Part shown: piece after piece, positions 1 to 64,000 of the stretch
Numbering within the stretch: the first letter of the stretch is position 1
Layout of the letters: each line of letters begins with the position of its first letter
Source: Cyanidioschyzon merolae
Taxonomy: Eukaryota
Direction: 5' to 3' (one strand)
Length of the DNA stretch: 64,000 bases
NCBI GenBank assembly: GCA_000091205.1
Contig: AP006498.2
Program-made: the position numbers and the translations under genes
Notes under the pieces: generated by a model
What the model saw: the letters and a program-made list of their open reading frames with translations, nothing else
Database searches by the model: none
Told to the model about the DNA's origin: nothing

Positions 1-560
1 CCGGGTAGCAGGGTATTCGGGTGCAGCATGCCGGCACGATCGCCTGCCGCAGGACTCTGCTGCAACATACCTCCTGGGCGGCATGCATGCATGCAATGAC
101 GATTCCTGTACTCGTGCCGCATTCAAACGGAACACTGAACAGCCCGCTCTGTTCCTGACTTTTGCTTTGTCTTGAAATGTATTTGAGATGGACAGCTTGG
201 ACATTTGAATTGCAGCAATATGGCTCTACGGATTCCTGCGTGATTTTTGAATAGTTGGTTGTTTTTTCGAAGTGGTTCTTTCTCGACGCTTTGCCGCCAG
301 AATTCGTTATGTCACCGGAATCAGGATGATTCGCGACACCTTGTCACAAGGGTACGCGAAAGAACTCATATCCGAATAGATTTCGTATGTGCAACCATTC
401 TTGCTTCTCCTTTTGTTCTGTGCGGCATGCACAAAACACGCATGCTTCAAGTTTCCCATCTTTCTATTTCAGGGCAATTCTTCAGTGCAACAGTTCGCTT
501 CGTTGAATCGACGGCGGAACAAAACATGATGTCGTCGTCACCTGGCGCGTTCATATGTTT

Positions 561-1095
561 GATCAGTGAACCAAAAGAATCTCCAAATGACCATGTGGGG
601 TTACATGAATACCCACGCGCAGACGCCTCCCTACGTTCTTTGACGGGCCGCCTGCTATCGGTTTGAGGTTATCGAGGCACATTTCGAGCCTGGGAGGCTG
701 CCCCTCGAAGTTAGATAGGCGCAGCTCCGCGGATCTCGTTTTCAGCACCACAAATCGTCTGATACTGATGGCGTCGATGAAGACTCTGTTCATGAACTCC
801 TTGCGTTTATTGCCTCTGGCTGGACTCACCAGTGCAAATACTGCCAGAACGCGTGCCTTTCTTGCCACTACAGTCTTGTGATCTTCCCGTCGGGCAAAAA
901 TCTTTTCAAGTCGATCTCTCATCGACCTCCTCTTCTTCGTCATTACTAGCTCTTCTTCGCTCGATGGTCGAAGAGAAGATGATTCTCTTCGTTTATTTGC
1001 CCGGAAGCTAGCGATGACGGTGCTCCAGGTTCCCCGACTTCCATGCCCACAACTTTCCCTGGGGTTGTGCATTTCTGAAAATGAACGCACTTCTC
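561..1095 (-). mobile_element. Fanzor/TnpB-like element, miniature internally deleted copy A; keeps the 3' end module, the zinc-finger/RuvC-III coding remnant and the 5' end motif
   Basis: The minus-strand remnant reads ...SCGHGSRGTW...SSEEELVMTKKRRSMRDRLEKIF...ARVLAV...KRKEFMNRVFIDAISIRRFVV, matching the RuvC-III DRD.NAA.NI region of copy C (24658-27010). The 3'-terminal motif gcagacgcctcc / catgtggggttacatg and the 5' motif gaaaatgaacgcac are shared with copies C, D, E and G. Confidence 0.55.
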
Positions 1096-1099
1096 TATG

Positions 1100-2090
1100 C
1101 CCTTAGGTGAGGACCTTCACGGAGTGCGAAGGACTTGCGGAAGAAAGACGACATGTGCTCCGGTGTCACCGTGCGCTGAGCGCTTCAGCGATTCGCCCAG
1201 TGGAACGACCGTTACGTTTTACGATAGAAAACACGCATACGATGCACTTGAGCTATGGATTGTATGGAGGAATGAAAAGATGCTCTGCCCCGATAGAATC
1301 GGCAAGAGCTCGAACGCAAGGGGAATGATGAAATGCCACGTTCTCCAATAGAGGAATGTCGGCAAGTGTCAGGGTAAAGTCTTCAATGATTCGATAAAGT
1401 GGGTGCTGTTGTATGAGGGTTACCCACTCGAGAAACTACGGCCGCAAAATGAATCCATTGTAGCTAGAATAGATGATGTCTTAGTTCGCTTCGAGTTCGA
1501 TCGAACATATAGCAGGCTCCTTCTCTGCGAATACCCATATACGTTCCAACCGTTTTATCCGAAGCAAGCCTTATCGATAGAAGAAAACAAGCCGATGTCC
1601 TTGCGGTACATTACCGATCTCGACGTTCCAGGAACGCTGTCGTCGTGATTTCGATGGAGGATGCGCGTTCGTGAGCCAGGTCTTTTTTGCGGGACTATGT
1701 CCCAGTGTAATGTGCGCCACACGAAGAACCTGTTGAGAAACAGAGACGCCTTTGGTAGCCTCTATCGTCGCTTATGCTTCTCGTATGGTGATTATCGGGT
1801 CGTTTTCTACCATTGACCACGAGCAAGCTTTGAGAGCATCGGGTTGTTGGTGCGGAGCGAATATTCTTGTTTCTTACAGTGTTCCTCAACCATCTGAATA
1901 CTGTGGTATGAATGACATGAATGATGAATGCCGTCCTCCTTGCGCGGTTCAATGAAGAAGATAAATCCTGCAGGCAATTTGTCTTCGATTTATGCAGTAC
2001 CTTGCATCGTGATTTCCACCGCCTAACATACACTACAGCGGGGGTGAAACAAAATTGAGGTGAAACAGTATAACAAGCTCTTGCAGACGG
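1100..2090 (-). mobile_element. Tc1/mariner-like DNA transposon remnant, homologous to 39510-40560
   Basis: DNA aligns block by block with 39510-40560 (for example ccgttacgttttacgatagaaaa, gaaagtcttcaatgattcga, ctgttgagaaacagagacg, gtaccttgcatcgtgatttcca). Locus 39040-40560 encodes a degenerate DDE transposase C-terminus on the minus strand. Confidence 0.45.
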
Positions 2091-2094
2091 TTTC

Positions 2095-2830
2095 TCTGTA
2101 CTTGTCACGTCCAATCATAGATTCGGTACGGAAGACGGATCCCTCTCTCTTTGCAGCGATCTACGAAGCGGCATTCGAAAGGAGCAGCTCGAAACTGCTC
2201 CCGGGATCCGGCCCCAGGGGCTGCAGTCTCTTCTGACTGCATGAGAAACAGTCTCGAACTCGGACTAGAGTCAACGTTGCGATCGCTCCTAGTACAGACA
2301 ACGACAACACTTTGCAAAAATATCCGCATAGATGGATCGAAATTTCTCGACCTGCTCGTCAGTCTGGATTATCCTTTCGGTCTCTGTTTCACCATGAGCA
2401 GCATCGCATTCCGCTGATTTTCTGCGGTACAGAACTGCGTGTTCTCGCTTCTGCAATGGACAGCGTTGTCCTCGAGGACATCGCACATAAAAAACCTTTC
2501 AAGATAGCGTACGGTACTGAGAGGAGATAAGGAAGGCGTATATCATCGGGGCGCCTTCTGCTCCCGTCAGGATCACGTGCCGAGCGATAGGGGAAGTCTT
2601 CATGCGACACGGGGCGGCGCTCGTAGAAGACTCTATATTGAACATATGGGAACACCTGACCACAGTGACGCGTCACCGCTGCCACGGGCGTACCGAGGCT
2701 GCGTCCAAACAAGATGAAAAGTGCGACGCAAGGCTAGATCGCATGTTCAGCTTGTGCATGAAACGCACCGACAACAGCTGGAGGCAGCGTCATCGGGACG
2801 CAAGCTGCTATCAACCTCCTTCCACGGATG
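2095..2830. repeat. Unclassified dispersed repeat (family R5), copy 1; matches 8905-9650
   Basis: DNA and translated similarity to 8905-9650: cttgtcacgtccaatcatagattcggtacgg against cttgtcacgtcacgtaatcgattccgttcg; FLDLLVSLDYPFGLCF...IAFR against VLDLIFALDFPFTTC...IAFR; agatcgcatgttcagcttgtgcatgaaacg against agatcgcatcaaccgcctgtggataaaatg. Confidence 0.5.
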
Positions 2831-3151
2831 ATAATCGCACCTGAGGGAATGGAGACACCGGCGCATGCAGAGCTACAGATAAGACAGGAGGAAAGGAGGA
2901 ATTCGCAGAAAACCCCCATGAAAGCTAGAATTGATAACAGCGGGAACAGGCCCAAACTTGAGTTTGTCAGCACGATATAGCAAAGTCGACTCGTTCCATG
3001 CTATACGAACATGGGTGTAAGAGCAGATCAAATCTGCACTTGCTGTTGCAGATGCTTCGTATGCCACAGTGCAGCGCGCGCAGCGATTTGCTCTCTTTCT
3101 CGCTGCCATACGGGATACGCGCCTTGCTAGATAGCCTAGACGTCGAAGCAG

Positions 3152-4393
3152 ATGCCTACCAACCGCAAGGCAGCGGCGGGAAGCGGTCACGCCAGACAAA
3201 ACGCAACCGGTGTGGTTGCCACGAAAACACCCGAGCCACGAACGGCGCTGATCACAGGCGGCTCCGGGTTTCTCGGACGGCATCTCGTGGAGCTGCTGGT
3301 AGAGAGGGGCTACAACGTCATCGTTGTCGACCTGAAGCTCTTTCCTTTCACGGAGTATTCGGAAAGCGAGCTAGTTAAAAGTTTGCGCTCTCAAGTTCGT
3401 GACATAAGCGTAGATATAGGCAACTATGACGCGCTCTGGGAAGCGTTGCGAAGCGTTCCCCGAATCGATGCTGTGTTTCACTGTGCAACGGCGTCGCCGA
3501 CGGCCGCGAACGCTGCGAACCGCAAGCTGATGGAATACGTTAATATAGAAGGTACGAAACAAGTCATCCGATTCTGTCTCGAACGAGGTATTCGGTATCT
3601 GGTGTACACGTCCTCTGCTTCGGTTGTTTTCGCCGGACTCGACCTCATCGACGTTGACGAGGAGTCTGCCCCGCTTGCTAAGAAGGATATCGACTTTTAT
3701 ACGTACACGAAGAGGGTAGCAGAGCAGCTGGTTTTGCAGACAGCGAGCTCATCGTCTACGGATCCTGCCCGACGAGTACTGTATGCAGTTGCGCTCCGAC
3801 CATCGGGCATTTTCGGCGAATATGACCCCCTCTTTATACCGACGCTAGTGAGTAGGGCACGACAGGGTCGCATGAAATATATCATTGGCTCTGGGCGAAA
3901 TGCTATGGACTGGACCTACGTGAAGAACGTTGCCGAAGCGCACTATCTTGCTGCAGAGGCGTTGCAGGAAAGTGACAAGCGTGCCAAACAATTGACTGGT
4001 AAGGCCTACTTCATAACCAATGGGGACCCACGCTCTTTCTGGGGGTTTCTGGGGTCCATCCTGCAAGGTCTGGGATACCCGCCTCCACGGCATCGTTTGC
4101 CGTTCGCTCTGGTCTACTCCATTGCATGGCTCGTGGTGCTCATTGATGCGGTCGCGCGTTTACTAGGGCGTTCACTTTCAACGGATTTCACCCCAGGACG
4201 TGTTCTGCTCGCAACCTGCGAGCGTCGGGTAAGTTGTGCAGCCGCGAGGCGAGACTTGGGTTACAATCCGCGATTTTCGATCGAGGATGGCCTAGAGCGA
4301 ACGCTTCGATGGTTTCGCTCTCGGGGACTGGCAGCACAAACCGAGGCACCTATGGTTCAATCGGTACCGAAACCAGTAGCCACTACCACGTGA
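3152..4393 (+). CDS. NAD(P)-dependent 3-beta-hydroxysteroid dehydrogenase / sterol-4-alpha-carboxylate 3-dehydrogenase-like, extended short-chain dehydrogenase (NSDHL/ERG26 family)
   Basis: A 413-aa ORF with the Rossmann motif ALITGGSGFLGRHLVELLVERGYNVIVVD, then YTSSASVVF and YTYTKRVAEQLV (the catalytic Y..K region), laid out as in the 3-beta-HSD/epimerase family. The true start may lie downstream of the first M. Confidence 0.75.
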   Translation: MPTNRKAAAGSGHARQNATGVVATKTPEPRTALITGGSGFLGRHLVELLVERGYNVIVVDLKLFPFTEYSESELVKSLRSQVRDISVDIGNYDALWEALRSVPRIDAVFHCATASPTAANAANRKLMEYVNIEGTKQVIRFCLERGIRYLVYTSSASVVFAGLDLIDVDEESAPLAKKDIDFYTYTKRVAEQLVLQTASSSSTDPARRVLYAVALRPSGIFGEYDPLFIPTLVSRARQGRMKYIIGSGRNAMDWTYVKNVAEAHYLAAEALQESDKRAKQLTGKAYFITNGDPRSFWGFLGSILQGLGYPPPRHRLPFALVYSIAWLVVLIDAVARLLGRSLSTDFTPGRVLLATCERRVSCAAARRDLGYNPRFSIEDGLERTLRWFRSRGLAAQTEAPMVQSVPKPVATTT

Positions 4394-6810
4394 GGTTTTG
4401 GGAATGAGCATTGACCATTTGATCATTCCATTTGGATGCTGCTGCGGAAATCAAGCAGTTTCGAACGTACTCGAAGCACTTCCTGATTCGTACTCGTACC
4501 GATAAATTTTGGACCGCCGCTACAAGACGATCGACGCCTTGAGCTCGGATCGCGCTGTTGCGTTGCTTTGCGTGGAAGTATGCAAAGCCGCCGGGATGTT
4601 TCCTGGGGCGAAAAGCGTCTTTATTGGGAACGCGCTAGGTATGCCGTGTGTTGGTCGAAGCATTCGTCGAATCTATTCACCTGTACATCGCAGCATCGCG
4701 CTTTGGTTTCATATTACGGTCTTGGTGCACTTCGGGATTTTCTACCGGGTTACTTTGGGCATGGCATTCTCGTTGACGGTCTGTATATGCAGCATATGGC
4801 ACCTGGTTCCAATTGGACTCGAGGCCCATGGCGAAGGCGCACGGACACATTCCGGAGTATGATGAGGCATCGCCGGTGCACTCAACTGCTGGTGACCTTC
4901 AGGAGGATCCACAGGTGCCCTCATTGAGATGAAAACGTTCGTCGACTTGAAGAACATCATTGAGCAGCGGCGTTTTCCGAATGGTTTCAATCTATGCCAA
5001 CAACTGCAATCGAGACGGTCACTGATTTGAAGCGGTGCCATCGAGGCGACAAGAGCCAAAGACCGCTGGTCGACGGTGCGAATCGATATCCGTGTAGATG
5101 CCGGCAGCGTTCAGCGTCGCCCAAGAGCACCTGCAACCAGACTGACCGGTGTATCCGTTCGGCGGGAGAATTTGCCCGCTTCACTACGACCGGTCAGGTC
5201 GCTGGACGGTAACCTGTGTTCGGTCTATGCTCCCACTGTCGCAGCTGGCAGAATGGGTGCATCTGCGCCCCCTCGGATTGCTGCGGGGCGTCGGCGCTGG
5301 CTTCGTCCATCTTTTGCAGGATATCTGCGGGCGCATCAGGGTGCTTCGCACGTGCGCCGCTCTTTACGGGCAGGCCCAGATGTGGCTTCTCCTGCGCGGT
5401 CTTCTGAGCCATCACGCGTCGATGTGGTCCTTTCCAGCTTACAAGACTGCTTCGTGGATGCGTCTGCAACGCGAGGAAATCCCCGGTTCCCGTTCTGCAC
5501 GACACGTCTCACGACGAACTGAACAAATTGTTCACGCTGGTCAGCGCCGGTAAGCGAACGAACGACTTGGCGCAGGCCTGGTGTCACAGTGCGCTCACTC
5601 CAGAGAATATCCGCGAGTCCGGTCGCAATATCCATCGCCATCAAGTAGTTTCGATTCGCATTCATTGGATCATCGAGATCTTCCGATTCTTGATGGTCCA
5701 GATTCATTGGCCTCGCGGAGCTTTCAGCCACCAAGTCCGTCGTTTGCGCTGCCCTAGGGCAAGCGCTTTGCGAATGACCGCGTTTTACAGCCGAATGTAG
5801 TAGCCCTGAAGCAGGCGAGGGTCTGCTTGGGGAAGGCTCGTGGTTCATCTGGGATTGTCTTCTTGCTTCGTAACTGCCTGAAAGAAAGCTGAGGTCTCGC
5901 TTCACGGCTTTTCCGAGACTCTGGCGCGTAGAAATTTCCAGGGGATTGAAACCACGAAAGAAAGTCTCTGTTCCGTGATACTTGCACCGACGGACAGCGT
6001 GCCGCAGCACGCATGTATGGCGACACGGATGCCACCTGGGACACGTGTACGACCTGGGACGCTGATGCGCACGATGCGCCCTCACTTGAACTGTCCGTGA
6101 CATGCTTGCACGCAATCGCCAGCGCAGATATTGTTCTCTTCAAGGGGTATACTAACTGCATCTGGCAAGGTGTTGCGGATACATGATTGCTGCTGCTGGT
6201 GATCTGGAACGAAACCTCACTTGTTGCGCAGAAGCACCGACTTTTCGCTTGCTTTATACCGGGCTTACCCACGAGACCACAGGCCCGATTGATCTTGCTG
6301 CCCTGCGGGGGTATGGTGTCAGTCGCAGGTGTCGAACGGAGACACGACGCTGTTTTGCTGCTTTGACGGGCGTCGGCTCGATGCGTGCATGACGCGACAC
6401 GCAACATTGACGTGTGCGGGCATCTGCGGCCGTATGGGCGCTTCTTCTTGTACGACTTGCCGTCAGCGCCCTGACTAGGCCTCGGGAACGACCACGGTGC
6501 TCGGATGACCCCGACTACGAGACCATCCGGTGCATCTACTTCACCGCATCTGCTAGGTGATAGACGACAACCTTCGCTCTGGCGCCGTTCCAGTCCAAGG
6601 GCGTCTGCGGGCTGCAAGCCAGTGGATGTATTGGGCGCCAGCGGCGGAATGCGCAACTCGAACGCTATGCTGCCTCCACTGTCGAGAAGGAAATGAGGCA
6701 CCACGTCGCTTGTGCATGCTCACGTGAGTACCGTGAACCATCCAAGAGCCAGAAGACGCGCGCTGGACACGCTGCCAGCACGGAATGCATCACATGATAT
6801 TCAGTAAGGT

Positions 6811-8100
6811 GATCTGTGAAACGAAAAATGTTCTACGATCATTTAGGGTACATTGATATCCGGCCGCAGATGCCACCCGGCCTTTTTTGACCGGCCGACT
6901 CCTACCGGGTTCATTTTCCCCTTGTACATTTCGACTCTGAGACGCTTCCCCACGATTTTGGATCTCGTCAGCTCCTCGGGTCTCGCCTTCGGCACCACAC
7001 ATCGTCTGATACTGATGGCGGCGTTGAAGTCCCGGTTCACGAACTCCATGCGTTTATTGCCCCGGGTTTAACTCACGAGTGCGAGGATTCATCGAACACG
7101 TGCCCTCAGTGCGACTACAGTCTCTTCTTCGCCTAGTCGGGGAAGCACTTTTTCTCGCGTACCTACCCTCGTTTTCTTCTTCCTGTTCGTCATTTGCTCT
7201 TCTTCGCTCGATAGTCGTCAAGCAGGGCATTTTTCGTTTCGCTTTTGTCGAACCCGGCGATGGCGGGCCTCCAGGATACCCCGGCTACCATATCCATAAC
7301 TTTTCCGTAGATTTTTTAAAAGTAAGCACACTTCGAACCTGTCAGCTATACACCGCGAAGAAGCACTTGATGACACGCACCTGGCAGAGGAACGCAATAC
7401 GGGCGAAGGACGATGATCACGGCTGTGCAACTGTGCTTGCTTGGTGCACTTCTGTGTGCACTGGGAGCGTTTGCGAGACCAGAGGACAAGCGTTGAACCC
7501 GTCGATTCTACTCCGGCAAAACAACCAGCACATGTGTTCCGAATCATCGGATTCCGTTCGTGGCTACCGAGTTATTCTGCGCGATGTTCGGGCGGCTGGA
7601 GCGACTAGACGACATCGCCTTTTGCTGGGTGTCTGCTTCCAGCATGGAGCATCCCGGGGCTCAACGTACCGTTCAGCGAATAGATGCGCGCGCCGCAGAG
7701 CTTCCATATGCTACTGGTGACTCGGCAGTTGCGTGACGATGCTTTAATGCTTCAAAGATCCGTATCTTGCATGCCGACTCGCATCTATTGTCGCTGAATG
7801 GTCCAGCGAAGAGGACGTAGCGAACAGGTCCCTCAGCATCGACAAATTCGACTTCGCACAGTGCGGAGTATTTCTCAGTGCTGAACTTTGTCCCTGGTGC
7901 TGCTGTTATCGACTGGACGACCATAATTTCCTCCGCCCGAGGGCGACGCAGCATTAGAAATCCTTTTTCCATGCCCAGACCAGAACAAATAGCGAAATCG
8001 ACACTTGTCAGCGTTTCAGGCGCATGAACCTGCATGGGTCTTACTCGCTTTCAAAGCGGTTTCATTGAAATCTAGAACGCCATTGCTGGAGTAATGCCAG
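6811..8100 (-). mobile_element. Fanzor/TnpB-like element, partial copy B (C-terminal about 1.3 kb plus 3' end)
   Basis: Minus-strand ORFs 7673..8035, 7218..7547 and 6843..7049 give VDFAICSGLGMEKGFLML...IMVVQSITAAPG...YSALCEVEF...FSDNRCESACK...MEFVNRDFNAAISIRRCVV, collinear with copy C motifs (helix + RuvC-II, a C..C knuckle, RuvC-III). The 3' end motif catttagggtacattgatatcc...gatctgtgaa sits at 6811-6850. Confidence 0.5.
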
Positions 8101-8900
8101 CCGAATTATTTGAAGAAAAAAAGAAACCCCGCGCAAGCAAAGCTTTCTCTTCGCTAGAACTGGTCGGGAAAGAGACGTGACACGCGGTGCGAAACCAGGA
8201 AACACTTTTTGATGATGTAATCATTGGTGCAGTTGTCCCGTCTCCTCAAATGATGGTGCGACCTCCGACCTTCGAAAGCTCAGAAGCGCCGGACAGTCTC
8301 TAATTCATTGCCCGATTCAGTTCACCTATCGATCAGGAGTGTTCCACTGCTCCAAAGCATTCGGCCCGAACGGCACTCGACGGATGCAGCCGTTGCTTAA
8401 GAACTTGAGTGCGCCGAACTGGACGATACGTTGCTCCACCCGCGTCACTTGAAAAGGCACACTGAACTGCTCGGTCACTTCGCGCTCCACGATCTTTCCC
8501 GAACTTTTTTTTATTGATGCACAACCTCGATGTTCGAAGTGCGGCAATATGGGGCTGAGGATCCGTACGTAGCCTTAGCATTCTCGGTCGTCTTTTTGGA
8601 GTGGCTTCTTCGGCTCTACGCCGCTCAATTTCGTTCTGTCATCGATTCCAAGGTGTTTCGGGATGCAGTCGACCAAAAGGTTCATGACATGACCGACGCC
8701 ATCATCGAATCCATAGGTACAAGCCTCCATTCTTCTCCTCTTGCATACGTTGATCATGCGCAAATCACGCATTCTTCACGTTTTCAACCCGTGTGTCTCA
8801 AGGCAAGTCGTGAATGCAGCGATTCGTGCCTCTGGGTTGATGACGAGAAATACTCGACGTCATTGCTTGACAACTTCATCTCAAGCTCATGAAGAAACTT
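8100..8900 (-). mobile_element. Diverged Tc1/mariner-like transposase remnant
   Basis: Minus ORF 8326..8547 (KIVEREVTEQFSVPF...) resembles minus ORF 40104..40316 (SIVENEPLITLWKAKATILAATDVS, the first-Asp region of a Tc1-like DDE transposase). There is weak DNA similarity to 1900-2090. Confidence 0.3.
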
Positions 8901-8904
8901 CACT

Positions 8905-9650
8905 GGACTTGTCACGTCACGTAATCGATTCCGTTCGAAAGACAACTACGCATCTCTTTGTGTCCATTGACCGCATAACACGCGAAGCCGGACTGATACT
9001 TCTCGCTGTATATGTCCCGAGACGCTCCCGACTCTTCTGTCTGTATGGAAAGGGGTCTTGGACTCGGATTCTCGTCATTGCAGCGATCGCGTCTATTAGG
9101 ACGTGTGTAACCAGGTTGCACGAAGAGATCGTAAACGGATCAGGAGTTCTCGACTTGATTTTCGCACTGGATTTTCCATTTACTACTTGTTCTATCAAGG
9201 ACACTATCGCATTCCGTAAATTCTCTATTGAATGAAATCGCGTCCGCTTGCAACTGCAGCCGACAGCGTACTCGCCCCCGGGGCCATCCAGAACATTGCC
9301 GTGATCGTAGAACACGACATCGGAAGCAGAAACGGAAAAGCGCAGCGACGCAGGCCTGCTCCTCCTGTCCATAGCAACCATCGAGCGATGGAGGATGCGT
9401 TCACGCGCCACAGGGCGGCACTGGGCGATACCGGTGTCGTCGATGTATCCGAAAGCCTGACCATAGCAGACCGCCGCCGTTTCGAATGCAACACCGTGGC
9501 TGTACACAAATACGATAGATGTGGCAAGCGATTCGTAGATCGCATCAACCGCCTGTGGATAAAATGCATCGTCAAGTGTCGAAAGCGACGACACTGACTC
9601 CTGAGTGCTGTCATCAACATCCCTGGACTACCGACAGCGGCCATTGATAG
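8905..9650. repeat. Unclassified dispersed repeat (family R5), copy 2
   Basis: See 2095-2830. It sits in the same position relative to the Fanzor-like and mariner-like remnants as at the window start. Confidence 0.5.
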
Positions 9651-9930
9651 AAAGTCGAGACCAGCGCATTTTACGCCAGACCCGAAAGAGCGAGACATCG
9701 AGAGAAAGGAAGCAGTCGGAGAAGTAGCCAACCAAGGCTGGTGTCACGAACAGTGACCACAACTAGAACTTGATCGTCTTCGCCCAAGTAATGTCAGTAG
9801 ATCGCTTCCATTCGGCACCGATACGGCTGTACCCAGGTGCAGTGCCGTCGCGTGCGTAACGGCACCTGCGGCATCGCACGAGCGCTGAGGCGTCCAATCA
9901 ACGTCCAGCTGAGTACCAAATGCACGGCTA

Positions 9931-12900
9931 GTGCACTGTTTCCAGTCAAGGTCGGAGGTATTTCTCGCTGCAGTGTCCATGGTGGACCGCCCCGCAGTAC
10001 AACGGGAAAAGAGCAGCCCTGGAAACCTGGCAAGTCTGCTGAGCTCACCAGGTGGCAGCAGGTTGCAGCGCGGTGGGCAGCTCTGCAGCTCTGGCGACGC
10101 TAACCCTCTGCTGCGAACAGAGCGCGTCGGTGTGGACGTAGATGTTGACCTCAACACGGTTCGAGATAGAAAGCGTCTGGAGCGTGAGGCGTACTCTCAG
10201 GCGGACATCACGGACTCGGGCCTGGCCAGAAACTACAGTTTGCAAAGTCTCATTCGCTCCCCTGAGGAGATCGAGTCCATCGATCTCAATGCGCCTTTCG
10301 TAGAAGAGTATCTATTGAACTGCATCCAGCAAGTTCAAGCTGAGTTGAACGAAATCCGAGAAGCAAGAACCTCGCTTTTGCGCACGGAAGAGACCTCCGC
10401 CCAGTTGACTGGGGGCGTGGACGGCGCTGTGAAACCTCGACGGCTCTTCATTGTGTCGCACCGTTTGCCCGTACAGGTCCATTTTTCACCGGTACAAAAC
10501 AAAAACAAACCCAAAATCTTGCTGAACTCCAGCGGGCTTTTTGCATCGCTGCGTCATCTGCGAAAGGAATATACGATTCGATGGATCGGGCAACTCATGC
10601 AGATACAACAGCTCAGCGCTGAGCAGCAGGACATTACGCGGCGTATCCTTCTAGCTGAGCATGGGTTCATACCTCTCTTCATTGACGCAAAATTGTGCCG
10701 AATGCATCAAATCTTTTGCAATAGCGTTTTATGGCGCATATTTCATTACATTCCAGTTGGCGTGGAAGGGGAGCGGGCGTTCTGTTCAGAGCTCTGGAGC
10801 GCATACTGTCGAGTGAACGCACTGTACGCCGAGGCAATCTCTCGGGAGAGCCAGCCTGGTGATCTCATCTGGGTCCATGACTTTCAGCTCATGCTGGTAC
10901 CACAGCTGTTGCGCTCGCGTCAGGCTGATGCTCGCATTGGATTCTTCCTGCATACACCGTTTCCGTCCAGTGAGATCTACCGGATGTTGCCGGTACGCAG
11001 GCCGCTTCTCGAGGGGATGCTTGCTTCGGATCTGATCGGCTTCCATACCTATGACTATGCTCGTCATTTTTTCAGTGTCTGCTCGCGACTTTTGGGATTG
11101 GAAACCAGACCTAACGGCATCGACAATCGCGGGGCAGAGGTTCACGTCGGAATCTACCCGTTCAGCATTGACAGTACGAGCTTCATCGCCGCTTCACGAA
11201 GCAGAGCGGTACAGGAGCGCAAGCGTCGGTTGCTTGAGGGCCCTTTCGCTGGAAAAACGGTCCTTCTGGGTGTTGATCGCCTCGATTACATCAAGGGGAT
11301 ACCACACAAAATGTTAGCTTTTGAGCAACTACTCGAATCGCATCCAGAATGGATCGGGAGGGCCGTGCTGCTGCAGGTGGTGGTCCCGTCGGCTCCGGAC
11401 CTGAGCTTGGACGCTGTCGATGAACGCGCGAGTAGTGATTATCTGGCGCTTCGAGCGGAGGTAGAAGAACTCGCGGGCCGCATTAATGGACGCTTTGGAA
11501 CGGTCGAAGACTTACCCATCATGGTTCGCATCATGGAGCCGGATCTGGAGGATCTCGTTGTCCTGTATTCGATCGCGGATGTTGCTGTGATTACGAGTCT
11601 TCGCGAAGGTATGGGTCTCATGTCGTATGAATTCGCCGTTTGTCAAGGTGAGAAACGCGGCGTGCTTGTGATGAGCGAGTTCTGCGGCGCAGCGCATTCG
11701 CTACCCGGCGCTGTACTCTGCAATCCGTGGAGCATTGATGAGGTTGCAGAAACGCTTCATCGGGCCATGGCGCTCTCAAAAATGGAACGAGAACTGCGGT
11801 ATCAGAAACTCTCGAAATACGTGCAGATGCACACTGCGGATCGATGGGCTGAAAACATCATTACGGACTTGGTGAAAACGACGGAAACTCGGCGGCAATA
11901 TCGACGGCTTGATTACGAGCAGCTTTCAGCCAGTTTCCGTGCTGCTCGCCGGCGACTGCTGCTGCTCGACTATGATGGCACGCTGTCGGCGTATCACTCG
12001 CATCCGGAGCTCGCTAAACCGGAGGCACGCGTACAGCGGCTGCTGCGACAGCTCGTTATCCAGCACCCGAAGACGCTTGTCTTTGTTATCAGCGGGCGAG
12101 AGAGGGCCACCCTGGATCGCTGGCTGGCCGCAACCGGTTGCGGCCTCGTTGCAGAACAGGGCTATGCTTTTTGCTGGCCAGATGATGCCTTTGCGGCGCT
12201 AGACAGTGGCAGCGGCAGCGGCAGCGGCAGCGGCAGCGCCCCCGAGCGACTTGATCCACGGATGAGACCAGCGGCCGTCAAGGCCGTGGCGCACGACACC
12301 GCCCCAGCCTTGCGGAGCCCAGTCGATAAGACGGCTCTATTGGAGCCTCGTTCTGGAACTGGAGCAGTCGGTGCTTACGGACCTGCGAGAGCAACGCCTC
12401 TATCCCGTATGTGGACGCAACCGCTCTTCGACCACGATCCCGAGGTGCTTAGTCGCGCTTTGCACACCGCGATCGACATCATGCTGCGTTTCGAAGACCA
12501 TACACCGGGATCTTTTACTCAGATCAAAGAAAGCTCTGCAACCTGGCATTACTCGGAAGCGGATCCGGACTTTGCATATTTCCAAGCGCAAGAGCTACGC
12601 GCACACTTGGAAGAATCGTTGATGCATACACCACTAGAGGTACTCAGCGGCAAGAATATTGTTTACGTGCATCCGCGGGGTATTCACAAGGGCAACGCCG
12701 TGCGATATATTCTACAGCAACTCAAAATAGAGGAGCCAGACTGGATCCTTTGCATGGGCGATGATAAGAGTGACGAGCGCATGTTCGAAGCATGCATGGA
12801 GTATGTCGGTGTCCGAGAAACGAATCCGAAAACGAGTCCCAAGCTGGTCGACGAGCCGAGGGCGCAGAGGCACGTCACCCTCTTCACTTGCACTATTGGA

Positions 12901-13032
12901 CGCAAGAATAGTCTCGCAGATGCCTTTGTCGAGCGGGTTGATGATGTATTAGAGTGTCTGGAAAGTCTACTCGATGCGTCCGCGATGGATTCAATGGTTA
13001 CAGTAGCACCGAGCGCTGACTCGGGGAAATGA
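9931..13032 (+). CDS. Bifunctional trehalose-6-phosphate synthase / trehalose-6-phosphate phosphatase (GT20 TPS domain + HAD TPP domain)
   Basis: A 1033-aa ORF with GT20 motifs LWVHDFQLMLVPQLLR, GFFLHTPFPSSEIYRMLPVRRPLLEGMLASDLIGFHTYDYARHF and LGVDRLDYIKGIP, then a HAD-phosphatase domain LLLLDYDGTLS ... ILCMGDDKSDERMF. Confidence 0.9.
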   Translation: MHCFQSRSEVFLAAVSMVDRPAVQREKSSPGNLASLLSSPGGSRLQRGGQLCSSGDANPLLRTERVGVDVDVDLNTVRDRKRLEREAYSQADITDSGLARNYSLQSLIRSPEEIESIDLNAPFVEEYLLNCIQQVQAELNEIREARTSLLRTEETSAQLTGGVDGAVKPRRLFIVSHRLPVQVHFSPVQNKNKPKILLNSSGLFASLRHLRKEYTIRWIGQLMQIQQLSAEQQDITRRILLAEHGFIPLFIDAKLCRMHQIFCNSVLWRIFHYIPVGVEGERAFCSELWSAYCRVNALYAEAISRESQPGDLIWVHDFQLMLVPQLLRSRQADARIGFFLHTPFPSSEIYRMLPVRRPLLEGMLASDLIGFHTYDYARHFFSVCSRLLGLETRPNGIDNRGAEVHVGIYPFSIDSTSFIAASRSRAVQERKRRLLEGPFAGKTVLLGVDRLDYIKGIPHKMLAFEQLLESHPEWIGRAVLLQVVVPSAPDLSLDAVDERASSDYLALRAEVEELAGRINGRFGTVEDLPIMVRIMEPDLEDLVVLYSIADVAVITSLREGMGLMSYEFAVCQGEKRGVLVMSEFCGAAHSLPGAVLCNPWSIDEVAETLHRAMALSKMERELRYQKLSKYVQMHTADRWAENIITDLVKTTETRRQYRRLDYEQLSASFRAARRRLLLLDYDGTLSAYHSHPELAKPEARVQRLLRQLVIQHPKTLVFVISGRERATLDRWLAATGCGLVAEQGYAFCWPDDAFAALDSGSGSGSGSGSAPERLDPRMRPAAVKAVAHDTAPALRSPVDKTALLEPRSGTGAVGAYGPARATPLSRMWTQPLFDHDPEVLSRALHTAIDIMLRFEDHTPGSFTQIKESSATWHYSEADPDFAYFQAQELRAHLEESLMHTPLEVLSGKNIVYVHPRGIHKGNAVRYILQQLKIEEPDWILCMGDDKSDERMFEACMEYVGVRETNPKTSPKLVDEPRAQRHVTLFTCTIGRKNSLADAFVERVDDVLECLESLLDASAMDSMVTVAPSADSGK
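12208..12238 (+). repeat. Hexanucleotide microsatellite (GGCAGC)n inside the TPS/TPP CDS, encoding a Gly-Ser linker
   Basis: The run ggcagcggcagcggcagcggcagcggcagc is visible in the DNA and translates to SGSGSGSGSGS between the TPS and TPP domains. Confidence 0.8.
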
Positions 13033-13583
13033 GCTCGCGTATTACGCTTGGACGGAGCGCGAAGCAACCGCAGCGCTTTTGTTGTATAGCAGCGCGCGGT
13101 GCTCGATACCCGGGTGATGGGCTTGTGCGCCGAAGATGTGCTTTTTCATCGAGAATTTGAAATCAAAGCACGACACGATGTTCACGTTCGCATCTTCGCT
13201 GCCGCCGTGCGCATGCCAACGTCATCGAGTTCGGGAATGGAATCGCATGCCTTCGAGCGCATGAGCATGAACCGGTAACGACATGACTTTTTGGGGTGTG
13301 GTCGATGCTCGCACCTCAAGACGAGGCCGGTCTCCTGAACGTTATTCGCTGACGTCTGCTTGGCCTTGTGGATGTTGCGTGTTTCAAGCGGGATCAAGGA
13401 AGCCTCGGACAATGACATGGCGTTGTACATACTGCGTGTCTTATGCGAATACCTGAGACTCTCTGCATAGTTCATCACCTGAGATTCATGAAGCGCTCTC
13501 GGTACTAGCGTCGGATGGTCCGGTGCTGCGATGGCTCGCCAAAATCCGATAAAAGACGAGATCCAGGATCAGTTCACGTGCTA

Positions 13584-13604
13584 GTCTGTCTGTCTGTCTG
13601 TCTG
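13584..13604. repeat. (GTCT)n tetranucleotide microsatellite
   Basis: The run gtctgtctgtctgtctgtctg is visible in the DNA. Confidence 0.85.
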
Positions 13605-14741
13605 GGGTACGCTATGGTTGAGGTCGACGACCAAGAGCGGCCTTGTCGCCGCAATGTGCCTTGTTCGCAGGCCTCCCTGGCAAGGAACCTCCATAGGCCG
13701 GCTCCCGAGATACTCGGTCCCGTGTTACGACGGATTTCGTGTTGATGAGGTAACCTGTTGAACCCGATAACGCTTAGGCTCGCAAGGACTTTTTTCTTGA
13801 TGCTCGAGCTTACCTTGCGAGGCAAGGCGACCATTTTCCGTACCCAGCATCTGTGTAACGACCCCAGCAACTGCTGCAGCGATGCACATCATTTATTGGA
13901 AGGATTGCAGCCACGATCGAAGCATCAGTGTACAGCAACTCGCGGAACGCCACGGCTTGGAATGCTGATGTAGAGGCTCGGCTGCGCTTTGTTACAGTGG
14001 AACGGACGAGAACGTTTTTTCGCGCTCGGTACGGACCCTGATACCTCTAATAGCGACTATTGTGGAATGCTGTCGTTTGGGTACCTGATCGCACCAAGTC
14101 TCTGGGTGCCTTGCATACCGGCCGCTTTTCGTGTGTACCGCAGCACCCAAAATCGATGGGTATTCGTTGAGCGTACGCAGACCCGTGAGCGGCTGCTTCT
14201 GCGTCACGCAGCGCAGCGAACCGCTTCGAACGATGAGTATCGTGGACTGGGTGCTTACCAGTGCGTGGCTATGTTGGTGTACTGCTCAGGCGTCTGCAGA
14301 TGCGTCAGGTGAAGTACAGGGGTGCTTTCAGCGCGCTTGGCTGTCTCGAGCGTGCTGATACATAAACCGCTGCGCGGATCATTGGAAATCAACGAACCCG
14401 AAATCATCATAACCATCATCAGCAGCACCAGAACCAAGTGCAGGAGCAGCCGCCAGATCTATCCTACTCGGGTCGTGGATAACGATGTTTCCAAGCGTTT
14501 ATTCAGAAACCGATGGTATGCATCTATCAGTTGATAACTAGGTCTTGCTTGGTAGCATATCTTTTGTATGTGCTACAGGAACGCGTGCCATCGCGGCGAA
14601 GTGTTGTCATTCTAGTCTGCGTGTCAACTTGCTTCTTCGCGCGTCAACATAGACGCGAACATAACGCAACCTCAGGGGCCTCCCGTCGCACAGAGCACGC
14701 TCTACGTCATGTAAACACGGAAAGCTCCATCGAATCCAAAG

Positions 14742-15128
14742 TTAATAACCGTGCTGACGCAAATAGTCCGCAACACGACCTACAGCTGTTGCACACTCAC
14801 CGGGAACGGTTCCTTTGCTGTAAAGCGCCAGCACGAGCGCCGTGCGCGTTCGCATCGCAACCAGTCCATCATCACGCTCTTTTGCGTAGACCGCGTCTCC
14901 ATCACTCCTCAAGAACATGTACTTGCGTCCGCCCACACGGATCCCCGAAGTTGCTGCATCGCCTGGGTCCACAAACGCTCGTAACAGTTTGCTGACTTCG
15001 TCCGGTGTGACCCGCAGTCCCGGGGACCGTGCCCAGATTCCACCGTCTCCACCAGCCGATATGATCGCTCCTTCCGCACACTTCCCAGAACCTATTAAAT
15101 AAGTGTCAACGTATTGCTGCCAGGACAT
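14742..15128 (-). CDS. Profilin
   Basis: The minus ORF contains a 128-aa protein MSWQQYVDTYLIGSGKCAEGAIISAGGDGGIWARS...GGRKYMFLRSDGDAVYAKERDDGLVAMRTRTALVLALYSKGTVPGECATAVGRVADYLRQHGY with the profilin signature and typical length. Start is set at the ATG (cat at 15126-15128) that gives MSWQ. Confidence 0.85.
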   Translation of the reverse strand: MSWQQYVDTYLIGSGKCAEGAIISAGGDGGIWARSPGLRVTPDEVSKLLRAFVDPGDAATSGIRVGGRKYMFLRSDGDAVYAKERDDGLVAMRTRTALVLALYSKGTVPGECATAVGRVADYLRQHGY

Positions 15129-15361
15129 GATGGGCTCTTGTCGAGAGTTCAGCGAGTCCGAAAGAAACAGTTTTTTTGAAGGAGAAACCAGAAACGTTTT
15201 AGTTTTGAACGCCACTGGTCCAGAAATGTTCAGTTTCTCGCTGCATGCCGAGAGCGTTGCGTCCGCGCCGGTGCAGCGCACTTTCACGAAGAGTTCGGGG
15301 CATTCGTGGCGATGTATTTGACCACCGCAAACCATCAGCGGCGACTATGTAGCTTGGATGC

Positions 15362-15988
15362 ATGAGTGGTCGGATCCTGTTCCACATCGAAGCGCGTCCG
15401 CAGCTCTTCCTGGCGGTGTACCTGGTACGGGGCTACCACGCGCTCTGGTCGACTGAGGAACCTGTCACCGCCTCCGGCGCGAGCACTGCGGACGGAGTGG
15501 CAACGGGCCCTGCCCTTGGCGCTAGCGAGGAAGCTGACGCTGTTTCGGAGTTATTCTTGACGCTGGTACCTTTCCTGGAGGCGAACTTGCGCTTCAGGGA
15601 GGCAAAGGATGTTGGGAGCACGACGGTAGGAGCTCGCGGAACGGGCGGTGCTGGTGTCTCTTGGGACTGGGGCGGCCCCACTGCGGAAAACTCGCCTGTC
15701 CTGCTTCCATCAGCAAAACCTGGTTCACAGCTTCTCTACGCTGTATACGTGCACACACCGGAAAAATTGACAGAAAAGTACCATTTACTGTTGTATGCAG
15801 GGAAACAGGTCACTGACGGGACGCAGCGGGTACAGCGCGACGATACCGACGCAGTGCAGAGCTGCTGGAAACGTGCAAACCTACTCCCGTTTTATCTAGA
15901 ATGCATTGAACAACACATTTCGCAGGTGTTAGAGGACGCGAGCCAAACTGCAGTTGCAGAATCGAGTGAGTCAGATGCAGCGGACTAA
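15362..15988 (+). CDS. Hypothetical protein, possibly a longin/sedlin-like (TRAPP-subunit-like) fold with a low-complexity insertion
   Basis: A 208-aa ORF. N-terminal MSGRILFHIEARPQLFLAVYLV and C-terminal LLYAVYVHTPEKLTEKYHLLLYAGKQ...LLPFYLECIEQH loosely resemble sedlin/TRAPPC2 segments. This is a weak, by-eye assignment. Confidence 0.3.
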   Translation: MSGRILFHIEARPQLFLAVYLVRGYHALWSTEEPVTASGASTADGVATGPALGASEEADAVSELFLTLVPFLEANLRFREAKDVGSTTVGARGTGGAGVSWDWGGPTAENSPVLLPSAKPGSQLLYAVYVHTPEKLTEKYHLLLYAGKQVTDGTQRVQRDDTDAVQSCWKRANLLPFYLECIEQHISQVLEDASQTAVAESSESDAAD

Positions 15989-17420
15989 CTGCGGACAATT
16001 TTCAGACCGCGCATCCCGAGTCATGACGCTGGCGAGCGATCTGAGGTCTGCAACGCAAGCCATGCCGTCATTGCCAACTTGCTCTAAAGGCGATCTTCAA
16101 TTTGTCGGATTCGTTTGTTTATGACGCGTGTGTATTCGCAAAACATGCGGATCAGCGGGTATTTGGAATCGCGCCTTGCCCAGACAGATACCTACAAGAC
16201 ATGATTCCAGGACGTATCTTGTACTGAAGCAGAGAAGCTGCACGTACCTTGAAGCACTTGATGGTGACCAGACCGATCGTCTTAGGCACAGCGTTTGCGG
16301 CGGCGGCGGCAGCGGCACCTTGCAAAGCGACATCGGCAGTCATCCGATCGACGCGGTGCTGCAAGATGCCCAGAGACACCTTTGGCCCCGTTTCGAGCAG
16401 TGCGCAGTGCGGAGCCCGTCATCATCAGCGCATTGCGGATCGATGTCAGGCGTTCGCATCTACCAGGAAGCATGATCTGCCTCGTGAGCTTCTGATGAAA
16501 AAGGGGCCTGCACTCGATCACAGTCTTCGCCACTGATCCCGTGAAGCGTGAACACTATCACTGCTCACTAGAGAAGCACTCCGAGAGCACCAGTGCACGA
16601 GCTCAAGCACCACCATGGATACGTACCTGCTCTTGGCGAATGGGCGACACACCCGAATCGAACTGTGACCCGGGGGATCCCGCCGCGCGGCCGGCGCGCG
16701 TACACACCATCCGCACCAGCACGCACTGCCGATGGTGCGGATTTTTTTTGAATTGACAAAACGTTTACTTAGGCCAGCACGCTCCGATTAAGCGAAGTTG
16801 GGAATCTTCCATGTTACCACTACACCAGCAGCGCAGCAGGATGCGCTGCCCGGGAATCGTGCGGGATGATAGAACCCGGGGCAGAAGAAGATTCCATATA
16901 ACGACCGATGGTGTGCGGATGCAGGGCGCGCGCGTGCACAGGGCATCATCCATGGACATATTTGACCTGATAAGTACAGCTAGATACCAATTATGGATCC
17001 GAACCTGCCTGTGGGCATGTGAACGGCGGCAGCTGTCCCTGTGAACATGCATTGTCGCAGGTGCTGCGTCGCAGCGTCGACTCCAGATGCAGCATGTCCA
17101 GGGGCATCACATGCGCAAACATTGCATCAACGAATCTTCTGATGGACTCCAGACCAGCTGGATGCTTGTTTTCGTATACGGAACGCATTGGGGAAAGCCT
17201 TCCCGGTTTCACGGACCCTGCTCGGCTGGCACTCGACGACATCGGAACGGCCACCATTCGAACCGCGCGATACGCTCTACTGTCGTGTGCGTATGCCCAG
17301 CGACGTCGCCAGGAGGCGCGGCTGGCGCTCCTCGATCCAGTGATCAAACGCCGCGGGCAACGCTCGTGTCAGGAAGGGTATGCAGCAGCCGCTGTGCGAC
17401 GCGACTCTTCAAGTCGCTAA

Positions 17421-19064
17421 TCATCCACGCATTCCCTCTGATCGATCGAGATGTTTTCGCTTGCTTCCCCTGGACTTGGACTTGTTCCGTGGTTTCTTCG
17501 GCAATCCGAGCAGCCACTCAGGCACAGACTCATTCTGGCCACTGAGGCGCATCACATGCGCACACGTGCGCGCCTGCGCTGCCTCATCGGCACAGAAAAG
17601 CGTGATTGCTTTCCCGGTGCGACCGTTCCGGCCAGCGCGTCCAATGCGATGCACATAAGTGACGCCGTCTGCGGGTATATCATAGTTCACCACTGTATTC
17701 ACGCACTTGAAATCAATACCGCGCGCTACGAGATCCGTGCAGACTAGATAAAATATTTGGCCAACTAGGAACTGGTGCAAGATCTGGCGCCGTGTTTCCC
17801 GATCTCGGGCTGCATGCAGTGCAGCTACTCGAGTACCCAGGAGCATGGCCTGTCGTTCACGCACAATTTGCGGAATGCCAGCAGTAGTTTTCATGAGATG
17901 CTGCAGAAGTGCAAAGCGGAGCTCCTTCGCTACAGCTTCGCAGGCTCGTTGAGTTGCCACAAAGATGAGCGCTGGTGGCTGAAGCTCGTACCCGTCGAGG
18001 ACCATCTGACGCAGCGCAAGAAGCTTGCCCTGATCGCTTCCTGAGCCACAGAACCGCAGCCGCTGCTCCACGGAGGCAACGGTTCGGGTCATACCACCTT
18101 TGGCTTCGATGTTGATTCGCAGCGGCGAGACACACACCGTGCGAGCAAGTTCATCCGCATTGGGTGGCATCGTGGCAGAAAAGAAGTGTATGCGTGGTCG
18201 TTTGCTGGATGCGCCCTCATTTTGGCATCCTTCAAGGACAATGCGCAGAATCCGATCAACTGTCGGCACCAGCGAGGGTTCCAACAGACGATCAGCTTCG
18301 TCTAGAATGATCGTCTCGCAAGGCGCTGGAAACGGAGACCTGGCGCTCCCCGATGCTTGACCAGCACCATACTCATGCGCATGGATCGCCGTCAACGGCG
18401 TCGCCACGACAAGAACAGGTCCCGACGCTGGACGTTGGACAGAAGTCGCTGTTTCGCTGCTTGCCTTACGATTTGTGGATGCCGGTGATTCACCGCTGCC
18501 TTGCCACCAGGTGGCTACGTCACTCGGTTGACAAAGTCGGCGGATTTCATGCGTAAGGACGCCTCTAGGTCCGCAGAAATGTGCTGCAACTCGCGTTACC
18601 TGCTCGGCAAGCTCCCGAGTGGGAACGAGTACCAACCCCGACTGCTTCTTGAGGAACAGCGGAAGAAGATATGCAAGTGTCTTGCCACTTCCTGTGGGTG
18701 CACAGGTGAGTACGTCGAAAGCCTCTTCAAGAAGCAACGGTACCGCCTGGCACTGGACTGCGGTAGGTGACGTAGCGCCAAAGTGCTCCGAAAGCACGCC
18801 TAGGACCTGCTCGAGAACGTCGCTGTACTGCGGATATCGCTCGAAAAGATCCGGCACGAACGCTTGAATAGGGTCCGGTATGAGGTCCCACGGAACGCTC
18901 TCGAACACGCTCTTGTAGCCATCGCGCCTTGTTAAGAAGCGATCGACCTGGATACCGTGTTGATGTCGAAAGCGTTGCACCTGCTGGAAGTGCTCTGAGT
19001 GTTCAAGCGGCTCAGCGGTTGTTTCTGAGGTATGGGAAGAGCCTTGGCAGGCGCCTTGACTCAT
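17421..19064 (-). CDS. ATP-dependent DEAD-box RNA helicase
   Basis: A 547-aa ORF with a Q-motif region and these motifs: motif I APTGSGKTLAYLLP, motif Ia VLVPTRELAEQ, motif II ILDEADRLL, motif III FFSATMP, motif VI HRIGRAGRNGRTGKAITLF. Confidence 0.9.
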   Translation of the reverse strand: MSQGACQGSSHTSETTAEPLEHSEHFQQVQRFRHQHGIQVDRFLTRRDGYKSVFESVPWDLIPDPIQAFVPDLFERYPQYSDVLEQVLGVLSEHFGATSPTAVQCQAVPLLLEEAFDVLTCAPTGSGKTLAYLLPLFLKKQSGLVLVPTRELAEQVTRVAAHFCGPRGVLTHEIRRLCQPSDVATWWQGSGESPASTNRKASSETATSVQRPASGPVLVVATPLTAIHAHEYGAGQASGSARSPFPAPCETIILDEADRLLEPSLVPTVDRILRIVLEGCQNEGASSKRPRIHFFSATMPPNADELARTVCVSPLRINIEAKGGMTRTVASVEQRLRFCGSGSDQGKLLALRQMVLDGYELQPPALIFVATQRACEAVAKELRFALLQHLMKTTAGIPQIVRERQAMLLGTRVAALHAARDRETRRQILHQFLVGQIFYLVCTDLVARGIDFKCVNTVVNYDIPADGVTYVHRIGRAGRNGRTGKAITLFCADEAAQARTCAHVMRLSGQNESVPEWLLGLPKKPRNKSKSRGSKRKHLDRSEGMRG

Positions 19065-19617
19065 GGGGAAGGTCTTACGCCAGCCTTGGTTCAGCGCTGC
19101 GCAGGGTATCCCGCTGACAGCGTCGCAAGCGTACGCTGCTCGCCCTCAAGGACAATGCGACGTCGGCCGGTCACCGTACTCCTCCGCAAGTGCGAGTCTC
19201 ACTATTCGATAGACAGGGCACAGCGCAAGCCCTCCTTTTCAAAACTGCGCACAGTCACAGGATTTTCGAAAAATCTAATCCCAAACGCTTCTAAAGTGAT
19301 CAGTGACGTCGCTTGACACACGAGCACGGGTTCAAGGTCGTTAAACAAAGCTATTTCTGAACCGGTACTCGAGAGCCATTCTCTGGTGTGCCGCAGAAAG
19401 CTGTCATTGCGCTGCCGTGCACTGCGGCTGGCACGAGGCCGGCGACATAGAGCGCTCGCCCTTTCGTCTAGACAGACGGTGTCTGCAGAGCTCTGCACTT
19501 TTGGCGAAGCCTCTGTCGTCTTTGTTTTGATTAAGACAATCGGTGCTGGCGGCACGCAGTGGACGTTTTGGAGGGAACTAGGCAACTGATTGTGCTGTAC
19601 CAGGCGGTTCAAGAAGT

Positions 19618-21057
19618 GTGTTGCCGGCACCAGCATCCGCGTCACGTTGGAGACGCTTCCTCACAAGCGCTGACTGTCGCTGTCGTGTCCAGAAGCGCTC
19701 CGCGGGGCCGGCAGCTGCAGCGACACAGGGACAGATGAACCTTGCACACAAGTTTATTCGGAACGGACCGCACGAGCTTGTGGTACGCTCTCTGCGCCTA
19801 AGCTTCGTGCAGAGACTGGTGTACAGGATCGAGTCTGCAGCAGGGCACTACGGTAGTTGCGAGCGCTCACGCGCATTCTCGGCGGCGGCAGCGGGCAAGA
19901 CAGGTTCCAGCGGCGACGGGAGAAAGCATAGCGGCAACCGGGTGCCACCGGCCGGTGAACGCGACACGGATGAACTGAAAGCAGGGTCACAGCGTGGACC
20001 AGAGCTCGCCGAGAACCGTGTGGGACGAGAGCAACTGCATAGGCGTTCCGGTGCGCCTGTTCACGGTAGGCAGCTCAACTGGGAAGAGGCGCAAAGACGC
20101 GCTGTGCTCGAGCTGTTCGGAAACCCGGCCTGGCTTGCTCCATACGCAGCAGAGATTCCGGTACAGGAACTCTCTCGAATGCTGACAACTTTTCAGCTGG
20201 TGCAGGAACAACCACGGACATTGCTCGCAGATCCAGTGCTTCCTAAGTTTGGTCGACCAAAAGACAGTCCTGTTGGTGTTCATGTTCCCGAGTCAGTGAT
20301 TGCTGCTTTTCGCCGAGAGTATCCGCCGGCAGTCGCTGGAGCCTTGGAGCTCCTCGATCCCGGTTTTGTCTGGGATACCGAGGCGGGAGGTATCCCTCGC
20401 CCAAAGAGTGAACTCCCGCCTTCTGTCTATCGTGAAGACCTGGAGACACTCTGGCAACGGGTCGATGAGCGTACCACCGGAGCAGACGAGCTCCGACAAA
20501 CGGCTCGTTCGAGTAGGACAGGCGTCAGTCGTGGACCGCTCGCAGCGCTTGCCCAGTCCACGACGCCTTCGGTTTTGCCGCGGAAACAACATCGATGCCC
20601 GTTGTGTGACCTGGCCGGGGGCAAGGCACGCGAACTGGCAATCAAGAGGGCTCGGCGAGAGCGCAAGCGGCAGATCAAAACATTCATAGACTCCTTTACG
20701 AGCGATGTCTTGGAACGGCAACAAGCTCTACGCGAAGGAAGCCCCCAAGGCACGCAGCTTGCGGCCGCCACACCGGACCAAGTCGTCGATGCTGCGCTCA
20801 TGCCGCTTCTTGAAGAAACGGTACAACGCGAACTTGAAGCTGCCAGTCAACGAGAAGTGGTAGACTTTCGGGACGTGGACTTGCTTGTTCGATTCGTGAA
20901 CGAGGCGGGTCGCATTCAGCCGAGAAGGAGGACGCACTGCTGTGCAAAGCATCAACGGTGGCTAGCACGTGCGATCAAGCATGCGCGGAATGCAGCCTTA
21001 ATCAGTCCAATACGACGGATCGGGTTCGATCTTGTGGGCCGCCCCACGGAATTTTGA
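19618..21057 (+). CDS. Ribosomal protein S18 domain protein (organellar-type bS18) with a long N-terminal extension
   Basis: The C-terminal VVDFRDVDLLVRFVNEAGRIQPRRRTHCCAKHQRWLARAIKHARNAALISP matches the bS18 signature (DLL.RF.SE.GKI.PRR.TG.CAKHQR.L..AIKRAR). The about 400-aa N-terminal part has no recognisable domain, so the start and exon structure are uncertain. Confidence 0.5.
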   Translation: MLPAPASASRWRRFLTSADCRCRVQKRSAGPAAAATQGQMNLAHKFIRNGPHELVVRSLRLSFVQRLVYRIESAAGHYGSCERSRAFSAAAAGKTGSSGDGRKHSGNRVPPAGERDTDELKAGSQRGPELAENRVGREQLHRRSGAPVHGRQLNWEEAQRRAVLELFGNPAWLAPYAAEIPVQELSRMLTTFQLVQEQPRTLLADPVLPKFGRPKDSPVGVHVPESVIAAFRREYPPAVAGALELLDPGFVWDTEAGGIPRPKSELPPSVYREDLETLWQRVDERTTGADELRQTARSSRTGVSRGPLAALAQSTTPSVLPRKQHRCPLCDLAGGKARELAIKRARRERKRQIKTFIDSFTSDVLERQQALREGSPQGTQLAAATPDQVVDAALMPLLEETVQRELEAASQREVVDFRDVDLLVRFVNEAGRIQPRRRTHCCAKHQRWLARAIKHARNAALISPIRRIGFDLVGRPTEF

Positions 21058-21453
21058 TATTATACCAGCAATTACATATGCTGAAAGCGGCTTTGTACCA
21101 ACAGGCGAAGTTGCTTGACGAGCGTGCCCCTTTGTATGCATATTTCTCGAAAGGATAGCGCTGATGCCGCGCCGCCCGTTAGCTGGTTTCAAGACGCGTC
21201 GTGTATGGCGTACCCGACCCGAGCGAGGGCGTATCGAGCATCCAGCCACAATGCCATGAAACCGGAACGACTATAACGCTCATGTCTCTCGTTCATGTGA
21301 ACGTTTGCGCCTTCCATGCCGTTTCTACAACCATAAATCCCACGTTAGAATGAAAGGGAAGCGCTCCATTTACATCAATCGGGTATGCTCACGAAACCTT
21401 TGCCGGATTCAATGGGAGCAGGCCTCTGAAAACTGGCGTTCAGGCTGACTTTT

Positions 21454-22000
21454 GGCTCGGCTTCCGCTGACATGGACAAAGGCGTGTGCGCGCTTCTCCT
21501 CTGCCGGCATCGTTTTTCTCTCTGGTACCTCTGCCTGGGAAGATGTCGATCTCGCGTGCCGCTCGAGCTTCGTTGTCGGCAACTGAAGAATGCTCATGAC
21601 AGCGTTCAAGTTCCGGTTACGCAGCTTCCGGCGCTTGCAGATGCATATCATGCACACACAAAAGCTGCTCCCTACGCTCCGCTTGTCGTTTTGCACCCGC
21701 TTTGCATGCGGCCTCGGTGCACATTTCGCGGCAGCGACAGCTTGCTGTGGTCGGATCTTCGCGTGTGGCCACCAGAGCACCTCCTCAACGCCTTTCTCGA
21801 TTTTTCAGCACCAGGTGCCGTATCCTAAGACCACGGGCTTCCTCGGGGACGATCACTTTGGTTCGTACGCTTTCTGCGGCACGCGCAAGTGCACGCTCTT
21901 CGATACGATAGAGGGTGTGTAGAACGCGATATTGTCCATGATGAAACGAGGACTCGAAGGAAAAGCAAGGCTCGAGCAAAACTCGGGAAACTTCGACCCG
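21454..22000. repeat. 550-bp dispersed/direct repeat, copy 1; 99.5% identical to 29893-30443
   Basis: Direct DNA comparison shows identity across about 548 bp with 3 mismatches (ctacgctccgc/ctacgcttcgc, tatcctaag/tatcccaag, cttcgacccg/cttcgatccg). Identical ORFs (MLWWPHAKIRPQQAVAAAKC...) appear in the track at both loci. Confidence 0.85.
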
Positions 22001-22756
22001 TGTAGTCCCAGTTCATCGCAACCGCGCTGCACGAACCGCGAAACTCGACGCTGTCCACCCAAGCCCATAATCAATAGCGAGAACGAGTTGCACCAAATCA
22101 GTTTCGCACGCACACACTATTCTCGCAGCAGCTACGCTGCGTGTAGCGATAGGTGCAGCACCTGCTCTGTGATGCAGGTACTTGCACGGAGACCTGCGGC
22201 AGCGTGCACTAGAGCGCCCTTTCCAATCGCGTTACCCATTGCCCATGACGCTTTACCCATTGCGTGATATGCTTTACAGGTTGCGTTCAACGTCTAACGC
22301 GAGGTGCGGCCTCGTGCCTGCTTCCGCGCTGGGTGCTGCGCGCGCGCGCGCGCGTTTCGGCGCTGCAGCGGCATGGCAGGCCGCGGCGCGTCAACACGTT
22401 GCGCGACTCGAAGCTGCGTTCTGCTCAGGGCGCTCACGCTGTGTACTCCTGCAAGCGGATGCCGTGTGAGATGAAATCTAGCACTACTGGATTTTGCTTC
22501 ACTTGTGCGGGTAATGGACGTTGGGAAGGCACGTTCTACGGTAGCCGTGAGCCTGTCTCCAAAGTGTGGCACTGTGGGAGCGGTGCTGGGTGTCCACGCC
22601 ACTCGATGCGCCTTCCAGGGGCGCAAGCGTCACGCCGCGCACTCCGTTAAGCAGATGATCGTGGCCAGTGGCTGGTCATGAAGAAACCGTCGTCGACCAA
22701 GGTAACGGTGCCGTCCACGTGCCGGAGGCAGCAGCACTCGGCAGCGCGAGGAGCGA

Positions 22757-24289
22757 GTGGTACGCAGCGAGCAAGCGCTGGCGCCGCAGTCTACGATACC
22801 GCGTTGGCGCTCGCAGGCGAATCGCATCGGTCAGGGTCTTGTTGTGTTCCTAGCTGTGAGTTATGTGCTTGAGAAGGCGGTTCCACTGATGCAGTGGCTG
22901 GTGATGCGTCCCAAGAACAAGGTCGGTTCTAGAGCCGGCGTTACTGCGACGAACGTCGGGGCTACTGCTCCAGCTCCGGCTGCAGCTCCGGGAGCCTCTG
23001 GTCTGGACGCAATGGCACGCACCGGCGCTTCTAGTTCGAGCAGCGTTCAGAGGCAGTCATCCTGGACACCACCCGCGACTGCGCAGTGGTCGTCAGCCGT
23101 TGATCTTGTTGAACAGCGCACGAGTCGAAAGATCACGATTATCGGCGGCAAAGGCGGCGTCGGCAAGTCGACCATGGCTGCCGCCACCGCGGTACGGTTT
23201 GCGGACCAAGGTGAGACAACGCTGATTATCAGTACTGACCCTGCACATTCGTTGTCGGATTCCTTCGATCAGGATGTAAGTGGCGGTGCCCCGGTTCCAG
23301 TGCTTGCTGTGGACAACCTCTATGCCATGGAGATCAACCCTGAGCAGATGAAAACGTCTTTGAGAATGCTTCCGGATTCCGAGAAGCTTCAGATGATGAG
23401 CGGTATGGATATGGGCCTGGAAGACTTTGATTCATTGTTCGAGACGCTACCGCCAGGTTTCGATGAAGCGATCGCCCTCGTTGAAATCATGAAACTGATC
23501 CAGGGCGATCCGGCTTTTGCCAAGTTTGATCGGATCGTCATCGATACCGCGCCAACTGGACATACGCTCCGCCTCTTATCGCTGCCGGACTTTTTGGACT
23601 CGTTTCTCGGCAAGATCTTGACCATGAAGAACAAGCTCGGCAACGTTATGAACCAGTTTAAGGGCATGTTCAGTGGAGGCAATGATCAGCAAACCTTGGA
23701 TTCCGCCGATATAGATGAGCTCAAACGGAGCATGAACATGGTTCGCGCTCTGCTGCGCGATCCAAACCAGACAGAGTTTATCGTGGCAACCATCCCGACC
23801 ATGATGAGCGTGGCCGAAAGCGAACGCCTGGTGAAGGATCTCTCCCGGGAAAAGATTCCCTGTCGCCATATTTTTGTGAATATGGTACAGCCGCCAAATG
23901 ATTCATGCAGTTTCTGCAAAGCCCGTCGACGCGAACATGAGACCAATTACAAGTACATCGAACGCGTATTCCGAGACTTTAAGGTTGTTCCGGTCAAGTA
24001 TTTTGAACGCGAAGTGCGGGGCGCCCCAGCTCTTCGGGCGATGGCTTCGCAGTTGTTTGCAGATGACTCGTCTTCGGAACCGGGAACCGCAGCATCAACC
24101 GAGGACACATCGCGCCAAACGACAGAGACGCCTACGATTGCGCCACGCGCGGCCACAGAAGCAAAAGGCGAGCAAGTTGGTGGACGCGGGAACGGCGCAG
24201 GTGCGCACCATATCGCTGCATCGGGTGAGTCTGCGAACAACAACGCGCCGGCAGCGAATACCGCCACACAGCGAAGCTCAGAGCAATGA
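22757..24289 (+). CDS. GET3: GET3/ArsA-family ATPase (tail-anchored protein targeting factor GET3-like), single ATPase domain with N- and C-terminal extensions
   Basis: P-loop ITIIGGKGGVGKSTMAAATAV, then ISTDPAHSLSDSF, DRIVIDTAPTGHTLRLLSLP, and the CxxC pair NDSCSFCKARRREH typical of the Get3 zinc-binding dimer motif. About 125 aa precede the conserved core and an about 80-aa disordered tail follows it. Confidence 0.85.
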   Translation: MVRSEQALAPQSTIPRWRSQANRIGQGLVVFLAVSYVLEKAVPLMQWLVMRPKNKVGSRAGVTATNVGATAPAPAAAPGASGLDAMARTGASSSSSVQRQSSWTPPATAQWSSAVDLVEQRTSRKITIIGGKGGVGKSTMAAATAVRFADQGETTLIISTDPAHSLSDSFDQDVSGGAPVPVLAVDNLYAMEINPEQMKTSLRMLPDSEKLQMMSGMDMGLEDFDSLFETLPPGFDEAIALVEIMKLIQGDPAFAKFDRIVIDTAPTGHTLRLLSLPDFLDSFLGKILTMKNKLGNVMNQFKGMFSGGNDQQTLDSADIDELKRSMNMVRALLRDPNQTEFIVATIPTMMSVAESERLVKDLSREKIPCRHIFVNMVQPPNDSCSFCKARRREHETNYKYIERVFRDFKVVPVKYFEREVRGAPALRAMASQLFADDSSSEPGTAASTEDTSRQTTETPTIAPRAATEAKGEQVGGRGNGAGAHHIAASGESANNNAPAANTATQRSSEQ

Positions 24290-24657
24290 TTGCACCGGAG
24301 GCAGTAGCTGCTCGCGGGGGTCAGGACGTACCTGCTGTTCAAAGCGCCTGGCTACCGACGCGCACTATTTGCTTTCGATTATCATAGAGCGGTGCAACGA
24401 TGGCGCTGCTGCGCTCGCTGCGTGGCAATTATTTCCGTTTCTCTCATGTGCCGTGTAGCTTTCGGATGTGCCTCACGTAAGCGCTTCTACGTTGCGAGCT
24501 AAACGTTCTTCATGCTTTGTGGATCAAAGAATTGGCCCATACTCGCCAAAATTCGCTCACAAAGGGGTTGGCTTTTCGGAGCGTTGCCTGCACGTGATCA
24601 GAGCTCGTGCACCGAATGGACATCATTGATCTCTCGGGCGTCGTGGCTATTTCATTT

Positions 24658-24900
24658 CCATCAGTAGACGTGGAGCGAAAACTTTTCGCGACCATGTAGG
24701 GTACATGGATACCGACGTGCAGACGCCTCCCGGCGTTTTTGGATAGGCCCCCAGTTATCGATTTCAGTTTCTACGTGTACACTTCAACATCTAGAGGCTG
24801 CCCTACGAATTTAGATCGCGTCAGCTCCTCGGGTCTGTTCTCCAGGATCGCAAATCTCCTGATATGGATTGCGGCGTTGAAGTCTCGGTTCACGAACTCC
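24658..24900 (-). ncRNA. Candidate omegaRNA-like structured 3' module of the Fanzor-like element (prediction from sequence only)
   Basis: The region that overlaps the RuvC-III coding end plus about 115 nt downstream is the best conserved part across all copies. It contains two adjacent hairpins whose sequences differ between copies but keep pairing. Confidence 0.3.
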
Positions 24901-26896
24901 ATGCGTTTCTTGCTGCTTCATGAACTCATCAATGCAAGGAGTCCTCGGACTCGTGCCCTGCGTTCCATTTCCTGTTCTGTCAGCTCTCCGCGGTTTTCGA
25001 TTTCCTCAACACGCCGCTGTATGTTCTCCATCTCGACCTTCTGAAGTGTACACCCCAGTTCGTGGTGCACACACGCGATGTTCGGAACTCACCTATCGGT
25101 TTTGTGATATAACGCTGTGCACACTCCTTGTACGCTCATGTCGTTGGAGCGGGTATGCACCCTTTTATGGACGCCCAGCGCCCTGCTCCGTTGCCAACTA
25201 CGAGCCTGTGACTCTCGACCTCCTTCAAGGCGCTCAACTCATGGAAAATATCGGTGAATGCCCGCTGCTTCCCACAGTATAGATTCATACGCCGACGAGC
25301 CCACCTGGGCTTAATATATTCTTTCCACAGCGCATCCCAATGAGCAGCTTGAGTTTTCATGAATTCCCGAAAAGCTTCAAGGTTCGCTCCACGGCTCGTA
25401 ACCTGGCTGATCGCTTCCAGGTGCTCATTCATTCCTGCATTCCATGCCTCAATGTTCTTCCTTGCATTCATTATTCCCGACTCTCGGTAGTATCTCGCTC
25501 TCGCGAACCGCAAAAGACGCATATCTTTCTGACGTAAGTTACCGTCAATGCCATCTTCCGTACGCTTGGGTACTGCGATGGATACGATTTTCGTCTTTCC
25601 AGGGTCCGCGCTGACGACAGTGTCGTTCTCCTGCACCTCCTGCGTGGCAGGATCCGCCTCTTTGTTTTCTGCATCCTTCGTCACGGGCGAAGCGGAGGAC
25701 GGAACAAGACGATCCGCCTTCAAGCGCCGATAGTACACACACGTTGATACTTCATCGCTTTCGATGATCCCTGTGAATACTTTTTTCTTGCGCATTTTGA
25801 GACGATTGAAGTCGAAGATATTCTTCCAGTATGTCTCCCGGTTTTCACCCATGAACTCCTTCCTGTTTACATCGACCTCTGGACTGATCTCCTTTATGAT
25901 GCCGTAAAAGACTCTGTAGTCGATCGTCACAAAATGCGACTAGGCGTCGCGTGCCGGAACGACATCGAAGCACTCCTCCAGAAGCGCAGCCTTCGGTTTC
26001 AACGACTCGTCATTTTTTCCCACACCCAACTCCATCTCCGCCTTGCGTTCGAATTCTCGATTCAGGAATACGAAATAATGCAGGATGAGGGGATGACATC
26101 TTTTTTCATCTTGTCTCATATCTGATAGCTTATCTGCTGGATTGACCAGCCCAAAAACCGCACGATGCTCTTGAGTAGCCGCACGGATCCGATAAGCTTC
26201 ATTCGTGCTCTCTTTCGACGCCCTCTTCTCGGTGGAATCGATCTCCTGTTCATGATGGCAATCTTTCGTGATGCCATTGAGGATGGCCCGTATCGATTCG
26301 CGAGAAGGATCCGGGCAGAGTGCAAACATGGAGCGCATCATGAGGCGTTTCAGGTTCAAGGTCGAATGGTTCTTCGGGTTCTTGATGTACGTCATCGCCC
26401 CGTGGCCGTAAATATCCGCGCCACCGCCGTATCTAGTGCAGTTGAAGCGGTATTCGACGTAGTTTTCTTGGACGGCGTGCACTCGCTCATTTCTTCTCGA
26501 CGCCTCCCCTGTGCCATGCATCGGGTGACGAGTAAAGGTCTTGTTCGAAAATTCTTCCCGAACCTCGACTCTTCCCATGTGCGTCACGTCGCGACGCATC
26601 TCCTTTTCGAAAGCATCAGCCCTGACGAGTGCGTTATAAGAATACTCAAGGAGTACGACTCGACACGGTTTCTGATAGCCTCTCGCAAATTTCACCTGTA
26701 GGGATGCTAAATTTCGCGTAGAAGACAGGCTTTCACATTTATCTCGTCGTACTGTCGTCTTTCGTGGAGCTTTTGACGTCGGGCCTCCTGCTTCTACTTC
26801 TTGGTCAGCTCCTGTTCCTCTAAACTCGGTTTTGTTTTTCGTTTTCTTTTTCTCGGTAGCCCGCGACTCCTGCCCTCCAGGATCCTCAACTTGCAT
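24771..26896 (-). pseudogene. Fanzor/TnpB-like RuvC nuclease gene, disrupted by two in-frame stops (TAG 25940-25942, TGA 25136-25138) and at least one frameshift near 24960
   Basis: Motifs in TnpB order: a lysine-rich N-terminus (EKKKTKNKTEF), RuvC-I VVSADPGKTKIVSIAV, a helix KQRAFTDIFHELSALKEVESHRLVVGNGAG, the zinc-finger lead-in AYKECAQRYITKPIGEFRTSRVCTTNWG, and RuvC-III MEFVNRDFNAAIHIRR (24861-24902). The two ORFs in the track are in the same frame, separated only by TAG-Ser-His-Phe. Confidence 0.55.
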
Positions 26897-27189
26897 TCCT
26901 GTAGCTTTACTTATTTATTTTTGAAAACGAACGCATTTCGAATACGTCGGCTGTAAACTAAGATACAGCACTTGAATGCACTAATTTGAGGGTTGGAACA
27001 GAATTCGATTGAAAGACTCTACGATGACGTCAACGCAAACACAACCTATAAGTTAGATCAACCAGCTGATGATTAGGATCGTGTTTCGCTTCGACGGCGA
27101 GTTGCGCGTCATATCTCAATGGTGGCAGATATGGAGGTGCGCGTATCTGCCGCGCTGTAGAAAAAGAGGAACAGGAACGAACCATTAAC

Positions 27190-27720
27190 GAGCTACGGGA
27201 TCACGATCTCTATCCGCCTTCACGGTAAGCGTTGAAAGAGGAAAAGCGTTCCGCATTTTCGAAAGTCTGCTACCTGGGCGTAAAGTCCCGCGAGCCGGAC
27301 GATTCTGCAAGATTTGGGCTTGATTCGCCTCCCAGTGGCGGGTACGATAGTGAGATCTGAGTCGCTCGTCCGAACGCAGCTCATTCTGAGGCTAGAAGTG
27401 GGTAGAATGCGCCTGGGCGTCGCCCTGGTTGCGGTTGTATCCCATCCCATGGGTTCGCACTGCCGTAGGCAGCACGTCTGCTTACACAGATTACAGGACC
27501 CGAAAATGGTTACATACTCGGACTCCGTATGAGGTGAAGCGTGCGTCGAGCCGATGCCTTCAGGGCTGTGGCAAAGCCGTTCTGTCTCCGTGTTGCATCC
27601 GCTCCAGCGGTTTAGGCGCTATTGCAGACGCTTGCGGCAGATGTTCAGCACAAGATCGACCGTATAAGGCGCCCAGTATATCCGAGAAGCAGTATGGGTT
27701 ATGGAACTTGGAGGAAACGC
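27190..27720 (-). mobile_element. Tc1/mariner-like transposon fragment (3' part), homologous to 39040-39560
   Basis: DNA alignment: ggaaaagcgttccgcattttcgaaag...gcgtcgccctggttgcggttg against ggaaaagttttccgtattttcgaagg...gcgtcgccctggtcgcgattg, and cgagccgatgccttcagggctgtggcaaagcc...atggaacttggagg against cgagccgacgccatctgtggtacggcaaagcc...atggaacttgcagg. Confidence 0.45.
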
Positions 27721-27772
27721 GTGAAATGATGGATGCTTCCGCGCGCGTTGATACCAAGCGCCCAGTCCGGGC

Positions 27773-28756
27773 ATGCTGGCATATGGACACGTTTTGTCGA
27801 CTTTGAAGTCGGACCATACCTGTATAAAATGGACATCATGGATCTCAAGGGCGGCGTCGCCGTTTACTGCGACCGCCTCTTTGCGATCCGTCACCGTTTC
27901 GTTTCCATCTCCGTGCAGAGCAGCACTGTTCGCGAACATGGCAGGGATTGGATCAGGGTTCGTTCCGACGTATACGTTACGTAGCGCTCGTGGCAGTTTC
28001 GGCGAAACAAAGTCTTTATCGCAACCGGCGAGAACCCGGGGACACCAGCGGTTAACTTTCGTGTCGAACGCGCGCCGGCGTTGCCAACTGGTCGCGAGTG
28101 CAGCCGAGGAGCGCCCGGAACGATCTCAAACGCAGAGCGAAATAGACTTTGCGAAACTTCAATTTTCGGAAGGTAATGAGTTGAGTGGTATGGTGTTCAA
28201 ACCGGATGCGGAATTAGCAAAGGCTGGGCCCGATGAGTCCCGTGCGCGACTCGCATACTCGAATGCATGCGAGGAGGCGATTAACAGCCAGATTAACGTG
28301 GAGTTCACCGCCTTTTACGTATACTATGCTTTGCACGCATACTTTGATCGGGATACGGTCGCGCTCCCAGGTTTTGCGGACTATTTCCGAAAGCAAGCGG
28401 AGGAGGAACGCGACCACGCTGTGAAACTCATGCACTATCAAAACAAACGCGGTGGGCGCGTTCACCTGAAGCCGATCGCGGTTCCAGCATTGCACTTCCA
28501 TAACGAGGAGAACTCGGATGCGATTTATGCAATGGAACTTGCGTTGCAACTTGAGAAATACGTGCAAATGAAGCTCATGGAAGTTTGGAAAGTGGCTGAT
28601 CGCGAGCGCGATGCGAATATGACGGATTTTATCGAGGATTTCCTCGACATGCAAGTCGAATCGATCAAAGAGATTTCAGATTATGTTGCTCAGTTGAAAC
28701 GTGTTGGAACTGGTCATGGCGTGTATCACTTTGATCGAGTGCTCGCTGACAAGTGA
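27773..28756 (+). CDS. Ferritin (plant/algal plastid-type, with an N-terminal presequence)
   Basis: Ferritin-like di-iron core [64 protein letters not shown]...[19 protein letters not shown]. About 130 aa come before the core, consistent with a transit peptide. An alternative start is the ATG at 27938 (MAGIGSGF). Confidence 0.85.
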
Positions 28757-29892
28757 GGTGTCTGTATGATCGGTACTGAGGGGTACGGTTTCAACGAATT
28801 AAGCATCCGCATGGCGAGAGCTTGCGTTCTTCAGTAACTTGCTGAATTCGCAACACGTGATCCGCATGCAATCTGAGGACATGTTGTTACCGGGTGTGAC
28901 GGTGCTGCTCGTGCTGCTCCCGGTCGCGCTTTTCTTCGGTCGAAACATATCAGCATTGGCGACTGAAACTCGGAGCAGCAGCCGGGCGCAGTAACATGAA
29001 GCGTTGTTCGGCATAACATGCGTGCGAATTCGATTAGAATAGCGAGAAAAATGCTTAAAAAATGAAGGAGTCATTAACGGAGAAGGCCAGGAATGGACAT
29101 TCCCTCGACGCAGACTTTTCAGCGGCAGTTCGCCGTGGTCATGGCGACGTTTGCAAAACCGAACATCTTTGGGTATGGCCGGACGCATTTTCGAGGTTTT
29201 CGTTCTATTGCTCCCGTAGTATCCCGTTGCCCTCGTTCACTGTTTGAGAATGTTTCTATGCGATAGCAGCGCTGGTCGCCAAATAGTTCTCCGATAGCCT
29301 GCACTGATTCATCAAACGCTAAAGTTGCCTGCTGCTCAACAACGAACGCAGATCGAGAGCTGCAAGCGACACCCAGCAAAGTACCGCAAGACCGTGCAGG
29401 TTCTGGGGAGAAGCGGTGGCGGCAGCGGCGCTCCGAGCGTGTGAAGCGTACTCGGCATTCGCAGGGGCTATGGATCTCGCTTCGGTCCCTTCAGATGAGC
29501 TCTGCCTTGGAGGCCTGAAGCACGTCGAAACGCCTACACAAGGAACGAGGTCTCTTTCCTTGTCACCGGGTGCTTTGGCGCATTGGGCAGGCAACAACCT
29601 GGTTAGACTCACCATCATGAAAAAACATCCGTCGTCGCAGATAGTGTCCTCGATGGACGCAGTATCCGTGGGATCTCGGGAGAGACTAGCCTCTGTTCCG
29701 GACTGGAACACGGATCTGGTGCTGATGGCGAAACGTCGCGACATCCGGAGAGGTGCGTTGCCCTCATGGCCAGTTGCGAACAGGAATTATGTATCTGGGG
29801 AACGCTGCGTGGTCCCGGCGATCATCCAAGATACCCATGTCAGACTAGAATGGAACTGACTTTATCAGCGAGCTTGGGAGTGCACGATATAG

Positions 29893-30443
29893 TTCGGCTC
29901 GGCTTCCGCTGACATGGACAAAGGCGTGTGCGCGCTTCTCCTCTGCCGGCATCGTTTTTCTCTCTGGTACCTCTGCCTGGGAAGATGTCGATCTCGCGTG
30001 CCGCTCGAGCTTCGTTGTCGGCAACTGAAGAATGCTCATGACAGCGTTCAAGTTCCGGTTACGCAGCTTCCGGCGCTTGCAGATGCATATCATGCACACA
30101 CAAAAGCTGCTCCCTACGCTTCGCTTGTCGTTTTGCACCCGCTTTGCATGCGGCCTCGGTGCACATTTCGCGGCAGCGACAGCTTGCTGTGGTCGGATCT
30201 TCGCGTGTGGCCACCAGAGCACCTCCTCAACGCCTTTCTCGATTTTTCAGCACCAGGTGCCGTATCCCAAGACCACGGGCTTCCTCGGGGACGATCACTT
30301 TGGTTCGTACGCTTTCTGCGGCACGCGCAAGTGCACGCTCTTCGATACGATAGAGGGTGTGTAGAACGCGATATTGTCCATGATGAAACGAGGACTCGAA
30401 GGAAAAGCAAGGCTCGAGCAAAACTCGGGAAACTTCGATCCGT
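29893..30443. repeat. 550-bp dispersed/direct repeat, copy 2
   Basis: See 21454-22000. Confidence 0.85.
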
Positions 30444-31159
30444 GTACGCTCCTATTGTGCAAAAACGACGACGCACGCTCCACTGAAAGCGAATGCCTCG
30501 ATGGCTCAAGTCCGAGCCCGAGGCTCGATTTGGTGCAAAGAGAAGGGACGGCCGCCCCTGTGAGCATATCCCGTGAGAGCCATCATGCCGCTGCAGCTGC
30601 AGCTGATGCTGTTGTGGAATGATATTTCGTCTACATCCACAAATACACCAGGGGGAATTGGCTTTTGGAATGAAATCGATCGTTTGACGCGACGAGTTCA
30701 GAGAACATTGGGCATGAACATGTGATCACGCCTTCAAGGGACGACGTCGCGTTGCTCGCCTCTTCGATCCAGTGGCGCATACTGCTACGCCCACGAGTTG
30801 CCTCGAACGAGAAAGCCTGGCGACTTGAACAAACCGCAATTGTGGCACGCTACACACGAAAGACACGGAGAAGCGTGGATACTTGCACATGGGCATTGGG
30901 TGATGATAGTGGGTTAGTTTATGAACCGTTTGTCGAGTGCGTCGCGAGTCCCATTGATTCCATTGATAACGAACTCCAACAGCAGACCGTTGCACGAGTG
31001 ATTCCGAAAAGACGACCGCGAATCCGAAACCTACCTATGAATCTGTCAGCCGTTTTTGATTGACATCAATTTTGAGGCTGTTTTAATTACAAAAAAATTC
31101 AGATTGAAATTGCAAAGAAGATACTGAGCGAGCTGTTTCGGTTTCTGTTTTATTTGAAT

Positions 31160-31790
31160 AGCGAGTCCATAAAACGATAAACATCTCACGACAATGGAAG
31201 GTAAGTATCAACAGCCTCGCGCAGGCGCCTCCCAACCTTTCTTTTACCGTCCCTCTACCATCCGGTTCAGTTTATCCCAGCACGCATCGACTCTGAGGGA
31301 CTGCTCCACAAAGTCGTATCGTCTCAGCTCATCTGGTCTCGTCTTCAGCACCACACATCCCCTGGTATTGATGACGGCATTGAAGCCCCGGCCCATGAAC
31401 GCCATGCGTTCATTGCCTTCGGTGGAACTCACTATTGCAAGGATTCCTCGGCCTCGTGCCCTCAGTGCGATTAGAGTCCCGTCATCGTCTCGTCATGCGA
31501 ACACCTTTTCTCGGATATCTCCCCTCCTTTCTCTTCTTCTTCATCATCATCACTTGCTCTTCTTCGCTCGAAAGTCTGCGACAATAGGATTTTTATCGTT
31601 CGGTTTGCCGCGCACCCCGCGGTTAGAGGCCCTCAGGATCCTCGACTTCCATATCCATACCTTTCCCTAACATTTTCTATTTCTTCAAATGAACGCATTT
31701 CGAATACACCTGCTATAAACCGCGAAAAAGTATATGGCGATACGCACCTGGAGATGGAATACAATGCAAGTGAGCGACTGTAGGATCATT
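31160..31790 (-). mobile_element. Fanzor/TnpB-like element, miniature copy D
   Basis: The 5' end ggtttatagcaggtgtattcgaaatgcgttcatttgaagaaatagaaaa is followed by a retained start ATGGATATGGAAGTCGAGGATCCTGAG (MDMEVEDPEG, compare copy C MQVEDPGG). This is fused to the C-terminal remnant MAFMGRGFNAVINTRGCVV (RuvC-III) and the 3' end motif ...gcgcaggcgcctccc. Confidence 0.55.
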
Positions 31791-31940
31791 GCCATCGGGG
31801 CGTGATGAATGATTGGCATCGCAGGCAAGTGTCTCGGCCACGTGCCGCGCGGCTGTGCAGCCGCTGCTGACAAGTGTTCCGACTACGACAGCGTTTTGTG
31901 TAACCGAGTCTGGGCAAACTGTCTCTAAGTTCACGGAGCC

Positions 31941-34883
31941 ATGTCTTCTTTGCCAAGCCAGGCAGGTTCTGGTGGTTCTGGAGGCGATCCTGGTGAGAGG
32001 AAACCTTTTCCAGCGTTTTCTTTTGGCGCAGCGAAGCCAGAAGGCGGCTTGATGTCGGCAAACGCTCTAGGCGCGTTGTCAACAGCTGGCTCTGGTGCTT
32101 CCGTTTCATTTGGGTCGGGCTCTGGGACGAGCTCCCAACCTCTGGGCGCGAAGTTTGGTTTCGGTGCTGGGACGGAGTCGAAAGGCGCCGCGGCAGCACC
32201 GTTCCCGGGTACTTTCGGCCAGGCTGCACAAACACCACAGAGCTTCTCTTTCCTGAATCCCGCCAGCGGATCTCTGCAGCAGCAAGCGACAGCACAAAAC
32301 ACTGCCTCTGGAGTAGCGTCGTCGACGCCAGGAACGGGCTTGCCTGGAGGTTTCGGTTTCGGGGCTCGTGCGGAAGCGCCTCCGGCACCAGCCGCCACGG
32401 CTTCCTCCAACGTACCTCGCTTCGAAATTGGAGCAGGTTTCATGAGTTCCGCCCCAGCTGCAGGCCAGGAACGTCCGTTGTCGAGTTTCGGAGCGGCCGG
32501 TTCCGCTGCTGCACCCGGTACAAGTGCTGCGGCTGCGGCTGCTCGGCAGCCGCCACAGCCCTCTGCGACACCGCCCGCGGGTAGTTCCGGGGCGGGGAAC
32601 TGGTTCGCAGCTGGCACCAGTAGCGGTTCCGTCCCTGTAGGCAAGGGTGCAAGTGATGCGCAGCACCCAGGTACAGCTTCAGGCGTTGCAGCACCGACAG
32701 CGCCTTTCAATATCCCTTCGTCTGCAGCGCCGAGCAGTGCAACAGGGACGAGCACGAGCACCTCCACAGCACCCGGCAATGCGGATCGTGCAGGGACTGG
32801 GCCCAATCCAAGCCCTCCTTTCAGCTTCCTGGCGAGGAGTACACAGGACAACGCGAGGGAATCCTCCACGGGCACAGCCCTTTTCGGGAGCAGCAGTACA
32901 TTGAAGAGCGCTCCTGATAATTCCCAGTCTGCTGCCACGGGGCATGAGGGTCGGCAGTCGGAGACTGCTGGTGCCAACAGACCGGCATTTTCGTTTGGCA
33001 GCTCAGTACAGTCTGGGGCGCAGAATCAGCAGAACCAGGGACAAGCCCAGCCGGAGCAGAAACAGCAGCCATTCTCTTTTGGTGCTGCATCTGGTGTCAC
33101 AACTGGAGGCGCACAGCTGCGTTTTGCGCCTCCACTAGATACAAAAGGAGCACCTGCTGCAGCGCCAACGATACCTGGAAGTAGTCAGGCGGCGCCGGGA
33201 ACCGCTCTCGGTGCCTCTCCGAACGCTGCTGGCGGTGCTAGCGGAAACGCCGGAGGTTCGACTGCACCCAGCTCGACGTCGAGTCTGTCTCAGGAGGCAT
33301 CTGGAACAGCCTCTTCGTCTCTTCAATTCGGAATGCAATCTCGGTCTGATTCCTCCGCCCAAGAGAAAGCCACCGCGGCAACGTCGCAACCAGCGGCCCA
33401 GGCGCGACCTCTCGCTGCCTCACCTTTCAGCCTAGCAGGGAGCGGCACAACCAACCAGGATTCAACGAACACGGCGCAGACTAAGCAGCAGACCGAGTCT
33501 CCTTGGGCAACGTCGGCACCGCGAGCGTCTGCGACAGGGATCGTGATATCAAATGGGTCAGATGCCGCGGCACCGAGTCCTGCTCAGGATGTTTCCCAAA
33601 AGCACACAAGTGCAGCTGCGTCTCAGGCGCTCCCCAAGGCCTCAGAGCAAGCGTCTCGAGCGGAACAGGCACTGCCAGTGGGCTCGGCTAATGCCGCAGT
33701 GGCTGGGCATGCAGCTGCGAACCGATCGCTTCCATTCGATTCGACTAGATATGGCGGCTTCGGTTCAACACAGCCAAATGCCGCCGAGACGGGAGCCGGG
33801 AACACCACGCCCGCGTCTCTGCGAACAGCAAATGAGCAACAGCAACAGCAACAGCAACAGCGCGAGAGCACAGATACGCAAGTGAAATCCGAATCTCGTG
33901 ATCTGAAGCAGGCGGGCCCCGTGAATCGTGAGCCGCAGGTCTCTTTATTCACATCGCCGGGTGCAGCAACCGGTACGACGCCCAGTGCTTCAGTAGCAGG
34001 CGCAGGAAATGGTGCTTTCAGGAGTGCCAGCCAAGCAAATGCATCTGCAGGCCGACCTGAAACAAAGCAGCCAACACAGACTGCGGCCAGTGCGGCTGCT
34101 ACCACTCAGCCAACACGTGCCGCCCAGGCCGCTCCGAATTGGGGCCCAGTTCGCATGCCATCCGCCATAGAGGACAAGAACGTTGGCGAGATCACAGTCT
34201 TCTTTCGAGACACGATCAGTCGACTGGTAGAGCAGTTCCATCGTCAGGCACAACAGGTGGCTCGGTTGGACCGACAGGTCATTGAGCAGCAAGAGCGCCT
34301 GGTGCAGCTTTTGCAGGAAACCGAGCACACCGAGTCTCTGATGCAACACATGGAGAAGGAACTCGATTTTATCCTGCAGCAACAGAGTGAGCTCCACAAA
34401 GCTTTGACGACAATCGAAGAACAGGTCCGTGGTACCCTGAGCCTGGCGTCTGCAGGTGAACAAGCCTGGCAAGCAGAGTTTGCCGCGTCACTAGCAGGTG
34501 CGGTCGAGCAGGAGCGCGAAAAATATCATCGAATTGCCGAGCAAGCCAAACAGGAACTGGACCAAGTGTACCAGGTCATTGGTCAGTGCATTCGGGAACT
34601 GAATCACGTCCAAGGAGCTTCGTCTGGAGAGCTCGGGGCGAGCACCAGTTCGGTATCGAACGCGGCAGCTGGAGTCTTTGGTTACCCCGCAGCGTACACG
34701 GACGATGAGCAGGTGCCTCTACTAACGATTCTGAATGTCCATTTGGACACTTTAGAGCTCCTGAGCACACAGAAAAACGATTTAGAGCATCGCATCACGG
34801 AGCTCGAGAAAGTTCTGCACACCATCACAGCGGATCCACGTTTCTCGCTGCCGGCTGCGCGTCCGCAAGCGGCACTCAGGTAA
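31941..34883 (+). CDS. FG-repeat nucleoporin with a C-terminal coiled-coil (Nup62/Nsp1-like)
   Basis: A 980-aa ORF with many SFG/FGFG/FSFG/PFSFG repeats in a Ser/Thr/Ala/Gly/Gln-rich low-complexity region, a (CAACAG)n polyQ run, and an about 250-aa C-terminal heptad-rich region (LVEQFHRQAQQVARLDRQVIEQQERLVQLLQETEH...). Confidence 0.7.
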   Translation: MSSLPSQAGSGGSGGDPGERKPFPAFSFGAAKPEGGLMSANALGALSTAGSGASVSFGSGSGTSSQPLGAKFGFGAGTESKGAAAAPFPGTFGQAAQTPQSFSFLNPASGSLQQQATAQNTASGVASSTPGTGLPGGFGFGARAEAPPAPAATASSNVPRFEIGAGFMSSAPAAGQERPLSSFGAAGSAAAPGTSAAAAAARQPPQPSATPPAGSSGAGNWFAAGTSSGSVPVGKGASDAQHPGTASGVAAPTAPFNIPSSAAPSSATGTSTSTSTAPGNADRAGTGPNPSPPFSFLARSTQDNARESSTGTALFGSSSTLKSAPDNSQSAATGHEGRQSETAGANRPAFSFGSSVQSGAQNQQNQGQAQPEQKQQPFSFGAASGVTTGGAQLRFAPPLDTKGAPAAAPTIPGSSQAAPGTALGASPNAAGGASGNAGGSTAPSSTSSLSQEASGTASSSLQFGMQSRSDSSAQEKATAATSQPAAQARPLAASPFSLAGSGTTNQDSTNTAQTKQQTESPWATSAPRASATGIVISNGSDAAAPSPAQDVSQKHTSAAASQALPKASEQASRAEQALPVGSANAAVAGHAAANRSLPFDSTRYGGFGSTQPNAAETGAGNTTPASLRTANEQQQQQQQQRESTDTQVKSESRDLKQAGPVNREPQVSLFTSPGAATGTTPSASVAGAGNGAFRSASQANASAGRPETKQPTQTAASAAATTQPTRAAQAAPNWGPVRMPSAIEDKNVGEITVFFRDTISRLVEQFHRQAQQVARLDRQVIEQQERLVQLLQETEHTESLMQHMEKELDFILQQQSELHKALTTIEEQVRGTLSLASAGEQAWQAEFAASLAGAVEQEREKYHRIAEQAKQELDQVYQVIGQCIRELNHVQGASSGELGASTSSVSNAAAGVFGYPAAYTDDEQVPLLTILNVHLDTLELLSTQKNDLEHRITELEKVLHTITADPRFSLPAARPQAALR
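33836..33860 (+). repeat. (CAACAG)n repeat encoding polyQ inside the nucleoporin CDS
   Basis: The run caacagcaacagcaacagcaacag translates to EQQQQQQQQRE. Confidence 0.8.
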
Positions 34884-35856
34884 GATCCTCCTCGGCTTGC
34901 CGTAATTGGTTCTTGACTCGAAGCAGCATGCTGGTCTTCCATGGATCCAGACGACTAATCGAGTCATATTCGGAGACAACTTGCGTAAACGCCTCAATAT
35001 CACCCGACGTCACTGCGTCCATGAGGTCCTGGAGGAAGCGCTCCTCACGGGACCCCGCCAGCGACGGATCCCATTGCAGGTAGTTCTGAAGCGCCCGCCG
35101 CGCTCCAACCTCATCCGAGGCGCACAAATGGCACATGGCGGCTCGCATGAGTGTATCCTTCGCATGATATTTGAGGAGAGCGTTCTCGAGGGAGAGTTTG
35201 GCGACCTGCTCGAACGCTTGAATCGCTTGTGCGTAGTCTCCTGCTAGCGCTTTGTACTCCGCAACTTTCACAAGACATGAGTTCGCGTGCGAACGTGCGT
35301 CCTCGCCAAGGTATAGATCGGCAGCCTGTTGGTATGCTTCGGCGACGCGCTCGTCGGCGGCGGCACCACCGGTTGTCTCGTTCGCGATAGACTCGAGGAT
35401 CTCGGCGCGTTCCTTGGCTAAACGCGCGGCCATGCCGAACCGTCCCCGCTCGGTATGGATGCTCATCGCTGACTCGAGCGCAGTCACCGCGGCCGCTGGG
35501 TCGGCTTCCGGTTTTTTCAGACAGTTGGCTGCGTCCACGTACGCGGAGGCCGCCTCGTGTTCGTGGTCTTTGATGTGAGCATAGCAGTCCGCGCAGCGCC
35601 GGTACGCCTCTCCCGCCTGAGTCCACTTTTTAGCAAGTTTAAAGTAGTTTCCTGCCCTTTGGAAGTAGCTGGCTGCCTCTTCGTACTTGGCAGACGCGGA
35701 TGAGAGGCCGAATAGACGTGCGACAGAGCGGGCCGCCGCCTCCGCTGCGGCAAACGTCGACTCACCCGCGTTGAGCAGCACGTATGCCTCGTCGATGCGT
35801 GGGTCACGCTCGCGCGAGCTAACAGGCTTTTTGTCACCGGATCCGAACAGACCCAT
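34876..35856 (-). CDS. Alpha-soluble NSF attachment protein (alpha/gamma-SNAP), a TPR-like protein
   Basis: GLFGS near the N-terminus; SNAP-family TPR helices (YEEAASYFQRAGNYFKLAKKWTQAGEAY, AASAYVDAANCLKK, RFGMAARLAKERAEILE, ADLYLGEDARSHANSCLVKVAEYKALAGDYAQAIQAFEQVA, LLKYHAKDTLMRAAMCHLC). Start is placed at MGLFGS (35856); the ORF is open up to 35955. Confidence 0.8.
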   Translation of the reverse strand: MGLFGSGDKKPVSSRERDPRIDEAYVLLNAGESTFAAAEAAARSVARLFGLSSASAKYEEAASYFQRAGNYFKLAKKWTQAGEAYRRCADCYAHIKDHEHEAASAYVDAANCLKKPEADPAAAVTALESAMSIHTERGRFGMAARLAKERAEILESIANETTGGAAADERVAEAYQQAADLYLGEDARSHANSCLVKVAEYKALAGDYAQAIQAFEQVAKLSLENALLKYHAKDTLMRAAMCHLCASDEVGARRALQNYLQWDPSLAGSREERFLQDLMDAVTSGDIEAFTQVVSEYDSISRLDPWKTSMLLRVKNQLRQAEEDLT

Positions 35857-35977
35857 GAGCGTGCACTGCTCGCACTGGAACGCTGCCCAAAAGCAACCGG
35901 TGTCACAGAGGTACGCAGCGACTAGTGCCGGGCAGCAATGACAGCAAAGGCGCACGCGGCTGTTTCGTCTAGACTTT

Positions 35978-36575
35978 CACCTGAATTGTGTTCCATACCT
36001 GGGTTCGTTTCATCGTATGCTTTTTTTGCGGTTTAGAGCAGGTGTGTTCGAAGTGCGTTTACTTGAAGAAATATAAAACCCATGACATAGGTATGGACTT
36101 GCACGTCAGGGGTCCTGAAGGGCGATCATCGCGGGGGTTCGACCAGAAAACGAAACAATCCTCTCTTTGTCAACCATCGAGCGAAGCAGAGCAAGTGGCA
36201 AAGATGATGGTGATGATGATGATGATGAAGAGCGGAAATCCGTGAGACAAGGTGTCTACCCGACGGGACTGGAACGAGACTGTAGTGGCACGGAGGGAAC
36301 GAGTTCTAGCAATCCTTGCAAGGATGACTCCAAACAACGTCAATGCACGCATGAAGTTCGTGAAGTGATACTCCAACGCCGCTACCAATACGAGACGATG
36401 TCTTGTGTAGTGAAGACGAATTCCGCCGAGCTAACGCAATCCAACTTTGTGGGGCAGCTTCTCAGGCTCGAAGTGTGCCTCGATAAACTGAAAACGATAG
36501 CAGTTGACCGGTCATGAAAGGCTGCAGGCGTCTGCGCATGGGTAGTCATTCACTTTAGTATGTTGCTCAGAGAAG
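35978..36575 (+). mobile_element. Fanzor/TnpB-like element, miniature copy E
   Basis: The 5' end cacctgaattgtgttccatacctggg...gcggtttagagcaggtgtgttcgaagtgcgtttacttgaagaaatataaaac is followed by a retained start (ATGGACTTGCACGTCAGGGGTCCTGAAGGG), a degraded RuvC-III region (CTHEVREV...), and the 3' end ggctgcaggcgtctgcgcatgggtag. Confidence 0.55.
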
Positions 36576-37520
36576 GACATTTGTGTTGCCATGACTTGGC
36601 GCTGGCGATGCGTCAAAGCTGATGATTATGGCGCTAAAGAATCCCGCCAGACGCCGTGCGTCAACAACTGGACCCGTTAGGCGGTAGGTCACCTGCAGGC
36701 GTGTTTTCCAGGGTCCAAGCATCTGCACTCGCACCAGCATGTCAGTGGGTGCAGGCACGCGCCACCCGATCAACGCCTCATAGAGCGGGTGCGCCGGCGG
36801 TAATATCATCTCTAGGAATCGACTGGAAACGGTACAGATGCGTACCGCTCGCAGGGTTACTTCCACGGCGGAACGTCTCCTGAAACGGGTAAGCACGCGG
36901 GTAGAGGGATAGGTGTTCCTTCTCACCAGCGGGTGCCAAGCAAAGGCCTGCGTCGCGCAACTGCGGTGCAATTCACAAACGTTGGCGGAGGGGAAATTCG
37001 CTCCCCAATATTCATCCTATCCGCAAAGTTTCTACAACGGGTCGCAGCACAAAGGCAGGCCTACATACGAAGACTCTCGGATCCCAGGATCACCACGAGA
37101 CGCGACCGCGCTGCAGGTGAACCACACCTCCAGCCGACATCCTCCGTGGCATGACACAGCAGCGCAGACTCCGTGCGACGTCCGCACCGGCAAGGCGGGC
37201 GCTCTGTCAGACGCTCACGGCAGACTCGGTGTGCACAACGGAACGTTCGCATTTACCAGTATCTCCGAGGGGCAGCATGGATTGTGGACGTTGATGTTAG
37301 GCGGCAAAATGGACGCATCCCCGATCACTGGTGTTCCATGACGTAATCAGAGATGCCTGGTCAGCATGAACGTTCTTTCGATCAAAAAAAAATCGCCCCA
37401 GAAACAGCTGCCCTATGGACGCAAACGAGGAAAACCCGCACACCAATCCATATCGCCAGCTTACAATCGCTAACACACATCACGCAAGGTGCTCCATCGG
37501 GCAATGTTGTGCGAATCCGA

Positions 37521-38951
37521 TCACGAGCTGTACCGGAGCTTTTCCTGCGTGATAGGTCCAATTTTCATGTGCCCTAGGGCATGATCGCTCGCGCTTTGCA
37601 CTAGCCGGTATCTGCGCAGGAACTCCGCCACGGTTTCCGCGACCTGTTCTGGTAGATCCTCGTGAACGCTATGTCCAGCTTGCGGCAAGATGACGACTTG
37701 AAATCGCCCCTGCATCTGAGCGATCATAAGCTCTCGATCCAGGTGATCGTGGCCGGCAAGCACAAGAACTTTGGGGGCGGCAACGCTGACAAAGCGCTTC
37801 GACATGCCGGTAAACCAGTCACGCCAGTGGATTTCCGTACATTCCAGCTGCGTACGCCATCGATAATGCTTATTTGGTGTTGATGTGCTCGTCGGCGTTG
37901 GCCCGTCTCCAGCCTCTACCGGTACAAGCTGAGCCGGCACCGAACACCGCGCAGACATGAGATTTCGCACGTGGCCCCCGCAAAAGATATACGAAATGGC
38001 ATCCTCCAGTGAAGTGAATTCTTTGCGCCTCGATGCCAGGAAGCTTTTCATGTAGGGCAAAGCCTGGAGGGCGCTACCCTCGACGACGTCAATTACAATG
38101 AGGCCGCTGAGCTGGGGAATTCTCCCGCTGGCGGCTAGCTGGACGGCAATGGCACCACCCATCGAATGTCCGACGAGCGCGAGCGCCGGGATCCGCTCGC
38201 GGCTTCCGAACAAAGCCTCCAGGACGTCCATGGCATCTTGGACCTGGGTAGCTGTCGACAGGTCCGACTCAGGCTGTACATTGAAGGTTTCTCCATGTCC
38301 ACGGGCATCGTATGCAATGACGCATAGCTCGGTGGCGGGAATTTGCTTTCGTAGAAAATGAACAAAAGCGGCCCATGCGAGTGCACTATGCCCACCGCCG
38401 TGAAGCAGCAACAGTGTTGGAATCGAAGGATCAACCGTAGACCCGCTGATGTAGACACAAAAACCCGGCCCAACGAAACGTTTCTCATCGAAAAATTGAT
38501 CCCACGTGAGCGGTGAATACTCGCTCCCTAGCGGGCAGGTTACACCGGTTGCTGGCCTCGCTGACTTGTGGCGAACGCGATCCCAGAGGTTCAGCGGCCC
38601 GCTCGGGTTCAGGCCAGCGCTGCGAGCAGTACGAGGCCGCGTCTGAGGCCCCATTGTCCCAGGAGACGTCTCTTGTATCGTTGAAGGCAGCGGCTGCGTG
38701 TCGAAGCTTTCAGAGTAGTCAGCCTTGCGATCCTCTCCTTCGTCCCAGGCGGGGAGCAGGTCGCCCTCAGTCGACGGTGAGGCCTCCCGCCCCTGTGAGG
38801 CAGACTCTGTACGCGAACCGCTCTCGCTGCTCTCTAGCACCGGAGTCAGAGGGTACATTGCTACCGCTCCACAAAGCAGGTGCCTGCTCCAGCACAGCGT
38901 CAAGCTTTGCGCTGCCTTCGAGCGCTCTAGCAGAAAGCTCTCATGTATCAA
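37521..38951 (-). CDS. PPME1: Protein phosphatase methylesterase 1 (PP2A methylesterase, alpha/beta hydrolase)
   Basis: PLTWDQFFDEKRFVGPGFCVYISGS...TLLLLHGGGHSALAWAAF, the nucleophile elbow LVGHSMGGAIAVQLAA, IVIDVVEGSALQALPYMKSFLASRRKEFTSLEDAI, and C-terminal LVLAGHDHLDRELMIAQMQGRFQVVILPQAGHSVHEDLPEQVAETVAEFL. Order and spacing match PME-1. Confidence 0.9.
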   Translation of the reverse strand: MIHESFLLERSKAAQSLTLCWSRHLLCGAVAMYPLTPVLESSESGSRTESASQGREASPSTEGDLLPAWDEGEDRKADYSESFDTQPLPSTIQETSPGTMGPQTRPRTARSAGLNPSGPLNLWDRVRHKSARPATGVTCPLGSEYSPLTWDQFFDEKRFVGPGFCVYISGSTVDPSIPTLLLLHGGGHSALAWAAFVHFLRKQIPATELCVIAYDARGHGETFNVQPESDLSTATQVQDAMDVLEALFGSRERIPALALVGHSMGGAIAVQLAASGRIPQLSGLIVIDVVEGSALQALPYMKSFLASRRKEFTSLEDAISYIFCGGHVRNLMSARCSVPAQLVPVEAGDGPTPTSTSTPNKHYRWRTQLECTEIHWRDWFTGMSKRFVSVAAPKVLVLAGHDHLDRELMIAQMQGRFQVVILPQAGHSVHEDLPEQVAETVAEFLRRYRLVQSASDHALGHMKIGPITQEKLRYSS

Positions 38952-39039
38952 GCGCTGGCAATCCGTGCGCAGGAGATTCGGGTTCGCAGCACCGTAATCT
39001 GAAACGAATCACTAGTTGGCAATTCGATAACAATTGATT

Positions 39040-40560
39040 TCCCTCTCTAAGCCCAGCGTTGATCACGGGGAAAAGTTTTCCGTATTTTCGAAGGTTTATC
39101 TTCTGGACGGAGGGAACCGCGAACCGGACGAGTCTGACGGGCTCGTGCTTCATGCTCCGCCCACTGGCGGGTGCAGAGGCGCGACCCGCGCAGCTCGTCC
39201 GCGACGCAGTCTCTTCTGAGACTAGGAGAGGTTACGCTGTATCTGGGCGTCGCCCTGGTCGCGATTGACTCGTAGACTATCGCTTTGCACTGTCGATGGA
39301 AAAACATCTGTCTGTCCAGCTTGCAATCTCCCAGAATGATGATGAATCCCGACCCTGTGTCGTGTGCACCACGCCTCGAGCCGACGCCATCTGTGGTACG
39401 GCAAAGCCCTTCTGCCCCCGTGCTAAGGCTGCATCCGCGCTACCGGCGCTACGGCGGGTGCTCAGGGCCGGCACTTGGCGCACGAAAGAACGCACAAAAC
39501 GACCAGTATATACGAGGAGAGGGAATGGAACTTGCAGGTACGGGGCGGCAGCCTGATGAATGCTTTCCAGAATACCAATGTTTATCTAGGAATCTGGGAT
39601 TGATAGTCAGTGTAAACGTTTTGTCAAACCGAAAAAAAACTGTCCCAGTAGAATGATCATTGCGTTTCACGATAGAAAATACTCCTTCGATGGGCCTGCA
39701 AAACGGGGTGTGCGGAGCAATGCATAGCAGCTCGACCCCGATAGCATCGGCAAAAGCTCGAACGCAACGGGAATAGAGAAATACCTCGTTGTCCAATAGA
39801 AGGACGTCGCCAGAAGTCAGGGGAAAGTCTTCAATCATTCGACAAAGTTGTTGGTGCTGTTGGATGAGGCATATCTACGAAGGAAACTGAGCCCGCCGAA
39901 TGAATCCACTGCAGCTACAACAGCTGTTGATGTCATCGTTCTCTTCGAGTTCGATCGTAAATACAACGGGCGCCCTGCTCCTCTAATACTCACTTACGCT
40001 CTGCCTATATCGTACGAAGCAAGTCTTATCGACTGAAAAAATGAACCGACGTTCCTGGGCTTTGTCTGGGGAGCGACGCTCCGGGAACACTGTCGTTACG
40101 ACTTTAGTGGAAGATGACCGTGCATGAAACCGCAATTATTTGTCCGCAACTGTATTCCAGTGTTTCCAGAATAACACGAACAGGTTGTTGAGAAACAGAG
40201 ACGTCTGTAGCGGCTAGTATCGTGGCTTTCGCTTTCCATAAAGTGATCAACGGTTCGTTCTCTACGATGGACCGCAAGCTGTCTTTACGATGATCGGTTT
40301 CTGGCGCGGAGCGCATCGTATTCTCTTTGTTTCAGTGCTCCTAAACCATCTGAGTACTGTGGTACGTCTAACCTGAAGGGGGAATGAAGCCCTCGATGCC
40401 TTGTTGCGTAAAGAATACGTATCCTACAAGCAATTCGTCTACCATCTATATACGGTACCTTGCATCGTTATTTCCATCGCCTGCTGGACACCGCGGCGAG
40501 GGCGAAACACACATGGGTTGCACCGCTCGTACGGTACGAATGGCAGCTTCTGGAGCCGCT
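39040..40560 (-). mobile_element. Tc1/mariner-like DNA transposon, about 1.5 kb, with a degenerate DDE transposase on the minus strand
   Basis: Minus ORF 39449..39838 ends ...GDVLLLDNEVFLYSRCVRAFADAIGVELLCIAPHTPFCRPIEGVFSIVKRN, the third-catalytic-residue region matching D-N-A--H......-L-LPPYSPDLNPIE of Tc1/mariner/IS630 transposases. Minus ORF 40104..40316 (WKAKATILAATDVS) resembles the first-Asp W..V.FSDES region. The element is contiguous with fragment homologues at 27190-27720 and 1100-2090. Confidence 0.55.
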
Positions 40561-40661
40561 CCAGCGTCCCGGCTGCATACTTGTTTCTGGTAACTCCGTA
40601 TTGCGCGGAACGACCCATTTACTCAAAGATATTTTTGGGTAACATCATGCTCATCCAGTAA

Positions 40662-42296
40662 ATGACACTGGAAGTACTGCCAAAAGCGCAAGACGAGAAA
40701 AGAGTCGGGACCTTGGGTGCTGTCCCAGAGAAAGTCACGAGTCACACGCCCTTGTTGTCGCCGAGAGCGATGCCACCGGGCCACTCGGAAAACTGGGCCT
40801 CCACACTCGTCATTTTCTATGTAATGTTTGTCTCTGAGGCAGCCAGAGGTCTAGTTTTGCCTTCGCAGTGGTCTTACCTCGCTGAAACTCTGAACGGAAC
40901 CGAGACGCAACTTGGAGCACTGGTTTCGAGCTTTTCCTTGGGTCGGCTTTTGGCCACCATACCACTGGGCTATCTGTCGGACACGTGGTCGTCTGGATCT
41001 ATCCTCCTCATATGCTGCATGTTGGCAACCATTGGTAGTGTCGGGTATGCAACGGCGCGCTCCTTTACCTGGCTGCTGTTGACGCGAATCCTCACGGGTG
41101 TTGGCAGCGCGACGGTAAGCGTTTGTCGCGCCCATATTGCTCGAGCAACGAGCGTGCAGGAGCGCACGGCATATTTCTCATATCTTTCAGCGGTTCAGTT
41201 TATCGGCTTCGCGGTGTTACCTATTCTAGGAGTCGCCCTCAGTGCCCTGCCTCAAACGCGTTTTGGGAAGGTCATTCTCGATGAATTCCGTTATCCCGGT
41301 TGGGTACTCGCTTTGTTGAACCTAAGCGCCATTGGCGCGCTCTTCGCCTACTATCGAGACCCGCCGAAACATACCCGCGGAACGATTATGGTTCCATGCA
41401 CAGCTGAGCGCCCGGATATCGAACGCCTCGAGTCTTCCGAGGCCGCAGCTGAAGCGAGCCCGGCCACGAGGTCGGACGCTGAAACAGGGCCAACTGCAGA
41501 CAATGCCATGCACAACGTTTCAGATGCAGCGCAGTCGGCATACTGTGCAGCAGGCCCCGAGGTGCGATCATTGAACAGAGCTGGCGCAGAGCACGCCATG
41601 CTTCACGCTGATCGAATCAAGAATGTAGACGAGTGCCATGAACCGGCGGTGGCATCTAGACGAAGCGGTTCAGGATATGACACGGCTGCTGTAAGCGATC
41701 GCAGCGATCGAGCCGTACTCATCACCTGTTTGCTCATCAATATTTGTTTTCGGGGCGTATGCGCTGTCGTCGAGACGATCATTGCCCCGAATCTTGTCAG
41801 CGGGGAGGGCCTGTCCATCACGAAAACATCATTGAGCATCGGAGTCCTCGGCATCATCGGTCTGTTGGCATACTTGGCTTTGCGGCCCCTGTCTGCATGG
41901 TATGGCGATTACCCACTCGTGGTTGGCGGTCTCGCTATGATGACATTAGGCACGCTGGTTCTGGTGGCCCAGTCGCGCTACACGCTGCCGCTGTGGATCT
42001 ACTTTATCGCGCTGTCCACTATCTGGAGCATCGGCTACCCGATAGGTCAAACAGCCACGCTGAGCCTCTTCAGCAAGGTCTTGACGAACGTACCAACTGG
42101 TGGATTCCTCGGCATCTTCTCGGCGGCAGGAAGCGTCGCGCGTCTGACATTTGCGACGCTCGCAGGTTTCTTAGATGACAAGGCTGGCGCAGGCGGTCCC
42201 TTTGTACTGTCGTCGCTTGTGTGCGTTACGTGTCTAGTGCTGACGATCTTGTACAGGCGCAAGTTTATCGCAGCGTTATATCCCGCTCACGCATGA
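40662..42296 (+). CDS. Major facilitator superfamily (MFS) transporter, about 12 predicted transmembrane segments with a long central loop
   Basis: A 544-aa ORF with two blocks of six hydrophobic segments, an MFS motif-A-like GRLLATIPLGYLSDTWSSG after TM2, a second-half repeat (LAMMTLGTLVLVAQS...), and an acidic/Ser-rich central loop. Confidence 0.7.
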   Translation: MTLEVLPKAQDEKRVGTLGAVPEKVTSHTPLLSPRAMPPGHSENWASTLVIFYVMFVSEAARGLVLPSQWSYLAETLNGTETQLGALVSSFSLGRLLATIPLGYLSDTWSSGSILLICCMLATIGSVGYATARSFTWLLLTRILTGVGSATVSVCRAHIARATSVQERTAYFSYLSAVQFIGFAVLPILGVALSALPQTRFGKVILDEFRYPGWVLALLNLSAIGALFAYYRDPPKHTRGTIMVPCTAERPDIERLESSEAAAEASPATRSDAETGPTADNAMHNVSDAAQSAYCAAGPEVRSLNRAGAEHAMLHADRIKNVDECHEPAVASRRSGSGYDTAAVSDRSDRAVLITCLLINICFRGVCAVVETIIAPNLVSGEGLSITKTSLSIGVLGIIGLLAYLALRPLSAWYGDYPLVVGGLAMMTLGTLVLVAQSRYTLPLWIYFIALSTIWSIGYPIGQTATLSLFSKVLTNVPTGGFLGIFSAAGSVARLTFATLAGFLDDKAGAGGPFVLSSLVCVTCLVLTILYRRKFIAALYPAHA

Positions 42297-43834
42297 TCCA
42301 GTGCCAGTTTTGAGTTGACGATGTCGCGGACGCTTGGAGGAGTCTGGCAGCACCTCTAGTGTTGCACTGGAACTAGGGTGTACCAGCGTCATGGCGATGT
42401 CCGAGGCGCTGCTTGTATTCTCTTAGAGAGCGGAGCCAAGCTCGCTTCGCGGCGTATTTACCGCAAGCCTACCACTTTGGCATTCGAGCTCGTCATTGGC
42501 CGACGCATCCGCCCACATGGCTCATCAGCGCCACTGATGCGGTATGAAAAGGATGCCAAGCCGCGGGCCTATCATGGCTGAGCATCCTCAGTAGCGCTGG
42601 ATGCATTGACGAATGGGGCATTACACGCTTGCTGGTCGTGAGCAGCAACGTGCTCGCGCTTGGCAACGTCTCTGGCGGGTTCACACGCAAATTGCATGCT
42701 TTCAGTGAACACAAAGCCCCCTGAGCGTTTCGCTGCAGTGATGGCGTTCAGAACATGACACGCTCGGGTCTGTGAATGCAATGCATTCGTTTACGAATAA
42801 CATGGATCACCCGAGCATCCAAGATGTCTTCGAGTCTATTCTCGTCCGAATCTCCATTGTACTCGTAAGCGTCGTGATCTCGATTGTGCCATTCAGGAAA
42901 CATGTGCGCTGTATCATGCAACTGAAGAGATGTGATGCCGCTTCACCAGCACTCGATGCGAACCGAACATCAGATAGATAATGCCCCGTTCTTGGATGAA
43001 CCATGGCGCCTCGATGCATGATACAGACACGAACCGTTTTCGCAGTAGAGTTTACCGCAGCCCGCACGCGTCGCCTCATCGCAGTTTGAAACATCACGAT
43101 CGTAACCGGGCGCTGGACGTACATCACTGGATCGTCTTCCGTGCCGTTCCAGCAAGCGAAGCGTATTACCAATTGGCGATTCACCAGGCTCAGAGGGACT
43201 GGGGCGCGCTGCAGAGCAGCCGCCACCTGGTAATTCCCTAACATCCCATGCCTACTCAGCGAGGTCCAGTTACCTACTCATGAGCGAAGCGCAGCATCAT
43301 GTGTACGTTAGCCTGCGGTTCAAGAGGTACAGCATTCGAAGAAGCGCTACCACTGCGGTTTTCCGCACTTGCAGGTTAGCTGTATGCTTCCACAGCTCAT
43401 CTCCGGGGTGCTCGCGTACCCGAAGCGTATACGCGTCAGCGCTCAGGTGCGCAGCGGATGTATCGAATCCTCGCCGAAAGCCGACGTCATCGCTTGTCTC
43501 CCGATTAGACGATTCGTGCTGTAACGCTCACTGCAGGGACATGCTTCCATTCCGTGGCTTGATGCAAATAAAGGACTTTGCAAACGTACCAATTTTTGGG
43601 AGCATGCGTGAAACGACAAGACAAATGACGCCTCCTGCGAAGCCAGCTCCGATCGCTTTGCACTCGAAAGTCGTGGTTGATGCTATCTTTTTTGGACGGT
43701 TCGCCTCGCTGGTGTCCCCTTTGACTTGGACAGCAGGCGAGAATCGAGCAGAAGCGGCTCAGATTTGATCCAGCCCCATGCTGCAGTCACAGAACGAGTA
43801 CCGTGCTTTCGGCGGGATCGCTTATAGTCGTTCC

Positions 43835-44420
43835 CCTCAATTGTGGTCCATCTCCTGGGGCGTGTCGCTGTACGCTTTTTCGCGGCTCATAGCAGACGCG
43901 TTCGAAGTATACTGATTTTTAAAAAAATCTGAGGAAAAGTTATGGATAAGGTAGTCGAAGGATGCTGGGGGCCCGTCATCGACGAGTTCGATAAAAACGA
44001 AAAATCTTTTCCTCGTCGAGAATGGAGCGAAGAAGAGCAAGTGACGAAGAAGAAGATGACGATGAGAGATAGACGAGAAAAGGTTTTTGCCCAATGGGTC
44101 GATGACGAGACTGCAGTGACATAGAGCGCGCGAGTTCTAGCAATCCTTGTACTGGTCAGTTCCACCCGCGGCAAGACACGCATGGAGTTCGTGAACCGAG
44201 ACTTTGACGCCGTTACTCATATACGGATATGAGCGGTGCAGGAGAAGAGGCCCGAGAAGCTGACGAGAGCCAACTTCGTGGGGGAACCTCTCAAAGTTGA
44301 ATTGTATGAGGAGAAGTTGAAGCCAGTAGTAGCTGGCCGGTCAAAAAAGTCTGGCAGGCGTCTGCAGCTAGGTAGGTAACAAGTTACCTTACTATCGCGA
44401 AATGCTTTCGCTCCGCTGAG
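43835..44420 (+). mobile_element. Fanzor/TnpB-like element, miniature copy G
   Basis: The 5' end ...gtacgctttttcgcggctcatagcagacgcgttcgaagtatactg is followed by a retained start (MDKVVEG) fused to ...SEEEQVTKKKMTMRDRREKVFAQW...RMEFVNRDFDAVTHIRI. The 3' end carries hairpins ggtaacaagttacc (44375-44388) and gcgaaatgctttcgc (44397-44411). Confidence 0.55.
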
Positions 44421-44798
44421 CCATGCAGTGCAGGCCTGTGCGATTCAATCACGGGCTTGGTGTACAATGTAGCTGAGCGATGCACGCTTGCAGGTATCGT
44501 GTCTTTTCGGTTTGCGGGCAAAGTCTTCTCGAGCGAGCGCGACTCGTTCGCGAAGAGCGCACAAAATGCACGCTCGTTTCCACAGCGGCCCGTCAGCAAA
44601 TGCAAGCACGAAAAAGAACAACGCTTACGCGAAGAGTGCCGCAAACTCATCTAGTTTCCGCAGCAGCCTGCCAACAAATCCCTGTACCTCCTTAGCGCAC
44701 AGAAGCCCGTAATTCGTGATTATTCGCACTGCAAGATGATTTGAATTGAGTCCGCATTCGCGACCGAGTTACGACTGCTGCCCGGTGACCAGTGCTCC

Positions 44799-45848
44799 CT
44801 ATTTGGAACCCAGTAATCGATGCAGGCGATCACGACAGGCATAAGGCGACCGCCCCGGCAGTGCAGCTGCGATTTTGTTCCAGTCTGGACCAATGCTTCG
44901 AAAGATTCGGAGCAGAAGGCGGTTCTCTTCTACGGTCCAGAGGCGCCGCGGCCGCGCCGGGACCGTGCCCATCGCGGCACGTTTTCGCTCAGCGCACTTT
45001 CTCCGCTGTTCCAGGTACTCCGCTGGTGGGCTCTGCGGTAACTCTACAATCCGCTGCAAACTAAAGATTTGTTCTAAAGCAGCGATCCAGCTGTACTGTA
45101 CTGAAGCCGGAGTTTTCGTCACAACCTTATCGAGGACCTTGAGCACCTCCGGGTATTTCCGTTGGCGCATGAGGATCCCGTGGATACGCGTGTGCGGTAT
45201 TAACCCCGAGTACACAGAGATAAGAAACCTTCGATCCCAAGTTTGAATGCTCTTCGCCGCTTGAACGTAGTCATCGAGTGTCCAGTCTAGAATACTGCGA
45301 AAAGTTTTGCGGTTTGTTAATCGTACGTTGACTCGAATGACTTCCTCCGCGTGCGCGATAGGTCGGAGAGCGTCCGCAGTTCTTGGAACCAGCGAAGCCT
45401 TAGGATCGCCCCGCACAAATCCCGGGCAAGTTGTGTTTACCAGAGCGGCGAGCGCACCTAGCGGTGCCGTCGCAGGAGCACCCGCGGCTCCCGCGGTCGA
45501 AACGCTCTCCGAGGACGCCGCTGGTACCGGGTGCTCCGTACCCGCTTTCTCATGCGCGCTGCTATCGGTAGCTTGCGAGTTGGTAAGATGCTGTATTGGT
45601 TCAGTTTCCTTTTCGATATAAGAGCTTGGTTCCTCTGTCTCGGTAACTGCCGGAAGGAGGTCTTTCTGCAGCCAGGCAACGATGTCGTCTATCGCTGCTT
45701 CCGTTGGAGCTGTCGAGTCACTGGCGGCTGTGACGTGTGATCGTGCCCTCGAAGGTACCGCATAACCAAGAACTGCTCTCACGGTGCCACAAATCCTCGT
45801 GGCATGCGCCCGTCGGAGCATGCTTTCCCCGCGGAACGTCTTCGTCAA
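44799..45848 (-). CDS. Myb/SANT-domain protein (single Myb-like DNA-binding repeat at the C-terminus)
   Basis: C-terminal WTVEENRLLLRIFRSIGPDWNKIAAALPGRSPYACRDRLHRLL carries the W..EE...L......G..W..IA...GRS...C..R signature of a Myb/SANT repeat. The N-terminus is Arg-rich, possibly an organellar presequence. The rest has no assigned domain. Confidence 0.55.
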   Translation of the reverse strand: MTKTFRGESMLRRAHATRICGTVRAVLGYAVPSRARSHVTAASDSTAPTEAAIDDIVAWLQKDLLPAVTETEEPSSYIEKETEPIQHLTNSQATDSSAHEKAGTEHPVPAASSESVSTAGAAGAPATAPLGALAALVNTTCPGFVRGDPKASLVPRTADALRPIAHAEEVIRVNVRLTNRKTFRSILDWTLDDYVQAAKSIQTWDRRFLISVYSGLIPHTRIHGILMRQRKYPEVLKVLDKVVTKTPASVQYSWIAALEQIFSLQRIVELPQSPPAEYLEQRRKCAERKRAAMGTVPARPRRLWTVEENRLLLRIFRSIGPDWNKIAAALPGRSPYACRDRLHRLLGSK

Positions 45849-46638
45849 GCATGTTGTGCGTCACAGACGTCACTGTGCTGCGTTGACCTGGCGCGCCGAC
45901 GCACACTCCGCCAGCCTAGGCGTTTCGCACAGGTCCCGATACCTGGGTGCTTGCTTTACGCAAATGATGTTGTTTGTGTCGCTTCCATGGCCTCGGAACA
46001 AATCACAAGCACAGACCAGAGCGCTTCGTCGGATATTCATATTGAAACCTCGACATAACAGGCTCTTTTGTACAGTGCGAGAACCAGCCTGGGCGCAGAC
46101 GAGGCGAGCGTTTCTCCGTACCCTTGGGACACTGAGCGGTGGACTGCTGCTCAGCAGCTTGCTCTCGCTTCGTGCGCCAGCCGCGGTAGAGGCTTTGCAG
46201 GGAGTCAATCGCCCAGACCTCCTGCCTTCTGGTCCGGTTCAGAAGCTAATTGACCGGGAGCGTTTCCTGGTCAGCGGCCAGCGCCGTAGGTTGCAACGCG
46301 AAATCGACGCTCTAGAGGAAGCGTGCGGAGTCAAGTTTCGAATACTCACGCAGCGCTACCCTGAGACACCTGGTTTAGCCATCAAAGACTACTGGGGTGT
46401 TGACGCGAACACTGTGGTCATGGTGGTGGACTATTTCGGCGGCGTCGGAAACGTGCTCAAGTTCAACATCGGGGCGAATGTGGACAAAAGCATTTCCCCG
46501 CGTTTCTGGAGTCGAATATCCAGTAAATATGGGAACAAGTTCTATTTAGAAGAGAATGGGATAGATCAGGCGATTCTGAGTGCTTTCGAGGAAGCAGCGG
46601 AAGAAATCAGATCGACCTGCAAAGACGCTATGATTTAG
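45784..46638 (+). CDS. TPM-domain protein with a twin-arginine (Tat) signal, thylakoid-lumen TLP18.3/Psb32-like
   Basis: TRRAFLRTLGTLSGGLLLSSLLSLRAPAAVEA is an RR-motif Tat signal with an AxA cleavage site. It is followed by a TPM-like region (LVSGQRRRLQREIDALEEACGVKFRILT...YWGVDANTVVMVVDYFGGVGNVLKFNIGANVDKSISPRFWSRISSKYG). The N-terminal about 100 aa may be a transit peptide; the start is uncertain. Confidence 0.6.
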   Translation: MPQILVACARRSMLSPRNVFVKHVVRHRRHCAALTWRADAHSASLGVSHRSRYLGACFTQMMLFVSLPWPRNKSQAQTRALRRIFILKPRHNRLFCTVREPAWAQTRRAFLRTLGTLSGGLLLSSLLSLRAPAAVEALQGVNRPDLLPSGPVQKLIDRERFLVSGQRRRLQREIDALEEACGVKFRILTQRYPETPGLAIKDYWGVDANTVVMVVDYFGGVGNVLKFNIGANVDKSISPRFWSRISSKYGNKFYLEENGIDQAILSAFEEAAEEIRSTCKDAMI

Positions 46639-47644
46639 GTAGGAGACTTTTCTCTGCGAATATTCTGCGGATGCAGCATATCCTATAACCGCTGCCTAGG
46701 TGTCCAGTCACTGGCCTCCAGAGCGTAGTATTTCTTGCTTTTGTTCCTGCATGCTTTCAGGAAGCAATGTCCGGTTCTTGTTCAGAAATGAAGGCAGTTC
46801 CCGGTCGAGTCGCAAACATTTCCCCACGCGTTCTGCACTGCTCTTGCGATGCGAAACGCGCCCCTATTACAGACTGATTCACAGCCTTGGTATATACAGG
46901 ATCAGCGGGATGGCTTGTGCGGCAATACGACTGCGTAAGATGCACACTCTGGATGCCGTTGATTCGTGGATATCGCTCCCAAGACACCAATGGACAATGC
47001 CGCTAGCCGCTCACCGTCACTAAACGTTGAGCGGAGCAGTGCTGCAAACGAGGCGAACAGTTTCCCGCGCGGCGAGTCGTGGCGAAGGACACACAAGGCC
47101 TGTTGCGGGTTCAGCGAAGACACAATCCCTGCCTGTCACGAAACTGTACTGAACAGACCGGTAACAATGTAATAGCGCGTCTAGGAGCACTGCCGAGTCG
47201 TGTGAAAACGAGGACGATGAAAGTCCTTTGCGGAAGGAGCGGCCCGCCGGTCCGACCCTGTCGAAAATCTGAAACAACTTCTGAGGCTTACGCATCAACC
47301 ACCGCGAATCGTGTCAGTCTCGAAAACAGATCGGAGTGATTTTTGGAATCATTTAATTGTCGTTCAAAGCTCACTATTGTCTGGAAGTGCATACGTTACT
47401 ATCAACCACTGAATCTGGTCATAAAAACAGCCCAGAGCGCGACGTCGCCACGCCAGCCCTTTTTGCGTGCACTGAAACGAGGTACCGCGTTCTACCAACC
47501 GGTGTCGTTTTTAACAAGGCAGGATTATTGTGTCTAGTATGGCGCTCCTACAACCACAGACGCCGCTATTGACCGGGTCATCAACCTGACGTTCTCTGCA
47601 AGGCATTCCAGGTACCGCCACGCCCCGATGAAAGTTTCGTACGG

Positions 47645-48598
47645 GTGTGGGCGTTGCGCGCCTCCGGGGTCCGCGCCACCTGCCTCCTCAGCCTGTCGCT
47701 TGTATCGAGTACAGCCGGTTCGCGACGCGTTTCCAAAGCCACGAAAGCCCACGGTCGGATGCGAACCCTAAGTGCATTTTGTGGTCCATTCGTCGCACGC
47801 CGCTGTTGGAGATGCTCAAAAATAAGCTTGCGCAGTGTCAACAGTGGAAGAAACAGGCAACTATGGTTGTCTCCAGGTAGAGGCGGGCACTCGCGCGCAT
47901 CGCTCCTTCTATGCATGAACGGTGAGGGCGCAGCCAGTGCTGCGCCAAGGGCCACTCGTACACCACCAGCAAGCTCTCGGACAGCGCAAGTGCACCGAGT
48001 GACCAGAGAAACCGACGTTCGCGTCTGGCTAAACATTGACGGCACCGGCGAGTGTCGCGTGCGGACTGGGATCCCGTTTCTGGACCATATGCTGCACCAG
48101 ATTAGCGCACACGGTCTCATTGATTTAGATATTCAAGCCAGCGGCGACTATGAAATCGATGACCACCACACGAACGAGGACGTGGGTATCGCACTGGGGC
48201 TGGCGCTGGCGCAGGCGCTCGGCGACAAACGAGGTATCCAACGGTTTGGTCACTTTCTGGCACCCCTGGATGAGGCGCTCGTTCAAGTGGCCATGGATTT
48301 CTCGGGTCGAGGTTATTTGGACTATGGGCTAGTAATGCCGACGGAGCGCGTCGGTACGTACGACACGCAACTGGTTCGAGAATTTTTCATGGCCCTTGCG
48401 AGCAACGCCCAAATGACGTTGCACATTCGCCAGCTCGCGGGTCTGAACTCCCACCACATCATTGAGGCAAGTTTCAAAGCATTTGCAAGAGCTCTCAGGA
48501 TGGCATGTGAGATCGACTCCCGCCGACAGGGAGAAATCCCAAGCAGCAAGGGAGCGTTAACCGATCAGCAAGCGCTCCGCAATGCCCGCGGCACGTGA
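47645..48598 (+). CDS. HIS3: Imidazoleglycerol-phosphate dehydratase (histidine biosynthesis) with an N-terminal extension
   Basis: [85 protein letters not shown]...[20 protein letters not shown]. Both IGPD signature blocks are present. The about 110 aa upstream are presequence-like, so the start is uncertain. Confidence 0.85.
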
Positions 48599-49311
48599 TG
48601 GAGGTTGCGAGACGAGCCACGCGAAACGACGAAGACACGGGTGCTGGGGTGCCTTGTGCACCAGCACGACACGCGCACTGCCTTGGATATGCATTAGCGT
48701 TGATCTATGGATATCGCTCTGGAAACTGAATAGGCTTTCGGAGATCTACGCACGCGCGCGCTTGCACCTGCTGGCTGGCGAGGCGTCTCCGAAACCACCT
48801 GCCGAACAGTCGCGTGCGAGACGCTCGCCTAAACCAAACGAGCAGCAGTGCGCGAGCGAGAATGGTGCCAGGGTACGGGTGTTGGTACGCAATCCGAGGA
48901 GCAGGCCAACTTGGCATCGCCGCAGAAACGGAGCAAGGCGGTGCGCATGTGGACACGTGTCCCGTCGCGAGCAATGCTGCAATGCGTGCGCCGCGCTTCG
49001 TCTCTGCATCTATGTTTTCGGGTCTTGAACGGCAGCGGTACTTTGGTGTGTATTTGTGCTCGTAGACAATGTCGGACAACGGTTGGTGTTCTAGACGCGT
49101 CATCGCTACGTTTCGGTACGCAGTGCAACGGATTCCGAGCATGGGGCTGCATCAGTGCGGATACCTGGTGATCATGTTGCAGGCAGACAGGGCCGCATCT
49201 CGATGGGATGCGCTCTTTCGTGAACAGTGCACAACGCTTTATGTGGCTATCATAGCGGCCTGGGACGTTGTCGCGCTACCACAAAAGCGGAAACGGCGTT
49301 GTCCTCCTTGG

Positions 49312-51786
49312 TTAACTGGCGAGACGTTGGCCAAAGCGACGCAACGCCTCTGCGCCGCGCACCTCTTGAGGCTCCAGCGGCAGCACGACGAGCCGCATAT
49401 CTCGCGCGTAGAGTTCGTCGATCTCTCGCAGATACTTTTGCTGCATGCCAATTCGCGCGCATACCATATCGATGCGTTCGGCTTCAGTGGCGCTCGGAGG
49501 AAAGAGCTGGTTCACGACGATGTTGTGCGCGTCGATGTCGTGCTCTGCCAGGTCCTGAATCAAGCGCTCGGTCTCGTAGACAGAGAGAAACTCAGCGATG
49601 CAGACACATATAAAAGTGGTTCGCTCGGGGTCCTGGAACTGCTTCACAACGCGCAGAATGGTTTCTTGCATGTTTGACAGTCGCTCGGCGATCTCCTCGT
49701 CGGGTCTTCGACCACCGCCCACGCCGAGGCCGGAGCTCTCCGCGAGACTCGAGGCCATCGAGAGCGCACCCGCGAATCTCTGGCGCATTTCTTCTAGTTT
49801 TTGGAGGCCTTTCTGCAGCAGGGCAGGGAAGGAGAGCAAACGCAGCGTGTGCCCTGTCGGTGCCGTGTCCAGTACGATGACATCGTAGTCGAGTCCCTGA
49901 ATGCGCTGCATAAGGCGGGTGAATGCAATCGCATCATCCAGGCCTGGAACAGCCTGGAGCAGGTCACGAATAATGTCGGACGGTGACGCCCCAAGCATCA
50001 TGGCGGCCAGCGCAGTTCGGGGATCGTTTGCGTTCGTGGCACCGGCAGCCAAATCACTAAGATTCGTATCTTGCACAGCGTTCCCAATATCCTGCAGGAA
50101 ATGCGCAGTATCGACTTCCAAGACATCTAGGATGCCAGGGCCTCCAATGCCATGAACGCGCACTGGGCGCATCACCTCGTCGATATCGTTGACGCTCAGA
50201 GACTGGGTGTTCGAAAGCGACACGGTAAAGTTTTGGCCAAACGCGTCACTCAGACTATGTGCGGGATCGGTAGATACCAAAAGCACCCTCCGCTGACGTC
50301 GAGTATCCTCTGCCAACTGAATTGCAAGCGCTGAAGTCGTTGTGGTTTTCCCGACATTGCCCTTGCCGCTGGCAATAATGAGCTCGAGGCTGCGTGCCTC
50401 AAGGACGTTGCGCAGCGTGGGTTCAAACGGCGAGTTTTGTGCCGGTTCCAGCGGCCGAATGCCACTATCTACGAGCAGTCGTTTGCCAAAAGCGCGAAGA
50501 TCGTCGACACCGCGCACCTCATTCCGCAGCATCGGCACCCTAGTTATGTGAAAATCCTCCGCGTACAAATCTTCGATCTGCTGCAAATACTTGGACTGGA
50601 TCTCAACTCGGGATTGGAAGAGGGTCAGAGCGCTCCAACCACAGGGCTCTTGCGGCAGACACACAGGCAAGTACTTTGGCGGCATTTGCGGCACATGGCT
50701 CGGCAGATCCGCGACCCACAACACCTGGTTGATCACTAGGTTTGAGCATGTCATTCGCATTCGCCGCAACTCCCGCAAAAGCCGATCTGTCTCATACAGT
50801 GACAGGAACTCGGGCATACACACACAAACGAAGGCCGTCTTTGAGGGATCCCGAAACTGCGCATCCACTCTGCGGACAATGCTGAGCAACTCCTCGATTT
50901 TGCCCACGATCTCCTCGTCGAATGCATTAGCTGTGGCGCCCATGTCCGGCGTGCCGCTCATGCGTAACATCGACGACGCCATGTTGAGCATTGGCGCAAG
51001 GCGAGAGCGCAGATCCAACAGGCGACTCAAGCCCTTTTCTAATACGGCGGGAAAAGAGAGGAGCTTTAGGGCATGCCCCGTCGGTGCCATGTCGAATATG
51101 ATCAAATCGAACGTCATTTCCTGCACAGACTTCATCATCTGCCCAAATGATAACGCTTCATCTATGCCAGGCACCGAGGAGATCAGTTCCGAGACCAGGC
51201 TGCTCAGACCGAACGGGTCATCCTCGACGCCGGGGAGCGCCGCACGCGCGCCTTCCTCGCCATCGGCCGCAACGCCGCCAAAGCCGTTTCCCAGCAGGGC
51301 GCGTCCGAGATCCGTCTCCGCGAAGTCGCGCTCTGGGTCGATTTCCATAGCGTAGAGGTTGGGATAACCTCGTACTGGAAGCGGATCTCGAGCGAACCTT
51401 TGTCCGAACGCATCACTCACGTTATGGGCCGGGTCTGTGGATATCACGAGAACGCGTTGGTTCGGCCTCCGTAACGCGGCCTGAATACCTGTCGCACAGG
51501 CACAAGTTGTTTTCCCTTGGCCTCCTTTTGCTGTAAAAGCTATCCATTGCAGAGTCTCAGAGCTGAGAAGGTTTGAAAGCCCTTCGCCGAAAGTCATAAC
51601 GCGGAGTCTCCGCTGGCGTTGCAAAGAGCATCGAATGGCGGATGCAGTGCGCACGCGGGACTGCCTCGATGGCTGGTGCTGCGACGTTGCGGCGTATCGC
51701 ACGTTCGCCACTGGGCTGGTGCCAGGCCGCCAAGCTCCAATACATGACGCACAGTGCAACGAACTCTGAAATACGTGAACCAGCAC
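49312..51786 (-). CDS. Tandem two-domain ArsA/GET3-family ATPase (ArsA-like, internally duplicated)
   Basis: An 824-aa ORF. Half 1 has IAFTAKGGQGKTTCACATG, VISTDPAHNVSDAFGQRF and DMAPTGHALKLLSFP. Half 2 has IIASGKGNVGKTTTTSALA, VSTDPAHSLSDAFGQNF and DTAPTGHTLRLLSFP. About 60 aa come before the first P-loop; an alternative start is 51597. Confidence 0.85.
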   Translation of the reverse strand: MLVHVFQSSLHCASCIGAWRPGTSPVANVRYAATSQHQPSRQSRVRTASAIRCSLQRQRRLRVMTFGEGLSNLLSSETLQWIAFTAKGGQGKTTCACATGIQAALRRPNQRVLVISTDPAHNVSDAFGQRFARDPLPVRGYPNLYAMEIDPERDFAETDLGRALLGNGFGGVAADGEEGARAALPGVEDDPFGLSSLVSELISSVPGIDEALSFGQMMKSVQEMTFDLIIFDMAPTGHALKLLSFPAVLEKGLSRLLDLRSRLAPMLNMASSMLRMSGTPDMGATANAFDEEIVGKIEELLSIVRRVDAQFRDPSKTAFVCVCMPEFLSLYETDRLLRELRRMRMTCSNLVINQVLWVADLPSHVPQMPPKYLPVCLPQEPCGWSALTLFQSRVEIQSKYLQQIEDLYAEDFHITRVPMLRNEVRGVDDLRAFGKRLLVDSGIRPLEPAQNSPFEPTLRNVLEARSLELIIASGKGNVGKTTTTSALAIQLAEDTRRQRRVLLVSTDPAHSLSDAFGQNFTVSLSNTQSLSVNDIDEVMRPVRVHGIGGPGILDVLEVDTAHFLQDIGNAVQDTNLSDLAAGATNANDPRTALAAMMLGASPSDIIRDLLQAVPGLDDAIAFTRLMQRIQGLDYDVIVLDTAPTGHTLRLLSFPALLQKGLQKLEEMRQRFAGALSMASSLAESSGLGVGGGRRPDEEIAERLSNMQETILRVVKQFQDPERTTFICVCIAEFLSVYETERLIQDLAEHDIDAHNIVVNQLFPPSATEAERIDMVCARIGMQQKYLREIDELYARDMRLVVLPLEPQEVRGAEALRRFGQRLAS

Positions 51787-54032
51787 GTATTTTTGGTTTT
51801 TGTTTGTTTTTCTCTCAGATATCGCATAAAATGAACGTGTTCTATAGAGTGGAGAGCGATCGGGGACAGACTTGTTGTTGCGAAGCGAAAAACGGTCTTA
51901 CTTGTACAAGCCAGACATTCCTCTGTCAGCAGCTGGATGGAGCACCTTTCTGGTAGCCCGTACCCTGAACGTCGAACACCCAGCGCATAACTTGGCAGAA
52001 GGTACGACTGCCCCCTGGTCCATCCATTCGGCTGGATACGTCCTCTATGAAATACTGCCGATGATCGTGCCGATTGTGACGTTTCCGTACCGCTGATACG
52101 AACGATGATGAAGAGACGAGCATGACCACAGAGAAGAGTGCGCTCGTATCGGAGACCGTCACACGTTGCGTAGCGCTCTATTCGTTTCATACTGATACGT
52201 GAACGATTATTACACAAGCGACAGGTGTGCGTCTCACTTGATGAGACTTCTTTCGGGAGAGATGATGGGCCTGTATGTGGGTGCGTCAAGAGCGCTGATC
52301 CACTGCTGTTCGTCGAGACACAAGACAATGGAGCATTGCGCCAGCATCAGCCCTAGCCGCAAATCCATGGAATGGTCCATGATAAATCGTCAGTAGGATA
52401 GAATCGTTCAATATCTCACCAAATGTCCAATCGCGCTTCGTAGTTATTCCTTCCCGAATGCTCCCGTCCTGCACCTTGACCATGCTGCTTTCCATTTCCC
52501 GAAAGAGGTCACGAGGAATGCAGCTGAGATCGAGCTCGAGCTGCTATTCGTACCAGCTTATGAAACTTGGTCGACCTAGTCGCAAGCGTCTTTTTTATTG
52601 CAATACGCCGTGTCGATGCCCAAAGATCCATGGACGAGTCCTTCGCAACCCATGACGCTGAAGTTCTTGGACAAATCGTTCGCCACCCTCAGCTGCCCTG
52701 AAATGCCGTGTTGCTCGTTTGCTCGTGTGCTGGAGAGAGTGAAAAGGTGCGCACTGTTCTGTGGGCGTGCTCGCAACCGAGGGGATGACGAAGGCTTTGT
52801 CAAGGATTCGCAGGTACGTGCGTAGGGAGCGGCAACTCAAGTCCCCCGGTGTCGTGAGCGCACCTGAATGCCGAGGAACCAGAACGGATATCGAAAATGG
52901 CGACCATATTCTTGTCAAACTGCCAGGTGAAGGGAAAGATAAATAAATCGCCAGACAATGACCTGGGAGATACCGCGGCGAGAGCGAGTTCCGAAGTTGT
53001 GTCGCAACCGGCGCGAGCGTCGCTTAAACCCGTCCCAGCTCATCGCACAGCTCTGGGCAACGGACCGACGGGTTTCGTATCTAGTGAATAGTTGGAGACC
53101 GCCCTCAATAAATGTCCGGAACGACTGTGATGTTCCATGATTGGATGTTCCTGCGTATACATCCGATGCGGTACAGCCGTTCGGTACATGGAATGGGGCG
53201 CGCTGCACGTGCCCCTGATCAGTGCTGGTGCGCTGGGGCGCAGCCTGCGACGCACCGGCACATCGCGCGCTGCGCCAACGCAAGACACGTGGCTAGTCGG
53301 GCAGGCCGCCGCTGGACGCATTCGCGTTTCGCATTCAGGCGAGGGATTGCCGCTGCACGGCCATGTCCAGCCTGAATTGCTGAAACCCGTTTGCAATCCG
53401 GATCTGCTGGAAACGGTTGCTGGTAACCAAAGGTATAATCGCTTTTAGAAGACACCGGGGCAGTACGGTTCCGCAGATGATACATGCGCGAGCGGAACCG
53501 AGCAGGATACAGAGCATCTTGTCGGCGCCAGGGCAAGGCTTGGGCAGACGACCCGTCCAAAAAAAGAGGTCACCGCGGACCGTGCCGAAAGGAACCTTTG
53601 CCCTGCCGCCGTGAATGCGGCTTCCGCCCCGCTGCCCAGCTGTGCACGCTTTACTCGAAAGCGCCACGAAATATGAACAACGACACCTTTGATATGAACT
53701 GCGAGGATGCATTCGCCGCTCAGATGCAGCGCTTCGCGATGAACCATGCGTGTCCGCGTCTGGCATCAGCGCCCGCTGAACATGCCCCGGACACGTGTAC
53801 CTTGACGTATGCAGCATGCATCACGAATGCGTGCAGCAGCATGCATCGAAAGCGGTTCATGCATGCGAGAAAAAATTCTGGAGCATTATTTGGCGGGATT
53901 TTCTCAGTCTTTACGACGCTCTTGTTGTAAGGAGCACTGTTACTGGATTCATAAGCATCCTTCTAAAATCGAAGGCATCGACTCGCTCACTTCCGTCCAC
54001 AATAGCCGCTGATTCAGGGCGATAGGATCCGT

Positions 54033-56687
54033 TTGGATCCAGCGAGTGGCACTGCAGCTGCTCGACGACCTGCGAGTCGGGAGATGAACGACTACAGGGC
54101 GCTGCTTCTGCGTCCATTGGTTGAAGCTGCTCCTCATGATGACGGCAACAGACGCGAGGAAGTTTCTGTTGCGCGACCGCGAGGCCTGCGCAACATCTGG
54201 GCCAGTGATGTGCAGCAAGAGTCCAATATGTTCCTCGTTACCTATGCGACATCCCTCGAAGATATCGCGGGGTTTTACTTCTATGCAGCGGCAACGAAGA
54301 GCAAAGATGAACCAGGACGCAAGTTACTGCTGGTACCGAATGTCAACCGAGCGGCGTATTGGCAATCCCTCATTGCAGAGATCGACGCACGCGAAGCGCA
54401 GCATCCAGAACTGACCATTGTTACGCCTGAGGGACTGAGCACGCCGCTCATCGCTCATACGAGCTTGCTGCTCGTTGATGGTGTCCACCTTGTGCTTGGC
54501 TTGCACGGAGACAGCTCTGAGCATTGCGCGGCTGGTGCCTCTGCCCGAAACCTCTCCGAAACAGTGGAGTTCGCAGATGCGATCACCAGATTGTTGTTCT
54601 ATCATCCAGGGAAGCTACGTGTTTTCGCACAGATGGCCGGTCCTAGTTCAGCGCGAGCTCAAACAGAACTAGTCCCATTGCTCGCTCAGTGGTTGCGATG
54701 TTCATCGGTGCGTCACATTATTCCACAGACAACGACCCCGGAACCGAGCGCCGCTTTGGAGCGTGGTGCCCATCACTGGCCCTACACGATCATACCATTT
54801 GCGGTCCCGGTGGAGCACCAGCTCGATCATGTGATCGACCAGCGACGAGAATACCTTTACGAGGTGCTGGAGGCGCACACAGGCGTGTTTGATGGGAAGG
54901 AGCAGGCGCTCGTCTTGTGCCCAACCAAACGATCCACAGAGCGCACCCTTGCCGCCCTGGCGAGTAGGCTCGCACCTCAGGGCGCAGCATGCACTGCTCC
55001 AGTGCCGTCTCTGATTCTCAGTAACGTCCCTGAAGACTCTCGCATTAAACTGGAGACGCTGGGGTCGCTCCTGCGCAACACCGAAGCACAGCGACGAGCT
55101 CTCCTCGGTATTGGTACGCTGGAGCCAGATGCTGGCGACGAGGAAAGCAGCGCGTGGTCCAGCGCGTCGAAACCCGCAGCTCACAGCGATCGCGTGCTTC
55201 TGCAAGAGCTGTTCCGCAGTGGCGCACTCCGCATCGCCGCAATGGCCATTCGGAGCGTACGCGGCCGCAACGACAAACCTGAAGGCCCCGATGTTGCAGC
55301 GAGCGCCGGCCGAGGTGCGCGGAAATCGCCGTCAACATCGATGCAGTGTGCGGATACGGCGCATGCGGTCCAACCATTCGCTACAATCGAATACATAACA
55401 CGAATTTTGGATGAAATGCACCGGTCTAAGCATGCGGTTGTTGTGGTGCTCAAGACCACGCACTGGTCGGGGTACCATGGCGAGCCAAAATCTTTCCAAG
55501 CGTCAGTGCTGCGGGCGCTCTCCCGCTGCATCTTTCGTGTCGCTGTCGAGCCGACTGGCGTCCTCGACAGAACGCGGCACTCGCAGGCTGCAATCATGCA
55601 CGTTACGTGTCAAGCTCTGCATCGCTTGATGGTTTTCACGAGCCAAAGAAGCGCCCCCTGGGTCTACTTGCATGCGACCGGAAGGCTCTTCACCGGGGAT
55701 AACCTCCCGGTAGGTGAACGCGCCGCTGAACATGAGGTAGACACCTCAGCCTGGTGGATACAGCACGTCGCCAGGACGGCTAGCCAAGGCTTGAGCTTTC
55801 GCTTGCTCCGCGAAATGAACTGCTGTGGAACACCACTGGTCGACGAAGCAGCAGCAGCAGAGTGGATGCGATACACGCTTCACGCCGCCCTGATGCATAG
55901 AGGGCAACGTACGGAGCAGGCCTCTAGACGCGGTCCCGATGCCCATGCGCGGGCCCTTGTCCGGCTGTTGGAGAACGCGGGTTGCATCCAAATGAGCGCT
56001 CCGGCGAGAACTTATGCCCTGACCATGCTCGGCCTGGCCGCTCTCAAATACCAGATCAGCCCTGAGTCCATTCTCGGCTTCATTCGTAGCGCGTATGGCA
56101 AACCTCGTTGTCTCGGTACATTCTCCTCAGACAACGCCGCGGAACATCGTCACTGCATCGGGATCGCCGCACCGCGGCCAACTGCACGAATCGTCTTCGA
56201 TCCGCATCGCCATCAGCCACGATGTCGAGCTGTCATCGAACTCCTCTATTACGTATGCCATGCAGGTGCAGAGCGTGAGCTCCGGGATGCTGATATGGTA
56301 CTGCACCAGATCAGAGATCGAGGTCTTCGGCCAGAGCAAGCCATTCCTTTCACACTCCATGAAATGAATCCGGCGCGCCTGCAAAAGGGCGAAGCGGTCT
56401 TTCTCGTTGTTCAGCTCTGGATGGCTACAGCTGAGCCACCGCATGCGAGAACGATCTTTGAGGCCGTTCTCGCCATGGTGCATTGCCTCTGCGCCGCGAT
56501 CAGCGAGCGCCCTGCGCTCTATCGCCAAAGCATCATCGCGACGCTCGCTTCGTGGATGGAAAAGTTTCGCAACGGTGCTCATCACTGGGTGCGCGCTCCG
56601 AGTGATACGCCTCGAGCGCTTTTGGAGCAGTGCCTGATCGCATGGACCAGGTACACTCACGCACCGAAAGATGCTGATGCCCGTTGA
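54033..56687 (+). CDS. Large hypothetical protein (884 aa); weak resemblance to a degenerate DExH/Ski2-like helicase core, without a Walker A motif
   Basis: A 2.65-kb open frame in GC-rich DNA is unlikely to arise by chance. LLLVDGVHLV resembles helicase motif II (DExH with E replaced by G), and VLCPTKRSTERTLAAL resembles the start of a helicase C-domain. No P-loop is visible. Product unassigned. Confidence 0.45.
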   Translation: MDPASGTAAARRPASREMNDYRALLLRPLVEAAPHDDGNRREEVSVARPRGLRNIWASDVQQESNMFLVTYATSLEDIAGFYFYAAATKSKDEPGRKLLLVPNVNRAAYWQSLIAEIDAREAQHPELTIVTPEGLSTPLIAHTSLLLVDGVHLVLGLHGDSSEHCAAGASARNLSETVEFADAITRLLFYHPGKLRVFAQMAGPSSARAQTELVPLLAQWLRCSSVRHIIPQTTTPEPSAALERGAHHWPYTIIPFAVPVEHQLDHVIDQRREYLYEVLEAHTGVFDGKEQALVLCPTKRSTERTLAALASRLAPQGAACTAPVPSLILSNVPEDSRIKLETLGSLLRNTEAQRRALLGIGTLEPDAGDEESSAWSSASKPAAHSDRVLLQELFRSGALRIAAMAIRSVRGRNDKPEGPDVAASAGRGARKSPSTSMQCADTAHAVQPFATIEYITRILDEMHRSKHAVVVVLKTTHWSGYHGEPKSFQASVLRALSRCIFRVAVEPTGVLDRTRHSQAAIMHVTCQALHRLMVFTSQRSAPWVYLHATGRLFTGDNLPVGERAAEHEVDTSAWWIQHVARTASQGLSFRLLREMNCCGTPLVDEAAAAEWMRYTLHAALMHRGQRTEQASRRGPDAHARALVRLLENAGCIQMSAPARTYALTMLGLAALKYQISPESILGFIRSAYGKPRCLGTFSSDNAAEHRHCIGIAAPRPTARIVFDPHRHQPRCRAVIELLYYVCHAGAERELRDADMVLHQIRDRGLRPEQAIPFTLHEMNPARLQKGEAVFLVVQLWMATAEPPHARTIFEAVLAMVHCLCAAISERPALYRQSIIATLASWMEKFRNGAHHWVRAPSDTPRALLEQCLIAWTRYTHAPKDADAR

Positions 56688-56823
56688 CCAAATACGGTGC
56701 TTAGAGGTCCACTCGGATGTCGATGTGCGTCAAACGAGCTTCCTCCTCGCGATCGCATGACCGGTTCGCATCATTGCTCGTTAGTCGAACACGGTGTTTC
56801 GCTTTGCACTTGGATGTCGATCT

Positions 56824-58113
56824 TCATAAAGCGAGATTCTTTCTCGGTATCTTATGGCTTCTTTGCACATCCGGGGAATCGTCTTGCGAGAGCGCATAGC
56901 CCAGCGTTCCTCCAAAGACGAGCAGCAAGGACATCCATTGGAAGCCGTGCATCTTCGTACCGAAAAGCTGCGCGCTTAGCAAAAAGTTCGCTAGTTTCCG
57001 GAGCGCGGTTACAAGCTGAACATAGAGGATGCTACGGCTGGTGACCTGCATCTGGATCACACTTCGCATACATAAATACTGTGTCATGGTGTTCACCATG
57101 AGAAGCAGCTCACCAGGAGTTCCGCCGCCAGCACCGGATAGCGGCACTGGTGCACGCCAGAGAAGTTTCATGTTTTTCACGAGGGATGCCTGCTCCATCT
57201 CCTGCGCCTGTATTAGAAAAAGCAGCACAGCCACCCAGTGCTGCATGCATAGCAGCTCTGACCTGGTAAGAGTATCGCCAGTAGCACCAGGTCTCGGGGC
57301 AATCAAAAGCTGTTGTAGTATCCCCATGACGGGTGAAAGGAAGCAGTTCACCACAAGCAGAAAGATACCTACCCAGAGGGAAGCCGATGCCCTGAGTGCA
57401 TCCCGCCTCGACTGACTCAGTGTCCCGGTTGCCTGCAGGGCAAGAGCCGCCCACACCAGCCCAGCGGACACGAGAAGCACGCAAATATACTGCACTGCGG
57501 TGTAGCGTTTTCGCTGGAAAATCACGGATAGAATCAACGTCGCAACTAGCGTGCCGGCACGGGAGACGTGCACGAGCTGGATAGATACGCCCAGCTCAAC
57601 AGAGAGGTTTATAAGGAACGCCGTTCCATAGAAAGTGAGAAAATAACCCATGAAGAGCGCCCACGTGCGAGGGCTGTGCAGGCGGTACCTCTGCTGCTGA
57701 CGCCAGTGGGTGCGGAGCTCACGAGCCGCCTGCGGCGTCGTGAGTAGTGCAACGCCCAGCATTTGGACGAAGCTGATAAGCTGGCCTGCATCTCTCGCAT
57801 ATCGCACGCCTATCTCATAGGAGTACGCGTTCAACGAGCATGAGGTCAGCGTCCACCAAGCCGCGTGCAGCGCGTCACAGTTCATCGTGAGCGCGGAACC
57901 GTGCTGCGGAGAACAAGACCCTACAGTTTCGACTAGGAACGCGTTGCCCACGAAACCTATGCACCACTTGGTATTTTGCTGCAAACAATACAGCGGTTTG
58001 TCTTCGGACGGCGCTAGCTCCGTCAGTTGCGATGACGCGCAAAATATCTTTCGCAACACCAGCGATACTGGCAGGCAGTAGACGCTTTCGAGGTCAAATG
58101 GAATGCTGCCCAC
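56824..58113 (-). CDS. Polytopic membrane transporter, drug/metabolite-transporter superfamily-like (possibly a nucleotide-sugar transporter)
   Basis: A 429-aa ORF with about 9-10 hydrophobic segments (FMGYFLTFYGTAFLINLSV, VATLILSVIF, ICVLLVSAGLVWAALAL, VGIFLLVVNCFLSPVMGILQQLLI, VAVLLFLI, LLLVFGGTLGYAL). The family assignment is by eye and is low confidence. Confidence 0.45.
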   Translation of the reverse strand: MGSIPFDLESVYCLPVSLVLRKIFCASSQLTELAPSEDKPLYCLQQNTKWCIGFVGNAFLVETVGSCSPQHGSALTMNCDALHAAWWTLTSCSLNAYSYEIGVRYARDAGQLISFVQMLGVALLTTPQAARELRTHWRQQQRYRLHSPRTWALFMGYFLTFYGTAFLINLSVELGVSIQLVHVSRAGTLVATLILSVIFQRKRYTAVQYICVLLVSAGLVWAALALQATGTLSQSRRDALRASASLWVGIFLLVVNCFLSPVMGILQQLLIAPRPGATGDTLTRSELLCMQHWVAVLLFLIQAQEMEQASLVKNMKLLWRAPVPLSGAGGGTPGELLLMVNTMTQYLCMRSVIQMQVTSRSILYVQLVTALRKLANFLLSAQLFGTKMHGFQWMSLLLVFGGTLGYALSQDDSPDVQRSHKIPRKNLAL

Positions 58114-59150
58114 TGCTGTCTACGAGCATGGCACCCGAAAACTCGCCAGATGAGAGCTCCATGGTGCTCCGAACGTGTTGACGCTTTGCTTTCCGGAATT
58201 CGCGGTTGGTGTTCTGGACGCAGCCTCGGGACGTGGGTGCCACTGGTGCACGCTTGGATGCTAGTGCGCGCAGTTCGTGCACCGTGACGCTATGCTGGAA
58301 TGTGTGATCATTGCGAACAGCTCATCTGGCTATCGATGAAAAACACCCACGCTCGCTGCGACACCTGCTTCCCGAGGAAGCACGTACGTGCTACAGCGGG
58401 TCCAAGTCATAGATTTCAGTGTTTTGATTTACGAGCATCCGGATTTCATTGCGTTTCACAAGTCCAGCAGTGCAATACGGTGGCGTCCTTGAGTTTCCAA
58501 ACTGGTCGATGCTCTACTGCGCAGCGTTCCGAAATCCGTCTGAGCTGTGTTTCCAGCCCCAGTGGTCGCACATGCGAGCAAGTACATGCGCACAGGGTAA
58601 ACGCTGTGTGCATTCACGTCGCGCGCTACATTAAGGGATTTTACGGCGGTAGCGACACAATCCCAGAGACAACATAACGCCGGGTAGGCATGGCATTTCT
58701 CCACAGACGCGCACACACTCAGCAGCAGCGGACGCGCGGGGATCGCTTCCGACGCATGCCGCTGTGTTCAAAACGGTGTGCGGGTGCGGCGGGTGCGGCG
58801 GCTGCGACACAAGTTCGTGCGCCAGGCAGACGCTGGTACCTGCACGCAAACAGAACTCAGGAAGCACCAAGGGCTCGTGCTGCCCTTTGCGTGCAGCACA
58901 CCTGATCGATGCGCGTCCAGAGCGCATGACTTGCGCGCACAACACGAAGAGAGACCACAATCCACTGCGGACGTCATGGGAATGGCTTTAGAAAAAATGG
59001 TGTCATTTGAAGGCTCTGCTGATGCGTAGCATCGAGAATCTGGCCGGCGCCGGGCACTCCGCCGCGGAGGAACCAAGCTTTCCAGCATGCGTTCGTCGCC
59101 CTCCGTGGGCAGGCGGGTTCGAGCAAGGCGCTTGCACACAAGACATGCGG

Positions 59151-59936
59151 TTACGCCTTTGCTTCCCCTTCACCGTCACCCTCATTTCCACGAGCCTCTT
59201 CCTCATCGCCGCCGATATCCGAAGTCCAAAGGGTCAAATTGTCGCGCAAGAGCTGCATGATCAGAGTGCTATCCTTGTAAGACTCTTCGCTCAGTGTATC
59301 CAGCTCCGAAATGGCCTCGTCGAAAGCGTCCTTTGCTAGTTTGCAGGCGCGATCCGGAGAGTTCAAGATTTCGTAATAAAACACCGAGAAATTGAGTGCA
59401 AGGCCCAGGCGAATCGGGTGCGTCGGGGCCAGCTCCGTCATCGCGATATCCGTGGCGGCCCGGTACGCCTCCAGGCTCTTCTCCGCAGAAATCTTGCGAT
59501 CCTGCTCTGAGCTGAACTCTGCGAGGTAACGATGGTAATCTCCCTCCATTTTCAGGTAGAACACTTTCGATTCACCCGTCTTGGCGCTCGGAATCAAATT
59601 ATTCTTCAAGATTTCCAATATTTCTTTGCATATTTCCGCAAGTTCCGCCTCGATCTTCATACGGTATTCCCTATTGATTGCAACGTGCTCGGTGTTCCCC
59701 TTTGCTTCTTCTTTCTGTTCGATCGAGGAGATGATGCGCCACGACGCTCGCCGGGCCCCAATAACGTTCTTGTAAGCGACTGAGAGAAGGTTTCGTTCCT
59801 CTACCGTAAGCTCCGGAGTGTTCGCGTTCGTCTGCAGAGCAACCTGCCTCATCTGCTCAACCATCTCATCGTAACGCTCGGCTTGTTCCGCGAGCTTGGC
59901 GAGGTAAATTGCCTTCTCACGTGCTGCTTGATCCAT
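59151..59936 (-). CDS. 14-3-3 protein
   Basis: [126 protein letters not shown]. The full 14-3-3 signature is present, with an acidic C-terminal tail. Start is taken at MDQAARE. Confidence 0.9.
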
Positions 59937-60303
59937 CAAAAAAGCGTGGTACTTGCTTTCAAACAAAATCGTTCAGTGCCAGAACTTGGGGCAGAAGCTT
60001 TGGTCTATGGATAGATCGCTAGATCGGCTCGCTTCCGAAAAGACACTTTCTCACCCGGTTTGGTGCTAGACCTCTTGCCAGGTAGACGCGGTACGCTTGG
60101 AGGACGCGATAACGTCCCACAAGTGCAGCGCTTGCGCATGTTCTAGCGCGCACACCATGCAGACGGGCGGTCGTATAACCGCCCAGAATCGAACATACCG
60201 GACATCAGTAACGTTGCCGCGGTGCAAGCATCCCCACTGACCGGCTGGCCTGCAGCCGGCGATGATGCGCCAATTGAACGTGATCGCGCGTGTGCGGTTT
60301 ACC

Positions 60304-60306
60304 TGC

Positions 60307-60340
<34 letters not shown>
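60304..60340. repeat. (CCAG)n tetranucleotide microsatellite, about 9 units
   Basis: The run cccagccagccagccagccagccagccagccagccacc is visible in the DNA. Confidence 0.9.
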
Positions 60341-60350
<10 letters not shown>

Positions 60351-61859
60351 ACTTTATTTCGATGACAAAACGTTTACATTGACCATGGATACCTGATTTC
60401 CGGGTGGGTGTTCGTAATCGAAAAGGCGTCCATCATGATGCACCCTATCTCCAAGCTCCGTTACGTATACTTCCTCTAGGATGTAATGGTCGTTTCGTAC
60501 GTTCAATCGTTCGTCAGGTGCCTGCCTTGCTGCACCCGCAATCGCAGCTATGCCGCTTGTGCAGATCCATCACGGAGGCAGAACGCCTTTGTCGCATCAC
60601 TGAGGGTGTCTTAACGAGGCGTGATTCATTCAACAAGGGGTCGGAGTACGTGATCATTCTGAGAGCCTGCATGCTGCGCAGACAGACCTTGTACCTGCGG
60701 CAGCGGGAAGCGACGTACTAGGAGTCCACTGCGACCAGGGCGATGCCCAGACACGCAGCATACCCGCTCCGAGCCCCAAAATAACCTGCGTTTCGGACGA
60801 GTTGCTCAGGTCTCGCTAAAGCACTCGCCAACGGGGGAGAGTACGACGAATTAGCCTACCAGACTTGTCCGGCGCGCAGGACCTTCCGCCAATAAGGTAA
60901 ACGTTCCACAGTATGAAAACCTTTTCCCTCTTTTACCGTTTATCGTAGTTGGGGAGAGAAACTGTCATCTCGTTGGCAATGACTCGTTTGTCTCTGCTCT
61001 TTGTTCCACGGCACTGATTTCGAACGGAATTGACAACAGCCGAAAGACACGGAGGGTCGCTGGAAAAAACATTGAAAGAAAACAAACCAGTCACAAACCA
61101 TTTATCACAGAACAACTATCTTGAAGCCGCACACACCACGCCCGCCTAAGAGGTCTAGTTTTTCCGGAGAAGCTCTAAAAATGGGTTAACGCGGGGTGTT
61201 CGGGCGATAGGAAGGAAGCCCACGACAAGGTCCTTGACCGCAATGCACGGAGGCGCGGAGGCAGTAGCACCAGAAAATATGGACGAGAGTTCTGAGCAGT
61301 CATCCGCCCCTCCCGAAACAACGCTGTAGGTTCGGGCACAAATACTGGATCAATCCTTGAATTCGGGCTCAGTTTAACCCTCTACCTTGGGTACCTACCT
61401 CAACTTTGGAAACAATCTCGGCGGATGCTTTGGAAGACGGCTGGCAGTATGTTCGCGATCGATGCTGGAACAAACGACTTGCCCGCCTATGTGTTTGGGG
61501 AGCGGATGCGAAGCCGCTGAAAAGGTGGTTTGCAGACTGTTCCCAGTGATTGAGGGGAGCTTCACGCGTCCGGCAAGATAAAGGTCGCATTCGAATCGAC
61601 CTTGACTAATGTACCTCTGATTCTATGCTAGCGCTGCGCCAAGCACTCAATGAACGACTGGAATGCGGGAGGCGCTGGTGGCATGTGCGTTCACACACCC
61701 CGTCGAGGGTACATCTAAATCGACAACGTATCTCTGGAGCACCGCAGCGTTACTCCTATTCCCTTGTGCGCTACGACTCTATAGGTTTCGCATCATGGAA
61801 TATTTGCGGGATAGCCTCGGAATTGAGCTACGAAATATCGAATTACCAGTAGAGTAAAG

Positions 61860-64000
61860 AGGAACTTATACAAGTGGAGGACTCTGCGTTAGGAAAAGAG
61901 ACCCAACCAGATGCGGAGAAGGAGGCAAAAAGTCCTCATGATCCACCTAGATGCAAAATAACCAGAGAAAGCAGCTCAGGAAAGAGCCCGAAGAAGAAGA
62001 AGACCAACAAGAAAAGACAGAAGAATAGAGAGAAGAACTCCTGAACGAGCCCATCATGAGTGATCCCCCGAAAGGGCACCCCAGCGGGAACTCAAGAGAG
62101 CCGTCGCCAAACCGAGTCACCTACTCACAGCGCTGACGATCCGAAAAGCCGTGCATGCAAATCTTTTGACCAATTGGCACGCGAGTATGTAGATGGGAAT
62201 CAGAAGATTGCCAGAGAACTGGGACTGCTTGCACCAGAACGCAACAGTAGCAAGCCGCAGTACCTCAAACGACTTACCAAAACTCGGATTGATGAATGCC
62301 ACCGACTCTATGAGATCGTCAACCGCACCGCCGTACGCGCCAACGCCGGAGACAAGGAAGCGAAGGCAGCGCTACCGGCGCTACAGGCGCAACATGAGGA
62401 CGCTATCGAAAGAACGAAAAAACGTTCCAGAGAAGACAAACGAGAGGATCGAAACCGCAAAATCGCCTCCCTAGCGAAATCTATGCTAGAGAGCACCAAC
62501 GAAGATGAGACCTGGCGCTCCATTCGATCGCGACTCGACCCACCAAAAAAGTGCTTGGGGCTCACACCAATTCTGTATAAGGAAGAGCTGAGGACGGAGA
62601 GTGCCTTAGTGAATGAGGCCTGGATAGACCACGGGACAGAGCTGCATGAAGACGCAACTGGGCACTGCCAAGACCCAATCTATTGGCACCAATATGCCGC
62701 AGAACTACCGCGCCTCGACCCGGTACCGGTATGGAACGACCCAATCTTCTGGCCTGAATCTGTCCGGACCCTCTTAAGGTCATGCAACCGCAAAACACCT
62801 GGCTTTAACGGTATCGCGGCGGAGTGGATGAAACTGGTGACCCCAAAAGACGGGACAACAGGGACACCGTCGATACCAGATGAACCTGACACAAGCTTAG
62901 GCAAACGCCTTGTGGAGCTCATCCAAGGCATGTTCGAAGAAGCGTACATCCCGGATGTATGGAGGACTGCCGAGGTCGTACCGATCCTCAAAAAGGACTC
63001 CCACATACACAGACATGAACAACTACCGGCCTATCGGCCTCATCCCGTCAATCATGAAGCTACTTTTGCGCCAACCTCACGAACCGGATCCAGAGGCGCC
63101 TCGAGGAACGCAAGTTCTTCGCCCCAGGGAGGGCTGGATTCCGGAGCCGCGAGGAGTGCATGAGCCATTTCCTGACCCTCACTGAAGTGGCGCAACGTCG
63201 CTTTATTCGTGACCGACAACCAACTTACGTATGCTTCATTGACTTCCAAAAGGCCTTTGACACGGTCCCGCACGAGGCTCCATTTCTGAAGATGGAACGA
63301 GCCGGAGTCTCCGGAAAGTGCTTGGCGTTCTTCAGTGCGCTCTATGCAGACTCGCGGATGCGCATCCGACTGGGCGACAGCTCAAGAACCCCTTCCAGAA
63401 GAATCCACCGTGGACTGCGACAGGGCGAGCGCGCATCCCCGCTCCTTTTCAACATCTTCATCAACGATCCGCTGAAAAACTGCAGACAATACGGGCTTGA
63501 GGTGCCGTGGATAGACTGTGGAGATGCCCGATGAGGAGCCCTCACATGGGAACCGCCTCGCAGGCCTTCTATTTGCGGACGATGTCGTGCTGTTGGCACC
63601 CGCCCCGGAAACACTTGCGGGTAGCATGGAACAAGTCAGCGACTGGGCCGATCGCTGGGAGATGAGCATAGGAGCATCGAAGTGCGGCGTCATGCTCATC
63701 CATGGAGACTCGCAGCGCATTCGCAATCGCTCGTGGCGGTTGCAGAATCAGGAAATTCCGATCGTGGAAAACTATCGCTACCTGGGGGTCGGTCTAACGC
63801 CGACGATCGACGAAAAGGCACACGTCGACGAGATGATCGCCAAGATGCATAGACGTACAGCGATCGCACGCCCATTCTTATCCGACCCCTCTATCTGCAT
63901 AGCAATCCGTACGAGGGCACGAAGGATGTGTATCATCCAGCCTGCGACCTGGGGTGCTGAATGGTGCGGCATAAAGCACCCAAATGCCTCACGTCTGCAG
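61860..64000 (+). mobile_element. Non-LTR (LINE) retrotransposon fragment: reverse-transcriptase region with frameshifts, 5'-truncated and running off the window end
   Basis: PGFNGIAAEWMKLV...VWRTAEVVPILKKDSHIHRHE-NYRPIGLIPSIMKLL; then, after frameshifts, FIDFQKAFDTVPHE, GLRQGERASPLLFNIFINDPL, GLLFADDVVLLAPAPETLAGSMEQVSDWADRWEMSIGASKCGVMLIHG. RT motifs 0 to 7 appear in order across three reading frames. Confidence 0.7.

Follow-up and report, generated by a model that had tools for sequence, protein, structure and literature searches.

The three loci in the analysed window (a 64,000-nt stretch of Cyanidioschyzon merolae 10D, contig AP006498.2) are probably relics of one old transposon lineage that combined a Tc1-type transposase with a Fanzor1 gene, with the neighbouring R5 repeat representing an independent family of the same layout. 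Exact protein matches identify the window as C. merolae 10D. Repeats within it were mapped by self-BLAST and compared with 84 related loci on metagenome contigs totalling about 1 Mb. These contigs derive from related strains or species rather than from the 10D genome, and the majority of the loci were chosen for carrying a Fanzor gene. The window copies of both families were all pseudogenes with a mutual identity of 60–80%, and are therefore inactive.

Locus A (560–2069, minus strand) was found to be one copy of a 1.5-kb repeat, in which a DDE transposase remnant is followed by a Fanzor1 stub. The stub (560–1093, minus) makes up the 3' third of the element and consists of a short upstream leader, an N-terminal coding stub fused to a RuvC-III C-terminal remnant with a mutated aspartate (NRVF), and a 3' tail ending in ...TTCACTG, designated type B. 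The transposase remnant (1098–2069, minus, start approximate) is of the IS630/Tc1 type and frameshifted; the element has its 5' end at roughly 2062–2069, and identity to a further remnant at 39644–40520 (minus) was 70%. Positions 1098–1184 encode the C-terminal end of the transposase (...SSFFRKSFALREGPHL; E=1.9e-6 with an HMM of C-terminal sequences from 50 relatives). The block at 1100–1170 that the initial annotation had assigned to the end of the mariner-like element is real, but the match it proposed to sequences at 39540 and 27700 amounts to a short, weak similarity.

R5 sequence lies on both sides of this element, as a left part (107–559, plus) with the 5' TIR and a Tc1-like HTH-coding remnant, and a right part (2070–3019, plus) with a DDE D1/D2 remnant, a TnpB/Fanzor zinc-ribbon and RuvC-III remnant and the 3' TIR. 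Since the two halves are contiguous in uninterrupted copies (8437–9830 and 29831–31166), the segment 560–2069 is an insertion that split an R5 copy. The order Fanzor stub, DDE remnant, R5 had been read correctly, whereas R5 does not merely stand alongside, being present at the left as well. A 10-bp duplication of R5 sequence apparent at the insertion was unsupported when 16 copies were compared with mismatched flank pairs.

The assignment of the mariner-like unit to the IS630/Tc1-type DDE transposases was borne out. A consensus of 11 copies matched PF13358 (DDE_3) with E=3e-21 and 76 bits (cutoff 28.6), while a match to HTH_Tnp_Tc3_2 was weak and under the cutoff. The catalytic spacing was DD34E, with 34 residues from LLLDN to PIE counted by hand in the consensus and in ORF 39449–39838, which holds the DN...PIE part of the remnant at 39644–40520. 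Relatives numbered 114, typically 295–300 aa long with PF13358, and the Mariner transposase of PUl-1 shared 31% identity with the consensus (E=9e-14).

The Fanzor-like identification also held. The window pseudo-protein was 61% identical to the published CMe-1 Fanzor1, and a profile of 27 diverse relatives matched the solved Fanzor1 structures of SpuFz1 (8GKH, E=8e-14) and GtFz1 (9CER, E=7e-8). Only this broadened profile succeeded; narrower Fanzor profiles gave no PDB match, and Pfam searches with the raw Fanzor and stub ORFs of the window and with close relatives gave zero matches. The RuvC triad D...E...D (motif D-X-[TS][TS]-...-RD) was present in order in the window copy and in the family consensus, where translations and alignments read GADPG[NK]T, DEFRT[ST] and NRDFNAAINI. 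The CMe-1 lineage has no CxxC pairs and so no C4 zinc finger between RuvC-II and RuvC-III; this region reads ...TSYTHHELGCTL...EKCQR...RGLLALVS, and more distant relatives read RGLLWC. The family was filed as Fanzor1 in the original publication despite the missing pairs (PMC3627910). For an omega RNA in the 3' tail, RNAalifold gave no consensus structure, and two hairpins picked by eye had no covariation beyond that of shuffles. An AlphaFold2 model of the Fanzor protein (44-sequence alignment) reached a pLDDT of 46.5 and was unusable for fold comparison.

Fanzor-derived sequence followed the transposase directly, in the same orientation and with the same junction, in 13 of 14 distinct DDE copies, and all DDE copies had a common 3' boundary. 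The copy at 39644–40520 was the sole one with no Fanzor sequence after it, being joined to another repeat, TE-N2. A homologous Fanzor stub of about 600 bp came after the transposase at locus A (W_A) and at L017, L029/30, L031/81, L034, L060a, L060b, L063, L066, L085 and L091. The junction was homologous base for base in 11 or more loci whose flanks are unrelated. At L091 a different internal deletion had kept more of the Fanzor C-terminus, and this deletion was therefore independent. At L046 the transposase was followed by a full-length, decayed Fanzor gene. Moreover, the 5' terminal 40 bp or so were homologous between the DDE element and Fanzor-only mini-elements (score 46, shuffled mean 13). 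In full-length Fanzor copies, conserved sequence lies upstream of where the DDE element and the mini-elements start, which places this start point internally in those copies. L046, the only locus with the transposase and a full-length Fanzor gene, has a 3' tail of the CMe-1A type and the DDE-plus-stub family has a type-B tail, a combination that requires recombination between lineages or else repeated events. L046 had been considered as a direct continuation of the window; this was rejected, as it comes from a 99%-identical strain and is collinear only to window position 62718.

Locus C (24670–27798, minus) proved to be a single copy of a published type of Fanzor1 element, CMe-1. The full-length, decayed Fanzor1 gene (24670–27038, minus) has in-frame stops, at least one frameshift and a type-B 3' tail, and shows the motifs DPGKT, EFRTS and NRDFNAAIHI. 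It is followed by a conserved 115-bp linker (27039–27153, minus), which other copies and the CMe-1A consensus share, and by a 645-bp repeat (27154–27798, minus). A full Fanzor copy, a gap and a repeat at higher coordinates had been described here, and this arrangement stands, but the repeat, taken for the 3' part of a mariner-like element, is the published 635-bp TE-N2_CMe, here the 5' arm of the CMe-1 element. Further TE-N2_CMe sequences were a copy at 39003–39648 (minus), joined directly to the DDE remnant 39644–40520, a solo copy at 60353–61030 (plus; 81% identity to the CMe-1A 5' arm) and a fragment at 37055–37401 (minus), convergent with a mini-element. The first codons of TE-N2 (FFDDKTFTLT) were considered as a transposase C-terminus (FFDKSF); MAFFT aligned the two, but the HMM of 50 C-termini found no match.

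CMe-1A and TE-N2_CMe are both published repeats of C. merolae (Bao & Jurka 2013, PMC3627910). CMe-1A was described as 3169 bp long, with TE-N2 as its 5' arm and 635 bp in common with TE-N2_CMe; both were listed without TIRs, without determined TSDs and as of unknown class, and no transposase was named (PMC3627910). The published lengths, from the same organism, fit the present 3.2-kb unit, and the 5' 980 bp of the CMe-1A consensus matched window positions 26825–27738 (75%), 60360–61006 (81%) and 39001–39626 (78%). The present data differ in showing a physical link between CMe-1-derived sequence and the remnant of a DDE_3 transposase. They differ also in the 3' tail: the full copy, the mini-elements and the 1.5-kb family bear one unlike the consensus, and the published CMe-1A tail is missing from the window copy beyond about 60 bp. 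Of 37 distinct loci with a full-length Fanzor gene in the related contigs, 15 had TE-N2 directly upstream of it, in the same orientation and at a fixed distance (13 according to a script, with L081 and L053 added by inspection). Taken with the DDE–Fanzor count of 13 of 14, adjacencies far above chance in these contigs, this indicates that the non-random association claimed initially is real.

At locus B a Fanzor mini-element (6810–7430, minus), comprising the 5' terminal region, the Fanzor stub and a type-B tail without a transposase, and an uninterrupted R5 copy (8437–9830, plus) were present as annotated. The mariner-like remnant reported between them was absent, and its place is taken by about 1 kb of unique sequence (7431–8436), which holds a 120-aa ORF (7673–8035, minus) conserved in sister strains. 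Sensitive blastn (word size 7) and tblastx gave zero matches to this segment within the window or the 84 related loci. Other mini-elements lie at 31172–31786 (minus; E), 35965–36549 (plus; F, the one convergent with the TE-N2 fragment) and 43824–44418 (plus; G).

The suggestion that R5 is the missing 5' region of the composite was wrong. R5 is a separate second family bounded by TIRs, in which a Tc1-like N-terminal part precedes a C-terminal part that, judged from its sequence, resembles the zinc-ribbon/RuvC-III region of TnpB/Fanzor proteins. The consensus TIRs are about 27 bp long (27 of 29 matches over the terminal 29 bp or so), and about 7 of 20 copies retain, on either side, T...A flanks that are compatible with TA. 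The N-terminal part is related to the DDE transposase of the first family (E=5e-7). The C-terminal part, with CxxC...CxxC followed by RNRDLNAAINI, matched the zinc-ribbon TNB domain PF07282 of TnpB/Cas12f-type RuvC nucleases above the cutoff (E=3e-8); unlike those proteins, R5 keeps just the last 150 residues or so, fused behind a Tc1-like HTH/DDE remnant. Longer or more complete R5 copies, and a full-length parent of the nuclease part, were not found in the related loci, and a protein search returned only short fragments. Besides the copies at loci A and B, the window holds an uninterrupted copy at 29831–31166 (minus), with its 5' TIR end about 5 bp from mini-element E, and a partial copy (3' part) at 21451–22032 (minus), 21451–22004 being 99.3% identical to 29893–30446. 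The statement that all three loci have the same order and orientation fails for R5, which encloses the element at locus A, lies 1 kb away at locus B and is inverted at 31166/31172.

The outer ends of the first family were less clear. Its 5' end matched the reverse complement of its 3' end no better than shuffles did, giving no TIRs, and no long TSD was found. Of 10 comparisons made, that of the TE-N2 5' end with the type-B 3' tail had an uncorrected p=0.006, which is suggestive only. Most copies have TA ahead of the 5' end, but the 3' flank begins with A and not clearly with TA, and TA duplications could not be demonstrated at the 3' ends.

These observations are best explained by an ancestor in which a compact (about 300 aa) IS630/Tc1-type DD34E transposase and a CMe-1 Fanzor1 gene probably formed one unit in the same orientation. 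How the genes were ordered, which way the deletions went and how the unit moved are inferred, as follows. The ancestral unit probably ran from a 5' terminal region of about 95 bp through the transposase, a short spacer and Fanzor1 to the 3' tail. Internal deletions would have produced the 1.5-kb transposase and Fanzor-stub element (560–2069), the mini-elements of about 600 bp with the stub alone and no transposase (6810–7430 and others), and the Fanzor-only elements, many with a TE-N2_CMe arm ahead (24670–27798). By analogy with Tc1/mariner, the DDE enzyme would have moved such units by cut-and-paste; by analogy with TnpB and the characterised Fanzors, Fanzor1 would have served as an RNA-guided nuclease favouring persistence of the element. 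At locus A a member of this family inserted into an R5 copy. The proposal that Fanzor was carried with a Tc1/mariner transposase and that the loci are deletion derivatives of that composite thus finds support in the 13 of 14 copies, L046, L091 and the shared 5' ends, although every copy is decayed and no copy with both genes intact, or with both between one TIR pair, was found among those examined.

A less probable account, though one with some weight, is that a Tc1-like element and a Fanzor element became joined once by nesting or recombination and the chimera was then amplified, the association being accidental and a functional two-gene transposon never having existed. Nesting does occur in the window, as the initial annotation had alternatively suggested: the element at 560–2069 sits within R5, and mini-element E abuts R5 at 31166/31172. 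The transposase remnant joined to TE-N2 and not to Fanzor (39003–40520), the lack of a TIR pair in the first family, and the fact that the DDE element differs from the mini-element by essentially the transposase ORF alone would all suit such an origin. It is opposed by the lack of any free-standing DDE copy in this family with ends of its own, and of any TIRs belonging to the transposase segment (consensus inspected by eye). Furthermore, gene order and orientation equal those of published Mariner and Fanzor1 composites such as PUl-1, and a second family, R5, has the same layout within clear TIRs. Chance co-occurrence, with relics piling up in the few intergenic gaps of a gene-dense genome and sharing no structural link, is very improbable as a general explanation. 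The window is indeed gene-dense, the distance and orientation of R5 relative to Fanzor genes vary among the related loci, and unique sequence separates the two repeats at locus B, for whose R5–Fanzor adjacency chance is a fair description. For the DDE–Fanzor and TE-N2–Fanzor pairs it is contradicted by the base-for-base junctions amid unrelated flanks, by the fixed position of TE-N2, and by its inclusion as the 5' arm in the published CMe-1A consensus.

Guide RNAs of TnpB and Fanzor are normally encoded at the 3' end of the nuclease gene or in the tail region. In both families the 5' end, the last 150 or so nuclease codons and the 3' tail were repeatedly retained, and the short elements may accordingly have been guide-only riders served by a nuclease acting in trans. 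This more speculative and rather unlikely extension would also derive CMe-1A, and possibly TE-N2_CMe, from a Fanzor1-carrying Tc1/mariner element, with R5 as a convergent case.

Associations of Mariner/Tc1 elements with Fanzor are known (PMC10530073), and PUl-1 of Pythium ultimum and PGv-1 are Mariner elements in which a Mariner transposase is encoded together with Fanzor1 (Bao & Jurka 2013, PMC3627910). In PUl-1, as in the preferred reconstruction of the present lineage, Fanzor1 follows the transposase gene in the same orientation, and PUl-1, at 3620 bp, is close in size to the inferred composite of about 3.6 kb. It differs in having 24-bp TIRs and TA TSDs (PMC3627910), neither of which is convincing in the first family, where no intact copy was found.

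Fanzor1 in Mariner/Tc1 elements had been described and the C. merolae Fanzor family published, so in its essentials the finding is known biology; it reveals no new mechanism. What is new is a candidate for the transposase that partnered CMe-1, hitherto a family without a class, together with a clearer view of one lineage breaking into several short repeat families and a second, TIR-bounded transposase/nuclease chimera, R5, with the same layout. A MITE-database paper reports no MITEs for the C. merolae genome. The present results could help curators to classify the repeats of this alga. Its genome is small and well assembled, and the long-term decay of a partnership between a transposase and an RNA-guided nuclease can be traced in it.

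Four repeat types were resolved by self-BLAST of the window. A full Fanzor-related copy lies at 24670-27038 (minus strand), and Fanzor mini-elements of about 600 bp lie at 560-1093, 6810-7430 and 31172-31786 (minus) and at 35965-36549 and 43824-44418 (plus), every one consisting of ~200 bp from the 5' end of the full copy fused to ~300 bp from its 3' end. An IS630/Tc1-type DDE transposase remnant (M5) was found at about 1098-2069 and 39644-40520 (70% mutual identity), and a repeat of ~650 bp (M3) at 27154-27798, 39003-39648 and 60353-61030, with a fragment at 37055-37401. R5, a separate repeat family bounded by terminal inverted repeats (TIRs), is present as a split copy (107-559 and 2070-3019), as copies at 8437-9830 and 29831-31166 (inverted), and as a partial copy at 21451-22032. 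Two window ORFs matched Cyanidioschyzon merolae 10D proteins BAM81839.1 and BAM81849.1 exactly, and near-identical proteins and contigs were present in the JGI and Logan assemblies. ORFs with reverse-transcriptase-like motifs (FIDFQKAFDTVPH) occur at 62060-64000. Over 57458-62718 the window and the related metagenome contig L046 share 99% identity; from 62719 onward they diverge, which may reflect a retroelement insertion differing between strains.

CMe-1A of C. merolae (3169 bp, ~150 copies) encodes a Fanzor1 protein of 734 aa and was published as lacking TIRs, with undetermined target site duplication (TSD) and unknown class (Bao & Jurka 2013, PMC3627910). TE-N2_CMe (~70 copies) is 95% identical to the 5' 635 bp of CMe-1A (PMC3627910). 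M3 starts exactly at the CMe-1A consensus start, CGATGACAAAACGTTTACATTGACC, and its three window copies matched that consensus with 75–81% identity; M3 is therefore TE-N2_CMe, and 24670-27798 represents one CMe-1-type copy. At 39003-40520, the DDE remnant is fused in frame to TE-N2. TE-N2 might conceivably descend from the 3' part of a Tc1-like element: MAFFT aligned its first codons with the transposase C-terminus, but an HMM built from 50 such C-termini did not recognise them. A (CCAGCCAG)n-type microsatellite (about 60320-60352) adjoins the solo TE-N2 copy on its upstream side.

In the full Fanzor copy the motifs DPGKT, EFRTS and NRDFNAAIHI were all readable, but the gene is broken by two in-frame stops, one frameshift and then another stop. 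Its identity to the Fanzor1 protein published for CMe-1 is 61%. The reconstructed window protein had 44 relatives in JGI metagenomes, and an exhaustive profile search yielded 2054. A profile of diverse members matched the Fanzor1 structures 8GKH (E=8e-14) and 9CER (E=7e-8).

The DDE consensus (11 copies) matched DDE_3 (PF13358, E=3e-21), with 34 residues separating the last D from the E by hand count; intact relatives are ~295–300 aa long. With the Mariner transposase encoded by PUl-1, a published Fanzor1 composite, the consensus shares 31% identity (E=9e-14). The block at 1100-1170, which the initial annotation had assigned to the 3' end of the mariner-like element, codes for the transposase C-terminus; an HMM built from the C-termini of 50 relatives detected 1098-1184 (minus) with E=1.9e-6.

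One metagenome scan provided 80 related loci with 232 relatives, together about 1 Mb; these were condensed to 46 distinct full-length Fanzor loci, 37 of which had at least 900 bp of upstream sequence. TE-N2 lay immediately upstream of Fanzor in the same orientation at 15 of these 37 (13 scored by script; L081 and L053 by inspection); six had an inverted ~200-bp TE-N2 fragment upstream, and one had the DDE upstream of full-length Fanzor. The inverted pieces (TE-N2 positions ~90-275; L008, L030, L033, L037, L051 and L068) lie about 300–450 bp upstream of the Fanzor start. All DDE copies have a single common 3' boundary. In 13 of 14 distinct copies, whose genomic flanks are unrelated, a conserved stretch beyond it codes for the transposase C-terminus and leads into the same Fanzor stub and 3' terminus that the window has at 560-1195. 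Two of the 13, L085 and L091, were retrieved via the transposase rather than Fanzor. L091 retains a longer Fanzor C-terminus, and its deletion is thus independent. In L046, the DDE is followed by a full-length but decayed Fanzor gene. The first ~40 bp are homologous between the 1.5-kb DDE element and the mini-elements (score 46 versus 13 for shuffled sequences), and the latter are essentially the 1.5-kb element without its transposase ORF. In the 1.5-kb consensus, the stub (window 560-1060) forms an open 164-codon frame joining an N-terminal basic stretch to the RuvC-III region; this frame is broken in individual copies. These junctions support in part the proposal that the Fanzor-like unit was carried inside a Tc1/mariner-type transposon, although no copy with both genes intact was found.

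TA precedes most 5' ends of this DDE-Fanzor lineage, and the flank at the 3' ends starts with A and is not clearly TA; no TIR between its own 5' and 3' ends and no long TSD were found. Full-length Fanzor copies carry conserved sequence upstream of the point where mini-elements and DDE elements start, consisting of a linker plus TE-N2 or of an alternative 5' module. This module (GTGCCAATGCGGGGTGTCGGACACGTGTCCTTCATCGATCGG...) lies upstream of the linker in L021, L027, L056, L063, L066, L071 and L074; as it is common to Fanzor copies without TE-N2, the 5' arms are interchangeable within the family. Following GGGAGGCGTCTGCACGTC, copies end in one of two 3' tails, as seen when window 24670-24720 is compared with the 3' end of the CMe-1A consensus. 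The CMe-1A consensus tail occurs in most full copies and L046, and the other (type B) in all mini-elements and 1.5-kb elements and, among full-length copies, only in that of the window, so recombination among lineages must be assumed. RNAalifold gave no consensus structure for the retained 3' tail, and two hairpins chosen by eye did not covary more than shuffled sequences. When the type-B tail (24670-24710) is reverse-complemented, it is similar to the outermost ~23 bp of the TE-N2 arm (27775-27798; 19 matches, 2 gaps, p=0.006 uncorrected), possibly a weak TIR of this one subfamily.

The R5 consensus (20 copies) has TIRs of ~27 bp (ACACCCGTGTCAGATTAAAATGGAAC at the 5' end; ACACCCATGTCAGAATAAAATGGAAC, the reverse complement of the 3' end), with T...A flanks compatible with TA duplication. 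Its N-terminal part contains a Tc1-like HTH (weak Pfam matches) and the DDE motifs FVAIDETAF and FIMDNIAFHKS, and matched the DDE of the Fanzor lineage with E=5e-7. The C-terminal part (...VVDIWEHLTTVKCHRCEG...CMKC...RNRDLNAAINI) matched PF07282 (Cas12f1-like TNB, E=3e-8) and is a TnpB/Fanzor zinc-ribbon and RuvC-III remnant. Taken together, these features make R5 a second transposase/nuclease chimera within one TIR pair, and not the missing 5' region of the first family as had been proposed. All ~35 R5 copies on related contigs share an identical internal deletion; no longer parent was found among the related loci, and a protein search yielded only short fragments. Two R5 3' parts (21451-22004 and 29893-30446, 554 bp) are 99.3% identical, other copies ~60%, which points to gene conversion or a recent local duplication and away from transposition.

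The recurrent order of Fanzor-like unit, mariner-like remnant and R5 described for three loci was thus borne out in part. At the first (560-2069), stub, DDE and R5 occur in that order, but R5 does not merely lie beside the element: it also flanks the left side, and since the two halves are contiguous in intact R5 copies, 560-2069 is an insertion into R5. At the third (24670-27798), M3 and the Fanzor gene are both present, separated by a linker of 115 bp. The second (6810-9830) yielded no mariner-like remnant: neither blastn nor tblastx matched 7431-8436 to anything else in the window or to 84 related loci. A 120-aa ORF (7673-8035, minus) lies there between mini-element and R5 copy; it is kept at full length in sister-strain assemblies, and a Pfam search returned no domain.

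The data establish gene content, order and junctions and show that copies sit in many differing flanks and that all those in the window have decayed. By analogy with Tc1/mariner elements, the DDE enzyme would have moved the family by cut-and-paste, and, as with TnpB and Fanzor, an RNA-guided nuclease may have aided its persistence. Mariner/Tc1 elements carrying Fanzor1, with or without transposase, have already been described (PMC3627910, PMC10530073), and the structure mostly corresponds to published families. The new points are a candidate DDE partner for CMe-1, the derived 1.5-kb elements and mini-elements, and the recognition of a second family, R5.

Follow-up and report, generated by a model that had tools for sequence, protein, structure and literature searches.

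The 64 kb window, by which is meant the whole stretch of 64,000 nucleotides that was analyzed, comes from the nuclear genome of Cyanidioschyzon merolae 10D. Four of its ORFs are exact matches to the C. merolae 10D proteins BAM81839, BAM81842, BAM81846 and BAM81849, and BAM81842–BAM81846 all correspond to ORFs of the window other than the Fanzor locus; the chloroplast ferritin gene is BAM81845, a fifth flanking protein with an exact strain 10D match, with an annotated start at 27938, and a gene with a nucleoporin Nsp1 domain is also present. An insertion takes up the greater part of the interval separating the ferritin gene from an ORF for an ArsA-type ATPase, and shorter elements, which are relatives of this copy, lie elsewhere in the window. 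The features are as follows.

24668..27802, minus strand: nearly complete, decayed copy of the CMe-1A Fanzor1 transposon (blastn with the consensus and global alignment)
27167..27802 (approximate), minus strand: 5' module equivalent to TE-N2_CMe (consensus 1–635), collinear with the consensus
24693..26902, minus strand: remnant of the 734-codon Fanzor1 (CMe-1) ORF, a pseudogene (ancestral-register translation)
25751..25759, minus strand: WED-domain TDG motif, changed to SDE (ETDG in the consensus, ESDE in the window)
25598..25606, minus strand: RuvC-I DPG motif, catalytic Asp kept (ADPG in consensus and copy; SADPGKT in the window)
25082..25093, minus strand: alternative RuvC-II Glu motif, GEFR (consensus DEFRTS), E kept
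24882..24890, minus strand: RuvC-III NRD motif, catalytic Asp kept (VNRDFNAA; NRDFNAA identical to the consensus)
24771..24773, minus strand: premature TAG at codon 709 of 734, read through in the consensus ORF and homologs
24668..24711, minus strand: 3' tail specific to the subfamily and containing two small hairpins, departing from the consensus after position 3092
566..1092, minus strand: short derivative E (consensus match and alignment with the other copies)
6866..7376, minus strand: short, ~0.5 kb, internally deleted derivative A (consensus 826–969 and 2850–3084; aligns with B–E over its whole length)
31238..31729, minus strand: short derivative C (consensus match and alignment with the other copies)
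36022..36472, plus strand: short derivative D (consensus match and alignment with the other copies)
43876..44414, plus strand: short derivative B (consensus 840–969 and 2840–3085)
39001..39626, minus strand: solo TE-N2_CMe-like element (consensus 4–628, 77.7% identity)
60360..61006, plus strand: solo TE-N2_CMe-like element (consensus 1–640, 80.8% identity)

CMe-1A is a family of ~150 copies in C. merolae, each ~80% identical to the consensus, ~3 kb long and without terminal inverted repeats (TIRs) (Bao & Jurka, 2013, Mobile DNA 4:12, PMC3627910). Its 5' 635 bp are 95% identical to TE-N2_CMe and intact ORFs survive in some copies; neither a transposase nor TIRs or TSDs have been reported for it (Bao & Jurka, PMC3627910). 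The consensus and the CMe-1 protein sequence were taken from the supplement of PMC3627910. When the 3169 bp consensus was compared with the window by blastn, consensus 65–3092 aligned with 27738–24711 in one collinear HSP at 79.5% identity (3042 columns, 28 gaps), with consensus 65–640 inside the same alignment block as the rest of the copy, and global alignment pushed the ends out to ~27802 and ~24668. The window element shares with CMe-1A the host, this nucleotide identity, the succession of a TE-N2_CMe-like 5' module and a single Fanzor1 ORF, and the lack of TIRs, no arm pair linking the two element ends having been found. It differs in being pseudogenized and in its last ~45 nt (24668–24711), which were unlike the consensus 3' terminus (3093–3169) in the global alignment; the short copies in the window stay similar to the element through this tail. 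The mismatch to the consensus places the window copy in a subfamily variant of CMe-1A.

The reading preferred here, with a probability of about 0.93, is that ~24668–27802 (minus strand) represents an ancient and now inactive insertion of CMe-1A, the Fanzor1-carrying transposable element (TE) family of the red alga C. merolae. The span of 24658–27010 given in the initial annotation was wrong, 27010 being where the short derivative family ends on its 5' side. The same annotation had regarded the locus as carrying no annotated Fanzor; there is apparently no GenBank gene call here, but the family was published in 2013 as CMe-1A, and the element is not a new one. Neither C. merolae nor red algae turned up when supplementary files of Saito et al. 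were searched as text.

By homology, the ancestral element would have encoded a 734-aa Fanzor1; translated in the ancestral register, the window copy shares 68% identity with the CMe-1 protein as published (734 aa). The minus strand does contain ORFs of 318 aa (26896..25940), 264 aa (25930..25136) and 43 aa (24902..24771); however, the proposal that they are three collinear frames giving a ~730-aa protein stood only in part. Relative to the family consensus, there are seven in-register stops (codons 35, 64, 69, 319, 587, 659 and 709) and three frameshifting indels (+4 at ~26853, −1 at ~26607 and +2 at ~25077). The N-terminal ~95 residues are out of frame: the 318-aa ORF leaves the ancestral frame between ~26853 and ~26607 (residues ~15–96), and the true N-terminus (RKRKRKTKPSLEEQELTKK, a stop, then KQEARRQKLHERRQYDE...) sits in a different frame from it. 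Substitutions in the window copy number 141, 107 and 173 at codon positions 1, 2 and 3, respectively. The 43-aa tail frame ends at a TAG that is premature and not the natural stop, since the consensus ORF and the homologs P0008, P0014 and P0015 continue past it through 'KLEAVVGGRSKKTGRRLHVSWRRFV'. As this TAG lies 25 codons early, most of what had been taken for a ~115-nt conserved non-coding tail is a coding remnant, ~75 nt of it being coding in the consensus. Because of the seven stops and three indels, the window copy can make no Fanzor1 protein; it is unable to encode a nuclease and is a molecular fossil, inactivated by these lesions together with the loss of its TDG motif.

The RuvC motif blocks of the protein survive in this remnant. 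The peptides VVSADPGKTKIVSIAV, KQRAFTDIFHELSALKEVESHRLVVGNGAG, AYKECAQRYITKPIGEFRTSRVC and MEFVNRDFNAAIHIRR were found on the minus strand in collinear order, as initially proposed, with the DPG, alternative Glu and NRD motifs following one another in order. The DPG Asp and the alternative Glu are invariant in the A5 alignment of 88 sequences, in which all three motifs show little or no variation. At the canonical RuvC-II position the window copy has a G (VVGNGAG; consensus VVAYGAG), and GEFRTS follows ~35 residues downstream; a rearranged RuvC-II site with an alternative Glu has been described for Fanzors (PMC10530073). In Fanzor1 proteins the split RuvC site is built from the Asp of DPG, an alternative Glu (DEFRTS) and the Asp of NRD. 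The TDG motif is characteristic of Fanzor1, and the DPG motif is defined likewise (PMC10711439); the absence of TDG from the window copy is a loss through decay.

Bao & Jurka (PMC3627910) include a C4 zinc ribbon in the Fanzor/TnpB motif, placed after [TS][TS] and before RD, and a zinc-finger lead-in had been recognized in the window copy. No zinc finger follows it in this clade: there are no CxxC pairs in CMe-1 or the window copy, and CxxC is missing from the segment in 47 of the 49 clade members examined. The CMe-1 clade lacks the C4 zinc ribbon. The zinc-ribbon-less Fanzor1 clade contains 2186 representative clusters at E ≤ 1e-3, and a large clade without this 'strictly conserved' element may be of minor interest to TE and Fanzor specialists.

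Searches with the repaired single sequence against Pfam, NCBIfam and the PDB gave nothing relevant, and a shallow 14-sequence profile gave no match in the PDB; membership of Fanzor1 therefore rests on a deep profile and on the model of a ~35%-identical relative. The profile check suggested at the outset was accordingly borne out not by the repaired protein, which has no Pfam match, but by the profile of 88 relatives (A5), which matches solved Fanzor1 structures: PpFz1 (9cf0, E 7.5e-21), SpuFz1 (8gkh, E 3.6e-15) and GtFz1 (9cer, E 3e-10). The fold was examined on the intact relative P0043 (~35% identity, ~699 aa) and not on the window pseudogene. With 20 close homologs AlphaFold gave an unusable model (pLDDT 46.6), whereas the AF2 model of P0043 with 88 diverse sequences in the alignment reached a pLDDT of 89.4. 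The top seven Foldseek matches of this model in the PDB are all Fanzor1 (SpuFz, PpFz and GtFz; E 1e-15 to 3e-18), and Cas12 proteins rank after them (E 4e-5 and above). The model superposes on SpuFz1 (8GKH, 9CEU-9CEZ), PpFz1 (9CF0-3) and GtFz1 (9CER-T) with target-normalized TM scores of 0.57–0.73, and the RuvC motifs (DPG, the alternative Glu and (N)RD) line up; however, sequence identity is only 11–15%, and the CMe-1 clade is without their CxxC...CxxC zinc ribbon. Both the profile and the P0043 fold argue for the initial proposal of a Fanzor-type protein: at the level of the family, the encoded protein is a Fanzor1, a TnpB-like RuvC nuclease, inside a TE of a eukaryotic nuclear genome. PF26935, precomputed for homologs, was set aside, as it amounts to only a weak DUF8286 match and the literature search returned nothing on it.

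The association of Fanzor1 with Mariner/Tc1 elements has been published, that of Fanzor1c by Jiang et al. (2023). Intact relatives of the P0043 type resemble the Tc1/Mariner-borne Fanzor1 proteins (e.g. PUl-1): on metagenome contigs, a DDE_3 (PF13358) transposase lies immediately upstream of them. Unlike these, neither the window copy nor the published CMe-1A consensus is accompanied by a transposase.

Two other accounts of the locus were weighed against a CMe-1A insertion. That it is a prokaryotic insertion of the TnpB/IS605 type or a bacterial contaminant is hardly credible. The family does share a general RuvC ancestry with prokaryotic TnpB (IS200/IS605 and IS607) and Cas12f, Cas12 proteins are weaker fold matches, and one homolog has a weak, sub-threshold match to the Pfam Cas12f1-like_TNB entry PF07282 (E 0.23, 12 bits against a cutoff of 26.3). 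However, contamination was ruled out by the flanks, which are exact C. merolae nuclear genes, the nucleoporin gene among them; neither the repaired protein nor its homologs significantly match Pfam OrfB_IS605 or OrfB_Zn_ribbon; and the best structure and profile matches are to Fanzor1 rather than to TnpB or Cas12f. CMe-1 also differs from the prokaryotic proteins in that DPG replaces D-hydrophobic-G, the Glu is rearranged, the REC regions are larger and the host is eukaryotic, the DPG and alternative-Glu signatures being of the Fanzor type. It is very unlikely that the insertion now serves as co-opted regulatory DNA, supplying promoter or 5'UTR sequence to the ferritin gene. Geometry is what speaks for this, the 5' end of the element (~27802) being upstream of the start codon of ferritin (27938) by 136 bp; such proximity is, however, expected by chance because the intergenic regions of C. 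merolae are short.

Fanzor1 proteins are RNA-guided double-strand DNA endonucleases. By analogy with other Fanzor1 systems, CMe-1 would likewise be RNA-guided, with an omegaRNA at the corresponding location and perhaps a role in transposon maintenance. In the Fanzor1/TnpB systems studied, the 3' end of the element gives rise to the guide RNA, which overlaps the end of the ORF, and an omegaRNA role had been suggested for the tail of the window copy. The minimum-free-energy fold contains the hairpins CCATGTA-CCC-TACATGG at 24692–24708 and GCGAAAAGTTTTCGC at 24675–24689, but the 123-nt 3' region of the window copy has a fold z-score of −0.02 and an Rfam scan of the element gave no match. Across 56 related 3' ends, RNAalifold returned a trivial 7-pair stem only, and a hand-derived structure (a long-range stem and a terminal hairpin) was 76.2% paired against 75.6% in shuffles, with covariation not above controls. 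A +3 slide control paired equally well, and no omegaRNA structure is claimed on these grounds; the suggested omegaRNA role of the tail is putative.

The possibility was nevertheless considered that the coding part is dead but that the 3' ends of the window copy and the five short derivatives give a working omegaRNA, used in trans by intact CMe-1 proteins from other loci of the genome. The position of the guide in studied systems, the predicted hairpins near the terminus, the more stable folds of some related 3' ends compared with shuffles (z down to −3.5), the retention of the 3' ~290 nt in all five short derivatives and the intact ORFs of some CMe-1A copies (Bao & Jurka, PMC3627910) are consistent with this. 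In addition to the fold, pairing and Rfam results above, however, conservation of the window copy relative to the consensus is lowest in the 3' region (0.61 identity), and deletion derivatives keep transposon ends irrespective of any RNA, so that a working guide is improbable. It is likewise improbable that the five ~0.5 kb derivatives are guide-RNA-only satellites, i.e. non-autonomous omegaRNA carriers used in trans by a few intact, zinc-ribbon-less CMe-1 nucleases; if true, they would form a distributed RNA-guided targeting repertoire in C. merolae.

As an inactivated CMe-1A copy, the locus has little discovery value, since the copy number, consensus and protein of the C. merolae Fanzor1 have been published since 2013 and the window copy is a pseudogene. 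The CMe-1A identity, the host, the fold and motifs of the family and the decay were established in the present analysis, and the locus is useful as a positive control in which a Fanzor was recognized from raw sequence motifs alone. The claim that the family is multi-copy here was correct, five short derivatives accompanying the near-full-length copy in the 64 kb window. Each of them joins a ~170-nt 5' leader to the last ~290 nt of the element, and a derivative family consisting of just these two parts may be of minor interest to TE specialists.

The window is nuclear DNA of Cyanidioschyzon merolae 10D: its sequences exactly match the 10D proteins BAM81839, BAM81842, BAM81846, BAM81849 and the ferritin BAM81845, and a nucleoporin Nsp1-domain gene lies close by. 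CMe-1A is the sole Fanzor1 family listed for this species, with ~150 copies that each share ~80% identity with a consensus of ~3 kb, no TIRs, undetermined TSDs, an ORF for one 734-amino-acid protein (CMe-1) and a 5' 635 bp that is 95% identical to TE-N2_CMe, a second element with ~70 copies (Bao & Jurka, 2013; PMC3627910). The CMe-1A consensus (3169 bp; supplementary file of Bao & Jurka) was aligned to the window and gave one block, in which window 27738-24711 corresponds to consensus 65-3092 with 79.5% identity over 3042 columns; global alignment to the consensus extended the ends of the copy to ~27802 and 24668. No terminal inverted repeats were found in this window copy, and its ancestral-register translation shares 68% identity with the CMe-1 protein of Bao & Jurka. 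The window copy belongs to CMe-1A. The initial annotation held that no Fanzor had been annotated here, and GenBank indeed appears to have no gene call at the locus, because every accession from BAM81842 to BAM81846 corresponds to another ORF of the window. However, the Fanzor1 finding is already known, as CMe-1A was published in 2013 together with its consensus and protein.

The coding region of the window copy survives as four ORFs.

26896..25940, minus strand: ORF of 318 amino acids
25930..25136, minus strand: ORF of 264 amino acids
25070..24918, minus strand: ORF of 50 amino acids
24902..24771, minus strand: ORF of 43 amino acids

Joined, these give a conceptual protein of ~708 residues, which has four further partial matches within the window. 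The collinear ORFs and the peptides quoted from them were all recovered in the order first described, and the proposal that the element is multi-copy here is borne out by the extra protein matches and by repeats seen in DNA similarity; the pattern is thus real and not due to chance.

Searched alone, the repaired protein (joined ORFs with stops and frameshifts bridged) gave no match in Pfam, nothing relevant in NCBIfam and no match among PDB sequences. A word-indexed search returned 44 homologs of 36-70% identity, all metagenomic, and a 14-sequence profile had no match in the PDB. Exhaustive profile searching revealed a large family of proteins, mostly 600-700 amino acids long; 2186 representative clusters passed E <= 1e-3, and 335 passed E <= 1e-30. 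Three solved proteins were matched by A5, a profile built from 88 diverse sequences of this family.

PDB 9cf0, Parasitella parasitica Fanzor1: E 7.5e-21
PDB 8gkh, Spizellomyces punctatus Fanzor1: E 3.6e-15
PDB 9cer, Guillardia theta Fanzor1: E 3e-10

The DPG, DEFRTS and NRD blocks of A5 align with the corresponding blocks of the solved Fanzor1 proteins. P0043, an intact relative, was modelled with AlphaFold; the model reached pLDDT 89.4 and pTM 0.87 with A5, and a shallow alignment gave a useless one (pLDDT 46.6). In a Foldseek search of the PDB with the P0043 model, Fanzor1 structures took the first seven places (E 1e-15 to 3e-18, with target-normalised TM reaching 0.73), ahead of Cas12 proteins. 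The lack of a Fanzor/TnpB profile match or of such a fold would have spoken against the assignment; both were checked, and the A5 profile and the P0043 model each match Fanzor1. The protein family of the window copy is Fanzor1.

A C4 zinc finger has been described as strictly conserved between the [TS][TS] and RD motifs (PMC3627910). No such finger is present between these motifs in CMe-1 or the window copy, and the peptide initially proposed as a zinc-finger lead-in is not followed by one. Of 49 parsed members of the wider clade (family alignment A5), 47 lack any CxxC in the segment from the alternative Glu to RuvC-III (window 24900-25090), whereas the zinc ribbon is present in PpFz1, SpuFz1 and GtFz1. 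The Fanzor1 clade without a C4 zinc ribbon is large (2186 representative clusters, E <= 1e-3).

At four metagenomic loci, P0043 (699 amino acids, ~35% identity, a more distant relative) is encoded on the same strand as a DDE_3 (PF13358) transposase and immediately downstream of it; two of these loci have a 69-amino-acid ORF in between. Six contigs, which come from different samples (JGI, ENA, Logan), carry the identical protein, and the locus has the appearance of a live Fanzor1 element of Tc1/Mariner type. This pairing agrees with the published Mariner/Tc1 link of some Fanzor1s; CMe-1A, in contrast, is without a transposase.

Lesions in the window copy were scored against the consensus ORF (positions 906-3110). 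In-register stops lie at codons 35, 64, 69, 319, 587, 659 and 709, with frameshifting indels of +4 (~26853), -1 (~26607) and +2 (~25077) and two in-frame indels. From ~26853 to ~26607 the 318-amino-acid ORF is out of the ancestral frame, and the true basic N-terminus (RKRKRKTKPS..EEQE..KQEARRQ) is in another frame, broken by three stops. The catalytic residues are retained (D of DPG, the alternative E of GEFRTS and D of NRD), and the Fanzor1 WED motif TDG has become SDE. The substitutions by codon position (141/107/173) fit largely neutral decay. Relatives are mostly broken, with an ORF of >= 650 amino acids including the RuvC-III motif in only 2 of 81 related metagenome loci. The window locus itself has no mechanism; it is a fossil, from which the nuclease cannot be translated. 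By homology to characterised systems (PMC10432273, PMC10530073, PMC10711439), the family would act as a transposon-borne, omegaRNA-guided double-strand DNA endonuclease with a D-E(alt)-D RuvC site.

The 115 nt after the last ORF had been taken as a non-coding tail. However, the window TAG at 24771 sits 25 codons before the consensus ORF end, and the homologs P0008, P0014 and P0015 continue through the stretch past it, so that ~75 nt are left over from coding sequence. Across the final ~45 nt (24668-24711) the window copy is unlike the consensus tail; resemblance to the short in-window copies persists there, and this part contains two small hairpins. An omegaRNA at the 3' end would be plausible by analogy, because guide RNAs of published Fanzor1 systems are placed there, overlapping the ORF end, but the tests run on the window copy and its relatives yielded no positive sign of one. 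An Rfam scan of the element gave no match, and the 3' 123 nt of the window copy fold as shuffled sequences do (z = -0.02); some related 3' ends fold at z = -3.1 to -3.5. RNAalifold on 56 related 3' ends returned almost no structure, and when the best individual fold was transferred to them, its pairing was 76.2%, against 75.6% for shuffles, and covariation stayed inside the controls. The 3' termini occur in sequence-unrelated versions, each ending in a small hairpin (window 24668-24711, consensus 3093-3169 and related metagenomic loci L008-L087): GCGAAAAGTTTTCGC in the window copy, and elsewhere CGTTCGA-CTT-TCGAACG or CGTTTTTC-TTTT-GAAAGGCG, the latter only with G.U pairs. Hairpins at unrelated termini are suggestive of a structural requirement, without statistical support.

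Further pieces of the family were located by consensus alignment.

566-1092, minus strand: short derivative, ~0.5 kb
6866-7376, minus strand: short derivative, ~0.5 kb
31238-31729, minus strand: short derivative, ~0.5 kb
36022-36472, plus strand: short derivative, ~0.5 kb
43876-44414, plus strand: short derivative, ~0.5 kb
60360-61006, plus strand: solo TE-N2_CMe-like piece, 78-81% identity to the initial ~640 bp of the CMe-1A consensus
39001-39626, minus strand: solo TE-N2_CMe-like piece, 78-81% identity to the same region
37114-37374, minus strand: solo TE-N2_CMe-like fragment, 68% identity to the same region

The short derivatives share one plan, consensus ~800-970 (5' leader), a short remnant and ~2840-3085 (last ~290 nt). 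They align with one another end to end, which implies an amplified, non-autonomous deletion-derivative subfamily of CMe-1A. Their 5' boundary is equivalent to window ~27010, which accounts for the element terminus first placed at 27010; the window copy itself reaches ~27802. At least nine fragments of the CMe-1A element family lie in these 64 kb, in a genome known as repeat-poor.

The 5' end of the window copy (~27802) is 136 bp upstream of the chloroplast ferritin start codon (BAM81845, 27938); the longest ferritin ORF call (from 27773) begins inside the transposon, and the annotated protein begins at 27938. Two ArsA/GET3-type ATPase genes are also present.

22757-24289: ArsA/GET3-type ATPase gene
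49312-51786: ArsA/GET3-type ATPase gene

One of these ATPases carries a long N-terminal extension and one ArsA domain only; in the other (824 amino acids) the ArsA domain is duplicated.

Follow-up and report, generated by a model that had tools for sequence, protein, structure and literature searches.

Near the 3′ end of a degenerate transposable element, on the minus strand at positions 24658-24780 of the window (the whole 64,000-nt stretch of DNA analysed here), two short hairpins stand side by side. What were they for, if they were for anything? The first-pass annotation proposed that they keep their structure while their sequence drifts and that they act either in RNA, as an omegaRNA scaffold next to a guide, or in DNA, like the ends that a Y1 transposase recognizes in IS200/IS605 elements.

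The nature of the element constrains the answer. The copy at this locus, which we call copy C, is ~2.3-3.2 kb long, and among the six copies in the window it is the only one with a protein body:

25136-26896, minus strand: body of the Fanzor1 pseudogene of copy C, consisting of ORFs 25940-26896 and 25136-25930 with an in-frame stop between them

A frameshift near 25080 and stops that include 25940-25942 and a TAG at 24771-24773 interrupt the frame. Copy C thus lacks an intact ORF; intact relatives were found in metagenomes. The reconstructed copy C protein has 37 homologues, all from JGI metagenomes, with 47-69% identity and E values down to 1e-220, and a wider search brought the number of relatives to 1,476. 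Profile A12, made from 77 relatives obtained in the widened search, was used against the PDB and matched the Fanzor1 structures PpFz1 of Parasitella (9cf0, E 9.4e-22), SpuFz1 of Spizellomyces (8gkh, 3.5e-15) and GtFz1 of Guillardia (9cer, 9.1e-8). These matches needed the widened profile, as a PDB search with a profile of the close relatives only returned none. The motifs DPG, DEFRT and NRD.NAA.NI are aligned between the family and the Fanzor1 structures, and copy C and its relatives contain VVSADPGKT, EFRTS and NRDFNAA. Taken together, the profile matches and these hallmark motifs identify the element protein, as judged from its sequence, as a Fanzor1, the eukaryotic homologue of TnpB, and bear out the TnpB-like context that had been inferred earlier. 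Pfam scans of the copy C ORF pieces gave no match, the only Pfam label of the family being a weak DUF8286, and an AlphaFold2 model of the relative P0003 (pLDDT 39.8) was too poor for fold comparison. Bao and Jurka (2013, PMC3627910) gave the Fanzor1 motif as D-X(125,275)-[TS][TS]-X-X-[C4 zinc finger]-X(5,50)-RD; the four cysteines of its zinc finger are not conserved in the copy C family, which reads THHELGC...EKC...LALVS there. The window around these insertions is intron-poor, has ~55% GC and encodes nucleoporin Nsp1, a trehalose-phosphate synthase/phosphatase, ArsA/Get3, 14-3-3, SNAP and ferritin.

The 3′ module of the element, ~300 nt in length, occurs six times in the window with a pairwise identity of ~70%, and five of the six copies are ORF-less ghosts of ~0.5 kb:

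522-857, minus strand: copy A, a ghost of ~0.5 kb (blastn, nhmmer)
6764-7106, minus strand: copy B, whose ghost element spans ~6800-7353 (blastn, nhmmer)
24627-24959, minus strand: copy C, last coding segment and non-coding tail (blastn; nhmmer E 5.5e-95)
31167-31462, minus strand: copy D, whose ghost element extends to ~31720 (blastn, nhmmer)
36294-36640, plus strand: copy E, the most diverged of the six (blastn, nhmmer)
44125-44466, plus strand: copy G, whose ghost element starts at ~43918 (blastn, nhmmer)
27824-27930, minus strand: copy F, a short piece left of a seventh 3′ end, adjacent to copy C on its upstream side

The copy F remnant overlaps the 5′ part of the ferritin ORF, which is on the opposite strand. 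Each ghost joins a 5′ part of ~200 nt, also present in copy C at 26894-26958, to the last ~350 nt of the element. The interval under study is the 3′-terminal module of an old and decayed CMe-1A-type Fanzor1 transposon. All copies in the window are decayed (~70% identity, broken ORF), and the hairpins that they hold are relics, not working parts.

On its minus strand, copy C ends in ...GGAGGCGTCTGCACGTCGGTAT CCATGTA ccc TACATGG tc GCGAAAA g TTTTCGC TCCACGTCTACTGATGG, which comprises the following features:

24692-24708, minus strand: hairpin 1, CCATGTA ccc TACATGG, seven perfect pairs; candidate first omegaRNA stem-loop
24675-24689, minus strand: hairpin 2, GCGAAAA g TTTTCGC; candidate second stem-loop
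24658-24674, minus strand: 3′ tail TCCACGTCTACTGATGG, 17 nt, the approximate right end of the ghost-type module
24700-24713, minus strand: alternative hairpin (i), GGTA tccatg TACC, overlapping hairpin 1

The two perfect 7-bp stems announced for copy C are indeed present in the sequence, hairpin 2 being folded with 6 pairs and a 3-nt loop. The 65-nt stretch has a predicted folding energy of -19.9 kcal/mol compared with -13.0 +/- 2.5 for dinucleotide shuffles (z -2.78), a value equalled by none of 200 shuffles; its opposite strand has a z of -1.52. The hairpins of copy C are above chance. The whole 128-nt module of copy C is unexceptional (z -0.45, strands alike). The tail contains the motif CAC..CTACTG, common to the other copies and to the metagenomic family (CCACTACTGTAC), and in the predicted fold of copy C it is able to pair with CGTCGGTA, which lies upstream of hairpin 1, and so complete a three-way junction. 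In the relatives the covariation of this closing helix is not significant.

Only part of the interval is non-coding. Two relic coding segments precede the hairpins:

24774-24902, minus strand: remains of the final coding segment, which include the RuvC-III motif FVNRDFNAAIHIRR
24710-24770, minus strand: remains of the sequence that coded for the C-terminal tail (KLKSITGGLSKNAGRRLHVG), beyond the premature TAG of copy C

The motif FVNRDFNAAIHIRR aligns with the Fanzor1 structures. Beyond the TAG at 24771-24773, KLKSITGGLSKNAGRRLHVG is read in the frame of FVNRDFNAA. This last-exon frame continues as KLKPIAGGRSKKAGRRLRVG in copies A, B, C and G and in the intact relatives, one of which (P0006) maintains it into the C-terminal tail ...GRSKRTRRRLHLG; the TAG of copy C is therefore premature. 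The ancestral stop falls within hairpin 1, at the position of its 3′ arm: copy B has an open frame as far as a TAA there, and the metagenomic relatives read ...TGG AGA CGT TTC GTC TAG across the stop. Hence the earlier delimitation of the module as 24658-24780 stands for the hairpins at 24675-24708 and fails for 24710-24780, which is the relic of a basic C-terminal coding tail. We tested the last ~200 coding nt for extra constraint, a sign of an overlapping RNA, and found none; no part of the element is less conserved than the non-coding module.

Comparison of the copies in the window gives a less orderly picture than the one first described. Both stems are perfect in copy C only, one of the six. 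Hairpin 2 is weakened by mismatches in copies B and D and absent from A and E, and fold z values against shuffles are -1.46 in G, +0.35 in A, +0.66 in B and -0.55 in E. The hairpin sequences reported for copy G (GGTAAC aa GTTACC at 44375-44388 and GCGAAA tgc TTTCGC at 44397-44411) and for copy A (a weak CATGT aacccc ACATG at 592-607) were verified, yet they do not carry the argument that was built on them. The first hairpin of copy G, said to occupy the same positions as hairpin 1 of copy C, forms in another, overlapping register, that of hairpin (i). Its second hairpin, presented as compensatory, has the arms of copy C minus one pair; nothing is therefore compensated, and the likeness is one of sequence conservation. 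The family consensus of hairpin (i) is GGGTA-N6-TACCC, which is how the six-copy consensus folds, into hairpins other than those of copy C, and this fold beats 194 of 200 shuffles. In copy C hairpin (i) is reduced to GGTA/TACC. It is strengthened in copy G by a G-C to A-T double change, it has two compensated pairs in the metagenome ghost copy L064 (GGCTG/CAGCC), and it is intact in another, L031 (GGGTA/TACCC). The statement that structure is conserved while sequence drifts thus finds some backing in the double changes of hairpin (i) in G and L064, but not in the comparison of C, G and A from which it was drawn. Conservation of the two hairpins by compensatory change is weakly supported, and the claim as first made was overstated.

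Metagenomes provided a larger sample, consisting of 80 loci of a younger, full-length subfamily, of which 51 with distinct 3′ ends were used. Two window proteins are identical in many of the metagenomes that hold the homologues, and by these exact protein matches the sister subfamily comes from metagenomes containing the same organism. With nhmmer, a profile HMM of the relatives can be aligned to the window copies as far as the point where the hairpins start, and no further. In both subfamilies hairpins follow the anchor GGAGGCGTCTGCACGTC, though the sequence there is no longer alignable. After the anchor, the relatives have, in order, AGACG ttt CGTCT, GGCG-N5-9-CGCC, CCACTACTGTAC, a spacer, a terminal hairpin of 10-12 bp and then unrelated flanks. 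A tandem duplication in one of these loci, L038, ends exactly at GGCGTTT, and the flanks that follow the terminal hairpin in the younger copies are G/T-rich (TTGTTGGTGCGTG, GTGGTG...). A long-range pairing of GAGGCGTCT with AGACGTTTC, proposed by RNAfold in many relatives, was set aside since it has no counterpart in the window copies. A covariance model built from the relatives finds all six window copies, with E values from 2.6e-11 to 6e-3. Counted from the anchor, hairpin 1 of copy C corresponds to the first hairpin of the relatives and hairpin 2 to the second, and the two second hairpins share the base GCG...CGC. The correspondence between subfamilies is nevertheless ambiguous, because the covariance model aligns hairpin 2 of copy C to the terminal hairpin of the relatives and deletes the two inner hairpins.

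These relatives bear directly on the possibility that the stems have no function at all, being chance short palindromes in one decayed copy whose apparent conservation reflects shared ancestry. Covariation in a larger set of copies, the check proposed at the outset and one whose failure the first-pass annotation itself counted as part of a refutation, was assessed on a hand-drawn structure of five helices, among them the closing helix, in which GTCAGT pairs with ACTG.AC, and another one upstream that surrounds an A-rich loop. In fixed register the outcome for the 51 copies was null: 77.4% of cells were paired compared with 77.7 +/- 0.4 in shuffles, and the covariation score was 0.089 compared with 0.096 in shuffles. 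RNAalifold retained only 3-5 pairs in two alignments of the same copies, and the region of hairpins 1 and 2 is as stable in the relatives as in shuffles (mean z 0.0). The two stems are found together in copy C only, five of the six window copies are no better than shuffles and the module is the most variable part of the element, all of which speaks for an absence of function. Covariation is, however, a weak test for transposon copies, which decay neutrally after insertion and which, being related, are not independent; only differences between active lineages are informative. Differences between the subfamilies suggest that the ability to form hairpins has been kept, most clearly in the terminal hairpin. 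A lack of function also fits poorly with a copy C fold that beats 200 of 200 shuffles, with the six-copy consensus that beats most of its own, with the recurrence of hairpins after the same anchor in subfamilies that cannot be aligned there, with the pair-keeping double changes in hairpin (i) of G and L064, and with a terminal hairpin rebuilt in three registers. We consider this explanation unlikely.

The terminal hairpin is the strongest structure in the relatives. This third hairpin, which the first-pass annotation did not include, forms in almost every one of the 51 copies, in one of three registers (for example GACGTCGTTCGA ctt TCGAACGGCGTT, AACGTTTTTC tttt GAAAGGCGTT and ACGGTCGG...TCGACTGT), with a mean z of -2.2 and z < -2 in 55% of copies. 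The sense strand is predicted to be more stable than the antisense strand (-12.0 versus -8.3 kcal/mol), and is so in 48 of 51 copies. G-U pairs make up 101 of the 551 pairs of the terminal hairpin, and the fixed-register structure contains 136 G-U pairs compared with 75 A-C mismatches. This strand bias and the excess of G-U favour an RNA structure, or at least a strand-specific one.

The boundaries of the element are less sharp than its interior. The 3′ terminus first placed at 24658 proves approximate: it suits the ghost-type module, and a further ~45 nt (24611-24653) are common with the remnant at 27824-27930.

24611-24657, minus strand: possible right-end extension of the full-length type, without a convincing hairpin in copy C

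About 38 of 43 nt are common to 24611-24653 and 27824-27866, both of which diverge after GTCCATT, and by this alignment the full-length type may have its right end near 24611 instead of at 24658. The two hairpins are accordingly 17 nt, or possibly ~64 nt, from the right end. No third hairpin was found in copy C downstream of 24658 (fold z +0.09). Conservation passes the stop codon and ends within ~20-65 nt, after which the flanks are unrelated. It had been suggested that 3′ flanks might match other genomic sites as a signature of re-targeting; when the 43 nt beyond each copy were compared with the window and with all 82 loci, matches were at chance level only, bar the 24611-24653/27824-27866 repeat. 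At the other end, ghost copies start near TA.AGTC, with TA preceding AGTC at several ghost left ends, and full-length copies extend several hundred nt past this point in at least two 5′ variants. The left-end alignments defined neither the boundary nor a TAM and contained no clear hairpin or target motif, and no TSDs were evident in the left-end and right-end alignments. Matches to window proteins in the metagenomes led only to syntenic loci with the same insertions, and to no empty site.

Another reading gives the hairpins a role in DNA, in which they would be transposon-end signals read as a single strand by a transposase of the Y1 HUH type of IS200/IS605 or of a Helitron-like type. The element has no TIRs, its TSDs were left undetermined in the published description (PMC3627910) and none was evident in our end alignments. 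The hairpins are subterminal, a strong one abuts the right end in the younger subfamily, and the L038 duplication ends exactly at GGCGTTT. DNA energy parameters also favour the top strand, in 42 of 51 copies, and Fanzor1 genes have been found within Helitrons, which have 3′ hairpins (PMC3627910). Yet a scan of the element ORFs and of the ~30 larger ORFs of the window found no Y1, HUH or Rep-helicase gene, the matches being to host genes only, and no such gene is reported for the CMe-1A family (PMC3627910). The Y1 version of the proposal, made at the outset, is accordingly without support here. The ends do not fit the Helitron pattern 5′-TC...CTRR-3′, the high G-U share of the terminal hairpin is better suited to RNA, and a DNA signal would leave unexplained that the first hairpin spans the stop codon, as it does in known Fanzor omegaRNAs. 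We judge a DNA signal distinctly improbable.

To a similar degree, we doubt that the hairpins are 3′ UTR elements of the Fanzor mRNA, with a role in transcription termination, 3′-end formation, mRNA stability or translation termination at the stop in hairpin 1: they begin at the stop codon on the sense strand, which is the more stable one, and the G/T-rich flanks recall the GU-rich downstream elements of eukaryotic 3′-end processing, but ORF-less ghosts keep the module though they have no protein to express, and known Fanzor1 elements use exactly that position for their omegaRNA (PMC10432273).

With these alternatives weighed, the best-supported reading, which we rate as an evenly balanced proposition on the analyses presented here, is that the interval is the 3′ scaffold of a Fanzor1 omegaRNA whose guide would lie beyond the right end. 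It is based on the identity of the nuclease family, on where the module lies, between stop codon and right end, and on the fact that copies without an ORF have kept it. The element context behind the original omegaRNA proposal is right; its hairpin evidence from copies G and A does not hold, and part of the interval assigned to the scaffold is relic coding sequence. A sense transcript of the module would fold into the 3′ part of the scaffold, hairpin 1 acting as the 7-bp first stem-loop, presumably held by the RuvC/TNB surface of Fanzor1, and hairpin 2 as the second stem-loop. The RNA would extend beyond the right end, and the ~15-20 nt copied from the flanking DNA would serve as the guide. 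Fanzor so guided would cut empty target sites beside a TAM, predicted to be at the left end, and thereby help the element to persist. The ORF-less copies of ~0.5 kb, which, like the Spizellomyces Fanzor1 ghosts, keep the promoter-proximal 5′ end and the 3′ module, could be served in trans. We can also imagine, as a long shot, a modular and fast-evolving scaffold in which the full-length and the ~0.5-kb ghost subfamilies of one genome have equivalent but unalignable hairpins, the terminal hairpin is repeatedly rebuilt in new registers, the two overlapping hairpins at the stop codon (registers i and ii) switch between translation and guide-RNA folding or processing, and the ghosts are guide-RNA-only parasites of Fanzor.

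Much of this setting was already known, namely the protein family in Cyanidiales-type genomes, the omegaRNA principle and the pattern of ghost elements. In the searchable literature we found no description of the 3′ module or of an RNA of the CMe-1A-type family. For the window itself, whose copies are relics, the finding is an ordinary one. If the module is an omegaRNA scaffold, it would be the first guide-RNA candidate for the Cyanidiales Fanzor1 family, described since 2013 solely as the protein of an unclassified transposon, and the intact metagenomic relatives could then be a source of a compact RNA-guided nuclease whose scaffold is short. The analysis also carries a caution of wider use: hairpins compared among decayed repeat copies say little on selection, and covariation should be sought between active lineages.

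A close published counterpart is CMe-1A of Cyanidioschyzon merolae, described as ~150 copies that are ~80% identical to their consensus, ~3 kb long, without TIRs and accompanied by short non-autonomous relatives (Bao and Jurka 2013, PMC3627910). Like CMe-1A and TE-N2_CMe, the family studied here is an old Fanzor1 family in an intron-poor, red-alga-like genome of ~55% GC, with elements of ~3 kb, copies ~70-80% identical, no TIRs and short relatives, and the published description matches it. Unlike TE-N2, which shares the 5′ 635 bp, the ghosts of the window combine a 5′ part of ~200 nt with a 3′ part of ~350 nt, and the account of CMe-1A in PMC3627910 includes neither 3′ hairpins nor an RNA.

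Among characterized systems, the Fanzor1 omegaRNA occupies the stretch from the stop codon, which it may span, to the right end; a variable guide of 14-15 nt follows, and ORF-less ghosts retain this region (Saito et al. 2023, PMC10432273). Our element resembles SpuFz1 and the ghost element Spu-1 of Spizellomyces punctatus in its protein family and in having a conserved non-coding module in that same position. As in the Spu-1 ghosts, the ORF-less window copies of ~0.5 kb keep this module, and their flanks become unrelated shortly after it. Each of the three Fanzor1 complexes with a solved structure has a first stem-loop of 7 bp, followed in SpuFz1 and PpFz1 by a single further one before the guide (Xu et al. 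2024, PMC11423790). Copy C shares this arrangement of a 7-bp first hairpin and one more with the omegaRNAs of SpuFz1 and PpFz1, whereas the other copies and the consensus differ. Unlike SpuFz1 and Spu-1, the element has no 30-nt terminal inverted repeats and is known here from DNA copies that are all decayed; in further contrast to SpuFz1, the identity of its hairpins varies across copies and subfamilies, and the zinc-finger cysteines are not conserved (HHELGC.., LALVS). The younger subfamily, with a 5-bp first hairpin and two more, three in all, is nearer to GtFz1, which has several stem-loops.

The bacterial IS200/IS605 elements carry a Y1 TnpA and, at the left as well as the right end, defined hairpins together with a conserved cleavage motif; none of these was found here. 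Such elements have imperfect hairpins at both ends and insert 3′ of a conserved tetra- or pentanucleotide without a TSD, whereas the element here shows hairpins at the right end and no clear one at the left. Rfam gave no match at the gathering threshold in the window and only chance-level ones (E > 2) in 24560-25000. The likeness is to the TnpB omegaRNA (reRNA) of IS200/IS605, where the nuclease is homologous (RuvC), the scaffold is located at the 3′ end of the nuclease gene and the right end of the element, and the flanking DNA provides the guide.

The element's 3′-terminal 49 nt are tandemly duplicated in L038 (700-800, compared with L067), one of the metagenomic loci L003-L082 that carry a younger, full-length Fanzor1 subfamily. 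The duplicated unit covers the second hairpin's 3′ arm through the terminal hairpin. The tandem duplication stops exactly at GGCGTTT, the right-end marker of L038's subfamily. Across L003-L082, the 15 nt located 3′ of the terminal hairpin (for instance 3468-3482 in L010) form recurrent G/T-rich groups, TTGTTGGTGCGTG, GTGGTG.., TTTGTTTCCAGGGG and TTCGG.., a recurrence at odds with the uniqueness expected of the 3′ flanks of younger copies. These groups could reflect an element longer by ~13 nt, an insertion-site preference or a GU-rich processing signal.

In the window, a direct repeat of 554 nt (21451-22004 and 29893-30446, 99.3% identity) bounds an 8.4-kb segment that contains an ArsA/Get3 paralogue, the decayed Fanzor1 copy C and a ferritin gene. 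This repeat is much younger than the Fanzor copies, and could correspond to a recent segmental duplication or to the ends of another element. Two ArsA/Get3-type ATPase genes, the ferritin ORF and a Fanzor remnant have these positions in the window:

22757-24289: ArsA/Get3-type ATPase gene
27773-28756, plus strand: ferritin ORF
27824-27930, minus strand: short Fanzor 3′-end remnant
49312-51786: ArsA/Get3-type ATPase gene with two tandem ArsA domains (824 aa)

The Fanzor remnant lies antisense within the ferritin ORF, in its 5′ portion, upstream of the region coding for the ferritin domain, which begins at residue 168. About 45 nt of it recur in copy C's flank (24611-24653), and it retains a hairpin, GGCGGTCGC...GCGACGCCGCC, that copy C lacks. 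Two direct repeats of 127 and 72 nt, ~72-74% identical, were found at 1719-2062 and 40174-40520, upstream of a 3-beta-HSD gene and of an MFS transporter gene, and bear no relationship to the Fanzor copies. The covariance model R1 gave a weak match on the minus strand at 58042-58123, within a UAA-transporter ORF (17.8 bits, E ~9e-4 with a rough calibration), which is probably spurious.

Among Fanzor1-family relatives from metagenomes, proteins P0001, P0006 and P0015 contain tandem repeats of ~25 residues (ATQKVQDNDLVVDA.KHEE.KEA) in variable numbers, directly N-terminal to the first RuvC aspartate (residues ~390-480 of P0001); a single unit is present in copy C.

Full-length copies in L003-L082 reach several hundred nucleotides 5′ of the point (TA.AGTC) at which the ORF-less, ~0.5-kb ghost copies start. 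This extension, located 300-700 nt ahead of the point where the ORF begins (520-930 in L003, for instance), occurs in at least two variants unrelated to each other. Both the extension and its variants are consistent with the composite structure of the C. merolae element CMe-1A, which consists of TE-N2 and a Fanzor unit (PMC3627910).

Follow-up and report, generated by a model that had tools for sequence, protein, structure and literature searches.

The Fanzor-like open reading frames under study belong, with high confidence, to a CMe-1A transposon copy that is full-length but dead; CMe-1A is the only Fanzor1-bearing family in Cyanidioschyzon merolae 10D. The minus-strand interval 24711-27738 of the 64-kb window (the whole stretch of DNA that was analyzed) aligns with positions 65-3092 of the 3169-bp CMe-1A consensus at 79.5% DNA identity (3042 alignment columns), which places the originally noted ORFs inside a full-length copy of this element. 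Homology with other copies within the window continues past 24711 to ~24670 and, combined with the consensus alignment, sets the extent of the copy at 24670-27738 (minus strand), between an ArsA/GET3-like ORF and a ferritin ORF. At the protein level, the CMe-1 consensus and the copy share 69% identity over 726 aligned codons. Four host proteins encoded by the window match C. merolae 10D entries exactly (BAM81839, BAM81847, BAM81849 and BAM81856). Exact-product searches with the 318-aa ORF and with the ferritin ORF matched no record. The copy cannot make a full-length Fanzor1 protein, and in this it is an ordinary, typical decayed member of its family.

The CMe-1A family was published in 2013 for the same genome, along with its Fanzor1 protein, the number of its copies and their approximate 80% identity to the consensus (Bao & Jurka 2013, Mobile DNA 4:12, PMC3627910). 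That study described CMe-1A as the one Fanzor1 family in C. merolae, represented by ~150 copies, each ~80% identical to a ~3-kb consensus, some of them still intact, with no terminal inverted repeats and with target-site duplications left undetermined; its supplement provides the 3169-bp consensus and a 734-aa CMe-1 protein encoded by one exon. The alignment of the window copy along the consensus agrees with this description in identity, length and family features, including a 5' module resembling the element TE-N2_CMe, a single-exon Fanzor1 ORF, a conserved 3' end, and the lack of visible terminal inverted repeats in the window copy as well. The main differences are that the consensus is intact whereas ten lesions make the window copy a pseudogene, and that the 3'-terminal 77 bp of the consensus are unaligned in the window copy, which marks its 3' tip as a variant subfamily. 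With the family published and the copy typical, the locus is of little importance as a discovery.

The original prediction of a Fanzor-like ORF holds and can be narrowed to Fanzor1 by both profile and fold comparisons. When a profile was run against 1.84 billion representatives, 2054 relatives emerged (986 at E ≤ 1e-10), and a 90-sequence full-length family profile matched PDB chains of the solved Fanzor1 proteins from Parasitella parasitica (PpFz, 9CF0-3; E = 1.2e-21), Spizellomyces punctatus (SpuFz, 8GKH and 9CEU-9CEZ; 1.6e-15) and Guillardia theta (GtFz, 9CER-T; 5.1e-11). A narrow 11-sequence profile gave no match to PDB sequences, and this comparison succeeded only after widening with library representatives. 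Likewise, Pfam scans of four ORF fragments, four intact homologues and ten distant representatives returned nothing usable, local Pfam scans showed no OrfB or TnpB match, and the sole precomputed domain match was a weak one, to DUF8286. An AlphaFold model of the intact family member P0043 (rather than of the broken copy) reached a pLDDT of 88.3 when built from 90 diverse sequences, as opposed to an unusable 48 from an alignment of 44 close relatives. The top seven Foldseek matches of this model are SpuFz, PpFz and GtFz (E = 4e-18 to 7e-16, TM 0.53-0.74), with Cas12f, Cas12o, C2c1 and Fanzor2 as weaker fold matches (E = 1e-4 to 1e-2; TM 0.2-0.3). A RuvC-fold core is shared with TnpB (of IS200/IS605 and IS607) and Cas12, but, in a departure from bacterial TnpB elements, no TnpA-type transposase adjoins the window copy.

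The D/E/D RuvC motifs of the solved proteins (DPG, DEFRTS and NRDxNAA) align with the red-algal family, even though overall sequence identity to this family is just 11-15%. All three catalytic codons are kept in the window copy (minus strand): GAC for the RuvC-I Asp at 25604-25606 (VVSADPGK), aligned with an Asp that is invariant across the family; GAG for the RuvC-II Glu at 25088-25090 (IGEFRTS), aligned with an invariant Glu of the profile and with DEFRTS of the solved chains; and GAC for the RuvC-III Asp at 24882-24884 (NRDFNAA), aligned with an invariant family column. The zinc-ribbon cysteines (CxxC...CxxC, between RuvC-II and RuvC-III) are present in SpuFz and PpFz, but the copy, the CMe-1 consensus and the red-algal clade at large all lack them, with YTHHELGC ... 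LLALVSTT in their place (clade consensus LLWCxST). The loss of the zinc ribbon is a clade trait rather than damage particular to the window copy, and with these cysteines gone the CMe-1 consensus protein may well be inactive.

A frameshift-tolerant dynamic-programming alignment of the DNA to the published 734-aa consensus protein revealed ten ORF-breaking lesions over 2.2 kb, namely seven stops and three frameshifts. Eight lesions downstream of residue 20 were recovered against an independent intact relative (P0001), and alignments to four metagenome homologues (P0001, P0035, P0043 and P0044), as well as plain tblastn, gave the same lesion picture. The ancestral minus-strand start codon (ATG at 26894-26896, M..VEDPGG) lines up with where the CMe-1 consensus protein begins and also with short derivative copies. 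It is followed, after consensus residue 16, by a strain-specific +1 frameshift in an A-run (26851-26855, approximately at 26854); by three stops in the ancestral frame, TAG at 26794-26796 (consensus Q35), TAG at 26707-26709 (K64) and TGA at 26692-26694 (E69); and, after residue 96, by a +2 frameshift at 26609-26610 that brings the ATG frame back into register with the ancestral one. Further downstream on the same strand are TAG at 25940-25942 in place of K319 (AAG), TGA at 25136-25138 in place of R587 (AGA), and a third frameshift after residue 607, produced by two inserted nucleotides (25074-25075) within the run CGTGTGTG (25068-25075). The ninth lesion, located between this frameshift and RuvC-III, is TGA at 24918-24920 in place of T659; the tenth is a premature TAG at 24771-24773 in place of K709, where the consensus ORF is 25 codons longer.

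This inventory confirms the point-lesion pseudogene that had been proposed and the coordinates of its two stops, TAG 25940-25942 and TGA 25136-25138, which lie in one frame on the minus strand. As described originally, the 318-codon frame (from ATG 26896 to TAG 25942-25940) and the 264-codon ORF (starting with GTG and ending at TGA 25138-25136) share a frame and are separated by that TAG and three sense codons (SHF), and the homologous sequence goes on in frame past the TGA (AYKECAQRYITKPIGEFRTS). The expected single frameshift near 24960 is, on the other hand, absent; the actual event is the +2 insertion at 25074-25075, where the copy reads EFRTS-[RVC]-HHELGC versus EFRTSYTHHELGC in the consensus, and it is via this shift that the frame carrying RuvC-III (MEFVNRDFNAAIHIRR) is entered. 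The original prediction had counted few lesions, only single in-frame stops and one frameshift, and had allowed that many additional frameshifts on careful alignment would refute it; the alignment adds two frameshifts and five stops to that count, which refutes it on its own terms.

The length of the 318-codon frame is itself a product of decay. Consensus residues 17-96 lie out of the ancestral frame within it, so that the three upstream stops are hidden: the strain-specific +1 slip in the A-run bypasses them, and the older +2 insertion restores the frame, the two insertions together amounting to three bases. A more general caution is that compensating frameshifts make fragments of old transposon ORFs look near-intact, and that a true lesion count needs a frameshift-aware alignment against an intact relative.

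A spliced gene, with the stops confined to short introns and with a genuine RuvC-III exon, would be another way to reconcile the interruptions with a functional product. Fanzor genes of some other eukaryotes do contain introns, and a GTGAGT motif is present at ~25091. Nevertheless, the published CMe-1 gene encodes its 734 aa in one exon, host genes of the window are long uninterrupted ORFs, and the copy aligns codon for codon with intact homologues across every stop and across GTGAGT, including the catalytic EFRTS, which leaves splicing with a negligible probability. The term exon is a misnomer for the RuvC-III segment, since the consensus ORF is continuous and RuvC-III is contiguous within it.

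Among 67 related loci found in a scan of metagenome contigs, two (L005 and L006, from two separate metagenome assemblies) represent the orthologous locus, with 98.9% identity to the window over 3.5 kb including flanks (~40 differences). All seven stops and both +2 frameshifts are identical in these two loci, and a third contig (L068) agrees over the 3' part, including the stop at 24918-24920. The only lesion that differs among the orthologues is the A-run, which is one base shorter in L006 and two bases shorter in L005; with one A fewer, the ATG in L006 reads directly into the ancestral frame and meets a stop after 33 codons. Lesions shared between independent assemblies are neither assembly errors nor recent, and the inactivation is older than the split of these strains. 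The possibility of an intact gene whose apparent stops and frameshifts stem from faulty sequencing or assembly draws on the A-run, whose length varies across three assemblies in the manner of homopolymer errors; such an error in one of them is possible for this lesion alone, and, given the identity of the remaining nine in both metagenome assemblies, we assign almost no weight to this explanation for the locus as a whole.

The same comparison bears on the claim of a very recent inactivation, by some three lesions, of a copy from a recently active family. Two long stop-free stretches in one frame (318 and 267 codons) and the preservation of all three RuvC catalytic residues speak for such an event. 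However, there are ten lesions rather than three, all but the A-run slip are common to orthologues that have diverged by 1.1%, and the DNA of the copy matches the consensus at just 79.5% identity and the other family loci, its closest paralogues, at 72-75%. Seven other full-length loci with even longer stop-free stretches (405-655 codons) are all broken too. Neutral divergence of ~6-8% is already implied by six of the seven stops. Recent inactivation, along with the recent family activity proposed with it, is therefore contradicted by the data and very unlikely, and we return to the reading of a long-dead CMe-1A copy.

The tempo of decay of this CMe-1A copy can be estimated, albeit under simple assumptions. 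As ~3-4% of substitutions placed at random in an ORF of this kind create stops, six of the seven stops would correspond to the above ~6-8% of neutral divergence after constraint was lost. The comparison of the copy with the consensus (dS 0.34, dN 0.17, dN/dS 0.51) fits past constraint followed by ~6-13% of neutral decay, again under simple assumptions. The 25 substitutions that separate the orthologues in the coding region (16 non-synonymous and 9 synonymous; 20 transitions and 5 transversions) show no departure from neutrality (P = 0.1-0.3).

Programmed stop-codon readthrough or recoding, by which the locus would still give rise to a full-length Fanzor protein, had been named originally as the less likely option; in its favor, the two stops noted then are in frame, with homologous sequence on either side of each. 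Readthrough is not supported by the present data. Instead of a single recoding site, translation would have to get past seven stops, of two kinds, as well as three frameshifts. At each of the seven stop positions the consensus encodes an amino acid (Q, K, E, K, R, T and K, respectively), as do the paralogues, so that no stop is a conserved feature, and the neutral appearance of the orthologue substitutions points the same way. Host genes of the same window, which run as long ORFs without interruption, terminate at TGA, TAG and TAA. Altogether, readthrough at this locus is exceedingly improbable. An alternative genetic code was also considered and rejected, as all three of these codons end host ORFs.

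The damage to the window copy is unexceptional for its family. On a common scale of lesions, defined by alignment to P0001 and applied to 50 full-length copies from related contigs, the copies carry 2-15 lesions (median 7), and the window copy and its orthologues, with a score of 8, are typical. The only locus with zero lesions on this scale is that of P0001 itself, located in environmental Cyanidioschyzon contigs between orthologues of the 10D genes BAM82337 and BAM82338. The suggestion that an intact copy may exist elsewhere was therefore correct, with P0001 as an example from environmental relatives and with intact CMe-1A copies reported in the genome itself (PMC3627910). Three strain alleles of the P0001 locus differ at 17 sites over 2259 bp, with 11 falling in codon positions 1 or 2, at a density which, by a rough count, approximates that of the flanks; one of the three alleles has a premature stop. 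No sign of selection was found when constraint was looked for among these three alleles.

Based on these observations, we propose the following history. The ancestral CMe-1A element would have encoded, in one exon, a 734-aa RNA-guided DNA endonuclease, its nuclease function being suggested by homology with the solved Fanzor1 proteins and its split RuvC domain carrying the D-E-D triad. The guide (omega) RNA probably came from the element's conserved 3' end. In the window copy, constraint was probably lost long ago, and seven nonsense substitutions and three small insertions have since accumulated by ordinary neutral decay; the 318- and 264-codon frames are the leftovers between lesions.

The modular organization of the element is evident from its shorter relatives. 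The 5' 635 bp of CMe-1A correspond to a separate element, TE-N2_CMe (PMC3627910), and this module (consensus ~65-640) occupies 27163-27738 of the window (minus strand), where the inner limit of 27163 is extrapolated from consensus coordinates. Solo copies resembling TE-N2_CMe (consensus 1-640) are found in the window at 39001-39626 and 60360-61006. In addition, the 64-kb window contains five diverged miniature elements of ~600 bp, in which the start region of the Fanzor ORF is joined to the last ~90 codons and the 3' end. The conserved 3' end (24670-24770, minus strand), a candidate for both the right end of the element and the omega-RNA region, is kept in six of the six window copies and in 30 other copies; overall, DNA conservation in the element is highest over the 3' 100-300 nt, which every short derivative retains. 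RNAalifold recovered no consensus structure from 31 copies of the 3' end, folds of single sequences (z-scores from -1.0 to -1.8) were no better than shuffles, and neither an Rfam search at gathering thresholds nor a tRNA scan produced a match in the whole window. Candidate subfamily-specific hairpins can be seen by eye at the 3' end.

We know of no conventional transposase for either CMe-1A or its miniature derivative. The ends kept in the miniatures might constitute the whole cis requirement, with spread driven in trans by the Fanzor1 nuclease and its 3'-end RNA; we consider this improbable, although, if true, it would amount to RNA-guided propagation without a transposase in a eukaryote, a matter that bears on the family and not on the dead copy. 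How a Fanzor-only, transposase-less element reached ~150 copies is likewise a question for the family, to which the window copy adds nothing. As minor observations on the surrounding DNA, the window has a GC content of ~55%, and its 14-3-3 protein recurs in many JGI environmental assemblies.

The CMe-1A element, a published Fanzor1 transposon of C. merolae, looks like a composite of a separate published element, TE-N2_CMe, and a Fanzor unit, because its 5' module also occurs solo and is absent upstream of the Fanzor ORF in several full-length relatives on metagenome contigs. The 5' 640-bp stretch of CMe-1A stands alone at 39001-39626 and 60360-61006 of the window, and part of it does so at 37114-37374. 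These solo copies, with 78–81% identity to the consensus, presumably represent TE-N2_CMe.

Five miniature CMe-1A derivatives of ~600 bp are also present in the window, three of them minus-sense (560-1093, 6810-7407 and 31207-31782) and two plus-sense (35970-36549 and 43823-44414). Each fuses consensus ~826-969 (upstream region, ATG and the first ~20 codons) to ~2833-3092 (the last ~90 codons, including the RuvC-III nuclease motif, and the 3' end). Their mutual identity is 67–75%, reflecting divergence, and the junction between the two parts is alignable among all five. Since they align with one another across this junction, they seem, as judged from sequence comparison, to descend from a single internal-deletion derivative amplified as a miniature non-autonomous family.

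Only one family copy with a fully open reading frame was found (752 aa; L001 6001-8259, also in L072 and L073). It resides on metagenome contigs of related Cyanidioschyzon strains, flanked by orthologues of the 10D genes BAM82337 and BAM82338. Its alleles on these three contigs differ at 17 sites, the majority of them non-synonymous, and their comparison revealed no sign of constraint; one allele carries a stop at codon 632, yielding the 631-aa variants. In the CMe-1A copy of the window, an A-run in the N-terminal Lys-rich region (26851-26855) varies in homopolymer length between strain 10D and two orthologous metagenome contigs (GAGAAAAAGAAAACG, GAGAAAAAAAAACG and GAGAAAAAAAACG), and the open frame from the ATG switches with this length.

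Unlike the solved Fanzor1 nucleases SpuFz and PpFz, which have four zinc-ribbon cysteines between RuvC-II and RuvC-III, the entire red-algal Fanzor1 clade of putative nucleases lacks these residues. This holds for the published CMe-1A consensus and for intact relatives within the clade (alignments A5 and A7; corresponding region of the window copy, 25040-25080 and 24915-24945).

The 3' ends (L017, L025, L030, L033, L039 and L071, ~120 nt past the conserved GGAGGCGTCTGC motif; window 24670-24740) were also folded. In single-sequence folds of the major subfamily, CAGTAGTAGGTGGCC pairs with GCCACTACTG, enclosing an inner hairpin GAGGCGTCT...AGACG; the window copy's subfamily has other hairpins (CCATGTA-CCC-TACATGG and GCGAAAA-G-TTTTCGC). 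These predicted hairpins, for which no statistical support was obtained in either subfamily, are possible candidates for omega-RNA or right-end structures.

Two further repeats are observed in the window. A 554-bp direct repeat with no obvious coding content (21451-22004 and 29893-30446; 99.3% identity, 8.4-kb spacing) flanks on both sides an ArsA/GET3-like gene, the CMe-1A copy and a ferritin gene; in the related contig L005 its second copy resembles the first over a longer stretch of ~700 bp. A dispersed repeat of ~860 bp (1196-2051 and 39644-40509; 70% identity) adjoins a miniature Fanzor derivative at one copy and a TE-N2_CMe-like copy at the other.
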